Source of the DNA: Thalia democratica
Lineage: Eukaryota
Length of the DNA stretch: 64,000 bases
Reading direction: 5' to 3'
Assembly (NCBI GenBank): GCA_965202585.1
Contig: OZ241827.1
Coordinates: forward strand, 45,198,001-45,262,000
The notes beneath the pieces were generated by a model, which saw only the letters and a list, made by a program, of their open reading frames with translations, was not told where the DNA came from and ran no database searches. The translations under genes and the position numbers were made by a program. Positions 1 to 64,000 of the stretch are shown here, piece by piece. Position 1 is the stretch's first letter. Each line of letters opens with the position of its first letter.

Positions 1-1
1 A

Positions 2-3000
2 CAATCGTCTGACTACAAATCCGAATTAGATTCTTACGCCCTGGAACTACAAGAAACTAAGGACCAACTAAAACTAGTCGAGCAGGTTCTATACTTTATA
101 TAATCCAAAGTTTATTTTAACTTTATTTTGCTTTGAAAGTTAAACAAAAACTAGTACAGTGTGAATTTTTAAACATTTTGCAGATTTTTAATAAATTTTT
201 TAGTTTTTTGTTTTCCAAACGTTGTAGAACCGTGTTTCAAATCAAGTTTTCCGTAATTTGGTGTAATTTAAACATTAAATAATTTTATGATAGTTCGACT
301 GAAACTAGTTTCATACTTGCATGTTTTAGGAAAATCGAAATCATATTCGTTGTCGTGATGACGTGTTATTGGAAATTGTGCGCTTGAATGAACAAATTAC
401 GTCATTGCGTCAGAAAATTGAGTTGCTTCAGAAAAATGAAGCAGCAAACGCTGTTGAAGTTGAAAAATTAGGAGAAAAATTAATTAAGATGAAAGAGGAA
501 GTAATTAAAAAAGAAAACGTTAATTGTGTTTACTTAATTTTTTAGTTTATGATTTTACTAGTTTTATAATTGAATACAGGTACTAACGTAAATCTTGTTT
601 TAAAGTAAAATCAAAACTTGTTAATTTAAATTTCTAAAAGTGAAACTGCTCACTTAGCTTAAAAAATTAATTTTTAGATGATAAAATATTGGTTAAAAAA
701 CACGTTATAACTTTATTTAATTGGTGAATTAATTCTATATAGCTGTTTATATGTTTTGATTATAAGAGAAGTGATGTAAGTTTAACAAAAAATTTAAAAA
801 TAGTCAAACAACAAGTAATTATAAACATGTGTTTAGCATTTTCGTATGAAACAAACTGTATATGGATATAAAACAAACTGTATTTAAAATTTTAATAAAA
901 CTTGTATTTAATTTACAATCAATATTTAGAGACAGATCGTCTAAAAAATACTTTTAATTAAATTTTTTAAGTTTTAAATTCTATCTTAAATTTTTGATAA
1001 CTTAAAATTTCGTAACAAGTTCAAAATATTTAACCTATTTATCTATTTATTAAAAGACGTAGACAATTTTCTTTAAACCATTTTTCATCAAAACATTTCT
1101 TCAAAACGGTGTAATCAGATACTAAAAGTATGCGTATTAAAATCTTACAAAGTGAAATGAGGCATTGAATATCAACTAGCTCAAAACGTTTGTATATTAA
1201 TTTCAAGTTTTAAGCTTTAAAGACTTTTTATGTTCTCCTAGATATTTTTCACCTAGTATTCTAAATAATCTAGGAAATGGAGATGATTCAACAAAACATT
1301 GACCTAGAAAACAACAAGTATTTGAACAATATTAACAAACTGAAGGAGCAAGTTTCTAATTTAAAGTTTGAAGTTCACGAAAACAAAATCGAAGTTGAAC
1401 AGCTACAATCAAAAAGAGATAGTATGGTGCATGATATGGAAAGGTAAATAATAAGTATAAAAGTTGGTGCACCACAATTCAAGTTCTGAACTTTTCGCAC
1501 TTCGCTCACCCCTGATTTAGAACGTTATCTTTAATATTTTTAATTATTACTCTACTATATGTTTATTTTTATATCAATCCGTTTTTTCTGTAACAACTTA
1601 TTTTTATCTGTTAGTTTTGTCAACAGTATCACTTAGGCATTAAAATCAATGCGTTTAAACAGCAGACAAGCAATAAAAAAACGAATATTTTTTTTTCGAA
1701 TTTACAAAACCATAAATATTTTTTTGATTAAAAATACAAATTTATACAACAGTAATAGCTAATTATTAAAAAAACTTACGTAAAAAAATTTACACTACTA
1801 CATATTAAACTTAAACTTGTACTGTAGTACAACAGATCAAAGGCTTTTCTTAAAGTTTTAGTTAAGAAAAATTAAGCATTCAAAAATCCATTGAAAAATC
1901 TGGAGCACATAAAAAACAAAAAAAATTCTCAATAACATCGTCGAGGGACTTATTATTTTAAGAGAGAAGATTATAGATTTAAATTTCTTAAAACTATCGT
2001 GCCCACTTGTAAAGTTTATAAGCATCATTCCATATTGTTGCAACCATTAAAAAAACTCTAGTGGCCACTGGCCATATACATTAAAGATTATTTTGAGTTT
2101 GGTTTTAAAGTGTTAAAAACTGCACTAAATAGTTTAGGTTTTACATTTTTACATATTCACAAAATTACAAAAGTTGTCATTGTTTTAAATAGCAAAAAAT
2201 GAAAAATTTCCTTTTTTTGTGGTTTAAAAGCTGCAAATCTTTTTAATTTTTTAATTTGCTAAACACACAAATAGTTCTAAGTTCGCCATAAGTATATTGA
2301 AATTTACATTTAATTTCAAATATTTAACTTTTTTTATTATTTATTTGTTTCTCATTTTTGATTCTCGTTTGTAAAACATTATTTTTGTTTAATTTTTATA
2401 AGATAAAAACTTAAAAACTTGTACTTAAAAAACTAACTGTGTAATATAAAAATAAATGCTGTAAAAACTTACATTTCATTCTGAACTTACTTGAAGTTTT
2501 TATAATATTAGTTTACTTTTTCTTTGCAAGTCACAAATTATACAAAAACCTAAAAAGTTATAACCACAAAATTAAAAAACAAATCGACCTAAAATAAATC
2601 AACAGACTAGGAAGAGTGAATGATAAATTTATTGATTTAGAATCTAAATGTTCCAAAATTAGACAAGAGCTTGAAAAAAGCGAACGAGAAAATTTAACAT
2701 TATCCAGAAACAGTGAAGCTATGCAAACTACAATAAACAATCTTGAAGATGATTTGCGATCAGCTAAGAGTAAATTAGTTGCGGAAATTCAAAATTTAAA
2801 TGAAAAGGTATATATGTTAAAAATAAAAATGTACATTTTGTAATATTTCTCTATTTCTGGTTTATATAGGTATTTTAAGAAAATGTATTATATTTCTTTT
2901 TATCAAATGATTGAGTGTTAATAAAAAAAGTTAAACGTATTATTTTTTCACAAAAAAATTCTTTATACTCTAATATCTTAAAAATTTATCTTAAAACTAT

Positions 3001-6000
3001 TGTTTAATAAAAAAACACTTTAAATTTTTTTTGTAACGCTAAAGTAATCAGTTGGTTATGCGTTTTGTTTCAACTGAATTCAATAAATTTACTATGTACA
3101 TAACTAAGTTTGTAATACTAAATTTATAGTATTTTAAAATTTTGACTATGTTTAAGTTTTTTTGTACAACTCCAAAGTTAAAGTTGTGTAGAATAACACA
3201 AGTAGTTTTTAAAATAGCTTAATTAATTACTACTAAAAGTACAAATTCCATTACTTAAGAAACATTTATCTAGCTTTATACTAAAGCAGGGCTGCCACAA
3301 GGTCAGGAAAATCAGGAAAAGTCAGGAAAAACTAAAAAAATTACAAAAGTCAGGAAAAAATGGGGTTTTTTGAAAATAAGTCAGGAAATTTGAAAAAAAT
3401 TGAAAAAATGTCAGATTTTGTCAGTTCAAATTTTCAAAATTACTTATTTTCGAAAGCCTTTAAATGGTAAAAAATCGATTAAAAATCCTTTAAAGTCAGA
3501 CTAAAACTGCAAAATTTTTCTAGAAATTTACAAAATTACTTAATTTCCAATGCCTTCATCTCGTAAAAATTGATAAAATATCCTTTATAAAAATGCAAAA
3601 TTTTTCTATTAACATAATGATCGAATTCAGCAAAAAAATATGTTGCTTTAACCTGTCTAAAATTAAGGTTGAAATCTTTATAAAGTTTCAAGTATTCAAT
3701 TATGTATTTTAAAATAAGTTTAAATTAAAGTTTGAGTGAGAAACGTCAGGAAATTTTTCTCAGCTTGATCGGTGGCAACCCTGCTAAAGTAACTGTGTCC
3801 TCAAAGTTATGCTAAACTTTTTAATTAGCTTTGCTTTTTCTTATATATTTCAAAAGTAACTTCAAAGTATTTATAAAACTGTATATGAATAAATTGATAT
3901 TAATTAATTTTGTAATGGGATACGCTGAAACTATTTTAATGCTAATTGTTTGCAACATTTTAATATGTAGGTTTTAAAAACAAAGCTATAAATCATTGAG
4001 TTATGTGCCTTGATCTTTATATTTACAACATACCTTTAGTGAATAAGTCAGTTAGTTTTCTTACCGCAGTTTCTCAGATTTTGTATAACTGTAACATAAG
4101 TTTTAGTCATATTTTACTAGTAAATTACATTGTTTTCGCACAACAACATAATTTATAAAATTTTACGAAGATTGCTTTGTTAGAAGATCACTCTACCAGA
4201 GATTCAAAAGAAATCAAATCGTTGGAAGGAACAGCCCAGGAACATTGCGACAGAGCTAATCGCTTGTCCAAAGAGCTGAACAACATTAGACTGGAACTAA
4301 TTCATCAAAAACAACAGCTTCGGTAATTTGACGTTTTATTTAAAAAAGTATATTACATTCAACTGTTTTACTTGAGTTATTTGAATAAGTAAAAACAAAA
4401 AAAAAAACCATCAGTTTTTACATCTAAAATCCATCGAAAGTTTTAAAGATCCTAAATAAGTTTTAGAAAGTTTGAATTATCAGGTATAAGGAGGAAGAGT
4501 TCCTGAAGCAGGTGCGTGAAAGCGGTCAAGTGGAACGAAGCTTGCGTGAGGAGGTCAGATCGGCCCATGACCAACTCGCTTTGATCATTTCGTCCAATAG
4601 AAAGTTGCCTGTAGATGATTTGGGAGAACTGTACAAGAAGCAGCGGGATATGCAGAAGAAGGCAAACAAACTGAAACAAGTCAGCTGAGTTATTATTATT
4701 TTAAACAGCTGAGTTGTTGTTTTAAATTTTTTTGGTGAAATACCTGTTGTGGGAACGTGTCAAAAATGTACGAAGACAAAATTGCACGAGGTTACTAAAT
4801 TGTTTGAGGGGAATAAATTGCACGAGGGCAAAAAACTGCACGAAGATACTTTTGCACGAAAAAAAAATTGCACGAGGGAACAAAATTGCACAAAGACAAT
4901 TTTGCACCAAGGATCAATTTTGCACGATTTGAAATTTTGCACGGAGGGTCATTTTTGCACGAGAGTAAAAAAAAGAAAAAAGTTACTGACCGAGGGTAAG
5001 GGTTAGGGGTAACAGTGATAGTAAAATAAAAAATAACTAATAAAATTATTATTATAAAAAAGAATAAATAAAAATAAATTAATTAAAAAGAAAAAAAAAT
5101 CTATAGACCGTGGGTAAGGGTTAGGNNNNNNNNNNNNNNNNNNNNNNNNNNNNNNNNNNNNNNNNNNNNNNNNNNNNNNNNNNNNNNNNNNNNNNNNNNN
5201 NNNNNNNNNNNNNNNNNNNNNNNNNNNNNNNNNNNNNNNNNNNNNNNNNNNNNNNNNNNNNNNNNNNNAGCAGTAACAGTGATAAAAAAAAACTAAAAAA
5301 ACTAAAAATCAATCTGTGAAAAAATGTCTCCGTGCAAAAGGGTCTTTGTGCAAAAGTATCTTTGTGCAATTTTGTGCCCTCGTGAAATTTTGCACGCTCG
5401 TGAAAATTTGACAGCTACCCACCTGTTATACCTGTAAAAGGTTTAAAATTACGTATTTTTTACTAGCTTATCTAGTTTTCCTTAATTCCAGTCCGAGAAA
5501 CTTAATGATTTAATGTTGAAGATTTGTTTGGCGTTTACTAATTATTTAAATTTTTATTTATTTAAAAAGTCATTATACAATACGTACATGATTTTAAATG
5601 TATATGCAGTTATATACGCTGTATAATGTATATATGGCTTTTAAATTATATGATAAGACTTTAGTAATAGAACTAATTGCTTAAATTCGCTGTAGGCTTG
5701 AAAAAGTCTTGCAAAAACTGATCGGCTTATTTAATACACACTGAGTGTACAAAATATTTTGTTTAAAAAACTGCATGACATATAAATCAGTATCAAATCT
5801 AAGAAAGTATTAAAAGTATTACTTTTTTGAGTCATTTCCTACTTCTACTATATTAAGCACTCAGACTTCAAGTATTTAGTTACTATATTTATACAGTTTT
5901 GCATTCAAGTAATAAACTATTTGGTAATAAAAAATAATTTTCTTACATTTAATTTTATAAATGTTTGATAATAAAGTTTGTGTTTAAATGTATTGCATAC

Positions 6001-7496
6001 TTGTTATAGTATATTTATTTAAATGAAGGAAATATTATTTGTAATTTTACAAATTTGTAAGGTTTTACAATACATATTTTTCAAAATAAATACTTTACAC
6101 ACTTTTTGCAGCGATAGTACTACCGAATAACTTATGTTGACTCTAATAACACTGGCTGATAACATTTTACCTAAAAATACTTTTAAAGCTGTTTAAAATA
6201 TTAACAATTTTGTCTTAATGATAGTTCGAAAATAAACACAAATTGACATAGTTAATTATGAAACTTTATTTAGTACAAAAAATTAGTTCAAAAATTTGAA
6301 GATATAGTATGAAGCTTTGTTTTAACCTTTACTCCTTTTTAAAAAATGATGTCAAACTCGTAGTAGTAAATGTTTATTTTCCAAAGTTAGTTGTTAAAGG
6401 TTTATGTTAGACCTATTAAAATAAGTAAATAAACACTAAAAAGTTAAACTGTGTGTCAGATGTTTGTTTTCTAAATATACAAATAACTAAACTTTTCTTT
6501 CAACTAGTTTGTTTCAGTAGAAGCAAGTCCTTAAGTTTTTATGCGAAAAAAGACATTTTTATTGTAAGTTAAACTTCAAAAAATACTTAAAAATATTTTT
6601 TTTTTTACAAACCACACAGATTGATAGAAAGAAAAACCCAGATACAAGTTCAAATAAAAAAGATTACGACTTACAAAAATTGCAAGATGATTTGCAAAAG
6701 CGGCAAGAAGAAATAGCTTACCAAATTAAACAAAGAGTGTGTTTTTAATGAACATTTTTACTAAACGATTTGATTGCATAGAATATAGTTTCAAGGAAAG
6801 CAAAACAACTTTAAACTTATTTAATACGCTATCTTACTAGGCTTTTAGATTACATTTTTTGTAACTATCAAAACTGTTATCTTATATGTATAGTAAGTAA
6901 TAAAAGCTCATGTAAAAATTAAATTTTAGTATTTCCAGATTACTTTAGATAATATTATATTAAAATAAAGTTTCAAATAGTTAGTATTAATGAGTCAAAT
7001 AGTAATAATATTTAACTTTTTATCTTATAACCATTGGAAACTATTTAAATAAGTTTGTGAATTGCATAATTATTAGGTCAACAGGCAAAAGGAACAAATA
7101 GAAGCAAGACAAAAACAATCAGAAGGAAAACTATTATCACTTAAGAAAAAGCTTGATAATTTAGATGAAATTGTTAGTTTTTTTTTGAAAGTTAAAATTG
7201 TAAAACTTTTTTTTTTATAGTTTTTTTATCAACATAGTTGTCTTTAAGCAAATGAATAGATATCAATGTGGTTTGACTCCATAGGAACCAAAATTTACGT
7301 CTTGATTATTTAACTAAATTAGCTTTTTTTTACCACACAAAAATTACTACAAAACTTTGTGAACAAACTAAATTTGTACTTTTTAAAACATTATTCTCTC
7401 CATATGTTTTATTTACTAATTAGTTTGTTTTAAATTTAATTTCAGGTTAACACAAACACATCAGTGACTAGAGACGATAATTTATCGGACTTGTAA
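2..7496 (+). CDS. Long coiled-coil protein, 5'-truncated; 9 visible exons (2-85, 330-500 or 518, 1274-1443, 2606-2807, 4171-4322, 4484-4679, 6620-6736, 7077-7172, 7446-7496)
   Basis: GT-AG flanked exons join in phase into one E/K/Q/L-rich heptad ORF (e.g. LESKCSKIRQELEKSERENLTL) ending ...DDNLSDL* at TAA 7494-7496, with an AATAAA near 7826. No family recognised. Confidence 0.8.
3287..3783. mobile_element. Non-autonomous TIR element (MITE) with 6-bp target duplication, in an intron
   Basis: TIRs CAGGGCTGCCAC / GTGGCAACCCTG (1 mismatch), flanked both sides by CTAAAG; subterminal TCAGGAAAA repeats. Confidence 0.85.
4749..5422. mobile_element. MITE-like element with inverted arrays of TTGCACGA repeats, spanning an assembly gap
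   Basis: Termini GTGGGAACGTGTCAAAAA / TTTGACAGCTACCCAC; flanking direct repeat CTGTT (or ACCTGTT); left arm has many TTGCAC(G)A units and right arm has TCGTGCAA/TGTGCAA; internal GGTAAGGGTTAGG motifs. Confidence 0.7.
5126..5268. other. Assembly gap (N run)
   Basis: Run of N directly visible. Confidence 1.
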
Positions 7497-8225
7497 AACC
7501 ATAGTTCAATTTTAAGAACAATATTTTTGTACTTGGCTTCTAAATAATTTACTTGTATTTTTACCTTTAAGCAAAACCGTATTTTCCAATTTAAAAATCT
7601 GTTTATTTGTATTTTCTTGAAATCTTGTATGATTTATTACACTGTGAAAAGTAATTATGTGGATCAAAGTGCCTAATATACTTTCTTTGTTATTTCGAAT
7701 TTTTATCCATCCTTTTGTTGCTAATGAATTTATTATTTTGTTTATGAATTAAGTTTTTTAACTTTTGTGTTTAATTTTATGTTGTAAGGTGCTTCTTCAT
7801 TTGTTATTTAAAATACTTCTATAACAATAAAGTAACTGTGTTAAAAAAGAATTATAGAATTGTTATTACTTTGTACAACATAGTAAAAAGTAGGTGTTTG
7901 GACAATATAAATCTAAAAATGCTTATTGATGGTTCACAAAAGTATTATTTTTAAGTATAAACAAAAACAGCAGGTTATATAAATTTAGTTTAATCAAAAA
8001 TTTATTTTTACCGCATATGCTACTTTGAAGCAACGTAGATTACTTTAATATGCTTTAAATTTAATGCGATTACTTTTATGATTAATGGTTATGATTTTTA
8101 CAAAAAATATCTATTTAAAAGTTTTAAATTCTGCCTCTACGACTAAAAATAAAAATTTAAAACTTATTTTTTTTAAAGACTAACTTGAAAATCAACTAGC
8201 TGTATATGCTTTTGACGTACTAGAT

Positions 8226-8501
8226 CAGCGGTTCTTAACTTTTTTTTTCATATTTCACCCTTTTATGGAAGGTAATTACCAAGTTTGTCTCCAAATATAC
8301 AAGGTAGTGTTTAATTTTGAAGAAAAAAATAGACTCTTTAAATATATAAGAATGTAAAAAACTAATTCAAGATTACAGTTAAAAACTAACTTATAAATGA
8401 AAAACAAAATTAATTTACATAACTTGTACTAAAGAAAATTAACCCCCTAAAACAAGGAAATTTACCCCAGGGGTAAGTTTACCTCAGGTTAAGAATCGCT
8501 G
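8226..8501. mobile_element. hAT (Buster/Charlie-type) MITE
   Basis: TIRs CAGCGGTTCTTAAC / GTTAAGAATCGCTG; 8-bp TSD TACTAGAT/TACTAAAT with the central TA typical of Buster-type hATs. Confidence 0.85.
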
Positions 8502-11500
8502 TACTAAATCAAGCTAATAAATTTTTATAAAAATCCTTGAGACAATTAAAATGTTTAAGTAAACTTTTAATTTGAACTCTTTGTCTTTTTAGACATATCT
8601 TTTAAATAACGAAATCCAATATACATATTTTGTATGTCCAAAAACTTTAAACATAATACAAATAATGTTGTTAAACACTTAAAACCTAGCTTCTTACTAC
8701 TATAGTTGTAAATTTTAATTTTCTATAGTTATAAAACAAGATAAACTTAGCAATTAGTTTTTTTTTATATTCATACAAATTAGCTTTTAAAAATTATTAA
8801 GTTTCATTTATAACAATTGCAGTGTAAAAGTAACTTGATGAAGTTGTTAAAAAATTTATAGTTCGACTTAAGTAATGAATTTCGTTAACAATGTATACAA
8901 ACTATTTTTCATTAAAAATGTTGTGCGATTTAACGCATCTGTAGAGATATGAAATACTAAATAAACTGTTACAAGAACTTTAGGTATCTAACTTAGTTTT
9001 TTAATTACACAATTTTTGTTTTTCTCTGCTTTTTAATGAAACTGATATAAATTTTCAATTGAAATGTTGTTAACCTTATTTAAAACTACAAACGTAGAAC
9101 TTTAAAAAGTTGAAAATTTAAATTTTAGAGATTAATATACTCTTTTTAATACTTTTTTTAGTCGGTATCTGTTTAAAAACAAAAAGTTCTCACTTGTACT
9201 TAACTTGTTCTAAACTTTGTAAAAAGAAATTCAATTAAAAAACAGCAAGTCAAAAACCTAAGTCTTTTAATACAAGGTAGAATTTTTTAAATAAAACGTG
9301 TAATTTGCTCTCAAAAATACTAAAAAATGTATATTTAGAAAATAAAAGATCGTTTATAATCATAAAAACTTTATATTTTAAACATTAATATTCGACGACA
9401 CTTTTCATATTATATTAATAAAATAGTTTAGTTATATAACTTACCCATCACTATTATATATTTAAAACTGTTTTAAGTAACGATTTTAAGTATGTACTTA
9501 TTTTTTTTATCTTGATATTTGAAGTAGTTGATAGTAATGAATCTTAATCTTCACAGACTTTCAATAATTTTGTCATACGTCCGTTTAAACATATACGAGT
9601 TTGAATTATGTTTACTCTTAGACAAGGTTTATTCTTCTAAAACATTTGTTAGGTTGAAATAGTTTTTATGTTTATGAGGCGAAAAATTGTTTAAGCAACT
9701 GAATCTTACTAAAAGTGCACCAATAGTTTAAGTTAACAGCATACAGTACTATATTTAAACGTTTTTATAAATAAAAAACTGATAAATATACAAGTTGTAT
9801 ACGTTTTTGTTTTTTAAATGTAAGCAATAAAAAAAATTAACTTCGAATTTAGCTCAGCTGTAAATGATATTAAAAAGGAAAACAATAACAATTGATTATC
9901 AACTAATAAACAATTTATGGTTTTAACGAGTTTTGTGCTTAAGGACATATTAAACTATAAAATAACAATATTTTAAAAACATTTGAAGTTCACTTTTTCA
10001 ATACAAAAAGTTTAAAAATAAACCTGTAACTAGATAAAGTAGTGTGTTATCACATGTCCAGTAGGAGAGAAACAAAATAGAAAAAACACATTCTTGTCCT
10101 TTTTCTCGTTTTCTACTTTAAAACTTATATTAACTCAAAAAATTTAAAATGTCCAGGTACTTTAAAAATTTTCTAATTAAGGACAAGTGCAATTATGAAT
10201 TTTTTAGCGGTATTTTTTTTTTTGGATGTATGATCCCTACGGGTGTTCATCATCGTAAAAAACTTTTTTTTTGTACTATAAACTATACCTAAAGTTTTTA
10301 TTTGGTGATACTTTTGCATTATATGATCCTTTTAATGTATTTCCTAAAAATACTAAAGAAGGGAAGAATCTTATTTGTTGTGTAACTTAGATATGAAATT
10401 AGTCAAAATAAAAATAAAATACTTAAATATTACCAAAAACTTAAAATCTTGGCAACTCTAACAAAATAAAAAGAATAATGTCCGAAAACTTAATTTTTTA
10501 CTAAATACTTTTAAATTAAAGCTGTCACAATGTGTAAAATATGAAAAGTTTAAGTTAATTATACGCATTAAGAGTATTTTTACAACACTTATAAGTTTTA
10601 TAAATGTAAATATTTGTTTATTTTTATTTATTAAGTATTGGTTATTTCTATTAGCTTAGATAAAAGCTTTTCTTGATTTTTTATTTAAGTATAACTTTAT
10701 TTAATTAAAAAAAAATGACAATCTTAAATGCATATGTTTTTAGTATAAAACTAGTTGTATTAGCTATTATTTTATGAAACTTTATTTAATACTTGGTTTG
10801 GTTGCGAAAGTATCTTAACTCGTAAGTATTAAAGACTTATGTAGCGTGATATAATGTTTCGTGTCACTTTATTACAAATGGACTAATGAAGTCATGTTTA
10901 GTATTGCAACACGCTTATCGGAGTATCTGCTTTCGTTTTATGTTCGTGTAGCTTTTAATTCAGTAATAGTCGGTGTCTTGTTAAATTTCAAACGTTGTTA
11001 CGTTTTATTGTTTGTTAATCTCGTAACTTTTTACTTTTAAGTTTTTGCTCTTAATGATATGACACTTTGGTTTAAAAAGTGTTACGTATTAAAACTTTTT
11101 TAAACTAAAGCTTAAGATATAACTAATAGTGATAAAACTATAATTTATATTAATTTAAATCAAAAAAAAACTAAAGTATGTGCGTATAATTATGTAATTA
11201 AGTAAGTAAAGAAATCAAAACTCGAAAAAAAGGTCAAATGACTTGGTGCAAAGAATCATCTATCGGTCATAGAGCTATACACCAATTTTAGAGCTAAAAC
11301 TTCAACCCAACTTAATATAAACCTCTATAGTTGTTTGTATTAAAGGTAAATTTTAACAACTATTATAGGATTTTGCAGACTTAAAAACACACATATATGT
11401 ATATCTTTAAAAAAAACTTTGGTTTAAATGAACACTAGTAAAAGTAACAATTGAAAAAAAATAAAATAAAAAGGGAAATTATTTCAAGTCACAGAACAGT

Positions 11501-12260
11501 CATTTGAAAAACAAATAAGTTCATAAATAAAATTTTTAGTTAAGTGCTTTGAATTTAACAGTCATTAAATACTATTAGTTAGTAACCTTTTGAAAACTTG
11601 ATATATTATGCAGACTATTTCAAAACTTGTACAGTAATTCTAAATGGTTAAACTCGAATATGCAGTTATTAAATGAAAATTTGAGTTTGTAAAACAAGAT
11701 TAAAATCTTAAATTCCGTGCTTTTCGAAAAATTAAAATGAGATTATTATTAAAAAAATATTTTGTGTTTAATCTCTAGACCTTGAACATCTAAAAAAGTT
11801 TTAAATGGTAATGTTTACTAGTAGAGTTTATTAAAATAATTATTACTAATTGCAGCAATTTTTTATAACGATGTAGCTTGCAAATAAGTAGTTTGAATAA
11901 TTGATGTCGTTAGCATCACAAAGTTAATTAAGTTAACAAAGTTTTAAATAGCATGAGATATTTGTACAAATAAAATGCGTTACTTGTAGCAATAGCCTAA
12001 AGTAAAGGAGGAGAGCTTGGCATTTAACGTGGCAATAAGTAAGTAAAATCATAAATGCTAATTTAAAAACAGGTAGAATTAATTTTTGTATCTTCTTTAA
12101 TGTGTTTACAATATAACAAAACTGCTATTTAGTTATGCGGTTTACGGGCTTAAGTAAGTTTGTGAAAATGTATCTTAGGTGGACTTTGCGGTGTATTTAT
12201 ATTTTAAATAAAAATTACACGGTGTTAGTATGCTACATTTACAGGTGCAATTTCATAACA

Positions 12261-15200
12261 ATGAGTTTTATTTATAAAGACAAAGGTTTGAAAACTAAAA
12301 CGCGGTTTATAACATTTGCCTTGTTCGTTTTAAACTTCGCAAACTTTGCCAACTGCAATAATTGCTTCCAAGTCCACTTGACCAGGGCCCATTGTAATAG
12401 TACGCTCTCTGATTCGAGTGACCCGCAACTCTTGGATGACGTTGTTACAGTTGGCGAGTCTTTGGACCAGTCAGCTGCCATAAGCGAACTTAAGCAAGAA
12501 AATGAAGACCTGCAAAACAAATTCACAAAAACTTACGAGAGCTTAGAAGAGACGATTGACTACTTGAAGAACAAAATGCTTAACTGGAGCAAATCTCAAG
12601 GTGATTTTTTTGTTTGTTTTGAAAATTAATAACTGGTTAAGCAGCTTAAAAGTCGAAACTTGTCATAACTATATTGACGATAGTAATTAATAAGTTAAAA
12701 CACATGTTAAGTTTTTTTCTGCAATGGTTAAAAGTTTAAAAATTATTCAATTTTTTAGCCTTATGTTTAATATCTACTTTTTTTATCGTTTTTTGTTTGA
12801 TCCAAAAATTTGTATTTAGATAAAAATTTCTATTTTTTTTATAGTAAAAATTACGGAACAACAAGAAAAAATACTGTCACTAGAAACGATGGTCTTAACA
12901 CTGCGAAAGAAAAATATTGGTAATATAAAGTTTTTATGTTTTTACTTGATTAAAAAAATAACATTGAGTTTTAATTTCAGATCTGTCAAATGCAAAAAGA
13001 AACCAACAAGAAAAGCTTAAAAGTACGAAAAACTTAAAAAGAGTAGTCTTTTATTTCTTTAGCTATAAAATGTTTTCATTATACCACTAGTTAATGATAA
13101 ACCTTTTTTCTATATAAGTTCGCTTTAAATAGTATAGGCTAAAGTTTTTGGTCCTAAATATTTTTAAATTAAACATTTAAAGTTAAAAATACTAATTGCT
13201 TTTGCACAAATACTAAAAACGAATAGTTTTAATTTATAAATACGTTTTTAGTCAAAAACTTACATTAGAACAGTTCAAAACACAAATTCCTTAAAGTAAG
13301 TTTTTATACTTGTTGATTATCAGTCTTTTAAAATAATAACATTTTTTTGGTAAATTAATAAACTTATATCATTTTTAGCTGTGCTGAAAGATAAAAGTAG
13401 TCTCGTTAAACAAGTGAGAAAACAAAACACAAAGCTTACAGGTAGTTTTATGAAAGCATCAAATATTATTAACAACTTTTGTTTACAGTTGTTTGAAATA
13501 ATGCAATAAACTTGCAGCAAACGATGTTAAAAACGAGATTATGATGGATGAAATGGCAGAGCTAAGGCAGGAAATAGCAGGTAATAGACTAAAATGTCAA
13601 CTAGTCAATTAGTTTAGTACTTAAAAATGTTAAGAGTCAAGGTGAGGTGACTGAGTGTTGAAATCAAAAAATTGTTTAAATTTCATCATCAAAGTGATAG
13701 AAATGCTAATTATGCATTTTACACGCGCAAAACTTTTATAACTACATATGTTTCTAGCAATTTAAACTTTAAAAAAAAAACACTGTTTAAAGATTTGTTG
13801 TATAATTAGATATAATTAAATAGATTTCTTTTTAACCTTGTTTTTTTCTTTATTAACATTAACTTTAAAATGTTTTGAAAATTGCTAGTATACCTTAAGT
13901 TTTAGATTTCATTATCCTAAACAGGTTTTTTAAATCTTATATAATTATAATTTTAATTAAACTTCAACCACCTTAGTTAGAAAGTTACACTTCAAAACAA
14001 AGTTAGAAGTAATAACCAAAAAAATTAAATAAAACTAATTAGATTTTAAAATAATCTACAGAGGTAAGAAAAGAAAAAGCAGTTTTGAGCTACCTTTTTA
14101 GCAACGCGACAAAGCAGTTTAACTGTTCAGGTATACTTTATACTTGTTTATTTTTACTTTTTAAATGAACAAAAGTTATTTAGTAAATTTTACAGAAACA
14201 GCAAGTGATACAACTCTTGTTGAATTGGAACTGCTAAAAGACGAATTAAAAGGTTAAAATTGTTTACTAAATAATATTTTGGTGCAACAATAACTGCATT
14301 AAGTTTAGCGTCTAAAGATAATTCAGCAAGCTAAAAAAAATATTACAGTGCCCCGTTGTATTGAAATAAGTAAAATATTGTTTTACTAATAAATTCTAAA
14401 TACATACAACTTGATATATAAAAATAGTTTTTTTTATAATAACATAAATACTTAACAAATACGTTTACGCTTTTTGAAATACTTAAAACTAAACATTAAT
14501 TAAATTTTTTATAGAAAAATTTTTATGATTAGATAAATATGCTTTTTTAAATTTGTTTTATAAGATATTCTTTAAGATTTTCTTAATTTTTAAGATATGT
14601 CAAAGTGTTGCAGCTAGATAACTAATAAGAATTATGTTAATAAATTTTTTTATTGAAATATTATACTTAAAACATAAATATAAGTACTTAGTACATTAAT
14701 GTCGTACATTTTTCTTTTTGATATTGATATACTTTGCAAAAGTTTGATAGATATTATTAAATTAAAATGTAAAAAAACTTAAAATTTACTTTTATTAATT
14801 TTGTACAAATGTGTTATGTCTTCTGGAAGGTCATCTATTTGGGTTTACTTTCTTATGGATGTGCATTTACTATTACTTTTTTGTATGTACTAAGTTATCG
14901 CCTTTTATATTAAACAAATAAGTTTAGACTTATAAATTAGTTCTTTATAAAATTAACGTTGTTTATTTTTTGTTTATGTATGTTTTTTACCTTAAATTGT
15001 TGAATATAAACTTTATTTTTGTTTATTTTTTTTCTTGTCTGTCCTGTTTAAGTGGCTCAGGTTTTGATGCCTTAGTCCAACATTGCACAATAAACAAAAT
15101 AATGCAAATATTATTTTTTGAGTTGTTTTTAACTGTAACCTTGTAAATAAAGAATAAAATTTGCGTTTGTTTATTTTTAAGTCTTTCAAAATTACTTACA

Positions 15201-17827
15201 GCTGAGAGAAGGGGCAAAAAGCAAATGCTTCAAACTCTGAGTGAAGAAATTGCAGATTTAAAAATGAACTGCACAAACGACGAAGGTGGGAAATCTAAGC
15301 ATTCATAAAAATATCATATCTTTATTAAATTAATTAAGTTTGTTTTTAGGTCTTGAAATACATGTTTTTTTCTTACTCTTTTGTCGTTTTTAACTTTAAG
15401 TGAAAACCAAATAAGTTGAATAATTTAGTAACCAATTAGTATCCGGTACAATTTTTTGTTTTAATACGTAAATTTTATGAAAAATAAGCGTTTTACATGT
15501 TCTTGAGGTATCTTTAAATAAACTTTAAAAAGCTTTAAGTAATAACATAAGAGTCAGAGACACGTAAGAGCTTACGTATGAAACATATAAAATTACATAT
15601 ATTTAGAGCCTAAGCGCAAAATTGCTGTTCAAAAGTCCATTCCTCAAAACTCTGAAGTCCCTTCGGTCAGGACAGCTCTTCTCAGCACAAATGCGGAGTT
15701 TACGTGCCAAGAGGGCGAGTCTCGATACAATGTTGAAGATATGTCGTTAAAACTGGTTGAATCTCTCAACCTCGGAACTGAACCACCAGATTTGGTTTGC
15801 GATGTGGATTGCGATCGGAACACATGGATTGTTAGCATTTACCTATTTCAAAAAGAATAATATGCAAATACTTTAAGTTTTTATTTTGTACTTTTAAAAT
15901 TCGTTTGATTTCTGAACCAAACGTTTTTCAGAAAATATAACAGTATCATCATTTTTTAAGCTCTGCAAAGCTTCTCCAAGTAGTTTTTATTAATATTTTT
16001 CGTATTTTGTATACTTATTACAATGCTTCAAAAAATTTTTGCATAACACAATATTGAAACTTAAAATAACGATGCAATTATCATCGACGTTTTAGTTTTA
16101 CTATTTTAAAATTAAACAAACTTAACCTTTGTTATGAAGTATTTTATACTTATGAAGTTTGTACTTTTCATTACTTACATTAATTTTTTTTCATACTTAA
16201 GTGACTCTGTTAGTTACAAAGCGTTTTGTTTGAAGGTAATACAGCGACGGTTAAACGGTTCTCTTGAATTTGATTGCAATTTTGAAGAATATAAAAATGG
16301 CTTTGGAAGTTTAAATCACGAGTTTTGGTTAGGTTAGTACCTCCTTACCAAAAATAAAAGTTACAAAATTTTAGTTTTAAAGCAAGTTCTTGAAAAGTAG
16401 ACATCAAGACTTATGTTAAATTGGTTTAAGACAAAGTATCCGTTACATTTATGTATCAAAAACATTTTCATGAACTTTCTAAACCGTGTTTAGGTAATAT
16501 TATATAGGTGTATAGGTGTTAAGTAGTCAAAAAAGTTTACAAATTCATAGATTTCAATATACAAAACATGTAATTTCAGAGATTGATTGTATTGCAGAAA
16601 TATACAACTTTTTTATAAATATTTTTACTTTTAAGATAAAAAAAATCACTTATATTTTTGTCTACTTGATTACTTGGTTTAAACTTTGATCAGACGTAAC
16701 TGTCTAGTGTATAGCTTAAAGCGTTTAAAAGTTATTTGTTTTAGGTCTAATATATCTTTTAAAATATCTACGAGAGATATCTCAGACAGTTTAAAAGTTT
16801 TTTTCATGATTACAAAGATTAGTGAGTATCCAAGTACTATTCTAACAATTAACAATGCATTTTTGAAAAACCAATTGCGACATTAATGAGAATAAAAAAA
16901 GTTTAACATTCAGTAAACTAAGATACGCGTAAAGTTTTAGTCGTATTTTATTAGAAAAGTATATTTATACGATAATCTTTATAAAACTGCTTTTGATATA
17001 TCACATAATTCCACCTTACGTAAGAAAGACTTTCGTAAAAATTTTGAAAAAAAAAACTTAGGACTGAATGTTTAATAGTTGTTATATATGAGAATAGATT
17101 TAAATAGGCTTTGAAAAAATTACTATTAGGCTTAGAAGCAATTCATCACCTAACAAAGAACAACAAGTACAAGCTCAGAATCGACCTGGAAGATTGGAAA
17201 GGCATCAAGTGGTTTGCAGAGTACGAGTAAGCTTGCAGTTAACTTAAAAATAAATATTCAGAGAGAAAAACGTTTTTTTTTTTCAGTGAGTTCTCAGTTG
17301 GTCACGGGGACGGCTACGAGTTGAACGTGCATGGTTACCATGGCAACATTAAATCCTACAGCGGTGAGTAAAATTTATTAGAAGAACAAACCATAAACTA
17401 TCATTATATTAACTATTAACATCGCAAACGAATTAAACATCATTATTTGATGATTTTAAGAAAAAAACTATTCATAAACTATTTAATTATTTCTTAACAC
17501 ATTTTTTTTGCAGTCTACAGTTTCGAGCGCTTGAGCGGCATGAAGTTCACCACGAAGGACAACGACCAGGACAAGTGGCAGTACAATTGCGCCTCCTACC
17601 GGTTCAACAACAAGTACATCCATAGTGGCGGGGGTGGTTGGTGGTACCAGTCCTGCTCCCAGATGAACCTCAACGGGAAGTACTACGACTCGAGGAACCT
17701 TGGCGAGGTTTTCAACGCGAACCCGTCTCATTCGGACGGAATGTTCTGGAACACGAACAAGCCCACCGGTATGCTGAGCAAGTACTCGTTCAAGACTTCC
17801 CAGATGAAAATTCGCCTGAAAGACTAA
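12261..17827 (+). CDS. Fibrinogen-related domain (FReD) protein, angiopoietin/ficolin-like: signal or anchor segment, coiled-coil stalk, C-terminal FBG domain; 13 exons (12261-12600, 12845-12919, 12981-13022, 13379-13441, 13518-13580, 14062-14130, 14196-14252, 15202-15285, 15607-15830, 16236-16332, 17130-17226, 17287-17363, 17514-17827)
   Basis: Spliced translation gives FBG hallmarks: TWIVIQRRLNGSLEF, YKNGFGSLNHEFWLGLEAIHHLT, LRIDLEDW, GMKFTTKDNDQD, GGWWYQSCSQMNLNGKY, MKIR. Hydrophobic N-terminus RFITFALFVLNFANFANC. All junctions are GT-AG and in phase. Confidence 0.93.
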
Positions 17828-19020
17828 AATTTGTCTTGTTAATTTAAATATGTAAGAACGTATCTGACTAAAGTTTTTTATTTTGAAAGATTTTTTTATT
17901 ATTTACTTTAATGACCTTTTTTTTGTGTACGATGTAGGTTTAGGGTTTAGATTGAAAATGAGCTTAAAAATAATAAATCTAATAACTTTAAAGACTAAGC
18001 TTGTAATCATAAAACAATGGTATTTGTATATTTGCGGTTTTTGTTCCATAGTTTTAATATTTTCACGTTCAACTATTATTTTTAGTATTGTTTTAAATTG
18101 TTGCAAGGCAACTATGTACACTTATAAACAAAAAAGTTAAAAAAATTGGTTGTTGAAAATAGTACAGTATTTTTATATTCTAAGACATTGAAGCCTTTAT
18201 GTAGTTATGAACAAACAAAAGTTTTATTGTCAGCATGGAATTTTGGTAAACACATTACTGGTAAATTTGCGCGAGCGACACGTTTTATCTTGGGTTTGTA
18301 TCAAAGTCATCGATTTATTTTCAGATTAATATAAGTTGCTTGAAGAGTTAAATGAATGTTGCCTGGCAGTAACATGTCAGTAAATTTTCACTTATTTGTT
18401 AAAGTCAATAATGTAGGCAGTAATTCAGTTAATGTTGAATAAACTATGATAAGTCATACAATAATATAGTCCGAAAGTAAAACTGTTCACCAGGTATAAC
18501 AAAATTAAAGAGTTTAAACTAAGATTATTTGGAGTTAGTTATAAATTTTAAAGCTTACTTATTTATTTTTTAAGTTGCAGTACAACCTAAACGTTTAAAT
18601 AATTTTTAATTATTAAATCTTCAACTTTGATGTGACTGAAGTATTTTAAGTTATTTTTTCAAAAACAGTTTTTGCTTTTAAAAGTTATAATTAATTACTT
18701 TTACAATAAATTACAATTATTTATTTTTTAAACATAGTTTGTTTTATAGTTTAAAAAATATATAAACAAATAAAAGTAACGTAAATAATATTCAATATTT
18801 ACAACTTCTAATGTAATTCTCTCAAAAATATTTTACATAAAACTAAAAACAATTCAAATAAATTTTGTAAAATAATCCATTTATTAGTATCCACTTTATA
18901 GAAAATTAAATTATAAATAAAATTAAAACCATACAAAGATAATCTTTTTTAAAAGTTAAATAAATAAATTTGTAGCAAAAACTTTTTCTTTGTACTAATA
19001 GCTGACTTTAAAAGACTAGC

Positions 19021-19330
19021 AAATTCTGGACAAGATATTTAGTTGTATCCATGGTGAATGACTTAATAACCGAAAGGTTTTTTGTACACCAGGTCCTTAG
19101 ACTAAACTTTTGAGCGCGTTTTTATCGTTTAATAAACAATAAAAGCAATAGAATAAAAATAGTAGTTAATAGTTACTTATGTAGTATACAATTTCTATAT
19201 ACTTTTGTAAAACCTAACAAGTTTGTTTTCTTATTTTATTTTTAAGCATTGATACATAGCAAGATTTAATACATAGCAAGCTTATTCTAAATTCACAAAC
19301 AAAAAAAAGTTTCATACTATAAAAACCTTT
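19021..19330 (+). repeat. Unclassified interspersed repeat, copy 1
   Basis: Shares TCCTGGACAAGA...TATCCA...GATAACCGAAAGGTTTTTT(C)GT(G/A)CACCA.GTCCT and a downstream TTCATACTATAAAAA...TTTTCGAGT with the copies at 32232 and 32521. Confidence 0.7.
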
Positions 19331-20238
19331 TAGTTTTCGAGTTTTAGGTAACATTTTAGCTTTGTGTATTTTATTTACTTGACTTTGTAATTTTCAAGTA
19401 AACAAACTTTATTCTTTAATAAACCTAAACTGTACTAAAACAGTAAAAACTTAATTCAATACTAAAAAAGATTTAAATATAGGTGTAAATTTAATTTTGT
19501 TACCGTTTAGTTTAAATGCGAAGACAAAAAAAAAACAAAAAAATAAAATTTATTAATATTTTCAAGATGTAAACTCAAAGTTTAAAACTATAGAAATATA
19601 TGACCACAAAAGTAGACTAAGTATGTTCATTTTACAAAACTAAGTTTAGAAATAAATTCGTTAACGTGTTTAATGAACTTTAATAATATACGCTTCTTAT
19701 TTTGTTTTTTGAACAACTGAAGACTATTGGAAAACAATTGATCTTGATTTTTATAGTTTAAAAAATTATTAACTCAATAGCTTTTAAATTTCTATTGAAC
19801 TAAACTAGTTTACACTAAAACTTTTCGAAAATTAAAAGAGTTTTGTGCACTGATAAATATTTTAAAATACTTCTGTTGCATTTTTTTTCTGCATATCAAA
19901 CTGCTACTAATACATCTTATACCGACTTGTCATTTAAACTTAATGCTTGTAAACGTTTTTTTGAGCCATTCAACCGATAAATAAAAGTTTAAACATTTTG
20001 CCAAATAATATTTAATTTGTGGAAATATACCATGTAGTTTTAGTTTATAAATTATCAAAATCACTGATTTAATGTTTTTTAAATTTGTTGTTACACAAAG
20101 TATCTCACTTTATTTAAGAAAAGTTATTACTAAACAACTTATAAAACTACCTCTTTACTCCTAATTAGAGTTAAGGTTTTACCGAAGTAAGAAAAATGTA
20201 CAATAACAGTTAAAACTAATAAATTTATTTCAATAAGT

Positions 20239-23200
20239 TTAACTATCAAATCCGTAAGACTTTAAACTTGGATGATTTTCACAAGCCATAAGTAGCTTTA
20301 GTAGAGAGCATTCGTCTTCTACTTTTGTATTTAACAAAGTTATGCTTTCGATAGATTTATGACTTCTTATTTCTTCTATAATTAAGTTGACGTCAGCTTT
20401 TGTTAAAATGTTTAAAGAAGTTGTTTCTTTACTCCCTAAAATATTGCAAGTGATATAAAATTAAGTTTGTATGTTTGAGTACAATATATTTGTTATTTAA
20501 AGTTTTTTTTGATAATTTTTTTTATACTATATTGATATTTTAACATATCTAAAACTATTTGAGCATATATAAAACTAGTTAGTATAAAATTTGAACAACT
20601 TAATTATGAAAAAGTTGATAACGTTTAAAGTATAAATGAAATTTACTGCATGCTAAAGAAATGCTTAACAAATTTAACTGATTAATATTTGTTTTGTGTT
20701 TGTTTTATGTTAAAAAAAACTAAATATTTATTAATTAATCTATTTCTTATTTGTTTTGGTAAGTAGGGTTAGAGGTAAGTGTTTAGTTTTATGGTTTTAG
20801 ACAAAATAAGTTAGAAATAAGGGTTTAAATGTTAGTACTGAACCATTATATTTTTAGTGTTTTTCGTTTTCCTAATTACAACGTAATGTAATAAAAGTAC
20901 TACTGCAGCCGACCCTTAACAATGTCATTTGAAGCGTACTTTAAAAAACATACAAAAATTTTAAAACATGATAGAACTTAAGATAACATAGAATAACAAA
21001 TTGTAAGTGGCAAACGTTTTTTGATGTTTTTTTAGTTAAAATAAGCTACAAAAAACTCATTCTATTACATATTTTAAAAATAATTTAAACATTTATACTT
21101 AAAGGTTTTCAGTTCATGACTATAAACATGTTTAGATTAACAAAGTTACTGTAGTAAAAGAAGAATTAAGCAAAAGAAAAGTTAAGGGTTGTGTAAAATT
21201 GCTATTTATTATTAAAAACAATATAAAGATTGTTCGTAATTCTATTACTTAATTTTAATATAAATGTTATTCTTAGTTATTATTTATCTAATTTTTTGTA
21301 GTTAGAAGTTTTTGATTGAAAAACTTAGTAAACTACGTAAAAAATAAATTAAATATACACATTCGTTTTAATACAAGCGCTTTCTGTGATTGCTAGGTAA
21401 TTACGGGTGTACGACTATTAAAACTCGGACAATTCTAATTCTTTAAAAAAATTTGAAGGACCACAACTCAAAAAGTAATCTATATTTGAAAATACAACGT
21501 ATGTAGGTCTTATTAGTATCTACAAGCCATTTTTAATTTTTTGAAAAACTTTAAATATTTTCTTAGATGTGGCTAAAATAGTTTTTTTTTAATTAATTTA
21601 TTTCTATACGCTTAAATTGAAAATGAAAAATCCACTTTACTCTTTATCAAATACGTTAGAACAATGAAGAGTTCTAAAAAAGTTATTTTCCTAAAGAGAC
21701 TAATTAATTTTGCAGAAACAGCATTGCTGATTTTTGAAACACTTTTATTCTATTATTAGCAGTTCTAAAAAAAGTGAGAAAAAACTATTAAATGGTCTAG
21801 CTTTATTTATCTTAAAATCCATACCTGAAAGGTCTACCACCTTGATGGAGCTAAAGTTTTGGGCAAACCCTGAAAATAAACATAAACTAGTTTATAAGTT
21901 AAAATATATTAAAACAAACCTAAAAACTAAATTTTAAGTGAATCTGAATAGTACATTAAAGTAATTAAGCATATTTTTAGTCAAGACAAATAACTATATA
22001 TGTGAATCTGATAAATCTTTCAAAAACAATTAAATAAAGTATAAAAATCACTTAATGCGTTTAAATACTTCGGTTATTATATATATTCATAAAAACTATT
22101 TACAATACAAATTTATTTCTAATTAAATTTTCCTAAAAGTTTAAGTATTAAAAGAAGTTTAGCGTATTAATAAAAAGCGATACCTTTAAAAAACCTCGAT
22201 AATTTGTTAGTGAACTTTCCTCCAGAAAAATCTAGATTGGTAATGTGTCTGCTTACTGCCAAGTGATGCTTTGCTGCAAGTAGTGAGCATTCTCCCATGC
22301 CTGTGTTGGCGAGATTTATATCTTCGAGCTGAGGTAGATCTTTTAAAGTTCGCATTAAAAAGCAAACAAGCTCATCTCCGATATAGTTGTTGCTCAGATT
22401 TAGCTTTTTTAAACTCTTCAACTGTCTTAAAGCTTTTATAAAATGTTTGATAGGTGCCAGGTCGAAAAATAAGTTTGAACTCAAGTCAATTTCTTGCAAC
22501 GTTGAGCTGATTGATTTGCTTGACAGCAATTTGCTCATTAGCAATAGTTTTTCAGATGATAAGCAGGCTCTTTGAAGCACTAGGGACTAAAAAATAAAGT
22601 TTTAGATGCTTAAGAAATACTTTGAAAACGACATACAAATAGTTGCTTCATTTTGTTTTTACTTCGAAATTGTTTATATACAAAACTATATAAGCTAATC
22701 AGCTGTAGTTGAAATAAATCTAAACCATATTAATATTTTTTACTTAATGTAATGTAAGTTATATTTTAAATATGTTATAAATATAGTCTTTAGTATTTTT
22801 CGCTTCATAGATTCTACTTAAACAACTTTCCAATAATTTATTGTTATTTATTCATATCAATACGAATACGTAAAACTTAGAAAAATCAGTTACAACCCAG
22901 TTTGTTTATATTATGACATCAAAATAAACAAGAAATATTTAACTTTTTATCTTTGTGGTATTTTCAAGAAAATAGGGAAATAGTTTCTGTTTATGAACAG
23001 TTTGCAATAATTAGGGACATATTTTTTATAGTATTTGTACACTGCTGTAAAACCAGAACATCTTAGAGAACACAATTAGATATAAATCTAGCATTTAGCT
23101 CAGAAAGCTATAATACTTAGCTAAGAAGTATACTACTAAAAGTAAGATTGTCAAGAAAACAACTATAGGTCTATACCTTATTTAAGGAGAACAAATATAA

Positions 23201-26200
23201 ATTTTAATTCTGTAAAAGTTTATTTGGTGAACTAAGTTTCGCTCAAAGAGTTCCAGTGCTTAAAAAATACAAAAAATTTTCTATTTAAATATAAATTTAT
23301 TTAATGAAAAATTTATAATCTAAGTACACCATTTTCATTAATTATTACTTAAAAGAAAATTTAAATTTTATTTACTACAATATGTATCAACCAGAATGGT
23401 ATATTTTCTAAGGTAAAACTTTTTGTTACTTTTACTAATTAAATTTTTGTAATTTGAAGCTATCTGATCTAGCAGTTTTATCTTCTGCTAGATATATATA
23501 TATATATTGAATATATTGAAAAGCTCCTTCACTTTGCAAAGACTTAAACCTAATTTACAAAACAATATTAAAAGCTTAGCACAAATTATTTTTAATTATT
23601 TGCTATTAAAACATTAAATTTATTGAATAAATAAAAATGGTAAGAACCATTAAAAAAATCAGTCACAGTCTTATAAATTATAAAGTTTATATTTATTTAA
23701 AAGCATACAGGAAGATCATTATTAATGATACTAAACAAAATGTTTTATTACAATAAATTTAAAAATTAAAATGGGATGAAGGTAGTCTTCCTCTTTTGAT
23801 TTTAAAGACCGAACAGGATTGAATTTTAGATAAATATAAATAAAAATGGTAAGAACCATTAAAAAAATCAGTCACAGTCTTATACAACCACTTTGAAGAG
23901 ATCTTTCGTTTATTAAAAAACAAACATTTTCAATTCGGTAGAAAACAAAAAAATATACTAGCAATTAGAGAAAGTAAATTAAATATTTTTAGCAAAATTT
24001 AAAATAAAACTAAAAACTACCATATTATTATAATACTGAATTTCATACTTTTACTTTAAAATTAATGGAACACTTATATTTGAGATTAGTCAGTAAAGTT
24101 TGATATTATTTTTCAATTTGAGAAACTGAGAAAAAGACACTTTGGAAAATTATTTTTGTTTACTGTAACTAAGAAAAACTATTTCTATAAACAACAAACA
24201 ATTAAAAAAAATCCCCTAGTATTTTACTTGATAAAAAATTTTTTTTGATGACATTTTCAATTTTTTATTATTAAAACTATTCCTTAAAAACACTGTTTAA
24301 ATTAATTTTTGCCTTAGTTTTTTTAATCCACCATTGTTCTGTGTAGTCTAAATTAGTTCTTATAGGGCTTTCTAAAAACTGGACTGTGTAGGCATTTTCT
24401 ATCTTTTCTGGTATATTGTTTTTGTGAAATTTATTATAATGTATAATTAGAGCAAATTGGTCTTTTATTTCATGGTTTAGTTCAGTTTTATTAATAAGTT
24501 AATTTTAAGGAATAGTTTTAATAATAAAAAATTGAAAACGTCATCAAAAGTTTTTAGTTTTATTTTAAATTTTGCTAAAAATATTTAATTTACTTTCTCT
24601 AGTTGCTAGTATATTTTTTTGTTTTCTACAGAATTGAAAATGTTTGTTTTTTAATAAACGAAAGATCTCTTCAAAGTGGTTGTATAAGACTGTGACTGAT
24701 TTTTTTAATGGTTCTTACCATTTTTATTTATATTTATCTAAAATTCAATCCTGTCCGGTCTTTAAAATCAAAAGAGGAAGACTACCTTCATCCCATTTTA
24801 ATTTTTAAATTTATTGTAATAAAACATTTTGTTTAGTATCATTAATAATGATCTTCCTGTATGCTTTTAAATAAATATAAACTTTTTAAAACTTCGGAAA
24901 TGTTTCTTATTTGGGTCATATTTATAAAAATAAAACAAGATTTGTAAACATCTATGCTTTATACTTAATAATAAAGCTAGTTAAAATAAAATAAACTATT
25001 TGAAAAAAATCCTAAAGTGTATTTTTAGATTAACAAAGTTATCTTTGTTTAATTTTGTCAGTAAACATAAAATTAAAAGTACTTGCAGAGTTTAATATTT
25101 TTTTTCTTTAATTTTACAACCTGTATGTAATGAAATGAGTTAATTTTTTTCATCACCCCTTCAAAAGAGTCGTTCATGTTAACACAACACAAGCTTAATT
25201 CACTTATCGACCAGCACCATTCAATATTCGATACAAAATTTTTCAAATCATTTTGATTTAGCCGAAGTTTTTTCAAGTTTAAATTGCGTAGTGGAATTAA
25301 ATTGTCGTGTTTACTATTAAACACTGATCGAAACAATGTTATAGTACAAAAGTCAATTTCTAGCATATCTAGATAGATAAAATGCTCAGTACAAACTTTC
25401 ACTAAAGAAGAATAACTGTTTATATTAAATGTTTCATTACTCTCAAGCATCATAGTAAATGATCGCAAGTGAATGTCTTCTTTAGAGTTTTGTTTTATTG
25501 TTTCGACGAATCTTTCAACATAAAACTGCTTTGCTTTCTTAATTTCTTTGAGATCAAGAACCAGTAAAAAGTTAAAGTTGCAAACTAACTTTGCTATAAG
25601 CTCAAGCTTACTTGCGCAAAGGCCATGTATTTCTATACTTGAAATCCATGGTCTTAGTGTGAATATTCGAGGAAAACCCTTGCAACTTAAAAATGGTTTC
25701 CATGTTTTAGATATATACAGCATGGCGTTTTGTGTTCTATAAGAAACATTATTGAAATCTTTAAACTGTAATACTTTTTGATCTTTTCTGTCACATACGG
25801 TTTTAAAATTACTTCCTTCAAAATTTTCAAGCAAAGTAGAAATAATTAACGGATCACATTTGCTCTCATAAACGAGTTCCAAACACAATTGCTGGGCAAC
25901 TTGTTTAAGATGTTCTGTTAAAATTAATTTTTTTTTAAATTGTCATCTAGATTATTTTCTAAACATAACTCTTACCATTTTCAGTCTTTTTTATTATACA
26001 AACAGTATAATCTATTACAACTTTGTGATTGTGTTTACTAGCGAAAATAAAAAAGTATTTAGACTGTATCACATCTTCTAACGTCGTATAGTGTTTCTTT
26101 AGAAAAACTTTTTTAATCTTCTCATCAAATGTGGAAAAAATTCTGTTTTTTTTATTGCATAACTAACAATATTAATTTTTACAGATTTAAAAATAAGTTG

Positions 26201-29200
26201 TCTTACTGGGACGATATAAAATCTTCAAAAAGAGCAAAATTAATTTTGAAGAAATTATTTTCTGAATTTGCAAAACCAATAGAGTATAGCTTTGAGAAAA
26301 TTGGCATGTTTTCATGTTTTTCATAAAGTTCACCATACCTTTTTTGTACAGTATTTGTGAGTAAACTTGTCTTAAATTTATCAGTTAATTCAGCTACAGC
26401 CAGCTCACACCTGTTAAATAGAAGTTAGGTCGGTACAAAACTTTTTTATCCTAACAAAATATTCTAATTTTAGTGTTGTAAATTTTAGCTTTCCTGATTA
26501 ATCTTGATATCTACTAAACTACTACTTTAAAGATTTTTTTTAACTTTTAGTTTATTAAAAGCTTTAATACCTTTTGCAAGCAGCACTGAAAGCTTCAAAA
26601 AGGCTCAAGTCCAGGTTTGATCCACTTTCACGTTGTTCATCAATGTAAGCAATCAACAAAAAAGTCAAGCTCGGTTGTTGGTAGTTCATTTTAAAAATAT
26701 CTGGGCTCAACAGCTTTAAATCGTTTAAACTGCTCGTACACTTTGATTGAAAATTTTTCGCACTCAAAAGTGCATCAACAGGACTAAATCCAGATAAGAT
26801 GAAACTCGACCAGTATTTAGATTTGAACAAGTAAAAATTGTTTTTGATGCACTCTGTAATCGATTCTTTAACTAGTCTCTTTGATTCAGTAAAAACATTT
26901 GTTTTAATAGAAACTATGACAGTTGATTCTGGCCACTTTTGTTTATTTATTACATGTTTTATTTCATCATTGAAATTCGTAGTACAATTAAAATTGTCGA
27001 ATAAAAACAAGCAATTTTTTCCATTGTTTAGGCTTAGAGTATTATCAAGTTCTTTTGTAAGAAGTCTTGTTTTGTCATCTAAGCTAGAAATTTGTTCTAA
27101 AAATAAAACTTCCAGTAAAAATGTTAAAAACATTAAAAAAAAGTTTATAACATAAAAAAAAAAAAAATAACCACATGCCGGCTTGTAAAGACTTTTAATA
27201 GTTTTTTATCCAAAAACATATTTTATATTTTTCAAAATCGTAAAAAAAGTACTTAAGCTCATGTTTATGCGAAGAAATAAATAAATGAATACAAATATAT
27301 ACAAAATTCATTAAACAACCAACAACTTTCTTAGATTAAGTCACAGAGAACTACTTAAGCTTTATAAACCTGAGTCAATAATGTAATCACAAATGTTGTT
27401 GAAGTTCTTTTTGTTGCCAATATTTTGAGAGTTTAAATAAAAAACATGCTTAAATTTCTTTAAACTATCAATCTCATTGCAAGCCCACAAGTAGCAAACG
27501 TGCTGCAAAAAAGTTGTTTTCCCAAATGACGCTTGTGCACTGTTAAAATAAAATCATTAATCACTAAACACAAAAATATTCCTTAAAAGTAATCGAGCTA
27601 AACTAACCTTATAACTATGTTAGTTTCAATAAAAATGTCTTTCCACATCACTAAACTTTTAAGTTGATGATCTTTTAAACTTTTACTGCTTAAATATTCT
27701 ATATTTTCAGTTGAACTTGAATTTTCGACTTTAACTAGATTAAAACGAAGTTCACGCATTGGAATCTCAATTACAGGTTTAAAAAGTTTAAAACTTATCG
27801 TCTTGTAATCTTTTAAGTATCTTCTTTTTAAAGTTGATTGAATTTTTTCACTTAAGGTTCCTGTAGACTTTATCATTTTATAAAAACTACCACAAAGTCG
27901 TTTAAAAAGTATAAATCTGTTGTTAACAACTGATTTGTAGTATACATATAGTAATTAGAGTCTTAAAAACTTTCAACATTTGTTTGTATTAATAAATATG
28001 TTTGTATTTCTCTTAAAACAAAAAAATACTTTAACAACTAGTTATAGAACTACTTTTATCCATGGGCTGACTTAACAGCTTTTTAATATTCTCATCTAGT
28101 TCTTTTTCTTCTTGTGCTTTTTTCAATAAACTGTTACTGTAAACTTCTTTACTAAAATTTTCTGTCCAAACTAAGGAACTTTGTTGGTCTAAATATCAAA
28201 AATATTGATCGTGAGAAATATTTTGTAGTTTAGTGGCTAATTACGTATAACTTACATTTACAAATTTACCTTGATTGTATTTATTAATACATTTGAGTTC
28301 TATCTGTAATTTTTCTTTATGTTCATTTTTTGTAAAAGATTCTAAATTTATTTCTGAGTAACTTTGATTGATTTGACTGTTTTTTGGTGAGTTACAAAAT
28401 GATTGAACAATCGATTTCATCTGCCCAAAATTACAATACAGATCCTTAAGTTCTATCTCGGTAGGTAACTCCTACGAGTTTAAAGATTGTCGTACAATTA
28501 TAAAAATTTATGAAATTTATTTATAACACTTTTTAAGACAATAAACTTACTTGAAAACAGATACAATATGTTTTCGGTTACATACATTGCTTAATTAAAA
28601 GTATAGTTTTAAACTAATAACCTTTTTAGCGAACAAAGAATCTTTTTCTCTAATGTAAATTTTGTTTCGTTCTTCTAAAGAGCTCGTGTGATGTTTCATC
28701 ACTTTTAAAATTCTACTGCTTTCCATGCTGTTATGGTGCAGAGACAGAACGTCATAATTCCAGGATCTCATCGAATTTTTGTAACAGTTGAGTCTATCTA
28801 ACACTTGACATGTTTTTCTCCAGTAGTTGTCAAAAGTTTCTTGAGTCATTGTCTTTCCATTTACAAAACCTACAGAGTTTTAGAATTTAGTAACAAAAGT
28901 GTAAAGTATTAATAGCGTAAGTTTTAACATGATTTTATTTACTATTTTTATAGCTTAGAAAGCAATATCTACAAACTAGCTACTAGATAATATTATACTT
29001 GTGTCACATTGAAAAGATAACTGTAATGATTAGCATAAAACTTAATTTTAAAACTAAATGAATTTAGTCTTTATTTTAGTTATATCTTATTAATTGCAGT
29101 AAGTTTTAAATTTTATTCAGCTAAGTTTTAAAAAATTCAACGAACATTTTAAGGATTTTTTTATGTTTACAAGTCGGATGATGTCAAAGAGAGAAGATTT

Positions 29201-30003
29201 TTGATTTTCTTGAGGATGACGGCTCCACCATTTCCAATCAGCCGGTTGTACTTGAGTGATAAACCTAAATTTTCATATGTTTTGTTTACTTAAAATATTT
29301 TAGCTACAATATGTACTAACAGCAAAAGCAATTTTAAAATTTGTGCACAAAAAAAAAACTATCAGTGTTGAGATATTGTGAGTTAACTTCAATTTTTAAT
29401 CGACTCAATTAGTATTTGTAATTAAGATGTTATTGAAATTTTTAATGTATTTAATCGAAAAAAATACTTTATTAAAGTGTATAATGTTTTCATATCCAAG
29501 TTATCAATTTCTCCATACGTTATTAGGTCGTATTGTTCATCATTTAGTTGTTGTTCATTTTTCAAAAACTTTAAGTAGTTTGTTTTCAGCTTGACTACCT
29601 GTTATGAATATTGTAAATTATAAAAATAAAAAAAAACATGGTTGTTTTGTACTTATAATAAAAACTCTAGAAACATCATCAGAAGTAGCTCATTTGCTAA
29701 CAAGAAAAAAAAAGTTTCAACCTTTTGAAAATACAGACTGTATTAAACGAAAACACCTTTTTGAAAATATTACTTAGAAAAATTCAGTTTAGACTTTTGC
29801 AAATCACAGACTATACATACACAAACATAACATAAAAAATTGTACATTGTATTACAAACTTGTTTAAAAGTCAAGCTTGTTCTGTCATCATTAAGGGGTA
29901 GATGTTCTTCTAAGAACCATCTAAGTGCGTCAGTACCATCGTTTATTAGCAAAATACATATTCTTGAAAAGTAATCAACGGAAACAGATGTATCTTTTTT
30001 CAT
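20239..30003 (-). CDS. NLR-like protein: HEPN_DZIP3-like N-terminus, degenerate NACHT NTPase, RI-type LRRs; at least 14 exons
   Basis: Checked in-phase exons: 30003-29860, 29598-29468, 29264-29146, then about 28.87-28.61, 28.47-28.26, 28.19-28.06, 27.93-27.61, 27.54-27.35, 27.11-26.57 and 25.92-25.12 kb, then 22586-22184, 21869-21825, 20435-20239 (stop, AATAAA at 20229-20224). Motifs: FSRICILLINDGTDALR, TFDNYWRKTCQVLDRL, VISAQASFGKTTFLQHVCYLWA, CLFLFDNFN, LKKLNLSNNYIGDE, LEDINLANTGMG. Exons at 25.9-26.4 kb not fully resolved. Confidence 0.85.
21404..21560 (+). mobile_element. Relic of a TIR DNA transposon (Tc1/mariner-like end); same family as 39329-39607
   Basis: TA-CGGGTGTACGAC...GACAATTCTAATTC...GG(A)CCACAACTCAAAAAGTA...CTACAAGCCATTTTT matches the 39.3-39.6 kb element. 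Confidence 0.55.
23682..24885. repeat. Long near-perfect inverted repeat (arms 23682-24018 and 24549-24885, 337 bp each) in an NLR intron
   Basis: Arm 2 is the reverse complement of arm 1, with three mismatches noticed by eye; spacer about 530 bp; no TSD found. Confidence 0.9.
24244..24548. mobile_element. MITE-like element with 46-bp terminal inverted repeats, inside the long inverted repeat spacer
   Basis: TTTGATGACATTTTCAATTTTTTATTATTAAAACTATTCCTTAAAA (24244-24289) is inverted at 24503-24548 with 1 mismatch. Confidence 0.7.
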
Positions 30004-31980
30004 AGCAAGTAAATAGAGGCTTTTAAAAGCACGCTAAAAGTTCAGTTCTTGACTGTCAGCTCAACCTAGCATAACAACAATGGAAAAGATTTTGCTTTTG
30101 TTTGCCTTGTTACGTCATAATACTTGTTAGCATGGCTGTATGTTGTATCATAGCAGACGAAAATAAAGTTTAATTGTAAAACATAACGCAAATAAAAATA
30201 CTTTTTTAAACACTTTTTTGAACCATTCTCATTTTTTTTTGGTTTAAATTTACTCTTAAAGTATTTAGTTTTAAATACAATTTACTTAACTTTTTAAAGA
30301 CCTTTTTACAGTTATTATAATTTAGTAATGAAAGATATGTTAAATATCATACAAATTTTGACACTTTTTAAGTCAAAATGAAAAAATTATTATTAGTTTA
30401 AGAACGTAATATGGATAATGTTAAGTTGATGGATAAGCACCAGTTCTTGAAGCCTTGTTTTTAAAATAATTTTGTTTTCTTAAAATACGCTTATTAATAA
30501 AACGAGCTTAAAATTTAATCATCCAAGCTTCAAGTTTGGCGTTTTAGTATACGGTCAAAGTTTGCAAATACTTAAAATTTTAAATTTGTAAAAAAAAAAA
30601 TCAAATTGTACAGCTCTTGTAAATTTTTCATCATTCATAACAATTAAGTAATATACATTTGTATAAAAGAAATAAGTCAAAACCAGTTTTTAAATTTTAC
30701 ATGTTTTTAAAATGTTTATTTGTTTGAATTAAGTTTAGCATATAAAGTTTGTATAACAATAATTTTATAAACAAAATGTTATTTTGAATAGTTAAATTGC
30801 TAATAAAATTCTTTTTACAAGTTTCTATTTTCATAGACTCTTTGTGACGCGATAAGAAAATAATTTTTTCGAAAAGCAGTTACATGTCAGGATTTATTAT
30901 ATTAATCATTTCTTAATACTTAATCTCCTGAATAATATTTTCACTTGAAAAGTACTATTCCTTCAGTACTAAAGAAACTAAAAGGAGTTTATAGTGTTTT
31001 TGTGAACACTTTTGCTAAACTGATACCTTCAGCGGAAATCAGCGCATATCAAAACGAATAATAAAATAAATAACAAGTAAAACGATAAAATGCGCAGTTT
31101 TTGTATTATAAAAAACAATATTTATAGACATACAATAAAAAAATTTATGGCATTGTTAAATTATAATAAGATATGACAAAACAAACATTTTCAAAGAGTA
31201 TGCGAGTTTGTAAATAAAATTTAATTTTAATCTACAACAGTCCAGTGTAAAGTAAAAACTAATTTATCCATTCAAAACTAGTCGGACAATTTTTAAGGCT
31301 TTTTTAGTGTTTATTTTTGTTATTGGAAACCATATCTGTGGTCTTAAAAAAAAAGCCAAATAGTTAGTTTTCTTTTTACTTTAAAATTGAGCTTATGTAT
31401 TAAATAAATACTACTTCATCAGACATACTAAAATAATGAATTTAGTTTTTATGTTGTTGTATAGAATAACAATAAATTTAAGAATTACTACATTTTTTAG
31501 AGTTATATCCAAAATAATCAAAGTAAGCAACGTATCAAAGTTTGTGTACACATCTATTAATGTTTAACGTGTTATAAAGCTCATATTGATAATTACTTAA
31601 TTTCTGCATAGGTCATCTGAAAGGAATAAGTTGCTTTTTTGTTACAATAAAACCTACAATTTCCTTGCTTTTACAACAGTATTACTAGTAGTATTACTAT
31701 TAGTATTACTGATTTTTATTGTTATTGTTTTTTAATTATTGATATATTTTAACTATTTATAAATTTTTTGTGTCGAAGTAAAAGTTATTAGAAAAAACTT
31801 AATATAAAACAAGCAAAGCAAAAAGTATGTTTGTTGTTTGATAAAACTAATTTTTAACACATTTGGGAAAAAAGCCAAAGTTGATTTGAAACTAGATAAA
31901 AACAGACTAAAAGTATAATTTAAAGACTTTTTCAACCTTAATGTTTCTAATTAAAATTAATTTGAAAAGTTAGTTAAAGT

Positions 31981-34900
31981 ATGTTACTAAATTCTATTTT
32001 TATTGTTTCCCTACTGTTGAAGTTTACACATGGGCACTTTACTTTTGAAACAAAACTTGGAAATTTAGGTAGTTTAATTTTTTAATTATTTGATTTTATA
32101 ATTAAATAGTAAAGTTTTCTACCAAAACCTTGTCTACCAAACTTGAATAATAAACGAACTAAAATTTATTTTATTATTACTTTTATTATATTTTACGTAC
32201 ATAAATATTTTTATATAGTTTAAGTGTTATAGTCCTGGACAAGAAATTAAACTGTATCCATGGATTATGACACGATAACAAAAAAGTTTTTTTCGTACAT
32301 CAGGTACTTATACCAAACTTTTTGAGTTCTTTTTTTTTCGTTCAACATCCTATTATGAATTAAAATATTTAATGTTTAAAAAAGTCTTAGAAAAATCAAT
32401 AGTATTTTGATAACACACTTAAATTTTGAAATAGTAAAAACTTAATATAAAAAATACTACAGCTCTAAAATTAATTAAATTAAAAAAAAACTACCCTCGT
32501 ATTATACATTTGATAAAATGTATGTCCTGGACAAGACGTTAAAATTTATCCAAGTGGTGTGCGACTCGATAACCGAAAGGTTTTTTCGTGCACCAAGTCC
32601 TAGGACCTAATATTTTGAGCGTTTTTATTTTTGTTGTTTAATAAACAATGATAAGACTATTACGTTTTTTATATTTTTTTGTAAGTGAAGATTTTAATTA
32701 AATTTTCAAAGCAGCAAGTAAGTAAAATTTAATAGATGTTGTACGGTTTACAAACAAAAACTATATATAACATTCATACTATAAAAAAAATCTAAGCTTT
32801 GGCTAAGTTTTTTTTTTCGAGTATTTTAGTTTCAGCATTTAAGTACGCAAAATGCTTAGTCAAGAAATATTTGGTTCTATAGTTATTACTCAAACACTTT
32901 AATCGGTTATTATGTTTTTGTTACTTTTTTATACGTTTAACGAACTTAGTTGCTTTAAAAAATTAAATAATCACTTTCCATAAGAATATCTTTGTTATAA
33001 ACAGATGTCTACTTAAATGGAAGAAAGGTTCTGGCTCATACCAAAACCGAGCCTGCTTTAGAAATTGGTTCTGGAAAATCTAGGTAAGTAATCTATCTGT
33101 AAAGTTTGTAAATAGTCATACTAAATAAAAGTTATAAAATATTAATAAAGTAATTGTTTTTAAAAAATCATCCCATTTAGTTACCACATGAATCATGGTA
33201 ATTTTGATGTAATAGAAGACCTTCATGCTAAAGAGACGCTTGATAACTTTATAATTGAAGAGAAAAACCCTGAAGATTCGAATAAATCTCCATTTGTAGT
33301 TAAATTTAAATCCAAAACCGACAAAAAATATGTTAGTTCAGACTTATGTTAAACAAACGGTAATGAAATTTAATTTAATAAACACGTAAATACAAGGTTC
33401 GTATTTTGTTTGATGAATGCAAAAAAGGAGACGAAGTTTGTGAAAAATACACGAGAAGAAGCAGCTTAGATGGAGTTCATTATTTTAAGGTAACAGAAGT
33501 TGCAGATAAATCTGTGAACAGATTGTGGCTTAAACTGTTTGCTGAAGAAGAAGAGCACGTATATGGAGGTTGGCTTTTTATTTTGGACTTCGAAGAAAAA
33601 AAGAAGTTGTCATAACTCTTTTAACGTCAAGCTGTTTTTTTTTATAAACTTTAGTCAGATTTTGTTCGTAGCTTTATTTATTTCTAAATTACTAGTTTTT
33701 ATTTTAAAATAAAAGTAAAGTATTCCTATACATACTTTTTAATAAACACTAAAAGTTTTAAATAACATTTTATAACAGAGTGCTGCTAAAGTTTTGTTTC
33801 TTAGTCAAAAAATGCTGTTTGCACAAACTTGTTTTTGAACCATTGCATTTTTTGTTGCATACATTACATAGAATAAAATTTAAGGAGGAGAACAATACAG
33901 CCATTTCTCCCTGAAAGGTCACAATTATCCAATTTGGGCCAGAGAACAAGGTGTCGGGAGAAATCACTCAACTTTTCTTACAAAAATGGCAGGTTTTAAA
34001 TTAGCTAATGAACGGCTTTTATTAATAAGGTGACAAAAATTAAATAACTTAATGAAAATTTGACTTGAAACGTTTAATAAATTATTTCAAGTTTTTAAAT
34101 AATATTTCTGTTAACTTTTTAGTTACTTAATAGATATCCACAGTGGAGCGGGCGGGGATTACCATACTACTTACTGGCCTCAATCTACATTTGTTACAGA
34201 CCGACTGGTTTACTACCATTTAGACTACAACCACTACCATGTTCTTGATTTTAAGTTGGTTGTTGTTGTTGCGCTTAGACGTAAAACAAAGCATATGGAT
34301 GAAAGTTTTGTATTTTCATATGAAAATAATTAAAGAAAAAAAATTTTTAAATATTTTATTCAACCTTTGCTCAACCTGATAACTTTGAGTTTTACATAAG
34401 AAATATTAATAATTTATACATTTTCTAAGTGTCTTTTGAAGGTCACCAAATTATCATGAAATTGAGCTTTGGGAAGACGTATCAGCAGCAACCATGTTCA
34501 TGGAGACAGCTCCAACTTGGACTCTAGTACTTAAAAATCTTTCTTCGTTTTTTGGTAGACAGCCATTACCACCAAAATGGTTGTACAATGGAGCTGTACT
34601 CGGACTACAAGGTGGTACGGAAAAGGTAAAACTATTTTATGTTATCTTTAAAAAAGTTTTAAAAACTTAAACTAAATATATTAACAAGTTTTTTATTTAG
34701 ATAAAACACTTTTTACCAATGCACTTTGCATGTCGTATGAAAACTTAATTTATATTTCTTTTAATAAGGTTGTTTATGCGTTTTTATTATCAAAGCAACA
34801 TTCACATATGTTTTTTTTAAATATATAAAGCATTTAAGTAGTAAAAATAGTTATTCTTTCATACATTTTGTATTTTTATGTAGTTTTATTTTAAAGTTTG

Positions 34901-37900
34901 TGTTATTATGTAACGTATAAAACTTTTTATTTGACATTATTTAGAAATTTCCACTACTAGTTTACAAGTATTTTTGTTTTAAATAGTACATGTTATTAAT
35001 ATTTTAATAAGTCATTAAACAAGATTATTAGTTATTTTTTATATATGTGAAAATTTCTACTAATTGTTTCTTAATAAATTGAAATTACTTGACACTAAAT
35101 TCATCAATAATCTTAAATATCGGTCGTATTTAAAAAGTAAGAAATTTTAAAATAACTCATACTATATTACTAGGTTTGTTGGCTAGTTTATTGTTTTAAA
35201 ACTTCTTAAATCACTTTAATTAATTTGTATAAATTATATTGTATTTATTTGTCTTAACTAAAAAAGTTTGCTCGATTTACTAAAATGTAAAAGCTTATTT
35301 AAATAATAAATGATAATGTTCAAATTATGTATTTCATTTATTACCAGGTTTCGGTGGCAAATCAACCTGGTAGTAAATAAATCATTTAATTTGCGCATTA
35401 TTGTATAAATTATACTAAAGAAACAGATATAGTATAAAAAACATAGTAATATAAAAACATCAGCAAAAAATATTTATCTGATTTGATTTTAAATTAAAAC
35501 TTATAAGAGTTTGTCATATGTATCAAAAATATTTTTTTTACAAAAGTGGTTTTTAACAAATATAAGTTTATTATCAAAGGTTACTTGTGAAACTTTTTAA
35601 AGATCATTTATTATTCATAAGAAATTGAAGATGAATTAATTGTCAAATACATAGCTACCTTAAAACATATTTTTACCAACTAAGATGAAAATCAATAACT
35701 TTTTGTAATCGGGCAGTTTTAAATTTTCTAAATTGACCCTTTTATTGGAATATCATTTAGTTTGTCATTAAGAATAAAATTACTAACAGATATAATTATT
35801 TTCAATTTAAGTTTTTATTTTTAAAACGAACAGGTAAATTGTTAAAAATAATTTGAAAATTTATTAATTTTTTTATTTATAACATACTAATAAAAAATGT
35901 AATTTTACTTGTTTTATTTTTTTACGAAGTGTTTAAAAAATTCTAAACCTTAGTAATAAGTACAAATTACTTAAACACAAACATAAAATATTTACAAAAA
36001 TACATTTTAGAATAATATTTTATTCATGCACTTTATTTAATTTTTAAACACATTTTAGAATACATCTTTTACTACGGATTTCCTTGAATTTCGATCTACC
36101 AAAGCAGTGTATACAACAAAAAAAGGCTTAAGATAGTTATTGTAAAACTTATGCATATTATATGAAAAAGTTTACAAATTGTTCTTTCTGTTTTGCTGCA
36201 ACTTTTTTTTTTGCTTTACTAACTTTAACAACAGCGCTTTAGAAATAAATTACTATTTAGGTAGTTCAAACGTATAAAAACCTAAAAAATGAAGGCGTAG
36301 AAGTTAGCGCTATTTGGATTCAGGATTGGTCTGGAAACTACTTCACTGAGCTTGGTTCTCGTGTTTACTGGAATTGGAGGTGGAATAAAAACTTCTACCC
36401 TAATTTAGACAAAGTTATAAAGGTCTTTTATACTACTAGTTTATTTTTTTGTTTAGTTTAATTCAAAAAATTATATTTTTATTTTTATTTTTCAAAAATA
36501 TTTATTATAGTATAATTTTTACAGTACTTATTTAACTATACATAAAAGTCAGTAATTAATAAATAATCTTTACAGACACAACACTTGTTCTTTTAAAACA
36601 GGACTTTGACGAAAATGAAAATGTGAAGTTTTTGTCTTACATAAACCCACATGTAATAGTTGGTAGCGAAATGTACAATGAAGGAGAAAAACATGGATAC
36701 TTTATTAAAAACAAGCAAGGTTTATTTAAGAAAATTATGTTAAGTAAAGCGTTTCAAAGCAAGCTATTAACTACAACTTTATACAAAGATATGCAAGTAA
36801 AAACTTTAAGTTCAAATCATTAAAGTCCTCATTTCTTTTATATTTCTAGCTAAATATGTTTCTATAATTTACGAGTAACTTGACAAAAAACAATAGGTGT
36901 TTTTTAAATGCGCTCATATAAAAAGTTTTTTTGTTTATTTTGTTTTACGTAAACTTTGTATAAAAACGTGTGTTTATTGACTTTAGGAAGTCCACTAATT
37001 ATCGATTTTGAAATGGACTGCGCAACCGTTGACCTTACAAACCCCGATGCCTACGAGTGGTATAAAACAATACTAAAAGTTTAAAATTTATTTACTTTAT
37101 CATAGTCTTGATACAACATTTACCACATGTTCTAGGAAATGCTGCAATTAGGATTTGGTGGCTGGATGGCAGATTTTGGTGGTGAATACTTGACTGTTGA
37201 TGACGCTGTTTACTTTAGCGGAGAAGACCCCAGATTGATGCACAACAAATATTCAGAAATGTGGGCTAAGTTGAACAGAGAAGCGTTAGAAGAAGAGGGA
37301 AAAGTTGAAGACACGTTTCTGTTTTTCAGATCAGGTTAGATAGTATAGATTTTTGTTTTTAACAAGTGTTTTTTAAGTATTTTCATTTATGTAAAAAGTT
37401 ACTTATTGCGTATCAAATCACTTTTTTTCTTTATTTATTTTTGTATTTAGCAAATAGAAAAAAAAAATTTTTTACATCAGCAATCCCTTACTTTAAAACC
37501 ATTGTTTTTAAAATATATTACATTTGAGGTATAAAAGCAGTTGAAATAAGTACATACAATCAAAAACAAATGATTTAACTAAAGACTTTAAGCTTTTTTT
37601 TTAATAAACTTTTTAACAAAATATATAAAAGGTTTATATAAATATACGAATATACTTTATACATCATTGACACTAAACTGTATCGTAGTACCATCAACAG
37701 CCTAATGATACTTGTATGATAGCTAAAAATTTTTATCTATTTTTACTTTATAATATATTAGTATTAAAATTCATCGTATTCATGTTTATGTGCAGGATAC
37801 GGAAGATCACCTGGATATGCAACTACTGCATGGGCTGGAGACCAGAATGTAGATTTTTCATACAGTGATGGACTTGCGTCAACCATACCTGCTGCCTTGT

Positions 37901-40900
37901 CACTTGGAATGTCTGGTACGCATTAAATATTGAATGATTTCATTGGTAACAAAAATAACTAAGCTACTTATAAAATTTTAAAAACTTTTTGCTTGCATTT
38001 AAAAAAGTTTTACTTTTATAAAAACTCAAAGCAAATATATAAACTTACAAACATTTTAAATTAAAATTATAGTGTCTTAATTTTTTTGTTTTTAAAATTC
38101 AAACACGTATTAATAATTTATATTACCATTTTTGAAAAATGAGTTACAAAATCTAAAACTTTACCTCTTTGTCCTTTAATTTTTTCATCTTATAATAGTT
38201 GTATGTTAACTTTATCTTCCCAAGAAGATAACCTTCAAGGGAAAAACTTAAATAGAAAATGTTTATACTTTAAGTATCAGTCTTTTATTTTATACTAAAC
38301 GAAGTAAAATAAATTTTAATTTTTAGCCCTTTATAATCAATATTTAGTGAGGTATATTGAACACCAAACAACCTCTAAATAAAAAACTAAGTACCCAAAT
38401 ACAAGATATCTGGAGTAACATAAGTAATGGTTTCTATTAACAAAAACGGAGTGAAAATTGTACAATAAAAAAGAGCACATAAACTTATCGGAAATACTAG
38501 AAAATGTTAAATCAAAGAACAAGTTGACTTTTATTAATGCTTTAGTTTTAAAAAAGTGCGGTAAATTTCTAACCAAAGTCTATAGAAAGCCAACTTCCAC
38601 GAGCCATTACCTTAACTTACAGTTTTTCGCTGCTAGCGAAGAAAATTTGGTGTAGTTCAAACCTCGTACCACAGAATACAAAAAAATGCTCATCATAAAT
38701 TTGATTGATAAATTAGATAAAATTTCAGTGAGTAAAATAATGAAGTCACAGTCTAATCAATCAAATTGAGTTAAACATTGTGGTTCTTAAAATACCCAGT
38801 GTTACTGCAGTACCGTTCATTAGAGTTTTTTTTTAGTTAAAAGAAATACTGATTAGAAAGTATTTTAAATTTAACATTATGATTTTTTTACTACCACTTC
38901 TAGGTACATACTTAATTAAACGGGAAAAGACTCAATAACATCAAAAGAAAATAAAAGTGTTTACAAATACTAATGATACTGAAGTAGTAAATATCAAACC
39001 TAATGGCTTTTAAACTAAGTATAAAGGAACATGTCTCTAGATAAATTTAGTTGTATTTTGGTGTAGTACAAAACAAAATCAACTCAACAGTAAGAAATGC
39101 TATGAAAAGATCCTAAACAGCGGAAAATTTAATTAGCAGCCCTACTTTTTCAAAACAGTTTGAAATTTTAAGGTTTAAAGTTTTGAGGAATTGTTTAAAC
39201 TGTTTTGATTTAATCAGACTAAACTAATTTTAAATAACCACCTAATATGTAATATGTTTAATAAATAGGTTGGATATACGGTTTCAGTATTTACTTAGGG
39301 CTTTTGTGTTATTTTAAATTGGTTAAATGACAATTCAAATTCCGAAAAATAAAACCTAAAAAAAAAATTAAGGGGCCACAACTTAAAAAGTAGAATCATT
39401 AAAAAAAAATAAAAAATATGTATGTTTTTCTTATTAATATCTACCAGCCATTTTTTCTTTTTGTAAAATATTAAATATTTTTTAAGATATCAAAAAAAAA
39501 TATATATATATACATTAAAACTTATTTTAAAAATATATATTACTTTTTTAGTTGTGGCCCTTTAAATTTTTTTTGAATTTGAATTGTCGGAAATTGTCGT
39601 GCACTCTTTTAAATTGTATTTTGTTAAAAACTTTTCTATGTTTAAAGATGCAATTTAAACGATTAGTAAGGAAAAAATAAAACTAAATGTTTTGATTTTA
39701 TTAGGATAAAATGAAAGATATTTTGTAAATTTATATAATTATAAGTTTTATGTATATTAATGTAACAACCTGTACAATCATTAAATGTTAACTCTAATAA
39801 AACAGTTATATGGTTGAAACTTTTTTACATGAAAATTTAACGTTGTTTTTGTGTTGAACTTCTTTATTGTTTATGTTTTTAAACTCTATTCAAACAAGGT
39901 ATGGGAATAAGTCATTCAGACATTGGGGGATATGTTTCAGCGATGTGCATGGTCCGTAATCAAGAACTACTGCTAAGATGGGCGGAAATGGCTGTTTTTA
40001 CTCCGATTATGAGAACTCATGAGGGGAACCGACCAACAATCAATTGGCAGGTTTTAAAATATTTTTTGTTTATACGTGCAACATCATGCAAAAATATTTT
40101 AATTGTCATTGGTATCAGGCCAAATTTAATAATACATTAATAAAAAGTTATAAGCTTAGTCTAAGTTATTTTTTACTTTTGTAGCCATTTTTTTCGAATA
40201 TTTTTATAAACAAAAAAAAAAATTCTTAATCTTAAATTATTTTCCTATCATCATATTTATTTATTCTAATAGTACTGAGTAGTCTTATTGCTACAAAAGC
40301 AATCGATTTTATTGTATGCCATTTAACCAGGTTTATACAAGCAAGCAGACATCTACATCCTTTGCTCGTCTCACAAAAATTTACACTTTGCTCACCCCGT
40401 ACCACTCGTTTATCGCTGAAATAAACAGCCAGCAAGGTATACCAGCGCAAAGACCAATTTTTATCGAATATCCCGACGATAATGTGGCATACGACATCAA
40501 GTTTCAATATATGTACGGTCCAGGTGAGGTTGCTTAAAAAGTTCTAATATAAAAGAGTGTAATAAAAAATGTTTAAGCTTTTTTAATTAGTGAATAGCAT
40601 TAAAGCGTTTTTAGTTTTTTGCTTTGTTTGAAATTTGTTTAAGTTTACATTGAGTGGCTTGCAAATCTACAAGTTCGATGCGTCTTAGACAATTTTTTTT
40701 AATTCCTTTTACTTCAGTATTTTAAAGTAAGTCTTCAATTATTTACTTGAAAACATAATTTTTTAATAAAATTATAAAGTATATAAAGTGTTGCTTATTA
40801 TCAAAAATTAATACTACAGCTTTGTAGATATGACAATGAAATATAGACTAAATGTTTTTAAGAAGTCAGCATTTTTTAAAAGTTTTTATAATATACTACT

Positions 40901-41213
40901 CTCAAACATAAACTATTTAACTTCTTTATTCTACTTACTTTTTTATTACGTAGACTTGCTAGTTGCACCGGTTTTACTCGAAGACTGCTCGTATTGGACA
41001 GTTTACCTTCCAGCAGGGACTTGGTATTATCTTTGGAATGATACCGAAATCGTTGTTGAGCCTTTCGGTGAGAGCAAAGATTACAAAGGTTCAAACGTTG
41101 TAATTGACGTGAAAGATTTAGGATATCCTCCAGTGTTTTATAAAGCTGACTCAAAATGGATTGACTTGTTTGAAGAAATTAAGCAAAACTGTGAGTTGGT
41201 GTTTTTATCATAA
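31981..41213 (+). CDS. GH31 glycoside hydrolase, YihQ/sulfoquinovosidase-like, with N-terminal signal peptide; 15 exons (31981-32068, 33005-33083, 33181-33331, 33397-33568, 33885-33992, 34134-34254, 34442-34625, 36261-36422, 36602-36719, 36987-37078, 37136-37334, 37796-37915, 39899-40050, 40331-40523, 40954-41213)
   Basis: Uninterrupted spliced ORF collinear with E. coli YihQ as recalled: PALEIGSG..HGNF, EQGVGRN, GGDY.TTYWPQ.TF, GRQPLPPKWLYNGAVLGLQGGTE, WIQDWSG...GSRVYWNW, SYINP, VDLTNPDAYEW, GWMADFGGEY (nucleophile), WAGDQNVD (acid/base), HSDIGGY, RTHEGNRP, LLVAPV, PPVFYKADSKW. Confidence 0.93.
32232..32830 (+). repeat. Two tandemly placed copies (about 32232-32340 and 32521-32830) of the unclassified repeat also at 19021, in GH31 intron 1
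   Basis: GTCCTGGACAAGA(A/C).TTAAA...ATCCA...GATAAC..AAAG.TTTTTTCGT.CA.CA shared among all three copies. Confidence 0.7.
38340..39140 (+). pseudogene. Decayed Penelope-like (RT/GIY-YIG) retroelement fragment in GH31 intron 12
   Basis: Translation KLTFINALVLKKCGKFLTKVYRKPTSTSHYLN resembles the LPFLD..V....F.T.VYRKPT.T..YL RT thumb motif of Penelope-like elements; frameshifts and stops follow. Confidence 0.65.
39329..39607. mobile_element. Foldback-like MITE relic in GH31 intron 12
   Basis: Nested inverted repeats GACAATTCAAATTC / GAATTTGAATTGTC and TTAA-GGGGCCACAACTTAAAAAGTA / TACTTTTTTAGTTGTGGCCCT-TTAA; right end GTCGTGCACTC resembles the 21404 end. Confidence 0.65.
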
Positions 41214-42650
41214 AAGAGTGATTCATCATCTGCCAAAAATGTTCTGAGCATATACTTATAATAAAAGAATTACTAGTTGTTAAATAAAACATATTCTGAG
41301 ATCAGCACATTATCAACTACATGTACTATTTGTACTTTATAATATGGTTTTGAAGTTTATTACAAAAACAAAAATATAGCTTGAATTTATTAAGAAAATG
41401 TTAAAAATTAATTTATAAAAGTAAAACTTTGTAAACCTTAAGAGCAAGACTTTAACAAAGATTACATAAACATATTACAAAGTTCTCATTGAAAGTTTTG
41501 AACACTATAATATTTTTTTTAATTAGATATCTGTAAAAGTAATTTTATCGTTACTTACACAGTATACTTTATTTTTATTTATGGAGTAATTTCAAAATAA
41601 ATAAAAAATATAAAAATACTGAAAATTTTCAGATGGTTATAGTTCAAATTTCAAACATGTAAAAGAGAATTTGAGCTGGGATTTGTTATGTAACGAACCC
41701 TGGATGTTTTTCTATTTATTGCTCAGAAAGTTATTCTGGTACTTGTTCTTCAATGTTTAATTTAGATTTGAAGTTAGTTAAATGTATAACACTTTGTAAT
41801 TACATTTTTATTTTTTGTTACAATAAACGAAATTGGTTTAAACGTAGAAATATACACCAAACTTAAAATATATTCATTTATAACTAACGGATGTTTTGGT
41901 ACGTTGTTTTTTGAAAACTATCTTATGTTGGTATATTCAAAAAGTATATATAATTAAACCTAATAAAAAATTTGTTTATAAATTTTAGAATTACTTTTCA
42001 GTTCAACATTTATTAAGATGTATGCTCCTTAACTAGTAATTGCGTTTGTTTCAATTAGGCACTATATTACTGTCTAGCAATTTTGTTAGATACAACTTTT
42101 TGGGACGTAAAAAAAAGCTATTTAGTTGGCTTTTGTGTACCTTTGACAAACCAAAATAAAATATATCTTTTTGTTTTTATTTTGCTGTTTTACGTTTTTG
42201 AGAGCTCATAAACCTACTTAAAAGCCATATATTTTGTTAAGTGTTCTCTTGTTTAAAATATTTTTCAACTTTTTAGTATTATATTTATTATATTGAAATT
42301 ATATTTAAACTTGTTTGATAACTGTAGCATAAAAATCGTTTAAACTTAAATACTTTAACAAGTTTAAGTTTAATTTTGTTTTGTATTCTTTTTTTAATTT
42401 GTTAATTATATGTTTTTAGATCTTGCAATTTTTAAAATTTTATAAGTTACATAAACTTAATAAAACTTTTTTATTCATAGCAAATATTTATTTAAAACAT
42501 GATATATAAATATCGTCAACAAAAATACTGATTATATATATAGTTGATACTTAATATATGAATTTATATCATTTATGAGAATTTTTATTTTAGTAACTTT
42601 TTATTTTTAAAATATAACTCTAAATTGTACTTATTGCATAAACTATAAAG

Positions 42651-45600
42651 CAGGGTTTCCCAAACTCATTTACTAAATCGCCCCCTTTTCAGTAATTTGA
42701 AAAAAAAATCGCCTCCCTCCTGATTTAACAAAGTCGTTTCCATTTGAGTACAAACTTTTGAGCTAAAAAAAGTTGTGTTTGAAATGTAATTTAGTCTGCT
42801 ACTTCTTATGCACGCACTTTTGTGTTCAAAGTAGTTTACAGGGCTTGAGAAAATAATTTACAGTTATTTTCTTAGAAGCCCAGTAAAGTGTATTAAAATA
42901 CTTAATCATTAAAAAGCCTTGTGTTATCTGTAATCAATCCTGTTTAAATATGAACTGTATTGAAACTAATGAAAATTTTAGGTCAGTGGTGGAGAATTTT
43001 TGTAGTCAGCAACTCTAATTTACTAAAAAATCTTTTCTAGTTTCAACTCGTTAAAAAAATGTAATTGCGGGCTGCATGATTTAAAAAAAATAACAAATAA
43101 GAAAATTAAAAAACTCGAGCAAAATTGTAATAAACTCATGTACTATTATTGTGATCTAGGAAATAATACTGTGAACTGAAAACGGAATGAAAGCGTATTT
43201 CAAAATATTGAGTATCAAAAAACTAAATTTTATTTATTATGCACAAGTAGTTTTCAATTTACTTAGCGGGTCGAAATTCGACTGGATCTGAGCCTTACGT
43301 TACCCATCTGAAATCTTAACTTAAATCTGACATTATAATTATATCTCATATAACAAATTTCGGACATTTAGAAGTTAATACTAAGTAAACTATTCAAGCC
43401 GCACAAAATACATAAATTATTTTATAAATAGGCATATTCTAAAATAACTATACCAGAGATTAAAAAAACTAAAAAAATGAACAGTTTATTATACACATAA
43501 TAAAAGAAAAATTAAAAATTAATTTCTGATCTAGTTTGAGGAAGTTTGACCAACTGGTTGATTTTCTCACATGAAAAGTGGTTTCATCAACAGCTTCAGT
43601 TAATGCAGTAAATTTATTAATTTCAATACTAAGATATATTGTAAGCAAGTTAGTTGTAAAATTAAAAATTTAGTTTTAAACTTTTTAAACTATTTTTTTC
43701 GTAGTAGAATACCAAGAAATAGAGCTTGACTTGGAATAATCTTTAGGGAACTAAACCTTAATTCTAACAATTTTTTTTCTTTATTTAAATTCAAAAAAAA
43801 ATCCAATGTTTTACACTTAATTCTGTGAACAGAAAGTAATCAATTAAAAAAAAAATTAACTAGGTTAAAATTTTGTTTTGTAACTGTAGCAGTCTTTTTG
43901 ATGGCTTATTCTTATTTAATTCTGTTTAAAAAGTTTTTTTCTAGCTATTAGCCCATAATAATTTAACAGAGGAAAATAGTGAAAAACTAAAAGCTAGTGT
44001 TGAAGTATTAAAATAAACTAAGTATATTCTAATTGCTAATATAATTGAATTAAGAAAAAACAAAAAACAGTTGCATTAATAGTCTAAACCTCCTTATATA
44101 ATAATAATTTGCTTAACAATAATAAATCAAGTTAGAAAAAAAATAGTTTAAGAAACTTTTAAATGAAAGAGTAGAAGTCATTTAAAATAAAGACCTCAAA
44201 TCTATACTCTTTTAAAACCAAAAAATTCATTTTAGAATTTAAAACTTTAATGGTTATCAAAATTTTACAATCAGATAATAGTTATATAGTTATATAAGTT
44301 ATATACAGATTAAACAAGTAATAACAAAAACCTGTCAAATAAAGGTCTTTCAAACAAATATTTTAGTTTTATCACTATGCTATAAAAACTTTTAGTGTAA
44401 TGTAAAACGACGAATATGAACTACACAATTTAACCAGGTCAAAATAAAACTATTAACAACTTTAAAACATAAACCATTTAATAAACATAGTAGACTTCCG
44501 CTTAAGTTCAGACTTTGAAAAAAATTAAAACATGCAAACTAAAAAAATTATTACCATATATTTTTTTACAAAATATCAAATTTCAATATGTTATATGCAA
44601 TAATGTTATGAATAAACATGAAATCCACTAAAACATAAAACAAACTTTCATTAAAATAAAACAGATCTATATAAGCTAACAAATACTATATATATTTTGT
44701 TTTATTAATATTTAGTTAGTAATAGACTTTACTTTAGTTATATATAGCAAAATATAAATTTGCTATTTTTATTTTGGTAAAAAGTGCGAACTCAAGGGGA
44801 AGTCCACCGTAACTAATATTTATTAGGCATTATGCAAACTTGTTGTAGAATAAATAGCTTGATAAAGTTGTTATTATAAAAATACTACTTAAATACAATA
44901 CAAACCAGGTTAAATAAGAAGTTTTCAAAAGATCAAATCAAATTATAAAACTTTCATAAAATAATGTCTGCTACTGAAGTCTAGTATAATGTGAAGGATG
45001 AGGTTCATGACTGCTTGCAAGTTTTTCTAATCTGATTCTTAATCGATAAAATAGAGCCTTAAACCACCTCCTTTATAAATATCTAGATTAGATCTTTTGC
45101 TCAAGATGTTGATAACTAAACTGAAAGCTTTCTCAACAACATAGCTAGAAGGAAAAGCTATAAACAGCAATCTAAATTCCTCTTAAATGATTGGATACTT
45201 TTGCCTTAGTTTTTGTTGAGTCCAAAAGCTTTCATATTGTTCTTTGGAAGAATTTACTTTAAGTTTAAGGTTAGTTTGTAAGTCTTGAGAAGGTTTCCTG
45301 TATGTCGTTTATTTCAAAAGTATCTGCCTCGAAGGGATCCATATTTTTATCTATATGATAGCTTTTTTGTTTCAAATCTAAATTTTACTACTTAATATGT
45401 TAAAATCGTTAAAAATTCCAGATTTTTTCCAGGTTTTTTTTTAGCCGAACTTGTCAAGTTCAAGGTTTTTCCAGGTTTCTAGGTAAGTTGGCAACCCTGT
45501 ACAGTTTTATTTCTTAGTCTAACTTGGTGACTTTTCAAAAAAAAACTAGAAATATCATGAGGTGATAGACAATAAAAAATAACATAGATTTTTACAAACC

Positions 45601-46007
45601 ATTTATGATCCCAAATAACATATATGTCAGGTTATAAAATAGTGAGAGGGATTTCAATCATCTATGATATATGTAATTGTTAAACAAGGAAATATATGAA
45701 TGAAAATATAGTACTTACTTGAAAGTAGGAGTCATAAGCACTTGATTTTTTTCTATTTTTTACATTAATAAAATAAACTTTTTTGTTCAAGTTTTACCTC
45801 AGGGTCAAATGATTAATAGCAAGCTTTAATTAGTAAAATAGCAAGAAAAAAAGTAAAAATCTCATGACAGCCCAAAATTTAAAAATCGCCCCCTTTTCGC
45901 CCCCTTACTACTTATCGCCCACCCTTTCGCCCCCTTACAAATTATCGCCCCCTAAATTACTAAAATCGCCCCCAGGGGGGCGATATCGCCCACTTTGGGA
46001 AACCCTG
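42651..46007. mobile_element. Non-autonomous hAT (Buster-type) element, 3357 bp
   Basis: TIRs CAGGGTTTCCCAAA / TTTGGGAAACCCTG; perfect 8-bp TSD CTATAAAG; subterminal ATCGCCCCC repeats at both ends; no intact ORF. Confidence 0.93.
44940..45499 (-). pseudogene. Nested hAT fragment: one CAGGGTTGCCA terminus plus decayed C-terminal dimerisation domain of a Buster/SCAND3-like transposase
   Basis: GTTGGCAACCCTG ends at 45499; minus-strand translation gives ...EEFRLLFIAFPSSYVVEKAFSLVINILSKRSNLDI..GGLRL with stops. Confidence 0.65.
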
Positions 46008-46499
46008 CTATAAAGTATGAAAGCTAGTTAAATATTCAATTAAGATTTTTTTTTAATTTCAAACTTCGATTTTACTAAAATAAAGTTACTTATGTATTTT
46101 TATTATCTTTAAAATATTTAATTTTTCGTATGTGCTATCAAAGTATGTCGTAAAAATCATTCATATTCATTGAATTTATAAACAACTACGTTTAATAGAC
46201 TTTGACTTCTAGAAGCGTTACAGAAGTAAATAACAAAACATTTTTTTACTTCAAAATCTAGATATTTTTTTAAAACATACTTTGCTGGGTAAATTCAATT
46301 TGATCAAAAAACTCAAAAAAAAACTGTATGTACTTCAACTAATTAGATCGTTTAAACAAGCATTTGTTAGAAAAATATTAATCAAAGTTGTTACAAGATA
46401 CGCCTTATATAAAACCAAAGAAAACTTTTGGGGAACTCTAGAGATCCTATACTTGGACTTTCGTATGCCGTGAGACAAACGGAAGTTAACTTAAAGGTT

Positions 46500-46826
46500 T
46501 GATCATAATAACCGAAGACAAGTAGTCTTCGGTAGACTGAGACCTGTGTTTCGTTCTTATTGAAACTCGTCAGTCAGCTGCTATCGAAAAACTTGCAGTC
46601 GTCAATCTACAAACTGTTTGTCATGTTTTACCATAAACAACCGTTTGCTGGTATTTTTGTCTGATGATGATGGTCTTATTGCATAAGAAAGTCCCGGCTT
46701 AGACTCTGTAGACTTTTGCGATTTTTCTTTAATCGTATTCAACACGAGCGTACCAGCTTTCTTACTTAGTGAACAAGGTGTACTATCGTTTATAACCCGC
46801 GATCATTTCTAACCTGATCATAATAA
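46500..46826 (-). mobile_element. Probable Penelope-like retroelement pseudo-LTR fragment
   Basis: GC-richer 303-bp insert between 12-bp direct repeats TGATCATAATAA (46500-46511, 46815-46826); contains a hammerhead core and a perfect 9-bp hairpin ACCGAAGAC-AAGTA-GTCTTCGGT. Confidence 0.55.
46536..46578 (-). ncRNA. Minimal type I hammerhead ribozyme
   Basis: Minus strand reads GCUGA-CUGACGA-GUUU(CAAUAA)GAAC-GAAA-C(ACAG)G-UC-UCAGU: conserved CUGANGA and GAAA boxes, 4-bp stem II, 1-2 bp stem III, GUC cleavage triplet, and stem I GCUGA/UCAGU. Confidence 0.8.
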
Positions 46827-47157
46827 GTAATTTGCCTTGAATAATAACTGTTTAAAAAAGTAATTTATCAACGAGATCAAAGAACTGCGATTGAGATTTT
46901 ACATGCTATTGCTCGTAATTATACTTAATTTAACAATGAATAATTTAATCATTTTCTTATTAAAAATTTCTATCTTTCCTAGTTGTTTTTTCGCTTGTGC
47001 ATGATAAGGTTTACATTATACTTTTATTAACAAAAATTCGAATTATAAGATGAAGAAAAATTTCTTTAGCAACTGTTTACATATATAAAAGTAAGTATTT
47101 TAGTAAATAGCATTTATTCATATCAACGCCATTAAGCTACAAAGAAACATATTCTTG

Positions 47158-48502
47158 TTATTTCAAGTTGTGATGAACAAGTAAAAGATTTTCACCAATT
47201 GTTGAAAGCAATCGATTTCGCTTTTGTCCGAACAAGTTACCAGCTTTTGAAAATAACCTTTCAGTATAAACAGAAGATGGTGGTACCGAAAGATACCTTC
47301 TTGCAAACCTGGGAAGATGTGTGTATTTTATCTTGTTTGAGTTCCACCAAGACAAGACTTCAGCTTCTTTAAATTCTTCAGCAGATAAATTTTCTTTAGC
47401 AAAAAAAATAGTTTCTGTCTCAATCTCTTGATCAACTGAATCTTGTTGCTCACTTTCGTAAGTGTTTGCACTTGTTTCCAATTTAAATGTAGAATAGAAC
47501 GACAAAAAAATTTGGAACATCATTTTTAGGTAGTTAAGCTTGAGGTTTATTAGGCGGTACTAGAGGAACTTGACCACTTTGGTCAGTTTCACGACAACTA
47601 TGATTTTCTACTTCTTATTTCAGTAGCCTTACAACCTTTTGCTTGAAGTTAGCAGGGAAAACGTCAAGTCGATACCCGGGATCAACAGCTTTTGTGAGTA
47701 AAAACAAGTCGTTATCATAAAGGTTTTTTCGTGTGCTGTCATTAGTAGTATAAAACCTTCTTTCGAAAGCTTCTTTTATATTTTCTGGTGAACTATAAGC
47801 TTTATGATTAAAAAACTTTTTTAGTACTGCTGCATGCGGGATTACACTTGGAAGCAATGCGTTGTTTTTACTACACTGCTGCGTTACTATGTAAAAAGGT
47901 TCAAGTAGTTCATTAAGGAGGCTAACAAGTTTCCATTCATCAGCTGTAAGAAAATTTTTGGGTTTAAATTTGTTGTTAGCCATATAGTTCTGAACACTTG
48001 TTTTAAATTTTTTCTAGTCTTTTTAGCATAAGGTAAGTTGGGATCCACCTTGTTTCAACATCTTGCATAAGTAGCAAGGCTTTTTGTATTGACACTGATG
48101 AACTTAAAGTGACCTGGTTTTTTTTTTAGTTTTTTGCATGCTGTAAAAGAATGATTAAATTGGCCAACAGTTTGACGGTCCTTGGCTATTAACACACTTA
48201 TGTTATTTTCTGACAACAGTGAATCTTTAATTATCAGTTGAAGCGTGTGAATGAAACAGGGTGCTGAAGAGGATTCTAACAACAACAGTCTTCATGTTAA
48301 ATGCATTGTCGCGCAGAAAAACGTTAATGCGATTCATATTAATACCTAAACTTCCCTATTTCCCGAAATACCCCAAAGTTTTTCAAAACTAATTAGATCC
48401 TGATCCGACCAAATCTCACCTAGGATCCGGCTGGATCTGGAATTTTTTTTTTAATTTAGAACCGTATCCATGCAAAAAATGGTCGGATGCGGTAGATCAC
48501 TA
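47158..48502 (-). mobile_element. hAT (Ac/ZBED1-4-like) transposon, internally deleted, with frameshifted transposase
   Basis: Terminus TAGTGATCTACCGCATCCG with GGATCCGG subterminal repeats; fragments FLRDNA, APCFIHTLQL (CxxH), DEWKLVSLLNELLEPF, AVDPGYR, SWW...RYLSVPPSSVYTERLFSKAG lie in different frames. Other end not securely located. Confidence 0.85.
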
Positions 48503-49379
48503 GTAATAAGTGATTCCGAGATTTTATCGTAAAAAAGTATTAAAAAAAAAACTATTAACTAAAAAAAGTTCAGTTATTGAAAACCACAGACAATTTAGAA
48601 AATTAAAAAGTTGCACATAAGTACAAATTTGTATAATTGTACGATATACTAGTAAAATATTTTTTAAACTTATTTATTGATGCACTTTAGTCAACTGGTT
48701 TGAGAATTTAAAAAACACTTAAGTTTTAAACCAATTTCAGCAGAAAGACCAACGAGCAGGCAGTTGTAAAGTTAAACAGATTATGCATTTTGTTAGTATA
48801 TAAAGGGCACAAAATATCAAATTTTTTAACTTTACAAAAGGTGCATCCGACATAGCTAGTTGTTAGCTATGAAGCTTTCCATATAAAGAGTTGCAGCTAA
48901 TGTTTATTATTAATATTATTTGTGCTCCAATTAAAATTTTATTTATAATAAACATAAAAAACTATCTAAAACAATAATAAAAATTGGCTGCAACTCTTTG
49001 GAAACATAGTTTCCTTCATAAAATAAAAATATTATAATTATTTATGCTAAAAGTTAAAAAAAATACATATACAATTTTTAAATATATGCCATTAAAAAAT
49101 ATTTTTATTAAAACGACAGAAATTCAAATTTACATACTCAGAAAATTATTAAATATTTTATAATAAACTGATTAAGAACTTTTTTAAATTAAATTAACAT
49201 TTTTTTATAAAAAACTGTCTTTTATGGTATTTACAGATCTTGTTTTAAAACAAACAAGTAAAAATATCAAGTGTATTGTTTATAAATAAAATTAAAGGCA
49301 AAGGTATATAAAATAAAGTTTACTGAAAAAGAAAAGTTTAGAATCTAAAGTAGGTGTATACATGTATTCACTAGGATAT

Positions 49380-49560
49380 TTTGTTAACGAACACTTAAAT
49401 TTATATTTTGAATAATTAACTGTTTAGTCACAAAAGCAGCGTCTATATTTATCAAAAATGTGATTCTTGTTTACCAGAAAAAATGATTATTAGATTATTT
49501 TGAAAAAATTATATACATTGTTCTTTAAAGCACAGAAAATCGTTGTCTAAAGCAGTTTAT
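49380..49560 (+). pseudogene. Possible highly decayed 3' end of a GIY-YIG/Penelope-like ORF
   Basis: KCDSCLPEKMII...HR resembles the C..CL.EK..I...CRH tail of such elements; very degraded. Confidence 0.3.
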
Positions 49561-50183
49561 AAATGTTTACAAAAGTATTTAACATAATTAAAGCAATGAA
49601 TTTAAATTTAGTTTATCAAATTAAAAGTTAAGCTAAAGTTACTGCTTACATCTAAGCATTAAAAAAGGAAAACAAGCTAATAAAAACAAATATTATAACT
49701 AGATAAAATTGTATATTATAGTTGAACAAAATGAATTGATTTACAAAAAACTTTAAACAATAATTTATAAATGCTACTGAAAAAATCATCGAAGTTTAGT
49801 AATGCTTCTAAAACAGTAAGTATTAAGTTATTTAAAACCTAATTAATAAGTTGTATACACAAGTTTTATGTCAAATAACAAAAAAAAAAACATTACAAAC
49901 CGAAATCGTTCAAATAATTTAATTACTAGAAATGTCTAGCTCCAAAAATGTTGTTTTAAAGTGTTTTTATTAAAAAAAAACATTTAACGCAATTAAAAAA
50001 AGATTAGTACTAAAAAAGTAAAAAAAAAAATAAATCATTAAAAAAAAAAGTCTCTATTTTCTTAAGATTCGTAAAAAGTTTTAAATATTTAAATATAAAA
50101 CTATTCTAACTTGTGGTTAAAAATGAAAAACTAAAAAAAAATGTATATATTTAAACTAACTTGGTACTTTTTACCATATACGT

Positions 50184-51035
50184 TTATAACCGTTTTCTAG
50201 CTTTTTTTATCTGAAAATTTTTACTAATCTGGTTTTGTTTAACACTTCGGTTTCTATTGTATCTTTTCAACCCAGCTTTGTATGCAAGGTAATCTCTGAA
50301 ACTGTTTTTTGGTTTGTTCAAAGAAGAATTTTTTTTACCTACAACAAAAAATGGCTTCGACGAAACTTTATTTTGAATGCCTGTACTTGTCCGGTTTTCT
50401 TTTGTAGGTCTTTTGCTTCTCAGTCTTTTCAAACCAGCTTTGTAGTTTGTAAAGCTGTTTTTTGGTTTTTTCGAAAAAGTTGTTTTTTGACTAATTACAA
50501 AGAAACATTTTGACAAAACTTCTTCTTTTTTTAAAGCACTGATGTTTGCTAATTCAGTTGTACCCGTTTTCAAGTGAGTTGAATTTATTTTCTTTTTTAT
50601 TTTTCTCGCGCAAAGCTTATGCACTTCTGTCACCTCTTTCACACTTCTTATTCTTCCTTCTTTTATTTCAGACCACGGATCAGAAACATCAACTATTAAA
50701 ACCAAATTTTCATCATCAGCAGATCCAATTCTACTAGGAGCTTTATTTATGCTTTTTTGGACGTTTTCTTTGGCTGAGTTTGCTTGAATACTAGATGGAG
50801 TAGATACTTTCCACTCACATCGTCTTTTCATCAGATCTTCTTCCTTCGCACAGTCAAGTGTCGGACACCTAGTAAACTTCAAAATTAGCTTTTCTCGTTC
50901 AGGTTTAACTTCGTTCATAAGAATTTCGATCTTTTTGTTGTCTCTTTTACAAAATCTGGAAGTAACCAGCCTCTCATCAGTACATTTTAGCATTTTACCC
51001 AAAAACACCATAGAACTATTACCAGTAATCTTCAT
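50184..51035 (-). CDS. Uncharacterised intronless Lys/Arg-rich protein, 283 aa
   Basis: 852-bp ORF in DNA where random ORFs rarely exceed about 250 bp; A-preceded ATG; internal duplicated motif KPKNSF..Y(LAY)KAGLKR. No domain recognised. Confidence 0.6.
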   Translation of the reverse strand: MKITGNSSMVFLGKMLKCTDERLVTSRFCKRDNKKIEILMNEVKPEREKLILKFTRCPTLDCAKEEDLMKRRCEWKVSTPSSIQANSAKENVQKSINKAPSRIGSADDENLVLIVDVSDPWSEIKEGRIRSVKEVTEVHKLCARKIKKKINSTHLKTGTTELANISALKKEEVLSKCFFVISQKTTFSKKPKNSFTNYKAGLKRLRSKRPTKENRTSTGIQNKVSSKPFFVVGKKNSSLNKPKNSFRDYLAYKAGLKRYNRNRSVKQNQISKNFQIKKARKRL

Positions 51036-52250
51036 TTTAATGATAGCAAAGTTGTACTAGTCTAAAAATACAAGCGACTTTTGGATTTTTAGAACCTCTA
51101 AACAAATAAACTTTTTATGTAACTTTTGAGTTGACGTAACAATAAATATTTCAAATGCATAGTTACAATATTATGAGCTTTTATATGATTATAAAATGAA
51201 TTTTGCAAGTCATTACAGCAGCCTTTTAGAAAAAACGAGCCATATTTTTTTAACAAAACGTTTGCGAGCAGATTTGAGAAAAATATCATTTGCTATCATA
51301 TACCCAAGCTGAAATCAAAAGTTGCTTTTTGATTACAATTTGGAAAATAACTTTTATTTAAAAAATATTACGTTTTTCAATTTAAAGTGTTTTTAGTAAG
51401 AAGGTTGCCACTCTTTAAAAGTACTAATTTGGATTACCAAAAACTAGCCTGAGTCAGCCTAAATAAAAAACTTTAAAATGTTTGTACCTACGGCGTACTT
51501 TGCTTTTTTATCAAACTTTTATGTTATTAAAAATTTAGTTAAAAAAAATAACTTTAAGTATATGGTTTCCCTTTTATGTTTCCTAAACGTTATTAAACAC
51601 TTTTTTGTTAAAGGGCGTTTAGAAAGTTTAAGCCTTTAAAGAGAAAAAAGCTATAATTTTTATTGTTATACAATCGTACGCATTTGAAAAAAATTTTAAA
51701 CAAAAAAATCTGTTGATGAAAGAAAAATACAACTAAATAGTACATATACACTTAAACATATGTGAAATAAATTAAGTTTAAAATAAAAAGCTATAATAAC
51801 ACTAGACTACTTTTTTATTAAACCCATTAAAGTTGGCAATTGGCATCATATATCTCAAATTCAACACTTAGATAAGTTGTTAATGTAAAATAAAACTAAA
51901 CTAGACGAAAAAAAGTTACATTCTTATTAAAATCAACACCAAAAAAAATTCTAAAATTAGATGGTAAAGCCCAAGTTAACTTAAAAATAACAAATGTTGA
52001 AAGTTAAATCGATTCTATAACATTTGAGTTTTAAGGAAAAACTATCCTGAGTCTATCAAACAATCTTTAAACTAGCCTGATATTTTAATAAATATTAAAC
52101 CAGCCTGAATATGTGGTAAGCCTATAGTAATCAGTTTTCTAATTTATGCTTTATAACAACACTTCTTCACAAAATTTAGTTTATGTACAATACTTTAACT
52201 GAGAACTAAACTTTTAATGGTAAAAGTTCTTTCAACTTTATATTATGTTC

Positions 52251-54717
52251 CAGGGGCGTGTCTAGACTTTTTTTTAAAGGGGTTTCACAATTTTCTTTGT
52301 TCTTAATTTGCCGCTTAAGTACGCATTTCTTAGGTATGCACTGCCGGTTAAGCACGCAATATTTAGCCAAAAAACTCGGTGTTTAAAATTTTTTTTTTTC
52401 TGAAATAGATAAATAAAAAAAAATATATAAGTAGTAAATGAAAAATATTAGATTTTTTAATATGTTATACTGTATTAAATTTAGATAAATTAAAACTAAA
52501 AGAACCAGAAAAAAAATATGAAATTAAAAATTGAATATCAAAATTTAAATCTTTGATTTAAGACAAAAATATTACAGAAAAACTAACTTACTCTATAAAT
52601 AATCAACTTTTTTTATAAGGAAACAATATTATAAAATAACTAAAAGTAGAATAAATTTTTATAAAAAGAATTTAAATTTTGAGTTAAATGTTAATATAGA
52701 TGGAGTTCTTACAAATTTTTCTTTTAAATTTTAAACTTTTTACACTGTATATCTATTTATATTAAAAGTTTTTTTTTCAAGTAATTTATTTCTATAAAAA
52801 TAGAAATTTCACGAAAAAAAACGTGTAGACTTATACAACTAAATTAAAATACCGTTATAAAAATTTATTCTAGTTTTAATTACAGTAACCTCTCGCTTAT
52901 TTACGCACATTGTGTCCACAGAAAAAGTGCGTAAAGATATGAGAGATCGTAAAGATACGAGAGGTACCAAATATACTTAGAATAATGGCTGTTTTTTGAA
53001 ATTGCTTCTATTTAAAAGCAGACTGGAGTACCACTTTTAACAACTTGTTTACTTTATTAATAAATATGAAAATAAAAGATAAAACTATACATATATTAAA
53101 AATAAAGGACTTAAATTTATATAAAACAATAATACTTGTAGAAATTTTTTTGCTAATTTTAATGATAATAATAATTAAATAGATTGAGATTTGTATTAAT
53201 TGTAAGCTCTATATTTATTAAGTATCACTGCTACTTTTTACAGGGAAGATTCATTACATTTCTTTTTTAGATGTTTATTTATATATAGGGTATGAGTGCT
53301 GTATTATATATTTTTGTTTTAAACTCTCATTATTTCATTATACTTTCATTATTTTTTACAGTCATATTTCATTAAGAATTTTAATTTAATCTTTTATTGT
53401 TAACAAAATTTTAGATATACTTAGATATAATTAAATGTTTATCAATTAGTCAAGGAACATAAGTTTACAAAGTTTAAATAAACAGAGAGGTAAATTAGCA
53501 TGCATTTAAAAACATACAATAAACCTACTTGGTGCAATAATAAAAAAATTAAAATTTTTGTTTTTAGAATTTTTTAGAATTCTCAAATGCGTAACTAAAC
53601 GAGAGTGCGTAACGTCACGAGTGCGTAAAGATGCGAGAGGTTACTGTATTTTATAAAAAAAAATTTTAATAAAAAAGTTACTTTTTTATAGAGTAAGTTA
53701 GTTATGTCTGTGATATTTTTGTTTTAGATCAAATATTTGAATTTTGATATACAATTTGTAAGTTTACAACATTTAAATAAAATTTAAAGAGAATTTCAAT
53801 ATTGATTTGAATGTTAGTATAGATTGTGTTTTTACAAACTTTTCTTTTAAATTTTAAACTCTTAACATTTATATATCTATTTACAACAAAGATATTTTTT
53901 TTCAAGTAATTTAGTTTATAAAAACTGAAATTTCACTAAAAAAATGTTTAGACTTATACAACTAAATTAAAATATCTTTAATTTTTTTTTAAATGTTTGC
54001 CTGATAATGCAGGGATTCCAATGATTGTTTTGAAATCTTTTTGAGTTGAAAATTTCAAAAAATCAAGAATCAACTTTGTGGCCAACAGATATATAAAAAT
54101 AAAACAACTTAAAAACAAATATTTAAGTACCATTAAATGATAAAAGAATAAATTGCTAAGTGGTGTAGTTGTCTAAACATGATTTTGAAAACTCTCTGAA
54201 TTGAACTTTTAAAGGTTTAAACCCAGTTAGTTGACACATTAACAAATAATATAAATGTGTAGGTACAAACACAACATTATTATACAACTACATAACACAA
54301 AAGCTTCACACAACATTATTATATACAATGAACTAAGTAAAATAAAACTTTAATGATTATGTTGGACATTTTTTAAGCAAAATTGTACTTACTAGTTCAA
54401 AAACAATTATTAATCAAAAGTTATTTACAATAACTAACAATTTATAATGGGAACTTAGAGCATCTTAGTAACAAGTTTCCTAGAAAAAAAAATGCTACTT
54501 TAAAACTTTTACCTATTTACTTTTCAAAAACGAGCGTTTTTAATCTTTTAGTATTATTAATTCAACATTCATTATTCAAAGTTTATCAAATAACCAAAAC
54601 AAAGTCAATAAACAACGTTTTTAGTGATATTCTAAGAATTTTTTTTTTCTTCTTTTTTCTTTTCTTTTTTTTCAGGGGGTTCACAGGAAACAGGAAACCA
54701 GTCGAAACACGCCCCTG
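52251..54717. mobile_element. Non-autonomous hAT element, 2467 bp
   Basis: TIRs CAGGGGCGTGTCTAGAC / GTCGAAACACGCCCCTG; perfect 8-bp TSD TTATGTTC. Confidence 0.92.
52883..53646. mobile_element. Tc1/mariner (pogo-like) MITE nested in the 52251 hAT
   Basis: TA-CAGTAACCTCTCGC...GCGAGAGGTTACTG-TA; subterminal (T)TACGCAC / GTGCGTAA repeats. Confidence 0.9.
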
Positions 54718-54854
54718 TTATGTTCTAATTTTTCACTTTTTTGTTCTGAATTAACTTTTTTATAATGTAACTTTTGAAAGTTTTTCAAAAACAAAGCACT
54801 TTATCAGTTATTTATGTCAATTTATTTTTAACGTTTTATTTTTTTCCTACATAG

Positions 54855-55356
54855 CAGTGGCGTCGCGTGGTATTTTTCTTAGGTAGTGCAGAAAAAAAAT
54901 CTGAGTTGAAGTAGATCGATTTGCCCCTACTTGAGTTGTCCCTGCTCGAGTTGCTTCTGCTAGAGTTGCTTCTTCTCGAGTTGCCTCTTCTAGAGTTGCT
55001 TCTTCTCGAAATGCCTGTGCTCTGCTTAGCTTTGTCTTCATTTTTTGTTTACAATAACTTGTGGAATGATACTTAAACCTGTACTGTTTCAGGGAATTTT
55101 CAACTCAGCTTACTTACCGCAAGATATTAATTTTGCGGTAATTCTTAAAAGAAATTTTGCTGTTTTGAGTTCATTTGCAGCAGTCAGCTAAGAGTTTGCG
55201 GCAGTGAAGTGAGCAAAATGGTCGTTTTCTAAATTGGAGTTTTATAAGAGATTTTGTTGTAAAAAATAACGAAAACGTTATAGATACTTAATTTTTTCTT
55301 ACAAAATTTTAAGGTGGTGCAATTGAAGCAGTGCAACACCCCACGCGACGCCCCTG
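54855..55356. mobile_element. hAT MITE, 502 bp
   Basis: TIRs CAGTGGCGTCGCGTGG / CCACGCGACGCCCCTG; 8-bp TSD CTACATAG/CTACATAA. Confidence 0.88.
54930..55019. repeat. 15-bp minisatellite, six units, consensus CT(A/C)GAGTTGCTTCTT
   Basis: Directly visible tandem units inside the 54855 MITE. Confidence 0.9.
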
Positions 55357-56292
55357 CTACATAATAATAGAAACTTAATTTAGTTTAAAATTAATGATAA
55401 TATTGGTTTAAATTTCAATTTTACCTAAAAACTTAATACTCTTTTCATATAAAAAACATATTGGTAACATTAAAAAAGCTTTAAAAAAAACATTTTATGA
55501 CTTAAGTTTTAAAAAAATACATAATAAAGTAATGATATAGTAATATATTGTTATAAACGAGAAATTTTCCTAAAGTTATGAAGAAAAAGTTAAACAAATT
55601 CTAAATTAAAAATAGTTTATTATTAAAAAAACATAACACGAGAAAATTTAAAAATTGTTGTTTTTTAACTGTAGGACAAGATAAATTTTCAATGAAACTT
55701 CCTTTTTTTTCTGTTTAAATTGCTTCTTCTTAACCTATTGAGCTCTCCAACTTTTTACCCTTATATCTCAAAATTAATTTTGTAGTTTAGAAATGATAAA
55801 AAGCAACTAATGCTTTAGTTAAAAGTCTTCAAAACAAGATCATTTTGTAAAAAAAGTGTTTTACACTTTGTAGTAAAGGCGAGTAACTCGGTTAGTGTCA
55901 GAGCCAACATTTAGATTCAGAAAATGATATTACATTGTTATATGTAATGCTCTTTTTTGAACAATTTTTTTTTTCTTACAATGGTTTTTTGATTTGAAGT
56001 CTTATTTGTTAATTCTCATTTTATTTTAAATACTTCTTGAAACATCTGTCTCTTAGATATATTTCAATTGTTAAGTTTTTTATTCCATTTTAAATACATT
56101 CTTAAATAAGGTGTTAATGTTTTTATTTTGTGCCTGGTTTCTGAGTATCAGTTAGTATTTTTAATTATACTCAGGTTATTGTGCTTATTTATTATGGTCA
56201 ATAGTGAAAGTTAACTCTAACCGTATAATTTTATTAACTTGCGTAATCCACACTCTCTGTCGGCTTATGACCGGTATTAATTATTATCTTAC

Positions 56293-56938
56293 CATAAAAT
56301 TCTAAGCTCGAGTAAGCAACAAGAATCAACAAAATGGAAATGCTTGTCGATTGTGCTTTTTGCAAATAAAACAATAATTTTTCACTTGAAATTTCAAACA
56401 GTTTTGTTTTCAACTCTAGACATGCTTGCCTCTCGGTAGAAAGATGCTGTAGTATTTCTAAAAACATATAGTTAAAAATTCATTTGAAAATTAATTAAAA
56501 TTTAATGAATATAAAACTGCTTCTATTGTAACTTTTTAAATTTGTTACCTGAAATAACAGAGTCAAGTTCTTTTGAAAGAGAATCAGTAAATATTTGAGT
56601 TAGTATTCTTATTCCATCGTTCATAATAATTTCTAGATGGTTAAAAAAATTGTCCTTACAACTTTTTAATAGCAACCGTCCAATTAACTTTATTACTTAA
56701 AATGCTCAGTTTAACTTTTATTTCTTCTGTGTTGTTACATAAATTGCAGACTTTGACATTTGTTTTTATTTTCGCTAGAGATGATAAAATATAAACAGCA
56801 TACCTTTCAATCTGAACCTGCTTTTAAGCTCTGGGTTGTCGCCAGTTATTTGCATTTTGACTTCCATAATTTTTAGATTCCGATTCAAGTCTCTCTCTTC
56901 TTTCAGCTTTTTGACTAGTGATACAAGTAAGTCTCCTT
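56293..56938 (-). CDS. Unidentified spliced gene; three in-phase exons (56938-56804, 56695-56549, 56457-56293); ends unresolved
   Basis: Three phase-1 GT-AG exons (135, 147, 165 bp) join stop-free: EGDLLVSLVKKLKEERDLNRNL...VIKLIGRLLLKSCKDNFFNHLEII...EILQHLSTERQACLELK.... Possible terminal exon near 56215-56170. Confidence 0.6.
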
Positions 56939-59900
56939 CTAAAAACTTTTAAAATAAACTTGTAAATGCGTTTTTTATTTTACTTTATATACTTAGTTTA
57001 CTGCTTTTAAATGTTCAATTTAACCTGTTATATTTTTAAAACACTTTTTGCAATTGAAAATTGGTATTGTGTAAAATAAATTATGCTGAATACTAGGTAC
57101 TAGATATTTAGTCTATATTAGAGCACCTGATTCAAAAAAAATTAAAGTTAGGCTTTGAATTTGACTTTAAAGCTACTAAGAAGTCTTAGTTTTTAAGTAA
57201 CTAAATTTTTGTAAACAATTTTTTTTTAAGTATAGTAATTGATTTTTTCTGAATTCTAAAAAAATCAATTAAATCAATATTAAATAGTTAAAATAATTCA
57301 TTATAAAAGAGTATCAAAAAATCTAATAACATACTTTTGCATTTTTTCTTTGAAGGCTAGAACGTTTAAAAATATTACTATTTTAATATAGTTTATATAT
57401 AAATTGTTAGTATTAAGACATGTTTGATTAATTTGTTAAAGTGTTTTGAGGTTTGTTTTTTTAATGGCCTTCATATTAGTGTTCTTAAGTTTTAAAACGT
57501 AATAGTTGAATTGTGTCAATATGTCTATATTAAAAAATTTTTTTACTTCAAACAACAATCAAAATTATAATTTTTTAAATTTAAATATTTGGTTTAAAAT
57601 ATAAACTGTGTTTTTTAGTTCACTTTTTTCTAGATTTAAAATGACTTATTAAGTATAAATATTGTTTGTATGTAGTATTATTAATAATTTAACATATTTC
57701 AAAATATTTCAAAATAAGTTTGAGTTAATATAACACATTTAGTGTTAAAATGTTTGAATTTCATTTTTATTCAATATTCTTTATAATTTTCTTTTAAATA
57801 TCGTTCTGCAACCTTTAAACTCTTACTAAACTTTACCAAATAATTAAATCATTTAAAATAACTTTATTTTCGGTACTAGTTTTTCCTCTTTAATTAAGTT
57901 TTGTTTTGATTTTTAAATCACTCTCATTTTGTGCCCTGGGTCTAAAAAAAGTTACTACTTTGTAAGTAAAGAAAAATGCTTAAAAGCTCCTTATAAACTA
58001 TTTTTATTAACTTTTGCAAAAATACCTTCTTTCTTTACGTCTAATTGCAAAATACTTGTCAGAATATTTTCTTCCTTTTATTATTTTCAGGCAAATTTTT
58101 TGTTTCTTTTTATTAACAACTGACTATTTTTGAACTTAATTCAAAAATTAAAAACAAACAATGTGAAAAAAATTAGTTTGACTACTTTGTTAAACTAAAA
58201 TAATTACTCCAAAATCTTTTACAGATTATATTTTTTTAAACAGAAAAAAAGTATGTTTATTTGTAAACACTAAAAACAGATTTTTATTGGTGCAAAGCAA
58301 AAAAGTGTTTCTACATTCAAATATTTACTATTTCATTTTAAAGTAGTAAAGTAACGTTTTGTAAATAGTTACTTTTCTTTTACTTAGAATAATAATATAA
58401 AACTTAAAAGTTTTGAAAACTGCTTTATTTTTATCGTTTTTTATTCGAAAAAGTTTCTGAAAGACTCAAAGTCTTGTAGTTAAATAGTGGCTTTAAAATT
58501 TAAATGTAATTAAACATAAAATTTTGTACAACCATTTAACGCAATATTTTTCAAGTTTATTATCAATTTATAAAATATTGTTTGAGACTTTTAGGTATCT
58601 TATCTGTAGTTGTTAAATATTTTTTATTACAAACAAAACTTTGTATTTTAATGATAGTTTTTATTAATGTTTATAAATAATTTAAAAAGTTAATACAATA
58701 AATTTATTCTTATTAGCGATAAAAAAGGTAAAACTTCAATGAATGTAAATTGGACAATAAGTTGGTTTGAATAAAAATAAAACAGTATCATCAAGGTTTA
58801 GCATTTAACAACATACATGTATAGTTTTTAAGATGTATATATTAATGCCTTTGGTGTTAGAAGTCAAATGATATTAGTCTACCTTATATCTTTCTTAAGT
58901 CTATCGTATGTTTATCACGTTGTTCTTTATATTGTAGCACATTTTTGCAAAGCTAAAATCAAAAAAAAAAATTTTAATAACAAACAACTGTTAACTTACT
59001 TTCATTGAAAACGTAAGAGTTCTAGTTGTTTTTTCGGTAATTACCTGTTTATTGTTAGAACCTCTCTGAAAAACTTAAGAAGAAGTATACTACGAATGCT
59101 GAAATTTTTATTTTTCACATAAGTAGTAAAGCATGAAATTTAAAATCTACACTGTCAACATAAAATGCTAAATGCTTTCAAATGAATGTATAAAATTAAA
59201 TAAAGAAAAAAGTTTGATTAAATAAAATATATTTCAAATTAAAAAAAAAATTGTATAAGTTTACAAAAAATTTAAATTATTTCTTAAAAACTGCAAAAAT
59301 GGTTGCAAAGTTTCAAGTTGAAGTTTATTCTAAAATTATTTTATAACATGTGTATATTAATACTAAATTTTTAATTATACTAAAACTCATAGGTAGGTAA
59401 AATATTTTTGGCAATTTTACTGCACAATTAGTTAAAAAAGTTTGTATACTTAGTAAGAAAGTATTTTAAAACTTTTTTTTATAACTTTAAGTCAATCCAT
59501 TTAGTTTTTTCTGTATATTGCAAGTAAAAATTCATTACATAAACAATTGTTAAAATCACATTTGAATATTATAGAAATATATATTAACAAAAAACAAATT
59601 AGTTTTAAGATTTAAATCAATATATTTTTTTTGTTTAATTACCAGAAGTTTTAGTATTTTGATTAAGTTGGATAGATTTATGTATCATTTAAGCTTAGAC
59701 ACTATGTAGCTATTTTGTTTAAAAGTTGTCTTTTCCCTTGTTCTTATTTAAAAATAGTTATAGTTACAGAAGATTATTTATGTCTTTAAAGTCCTGAATG
59801 TATAACATATTTTCTTTTAAACTTAAATTATGTTGTCTGATCTTGAAAAAATTACCAAGAATAAAGTTTTATTAAGTTATGTATTTTTATCAAATAAATA

Positions 59901-60738
59901 AAATTTAAGTTTGTATCTTAGCTAGCAAACAGTAGTTTTATTTATTTATGATCACATTAAAAAAGTATTTCAATACTGAAAAAAATATTTTTGGTTTATA
60001 TATTATTTTTTACATTATGAACAATATATATTACAAAGTTTTGGCATGTCAATGCTATATGAAGTGATTAAACAACATAAAATACGTGTTTGTCCCATAT
60101 TTAAAAGTTTAAGCTTTAAGATAATTTTCACAGTATTTAAACATTTAAACAGATTTTTGAGAAACTCTTAATAAAGCTAGATAAATCAATAAAACGTAAT
60201 AAGAAAAAAAGAATTATAACTGACTTTCTCAGAAAAAAATCTATCTCCTTCTATAACTTGTAAAAAAAATTATTTACCTCAAACTTTTACAAAATGTCCT
60301 TTGTAATATTTTTTAAAATCTGATAAAATAAATAACAGAATTAGAATAACAGTTTTTGCCAAAACAAAAATTTTTTAAGTTTTTATTTATTAAAAACCTT
60401 AAAATTGAGAAAATTTGATAAGGTTGCTAAAAAATTGAAGAAGGAGATAGGTTTCTAAGATTTTTTTTTTCTTTTTCAGTCTGACCCTTATAAAATTTTT
60501 AGTCAATTGATTATGTAAACCACTAAAATTACTTAGAATTAACAATAAAAATACCAACTTGTAGTCAATACTAGGAATTTTCAATGTTTAAGAGGCATAT
60601 AATGTTACCTTAAAAAGCTATACATACGTTTTCAGTTGATAAATAACACTTATATTTTTTTTTTAGTTTCCAGAATTTTCTTAGTATAACAAATAATAAC
60701 AATATTTCAATATTTTAGCAATTTCAGCATACATAAAA

Positions 60739-62612
60739 ATGGCCAATCATCAACAACTTGTAGACCAGCTGGATGCAATTAACAAACTTTCTACTGAAGA
60801 AAGGTTGAATTTTTTTATAAGTTAAAAAACTTACTTTGAAATACTTTACAACACAAGTCTCATTTTTAGAACTGTTTTAGACATAGTAATATTTTAAAAT
60901 ATTTCTTTTTAGGGATTTTAGGTTTTGCAAGTTTGTTGAAATAGTTTTTTTATTTAACTCAAAATGAAATCTGTACTGTTAGCACTCAATCAAGTATAGT
61001 TACAATTGTTTTGAAAGTGTTGAACTTTTCTCTTAATATATCTATTGATCATATTATCAAGATCAGATATTATATTTTTTTATAATATGAAAAATTATAA
61101 TGTTTAATTTTTATAGCTAGTCAAAAACTTATTCAGTTAGGTGTGACTATTTATGTATACAATCTTACTTTTTAGTAGTACAAAGTTTTAGTTAAACAAT
61201 TTTAAATGTACTTAATAAAGTACTTTTGCCTTTATAAAATATTTTTGTTGATTATAAAAAATGTATGCAGGTTGGAGCTTGCTAGGAGACAGCGTGAAGA
61301 GCAAGTGAAAAGGTGGATGGTGGGTGAAGAGGCTTTTCTCAAGCAAGCAATTGACAATTTTCATATCAACAACGTCACACCTGTTCCTAAAAAAACGCAC
61401 GTTAGATTTGACCCTTGTACTACCATATTGGATGCTGCTGCAAGAAATGATGTAGATGAAAGTTAGTTTTATAGTTATACTATTTTTTAGTAAAAGAGAA
61501 AATTGATAGCAGCTTACTTTTTTAATTAGTTTTCTTATTTAAAAGTACCCTAAAAGGTTATTATGCTTAATTTATTACAACACATTTTTACTTAAAAAAT
61601 ATTTAAAAAAAAGTATGTATAAATTACACTGCGTTTGTTGTATGTTGCACCAAAAAAAAACTAAAAGTTAAACTTATAACCAAAACATACAAAAACTCAA
61701 TATACCTGTAAAATTTTAAACAGTTCTGAAACTACTAACAGTTGACAAAATAAATCCGAACCAAACGAATGAGGATGGTTTAACTGCTCTACACCAGGTG
61801 AGTCTGAAATTGTATAAACTATAATATGTGTAGTTTACAACATTGTAGTTTATAAAAGTATGAAGCTGCTCTGCAGTTACAAGTTATAAATTAGAACATT
61901 TTTTTAACTTGCTAATATTTGATGATACTCAAGTAAGTAGTAAAAAATATTGCTGGATTTTAAAGTACATAAGACTTATTTAAAAATACTTATTTAACTA
62001 GGGCTATATTTTGAAATATTATGTGTTTATCTTTGATCTAAGAACAGTAATAAATATTATGAGACTAGTTGAATATTTAGTAAAACTGAAGAATCACTTT
62101 AATTAACACTTTAGAAAACAAGGCACTTAGATAATATAAAGTTTTGATACTACAAAAACTTTTATAAAGTATAAGAATGAAGCACTAGTTTTTTAAATGA
62201 AAAGTAAAAGATAAAAGATATTTGCAGTTTTAAAATTTAATTAGTACGTTTACTGTACTACAAACTTTTTTATAATCTAATCATCATGTGTTCATTAAAA
62301 CTAGTTGATTTTTGTTCTGCCTTATGTTTCCACAATAAACATTTTTTTAATGTTATAACCATAACCATATTAAATATTTATGCAAAGAAACTTCATATTT
62401 AGTTTTGTAAGTATGCTGTAAAATCTTATGAAAATAATTATGATAAAATGAATATTTGGTTTTTAGGCCTGCATTGACAATTTAGATGAAGTAGTAAGAA
62501 TACTTTTAGAAAACGGAGCTAATGTCAATTCTGTTGATAGTGAGCTGTGGACCCCGTTGCATGCTGCTTGTACTTGTGGCAACACTACAATTGCAAGAAT
62601 ACTTATTGAACG
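60739..62612 (+). CDS. PPP1R16A: Protein phosphatase 1 regulatory subunit 16 (MYPT3/TIMAP-like ankyrin protein), first four exons (60739-60803, 61271-61461, 61724-61797, 62467-62612); continues beyond the window
   Basis: MANHQQLVDQLDAINKLSTEERLELARRQREEQVKRW, PP1-binding KKTHVRF, TILDAAARND, NEDGLTALHQACID, DSELWTPLHAACTCG match the PPP1R16A/B family; A versus B cannot be distinguished. Confidence 0.88.
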
Positions 62613-62809
62613 GTTAGAATTAAAACAAAAGTTTAATGGTTTTATAAAAAGTAATATTTTATAGTTCTTTAAAATTATACCACTGGTTATTAGTATAACT
62701 TTTTACTTTTATTGTTTATCATTAACTGTTAAAACTACCAGTACTAAAGAAATTGTGGTTTCTTGTTGTTTTATTCAAAATATTTTTAGAAGTAAAAAAT
62801 AAAACGCAA

Positions 62810-64000
62810 TTACGAAACCATAGTATAACGAAACCTACCAAACGGAGTGATAAATGTTGTGAGATGCCTATCACTTTCTCTCAAAGGAACACCATGATAC
62901 CCGTTCCAAGCATCTGTTACAGTCTTGAATGTTCCTGTTGGAATTCTGCGTGCCAACTTAAACGGAGTTTCTGAAGCATATGTCTCTCTCTTGCAATGTT
63001 TGTTAAGAGGTGAGAGATCAACAATTCTTCTAGGTGACCCATCTTGTTTCCTTGTGACAACCTTACAATGACACCAGATTACAGGTTCACTAAATGAAAC
63101 ACATTCCAAAACACCTAACTTCTCATCCCTGATGAGATCCGCTTCAACCTGCTTTTTCCAACGAATTGGTACGTGTGCTGGAGTATGAAAAGCACGAGGT
63201 TTAGCATTATATTCCAAATGAGTTTCAAGTGGGGGCCCACTCATTTGATTAAGTGGTTTATGTGTACATGTATTAAATGTAGATGCTGCATATCTTTGTA
63301 GAACCCACTCACGCATCTTACTCAAATTTTCACTTGTAGCCTTTTTCATTCAAATTTGCAACAACTTTAGAATGCTGATGAGGCAGCTGATAACCAATAG
63401 TGGGAGAATCTCTATTTATAATTCGAAGTTCAACCATTGATTCATACTAGAGAAAAAAACCCAGTCACTGAGTCACTGACATAAATAATACTATTGCAGC
63501 TAAATACCTCATTTTTTGAAGGCATTCCACTAACAGTAGCTCTGAAAGCGCCTAAAATATTTATTGGAATTTTGTTAGCAGCCCGAATTATGACTGATAC
63601 AGGAAATAAGTTATTCTTACCAAAACCAGCATCTTGAAAGTTTTTCCATCCCCAAAGATTTGACTATGGACCAGTATCAGCTAAAGCACTTACCATAACA
63701 AACTTATTTGTGCCTATTTAGTGATTTTAATTGATGCGCGTGGATGGTCTAATGTCTTGGCTCTACGCAAATTTCTCTTGTAATAAATAATGTTGTTCAA
63801 CATAGTTCGTTTATTAGCGTGTAATGACATTACTTGTGTATTCTGTTGCATTCTGTATCATTGTAATATGTATCACTGTATCTGTGTATTCTGTTGCAGG
63901 AACTATCATCATAGGTTTGAACAGCATTAACCTTCTTTGGCTGGCTGCGCCAACAAGAAAACAATATCTGAATGGTTTTACATTCTGAGTTCCTTTCCCT
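62810..64000 (-). mobile_element. Decayed Ty3/Gypsy LTR retrotransposon pol fragment (protease plus N-terminal RT) in a PPP1R16 intron
   Basis: VSALADTG protease motif near 63660-63690; RT blocks VVTRKQDGSPRRIVDLSPLNK, TDAWNGYHGVPL, TTFITPFGRFRY; truncated before the YxDD motif. Confidence 0.9.

What the first reader, a model, noticed from the sequence alone, without database searches (positions are those of the whole stretch)
31981..41213. Intron-rich animal gene with the complete sulfoquinovosidase (YihQ) active-site signature
Seen: a 15-exon stop-free gene whose product follows E. coli YihQ from N- to C-terminus. It has Q in WIQDW, R 13 residues later and W 16 residues later (GSRVYW), Y in HSDIGGY, nucleophile D in MADF and acid/base D in WAGDQ. 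Established: in GH31 SQases (EcYihQ Q288/R301/W304/Y508) this QRWY set binds the sulfonate and separates them from alpha-glucosidases; SQases release sulfoquinovose from the algal and plant sulfolipid SQDG, chemistry characterised in bacteria. Eukaryotic homologues have been noted in sequence surveys, but I know of no characterised animal enzyme. Inference: this animal may cleave sulfolipid from algal food, prey gut contents or photosymbionts, opening a host-side entry into sulfoglycolysis, possibly feeding SQ to its microbiome. An old bacteria-to-animal transfer is possible.
Basis: partly seen in the sequence, partly recalled or inferred. Interest (0 to 1): 0.85.

Follow-up and report, generated by a model that had tools for sequence, protein, structure and literature searches.

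The report
Tunicate gene for sulfolipid-cutting enzyme
A pelagic tunicate carries an intact, selection-maintained 15-exon gene for a secreted relative of the bacterial enzyme YihQ, which releases the sulfosugar from algal sulfolipid; such "animal sulfoquinovosidases" were already catalogued from sequence in 2026, so this is a new member of a known, still untested, group.

Summary
A 15-exon, all GT-AG gene (31981-41213, + strand) encodes a 732-aa GH31 protein. It aligns end to end with E. coli YihQ at 44% identity. It keeps all eight functional residues: Q296, Q322, R335, W338, D438, D507, Y543 and H572.

- **Real and constrained.** Against a close relative found in marine metagenomes, exons are 92% identical without indels and introns 78% with many indels. 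dN/dS is 0.08 and every splice site is kept.
- **An animal gene, not a recent bacterial import.** In a careful ML tree it falls inside an all-animal clade (support 98/99). Three introns share position and phase with the amphioxus gene, and one also with a sea urchin gene.
- **Probably secreted.** Exon 1 adds a signal-peptide-like N-terminus that YihQ lacks.

The interpretation, digestion of algal sulfolipid, is reasonable but not new. A 2026 preprint (Uchida et al.) describes "animal SQases" in 65 species, including chordates, and RefSeq already uses the name "sulfoquinovosidase-like". I found no text linking the enzyme to tunicates and no report of a biochemical test of an animal GH31 enzyme.

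Verdict: new member of a known kind, moderate interest. This scan had not noted the gene before.

The parts
31981..32068 (+). Exon 1: start codon and signal-peptide-like N-terminus (MLLNSIFIVSLLLKFTHG|HF), absent from EcYihQ.
   Evidence: 12-residue hydrophobic core (KD11 up to 2.37) and a -3/-1 site T-H-G after residue 18.
33005..33083 (+). Exon 2: N-terminal beta-sandwich (EIGSGKS aligns with YihQ WIGSGIA).
   Evidence: donor TAG|GTAAGT.
33181..33331 (+). Exon 3. It ends at a phase-0 intron shared with the amphioxus and sea urchin genes.
33397..33568 (+). Exon 4. It holds a lineage-specific insertion of about 14-20 aa with two Cys (C114, C121) just after the shared intron.
   Evidence: the L002 orthologue begins its exon at the same place (IVLQFD against RILFD).
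33885..33992 (+). Exon 5 (GGEQYSHF...REQGVGRN).
34134..34254 (+). Exon 6 (GAGGDYHTTYWPQ).
34442..34625 (+). Exon 7. It contains Q296 (codon 34608-34610), equivalent to EcYihQ Q262.
36261..36422 (+). Exon 8: WIQDW...GSRVYWNW, with Q322 (36321-36323), R335 (36360-36362) and W338 (36369-36371).
36602..36719 (+). Exon 9 (TIM barrel).
36987..37078 (+). Exon 10 (TIM barrel, VDLTNPDAYEWYK).
37136..37334 (+). Exon 11: nucleophile D438 (37172-37174) in WMADF, followed by a clade-specific extra Gly (ADFGGEY).
37796..37915 (+). Exon 12: acid/base D507 (37840-37842) in WAGDQ.
39899..40050 (+). Exon 13: Y543 (39931-39933) in HSDIGGY and H572 (40018-40020) in RTHEGN. It ends at a phase-0 intron shared with amphioxus.
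40331..40523 (+). Exon 14: end of the barrel and start of the GH31 C-terminal domain.
40954..41213 (+). Exon 15: GH31 C-terminal beta-domain (PF21365) and stop TAA at 41211-41213. AATAAA-like signals lie within about 80 nt downstream.

Best explanation
This is the tunicate orthologue of the metazoan 'animal sulfoquinovosidase', a GH31 retaining alpha-glycosidase of the YihQ family.

**Shown**
- The gene is intact and intron-rich, and it is under strong purifying selection.
- Its product has the GH31 N-terminal, TIM-barrel and C-terminal domains.
- It keeps the two catalytic Asp residues (D438 nucleophile, D507 acid/base).
- It keeps the full Q-RWY set (Q322, R335, W338, Y543), which in EcYihQ binds the sugar and its sulfonate, plus Q296 and H572.
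- It groups with the other animal proteins and shares intron positions with amphioxus and sea urchin genes. It was therefore inherited within animals and not recently taken from bacteria.

**Inferred**
- The N-terminal hydrophobic exon acts as a signal peptide and there is no membrane anchor. The enzyme is therefore soluble in the gut lumen or in a lysosomal compartment.
- There it hydrolyses the alpha-sulfoquinovosyl bond of SQDG or, more likely, its deacylated forms (SQMG, SQGro) from filtered phytoplankton. This releases sulfoquinovose plus glycerol or lipid.
- No downstream sulfoglycolysis gene lies in the window, and none was found in a giant clam genome by Uchida et al. The free SQ is therefore probably left to gut or faecal-pellet bacteria.
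For: - Gene model: 15 exons, all GT-AG, 732 aa, no internal stop.
- Identity to EcYihQ is 44.4% end to end.
- Top solved-structure matches are SQases (5AED/5AEE, 5OHS, 8R56, 6PNR), at E = 1e-12 to 1e-15 per exon.
- All 8 functional residues are kept, whereas YicI differs at 5 of them.
- NF007746, the YihQ equivalog, is the best NCBIfam model for 11 exon pieces. Pfam PF01055 and PF21365 also match.
- Careful ML tree: the animal clade including the window has support 98/99, and the window pairs with the L002 relative at 100/100.
- Introns 3, 4 and 13 have the same alignment column and phase as three of the seven introns of the Branchiostoma gene. Intron 3 also matches Lytechinus. About 0.05 coincidences are expected by chance (my estimate).
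- Against close relative L008, exons 8-15 are 91.7% identical with 0 indels. Introns are 77.9% identical with many indels. dN = 0.030, dS = 0.367, dN/dS = 0.083, and all splice sites are kept.
- Exon GC is 38.9% against 22.1% for introns.
- N-terminus is signal-peptide-like, there is no TM segment, and there are 4 N-glycosylation sequons.
- Literature: the Q/E-RWY motif defines sulfonate recognition (PMC12780224). Animal SQases mostly carry signal peptides and are expressed in digestive organs (10.64898/2026.02.11.705467).
Against: - I found no report of an assay of an animal GH31 SQase, so substrate and activity are inferred from residues alone.
- No transcript evidence was obtained. Two exon-junction probes found nothing in JGI metagenome contigs, which is uninformative.
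- The summed NF007746 score over exon pieces, about 516 bits, is below the 553-bit equivalog cut-off.
- A one-residue Gly insertion sits two positions after the nucleophile (ADFGGEY). It is found only in this clade and its effect is unknown.
- The signal peptide was judged by hydropathy and the -3/-1 rule only.
- The tunicate pair sits outside the other animals on a long branch instead of next to amphioxus.
Confidence: 0.75

Rival explanations
1. The protein is a working GH31 glycosidase, but its natural substrate is not a sulfoquinovoside. It could be another alpha-glucoside with an anionic 6-substituent, or an endogenous tunicate glycan. The animal clade would then have shifted function while keeping the ancestral pocket.
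For: No assay of an animal member was found. Some animal members have F in place of Y508 (Lytechinus, Orchesella), which shows that the pocket drifts within the clade. This clade has a Gly insertion next to the nucleophile. No SQ catabolic genes are nearby.
Against: The window protein keeps all four Q-RWY residues as well as Q262 and H537 equivalents. These positions lie in exons under strong purifying selection. According to the literature, the motif is what separates SQases from glucosidases.
Confidence: 0.12
2. The gene is a decaying or silent relic: a pseudogene, or a copy that is never expressed.
For: No transcript was found with the tools available. The stop codon position differs by 6 codons from the close relative L008.
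Against: The 732-codon frame across 15 exons is intact. dN/dS is 0.083, there are zero indels in 1296 coding nt against about 870 gap columns in the aligned introns, and all splice sites are kept in L008. The same exon boundaries appear in the more distant L002/L003 orthologue.
Confidence: 0.03
3. The gene is a recent horizontal transfer from bacteria into this tunicate lineage, or bacterial contamination of the assembly.
For: Identity to EcYihQ (44%) is slightly higher than to the springtail, limpet or urchin proteins (40-41%). Bdelloid rotifer SQases are thought to be such transfers.
Against: There are 14 spliceosomal introns. Exon and intron composition is typical of the host. Three intron positions are shared with amphioxus. 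The protein sits inside the animal clade at 98/99 support. A eukaryotic signal peptide exon is present. Flanking genes are animal genes: fibrinogen-related, LRR and hAT.
Confidence: 0.01

Closest known systems
E. coli YihQ (sulfoquinovosidase, GH31; PDB 5AED/5AEE) and Agrobacterium SmoI (5OHS)
   Same: The window protein has the same three-domain GH31 layout and aligns over the whole length at 44% identity. The nucleophile, the acid/base and the Q-RWY sulfonate/4-OH recognition residues are identical, as are Q262 and H537.
   Different: The window gene is eukaryotic and has 14 introns. It carries an N-terminal signal-peptide-like extension, an insertion of about 14-20 aa with two Cys in the N-domain, and one extra Gly after the nucleophile (ADFGGEY). 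It is not embedded in a sulfoglycolysis operon, whereas yihQ sits among yihO-V.
'Animal SQase' clade (Uchida et al. 2026 preprint; RefSeq 'sulfoquinovosidase-like' of Branchiostoma, hemichordates, echinoderms, molluscs, brachiopods, bryozoans and springtails)
   Same: It belongs to the same clade (98/99 support) and keeps the conserved key residues. It has a signal-peptide-type N-terminus. It shares intron positions with the Branchiostoma and Lytechinus genes.
   Different: It comes from a tunicate lineage that the preprint text does not name. It has many more introns: 14, against 7 in amphioxus and 3 in Lytechinus. It sits on a long branch. It has no C-terminal TM or GPI-type tail, unlike Branchiostoma P0224, whose C-terminus is hydrophobic. 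It carries the clade-specific Gly insertion.
E. coli YicI (GH31 alpha-xylosidase), as a non-SQase GH31 comparator
   Same: It has the same GH31 fold and the same two catalytic Asp residues.
   Different: YicI lacks the Q, R and Y of the SQase set (gap, D and F at those positions) and has S at the Q262 position. Window exons match it about 10 orders of magnitude less well than YihQ.

Membership tests
GH31 sulfoquinovosidase (YihQ/SmoI type) | GH31 architecture: N-terminal beta-sandwich, (beta/alpha)8 barrel (PF01055) and C-terminal beta-domain (PF21365). | tested here: met
   The model aligns end to end with EcYihQ. Pfam PF01055 hits exon 13 and PF21365 hits exons 14-15.
GH31 sulfoquinovosidase (YihQ/SmoI type) | Catalytic nucleophile Asp (EcYihQ D405) and general acid/base Asp (D472). 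| tested here: met
   D438 in WMADF and D507 in WAGDQ.
GH31 sulfoquinovosidase (YihQ/SmoI type) | Q/E-RWY motif (Q288, R301, W304, Y508), which recognises the sulfonate and the 4-OH. | tested here: met
   Q322, R335, W338 and Y543, with spacing Q+13 = R and Q+16 = W. The motif definition is taken from PMC12780224 and the Uchida preprint.
GH31 sulfoquinovosidase (YihQ/SmoI type) | Scores above the curated cut-off of the YihQ equivalog HMM (NCBIfam NF007746, 553 bits). | tested here: inconclusive
   Only exon pieces could be scanned. NF007746 is the best model for 11 pieces, and their scores sum to about 516 bits. The model was built for bacterial proteins.
GH31 sulfoquinovosidase (YihQ/SmoI type) | Phylogenetic placement with verified SQases and not with other GH31 enzymes. 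| tested here: met
   It groups with EcYihQ and YihQ-like bacterial proteins, apart from the YicI outgroup. Only one non-SQase outgroup was available.
GH31 sulfoquinovosidase (YihQ/SmoI type) | Hydrolysis of alpha-sulfoquinovosides (pNP-SQ, SQGro, SQDG) with retention. | not testable with these tools
   This needs a recombinant enzyme assay.
GH31 sulfoquinovosidase (YihQ/SmoI type) | Neighbourhood of SQ transport and catabolism genes (typical of bacterial members, not strictly defining). | tested here: not met
   The 64-kb window holds a fibrinogen-related gene, an LRR gene, a hAT remnant and other ORFs without Pfam matches. Operon-style clustering is not expected in an animal genome.
Metazoan 'animal SQase' clade | Monophyly with other animal SQase-like proteins. 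| tested here: met
   UFBoot/SH-aLRT support is 98/99 for 18 animal sequences plus the window and the L002 relative.
Metazoan 'animal SQase' clade | Gene structure shared with other animals (homologous introns). | tested here: met
   Three introns share column and phase with Branchiostoma floridae, and one with Lytechinus.
Metazoan 'animal SQase' clade | N-terminal signal peptide (most members). | tested here: met
   Heuristic only: a hydrophobic core at residues 2-13 and a T-H-G|H site after residue 18. SignalP was not available.
Metazoan 'animal SQase' clade | Expression in digestive tissue. | not testable with these tools
   No transcript data for this species could be reached. The junction probes found nothing.

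The most novel reading that the evidence does not exclude
Pelagic tunicates, which are major grazers of phytoplankton, secrete a working sulfoquinovosidase into the gut. The animal itself, and not only bacteria, would then carry out the first committed step of SQDG breakdown in the open ocean and export free sulfoquinovose to gut and faecal-pellet microbes. This would be a host-side entry point into the marine organosulfur cycle in the closest invertebrate relatives of vertebrates. The lineage-specific Gly insertion beside the nucleophile might tune substrate range or pH optimum.
Probability: 0.5. Interest if true: 0.55.

Novelty: new member of a known kind. Interest (0 to 1): 0.4.

Why it matters
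[quoted passage not shown] The 2026 preprint on animal SQases already raised the idea that invertebrates do this too.

What this locus adds:
- It extends the family to a pelagic tunicate, a group with very large grazing and carbon-export fluxes.
- It provides a clean, complete gene model.
- It gives direct evidence of purifying selection.
- Its intron positions are evidence that the gene was already in the common ancestor of tunicates, amphioxus and sea urchins. By implication it was later lost in vertebrates.

It is a good candidate for the first biochemical test of an animal SQase, because it keeps the complete Q-RWY set whereas some animal members carry F at the Tyr position.

Tried and rejected
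- **Model B for the exon 3/4 junction** (donor 33335, acceptor 33476). This removes the 25-aa insert. I rejected it because donor 33331 is phase 0 at exactly the amphioxus and urchin intron position. The L002 orthologue also starts its exon 4 at the equivalent of 33397.
- **A further downstream phase-0 acceptor** (before VTEV). Rejected because the preceding residues are coding in L002.
- **Fragment-plus-full-length alignment (A1).** I built it to search the large protein database for a full-length protein of this species. MAFFT scattered the exon pieces, so I did not use it.
- **Exon-junction probes in JGI metagenome contigs.** Two probes gave no hits, which is uninformative.
- **Taxon of the related contigs** (L002/L003, L013, P0007). 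Only sample accessions were returned, so I call them relatives and not named tunicates.
- **Supplement search of the preprint** for tunicate genera returned nothing. I cannot tell whether its figures include tunicates.
- **Exact mapping of the Patella gene structure** failed, probably because of a tiny first exon.
Full report
**Observation**

The region 31981-41213 on the + strand holds stop-free segments whose translations carry GH31 motifs. I used a profile of 42 full-length relatives to score every frame-compatible GT...AG pair. This gave a 15-exon model with exons at:
- 31981-32068
- 33005-33083
- 33181-33331
- 33397-33568
- 33885-33992
- 34134-34254
- 34442-34625
- 36261-36422
- 36602-36719
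- 36987-37078
- 37136-37334
- 37796-37915
- 39899-40050
- 40331-40523
- 40954-41213

The CDS is 2199 nt and encodes 732 aa. It has one terminal stop and all introns are GT-AG.

Exons have 38.9% GC and introns 22.1%, in a window of 25.6% GC. The gene is single-copy in the window.

**What the protein is**

- Single exons hit the solved sulfoquinovosidases best. EcYihQ 5AED/5AEE, Agrobacterium 5OHS, 8R56 and 6PNR score E = 1e-12 to 1e-15. The alpha-xylosidase YicI scores only about 1e-3.
- I took EcYihQ from the MG1655 record, where it lies in the yihO-yihV sulfoglycolysis cluster. The model aligns with it from end to end at 44.4% identity over 671 positions.
- All eight residues used in the literature to define function are kept:

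| EcYihQ | Window | Role, per the literature |
|---|---|---|
| Q262 | Q296 | partner position of Q288 (the Q262K/Q288E pairing in the Agrobacterium enzyme) |
| Q288 | Q322 | hydroxyl recognition (Q of Q-RWY) |
| R301 | R335 | sulfonate recognition |
| W304 | W338 | sulfonate recognition |
| D405 | D438 | catalytic nucleophile |
| D472 | D507 | acid/base |
| Y508 | Y543 | sulfonate recognition |
| H537 | H572 | substrate binding |

- YicI differs at five of these eight positions.
- The Q/E-RWY definition is taken from PMC12780224 and from the Uchida preprint.
- NCBIfam's YihQ equivalog model NF007746 is the best model for 11 exon pieces. The summed score of about 516 bits is below the 553-bit cut-off for whole proteins, so that test is inconclusive.
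- Pfam finds PF01055 and PF21365.

**Is it a live gene?**

Marine-metagenome contigs carry the same gene from the same or very close species. L010-L012 are 89-92% identical over the aligned stretches, introns included. L008 and L009 are a slightly more distant relative.

Against L008, over exons 8-15 (1296 nt):
- Exons are 91.7% identical with no indel.
- The intervening introns are 77.9% identical, with several hundred gap columns.
- dN = 0.030, dS = 0.367 and dN/dS = 0.083.
- Every acceptor and donor is kept.

A more distant relative, L002/L003 (about 60% amino-acid identity, from an unidentified ENA assembly), has the same exon boundaries for exons 4-15 and the same functional residues. I found no transcript. 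Two junction-spanning probes found nothing in JGI metagenome contigs, which says little.

**Origin**

The large protein database shows that RefSeq already names "sulfoquinovosidase(-like)" proteins in echinoderms, hemichordates, amphioxus, molluscs, a bryozoan and a springtail.

A careful ML tree covered 39 proteins under LG+C20 PMSF, with YicI as outgroup. I first removed ten long-branch unnamed sequences, which are listed.
- The window and L002 pair together at 100/100.
- That pair falls inside a clade of all 18 other animal sequences at 98/99, apart from the bacterial YihQ-like proteins. The quick tree with all 49 rows agrees.
- The pair is sister to the remaining animals and not to amphioxus. 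This is what one expects of fast-evolving tunicate sequences on a long branch.

Gene structure gives independent support.
- Exact mapping of the Branchiostoma floridae and Lytechinus pictus proteins onto their loci gave 7 and 3 introns.
- Window introns 3, 4 and 13 fall at the same alignment column and phase as three amphioxus introns.
- Intron 3 also matches a Lytechinus intron.
- With 14 and 7 introns over roughly 2100 positions, about 0.05 coincidences are expected by chance. This is my own estimate and ignores proto-splice-site preferences.

The gene was therefore already split by introns in a common ancestor of these deuterostomes. The tunicate lineage later gained many more introns. A bacterial origin of the whole animal clade remains possible but is old and cannot be tested here.

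**Differences from the bacterial enzyme**

- Exon 1 encodes MLLNSIFIVSLLLKFTHG|HF, with a 12-residue hydrophobic core and a -3/-1 cleavage motif. EcYihQ has nothing like it.
- No other segment reaches transmembrane hydropathy.
- There are four N-X-S/T sequons and six Cys.
- Exon 4 starts with an insertion that contains two Cys.
- One extra Gly follows the nucleophile (ADFGGEY). Among 280 collected relatives this occurs only in nine single-exon fragments, which also end at the same exon boundary. It therefore marks this clade.

**Context**

- Earlier notes of this scan describe the genome as a very AT-rich pelagic, net-feeding tunicate, possibly a salp. I did not test this.
- Neighbouring sequences are ordinary animal ones: a fibrinogen-related exon, an LRR gene and a hAT transposase remnant.
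- No SQ-catabolic gene is in the window.

**Mechanism proposed**

Shown: an intact, constrained gene for a YihQ-type GH31 enzyme with a complete SQ-binding pocket.

Inferred: the enzyme enters the secretory pathway and acts in the gut lumen or lysosomes. There it cleaves sulfoquinovosyl glycerolipids from ingested phytoplankton through the usual two-step retaining mechanism (D438 as nucleophile, D507 as acid/base). R335, W338 and Y543 would hold the sulfonate. The released SQ is probably passed to microbes.

**Comparison with what is known**

Uchida et al. (bioRxiv 10.64898/2026.02.11.705467) reported SQase homologues in 65 animal species. They noted conserved key residues, signal peptides and digestive-organ expression, and they found no downstream genes in a giant clam. 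Their text names Chordata and Branchiostoma but no tunicate, and the supplements held as text name none either. No paper in the library links the enzyme with tunicates. The functional validation of eukaryotic enzymes that I found concerns algal SqgA (PMC12780224), not an animal GH31 enzyme.

**Verdict**

This is a new, well-documented member of a known and still uncharacterised group. Interest is moderate (0.4).

Noticed in passing
window 17531-17827 (+): An ORF segment matches the C-terminal part of the fibrinogen C-terminal globular domain (PF00147, E = 5e-13). It is probably one exon of a fibrinogen-related (FReD) gene upstream of the SQase gene.
   Followed up: partly
window 22167-27876 (-): A run of long minus-strand ORFs lies here (137, 271, 189 and 92 aa). 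The first has leucine-rich repeats (LRR_1/4/8), and the others have no Pfam match. This may be a large LRR-containing, NLR-like gene.
   Followed up: partly
window 47158-47983 (-): A hAT-family transposase remnant. Its C-terminal dimerisation domain matches PF05699 at E = 9e-18, with a further 122-aa ORF just upstream on the same strand.
   Followed up: partly
window 62810-63349 (-) and 50184-51035 (-): Two long ORFs have no Pfam hit at E <= 0.01. By eye the 179-aa one looks like part of a retroelement polyprotein. The 283-aa one is lysine-rich with an internal repeat.
   Followed up: no
window 5126-5268: The only run of N in the window (143 bases).
   Followed up: no
L008 about 5400-5600 (aligned to window 41190-41213): In the close relative the stop codon lies six codons earlier (…EIKRNC*). 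The last six residues of the window protein (ELVFLS) are therefore not conserved.
   Followed up: yes
P0262 in the tree: A Paramecium sonneborni YihQ-like protein groups with a Clostridium sequence and not with the animals (support 82/83). This suggests a separate acquisition of an SQase-like gene in ciliates.
   Followed up: no
P0013, P0083: Two eukaryote-looking GH31 relatives differ around the WxQDW motif (for example 'FWLQVDD'). They may represent a different, possibly plant-type, YihQ-like subgroup without the SQase signature.
   Followed up: no
window 31955-31980: An AG (…tttgaaaag) lies 11 nt upstream of the start codon. In a tunicate this could be a spliced-leader trans-splice acceptor. 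I did not test this.
   Followed up: no
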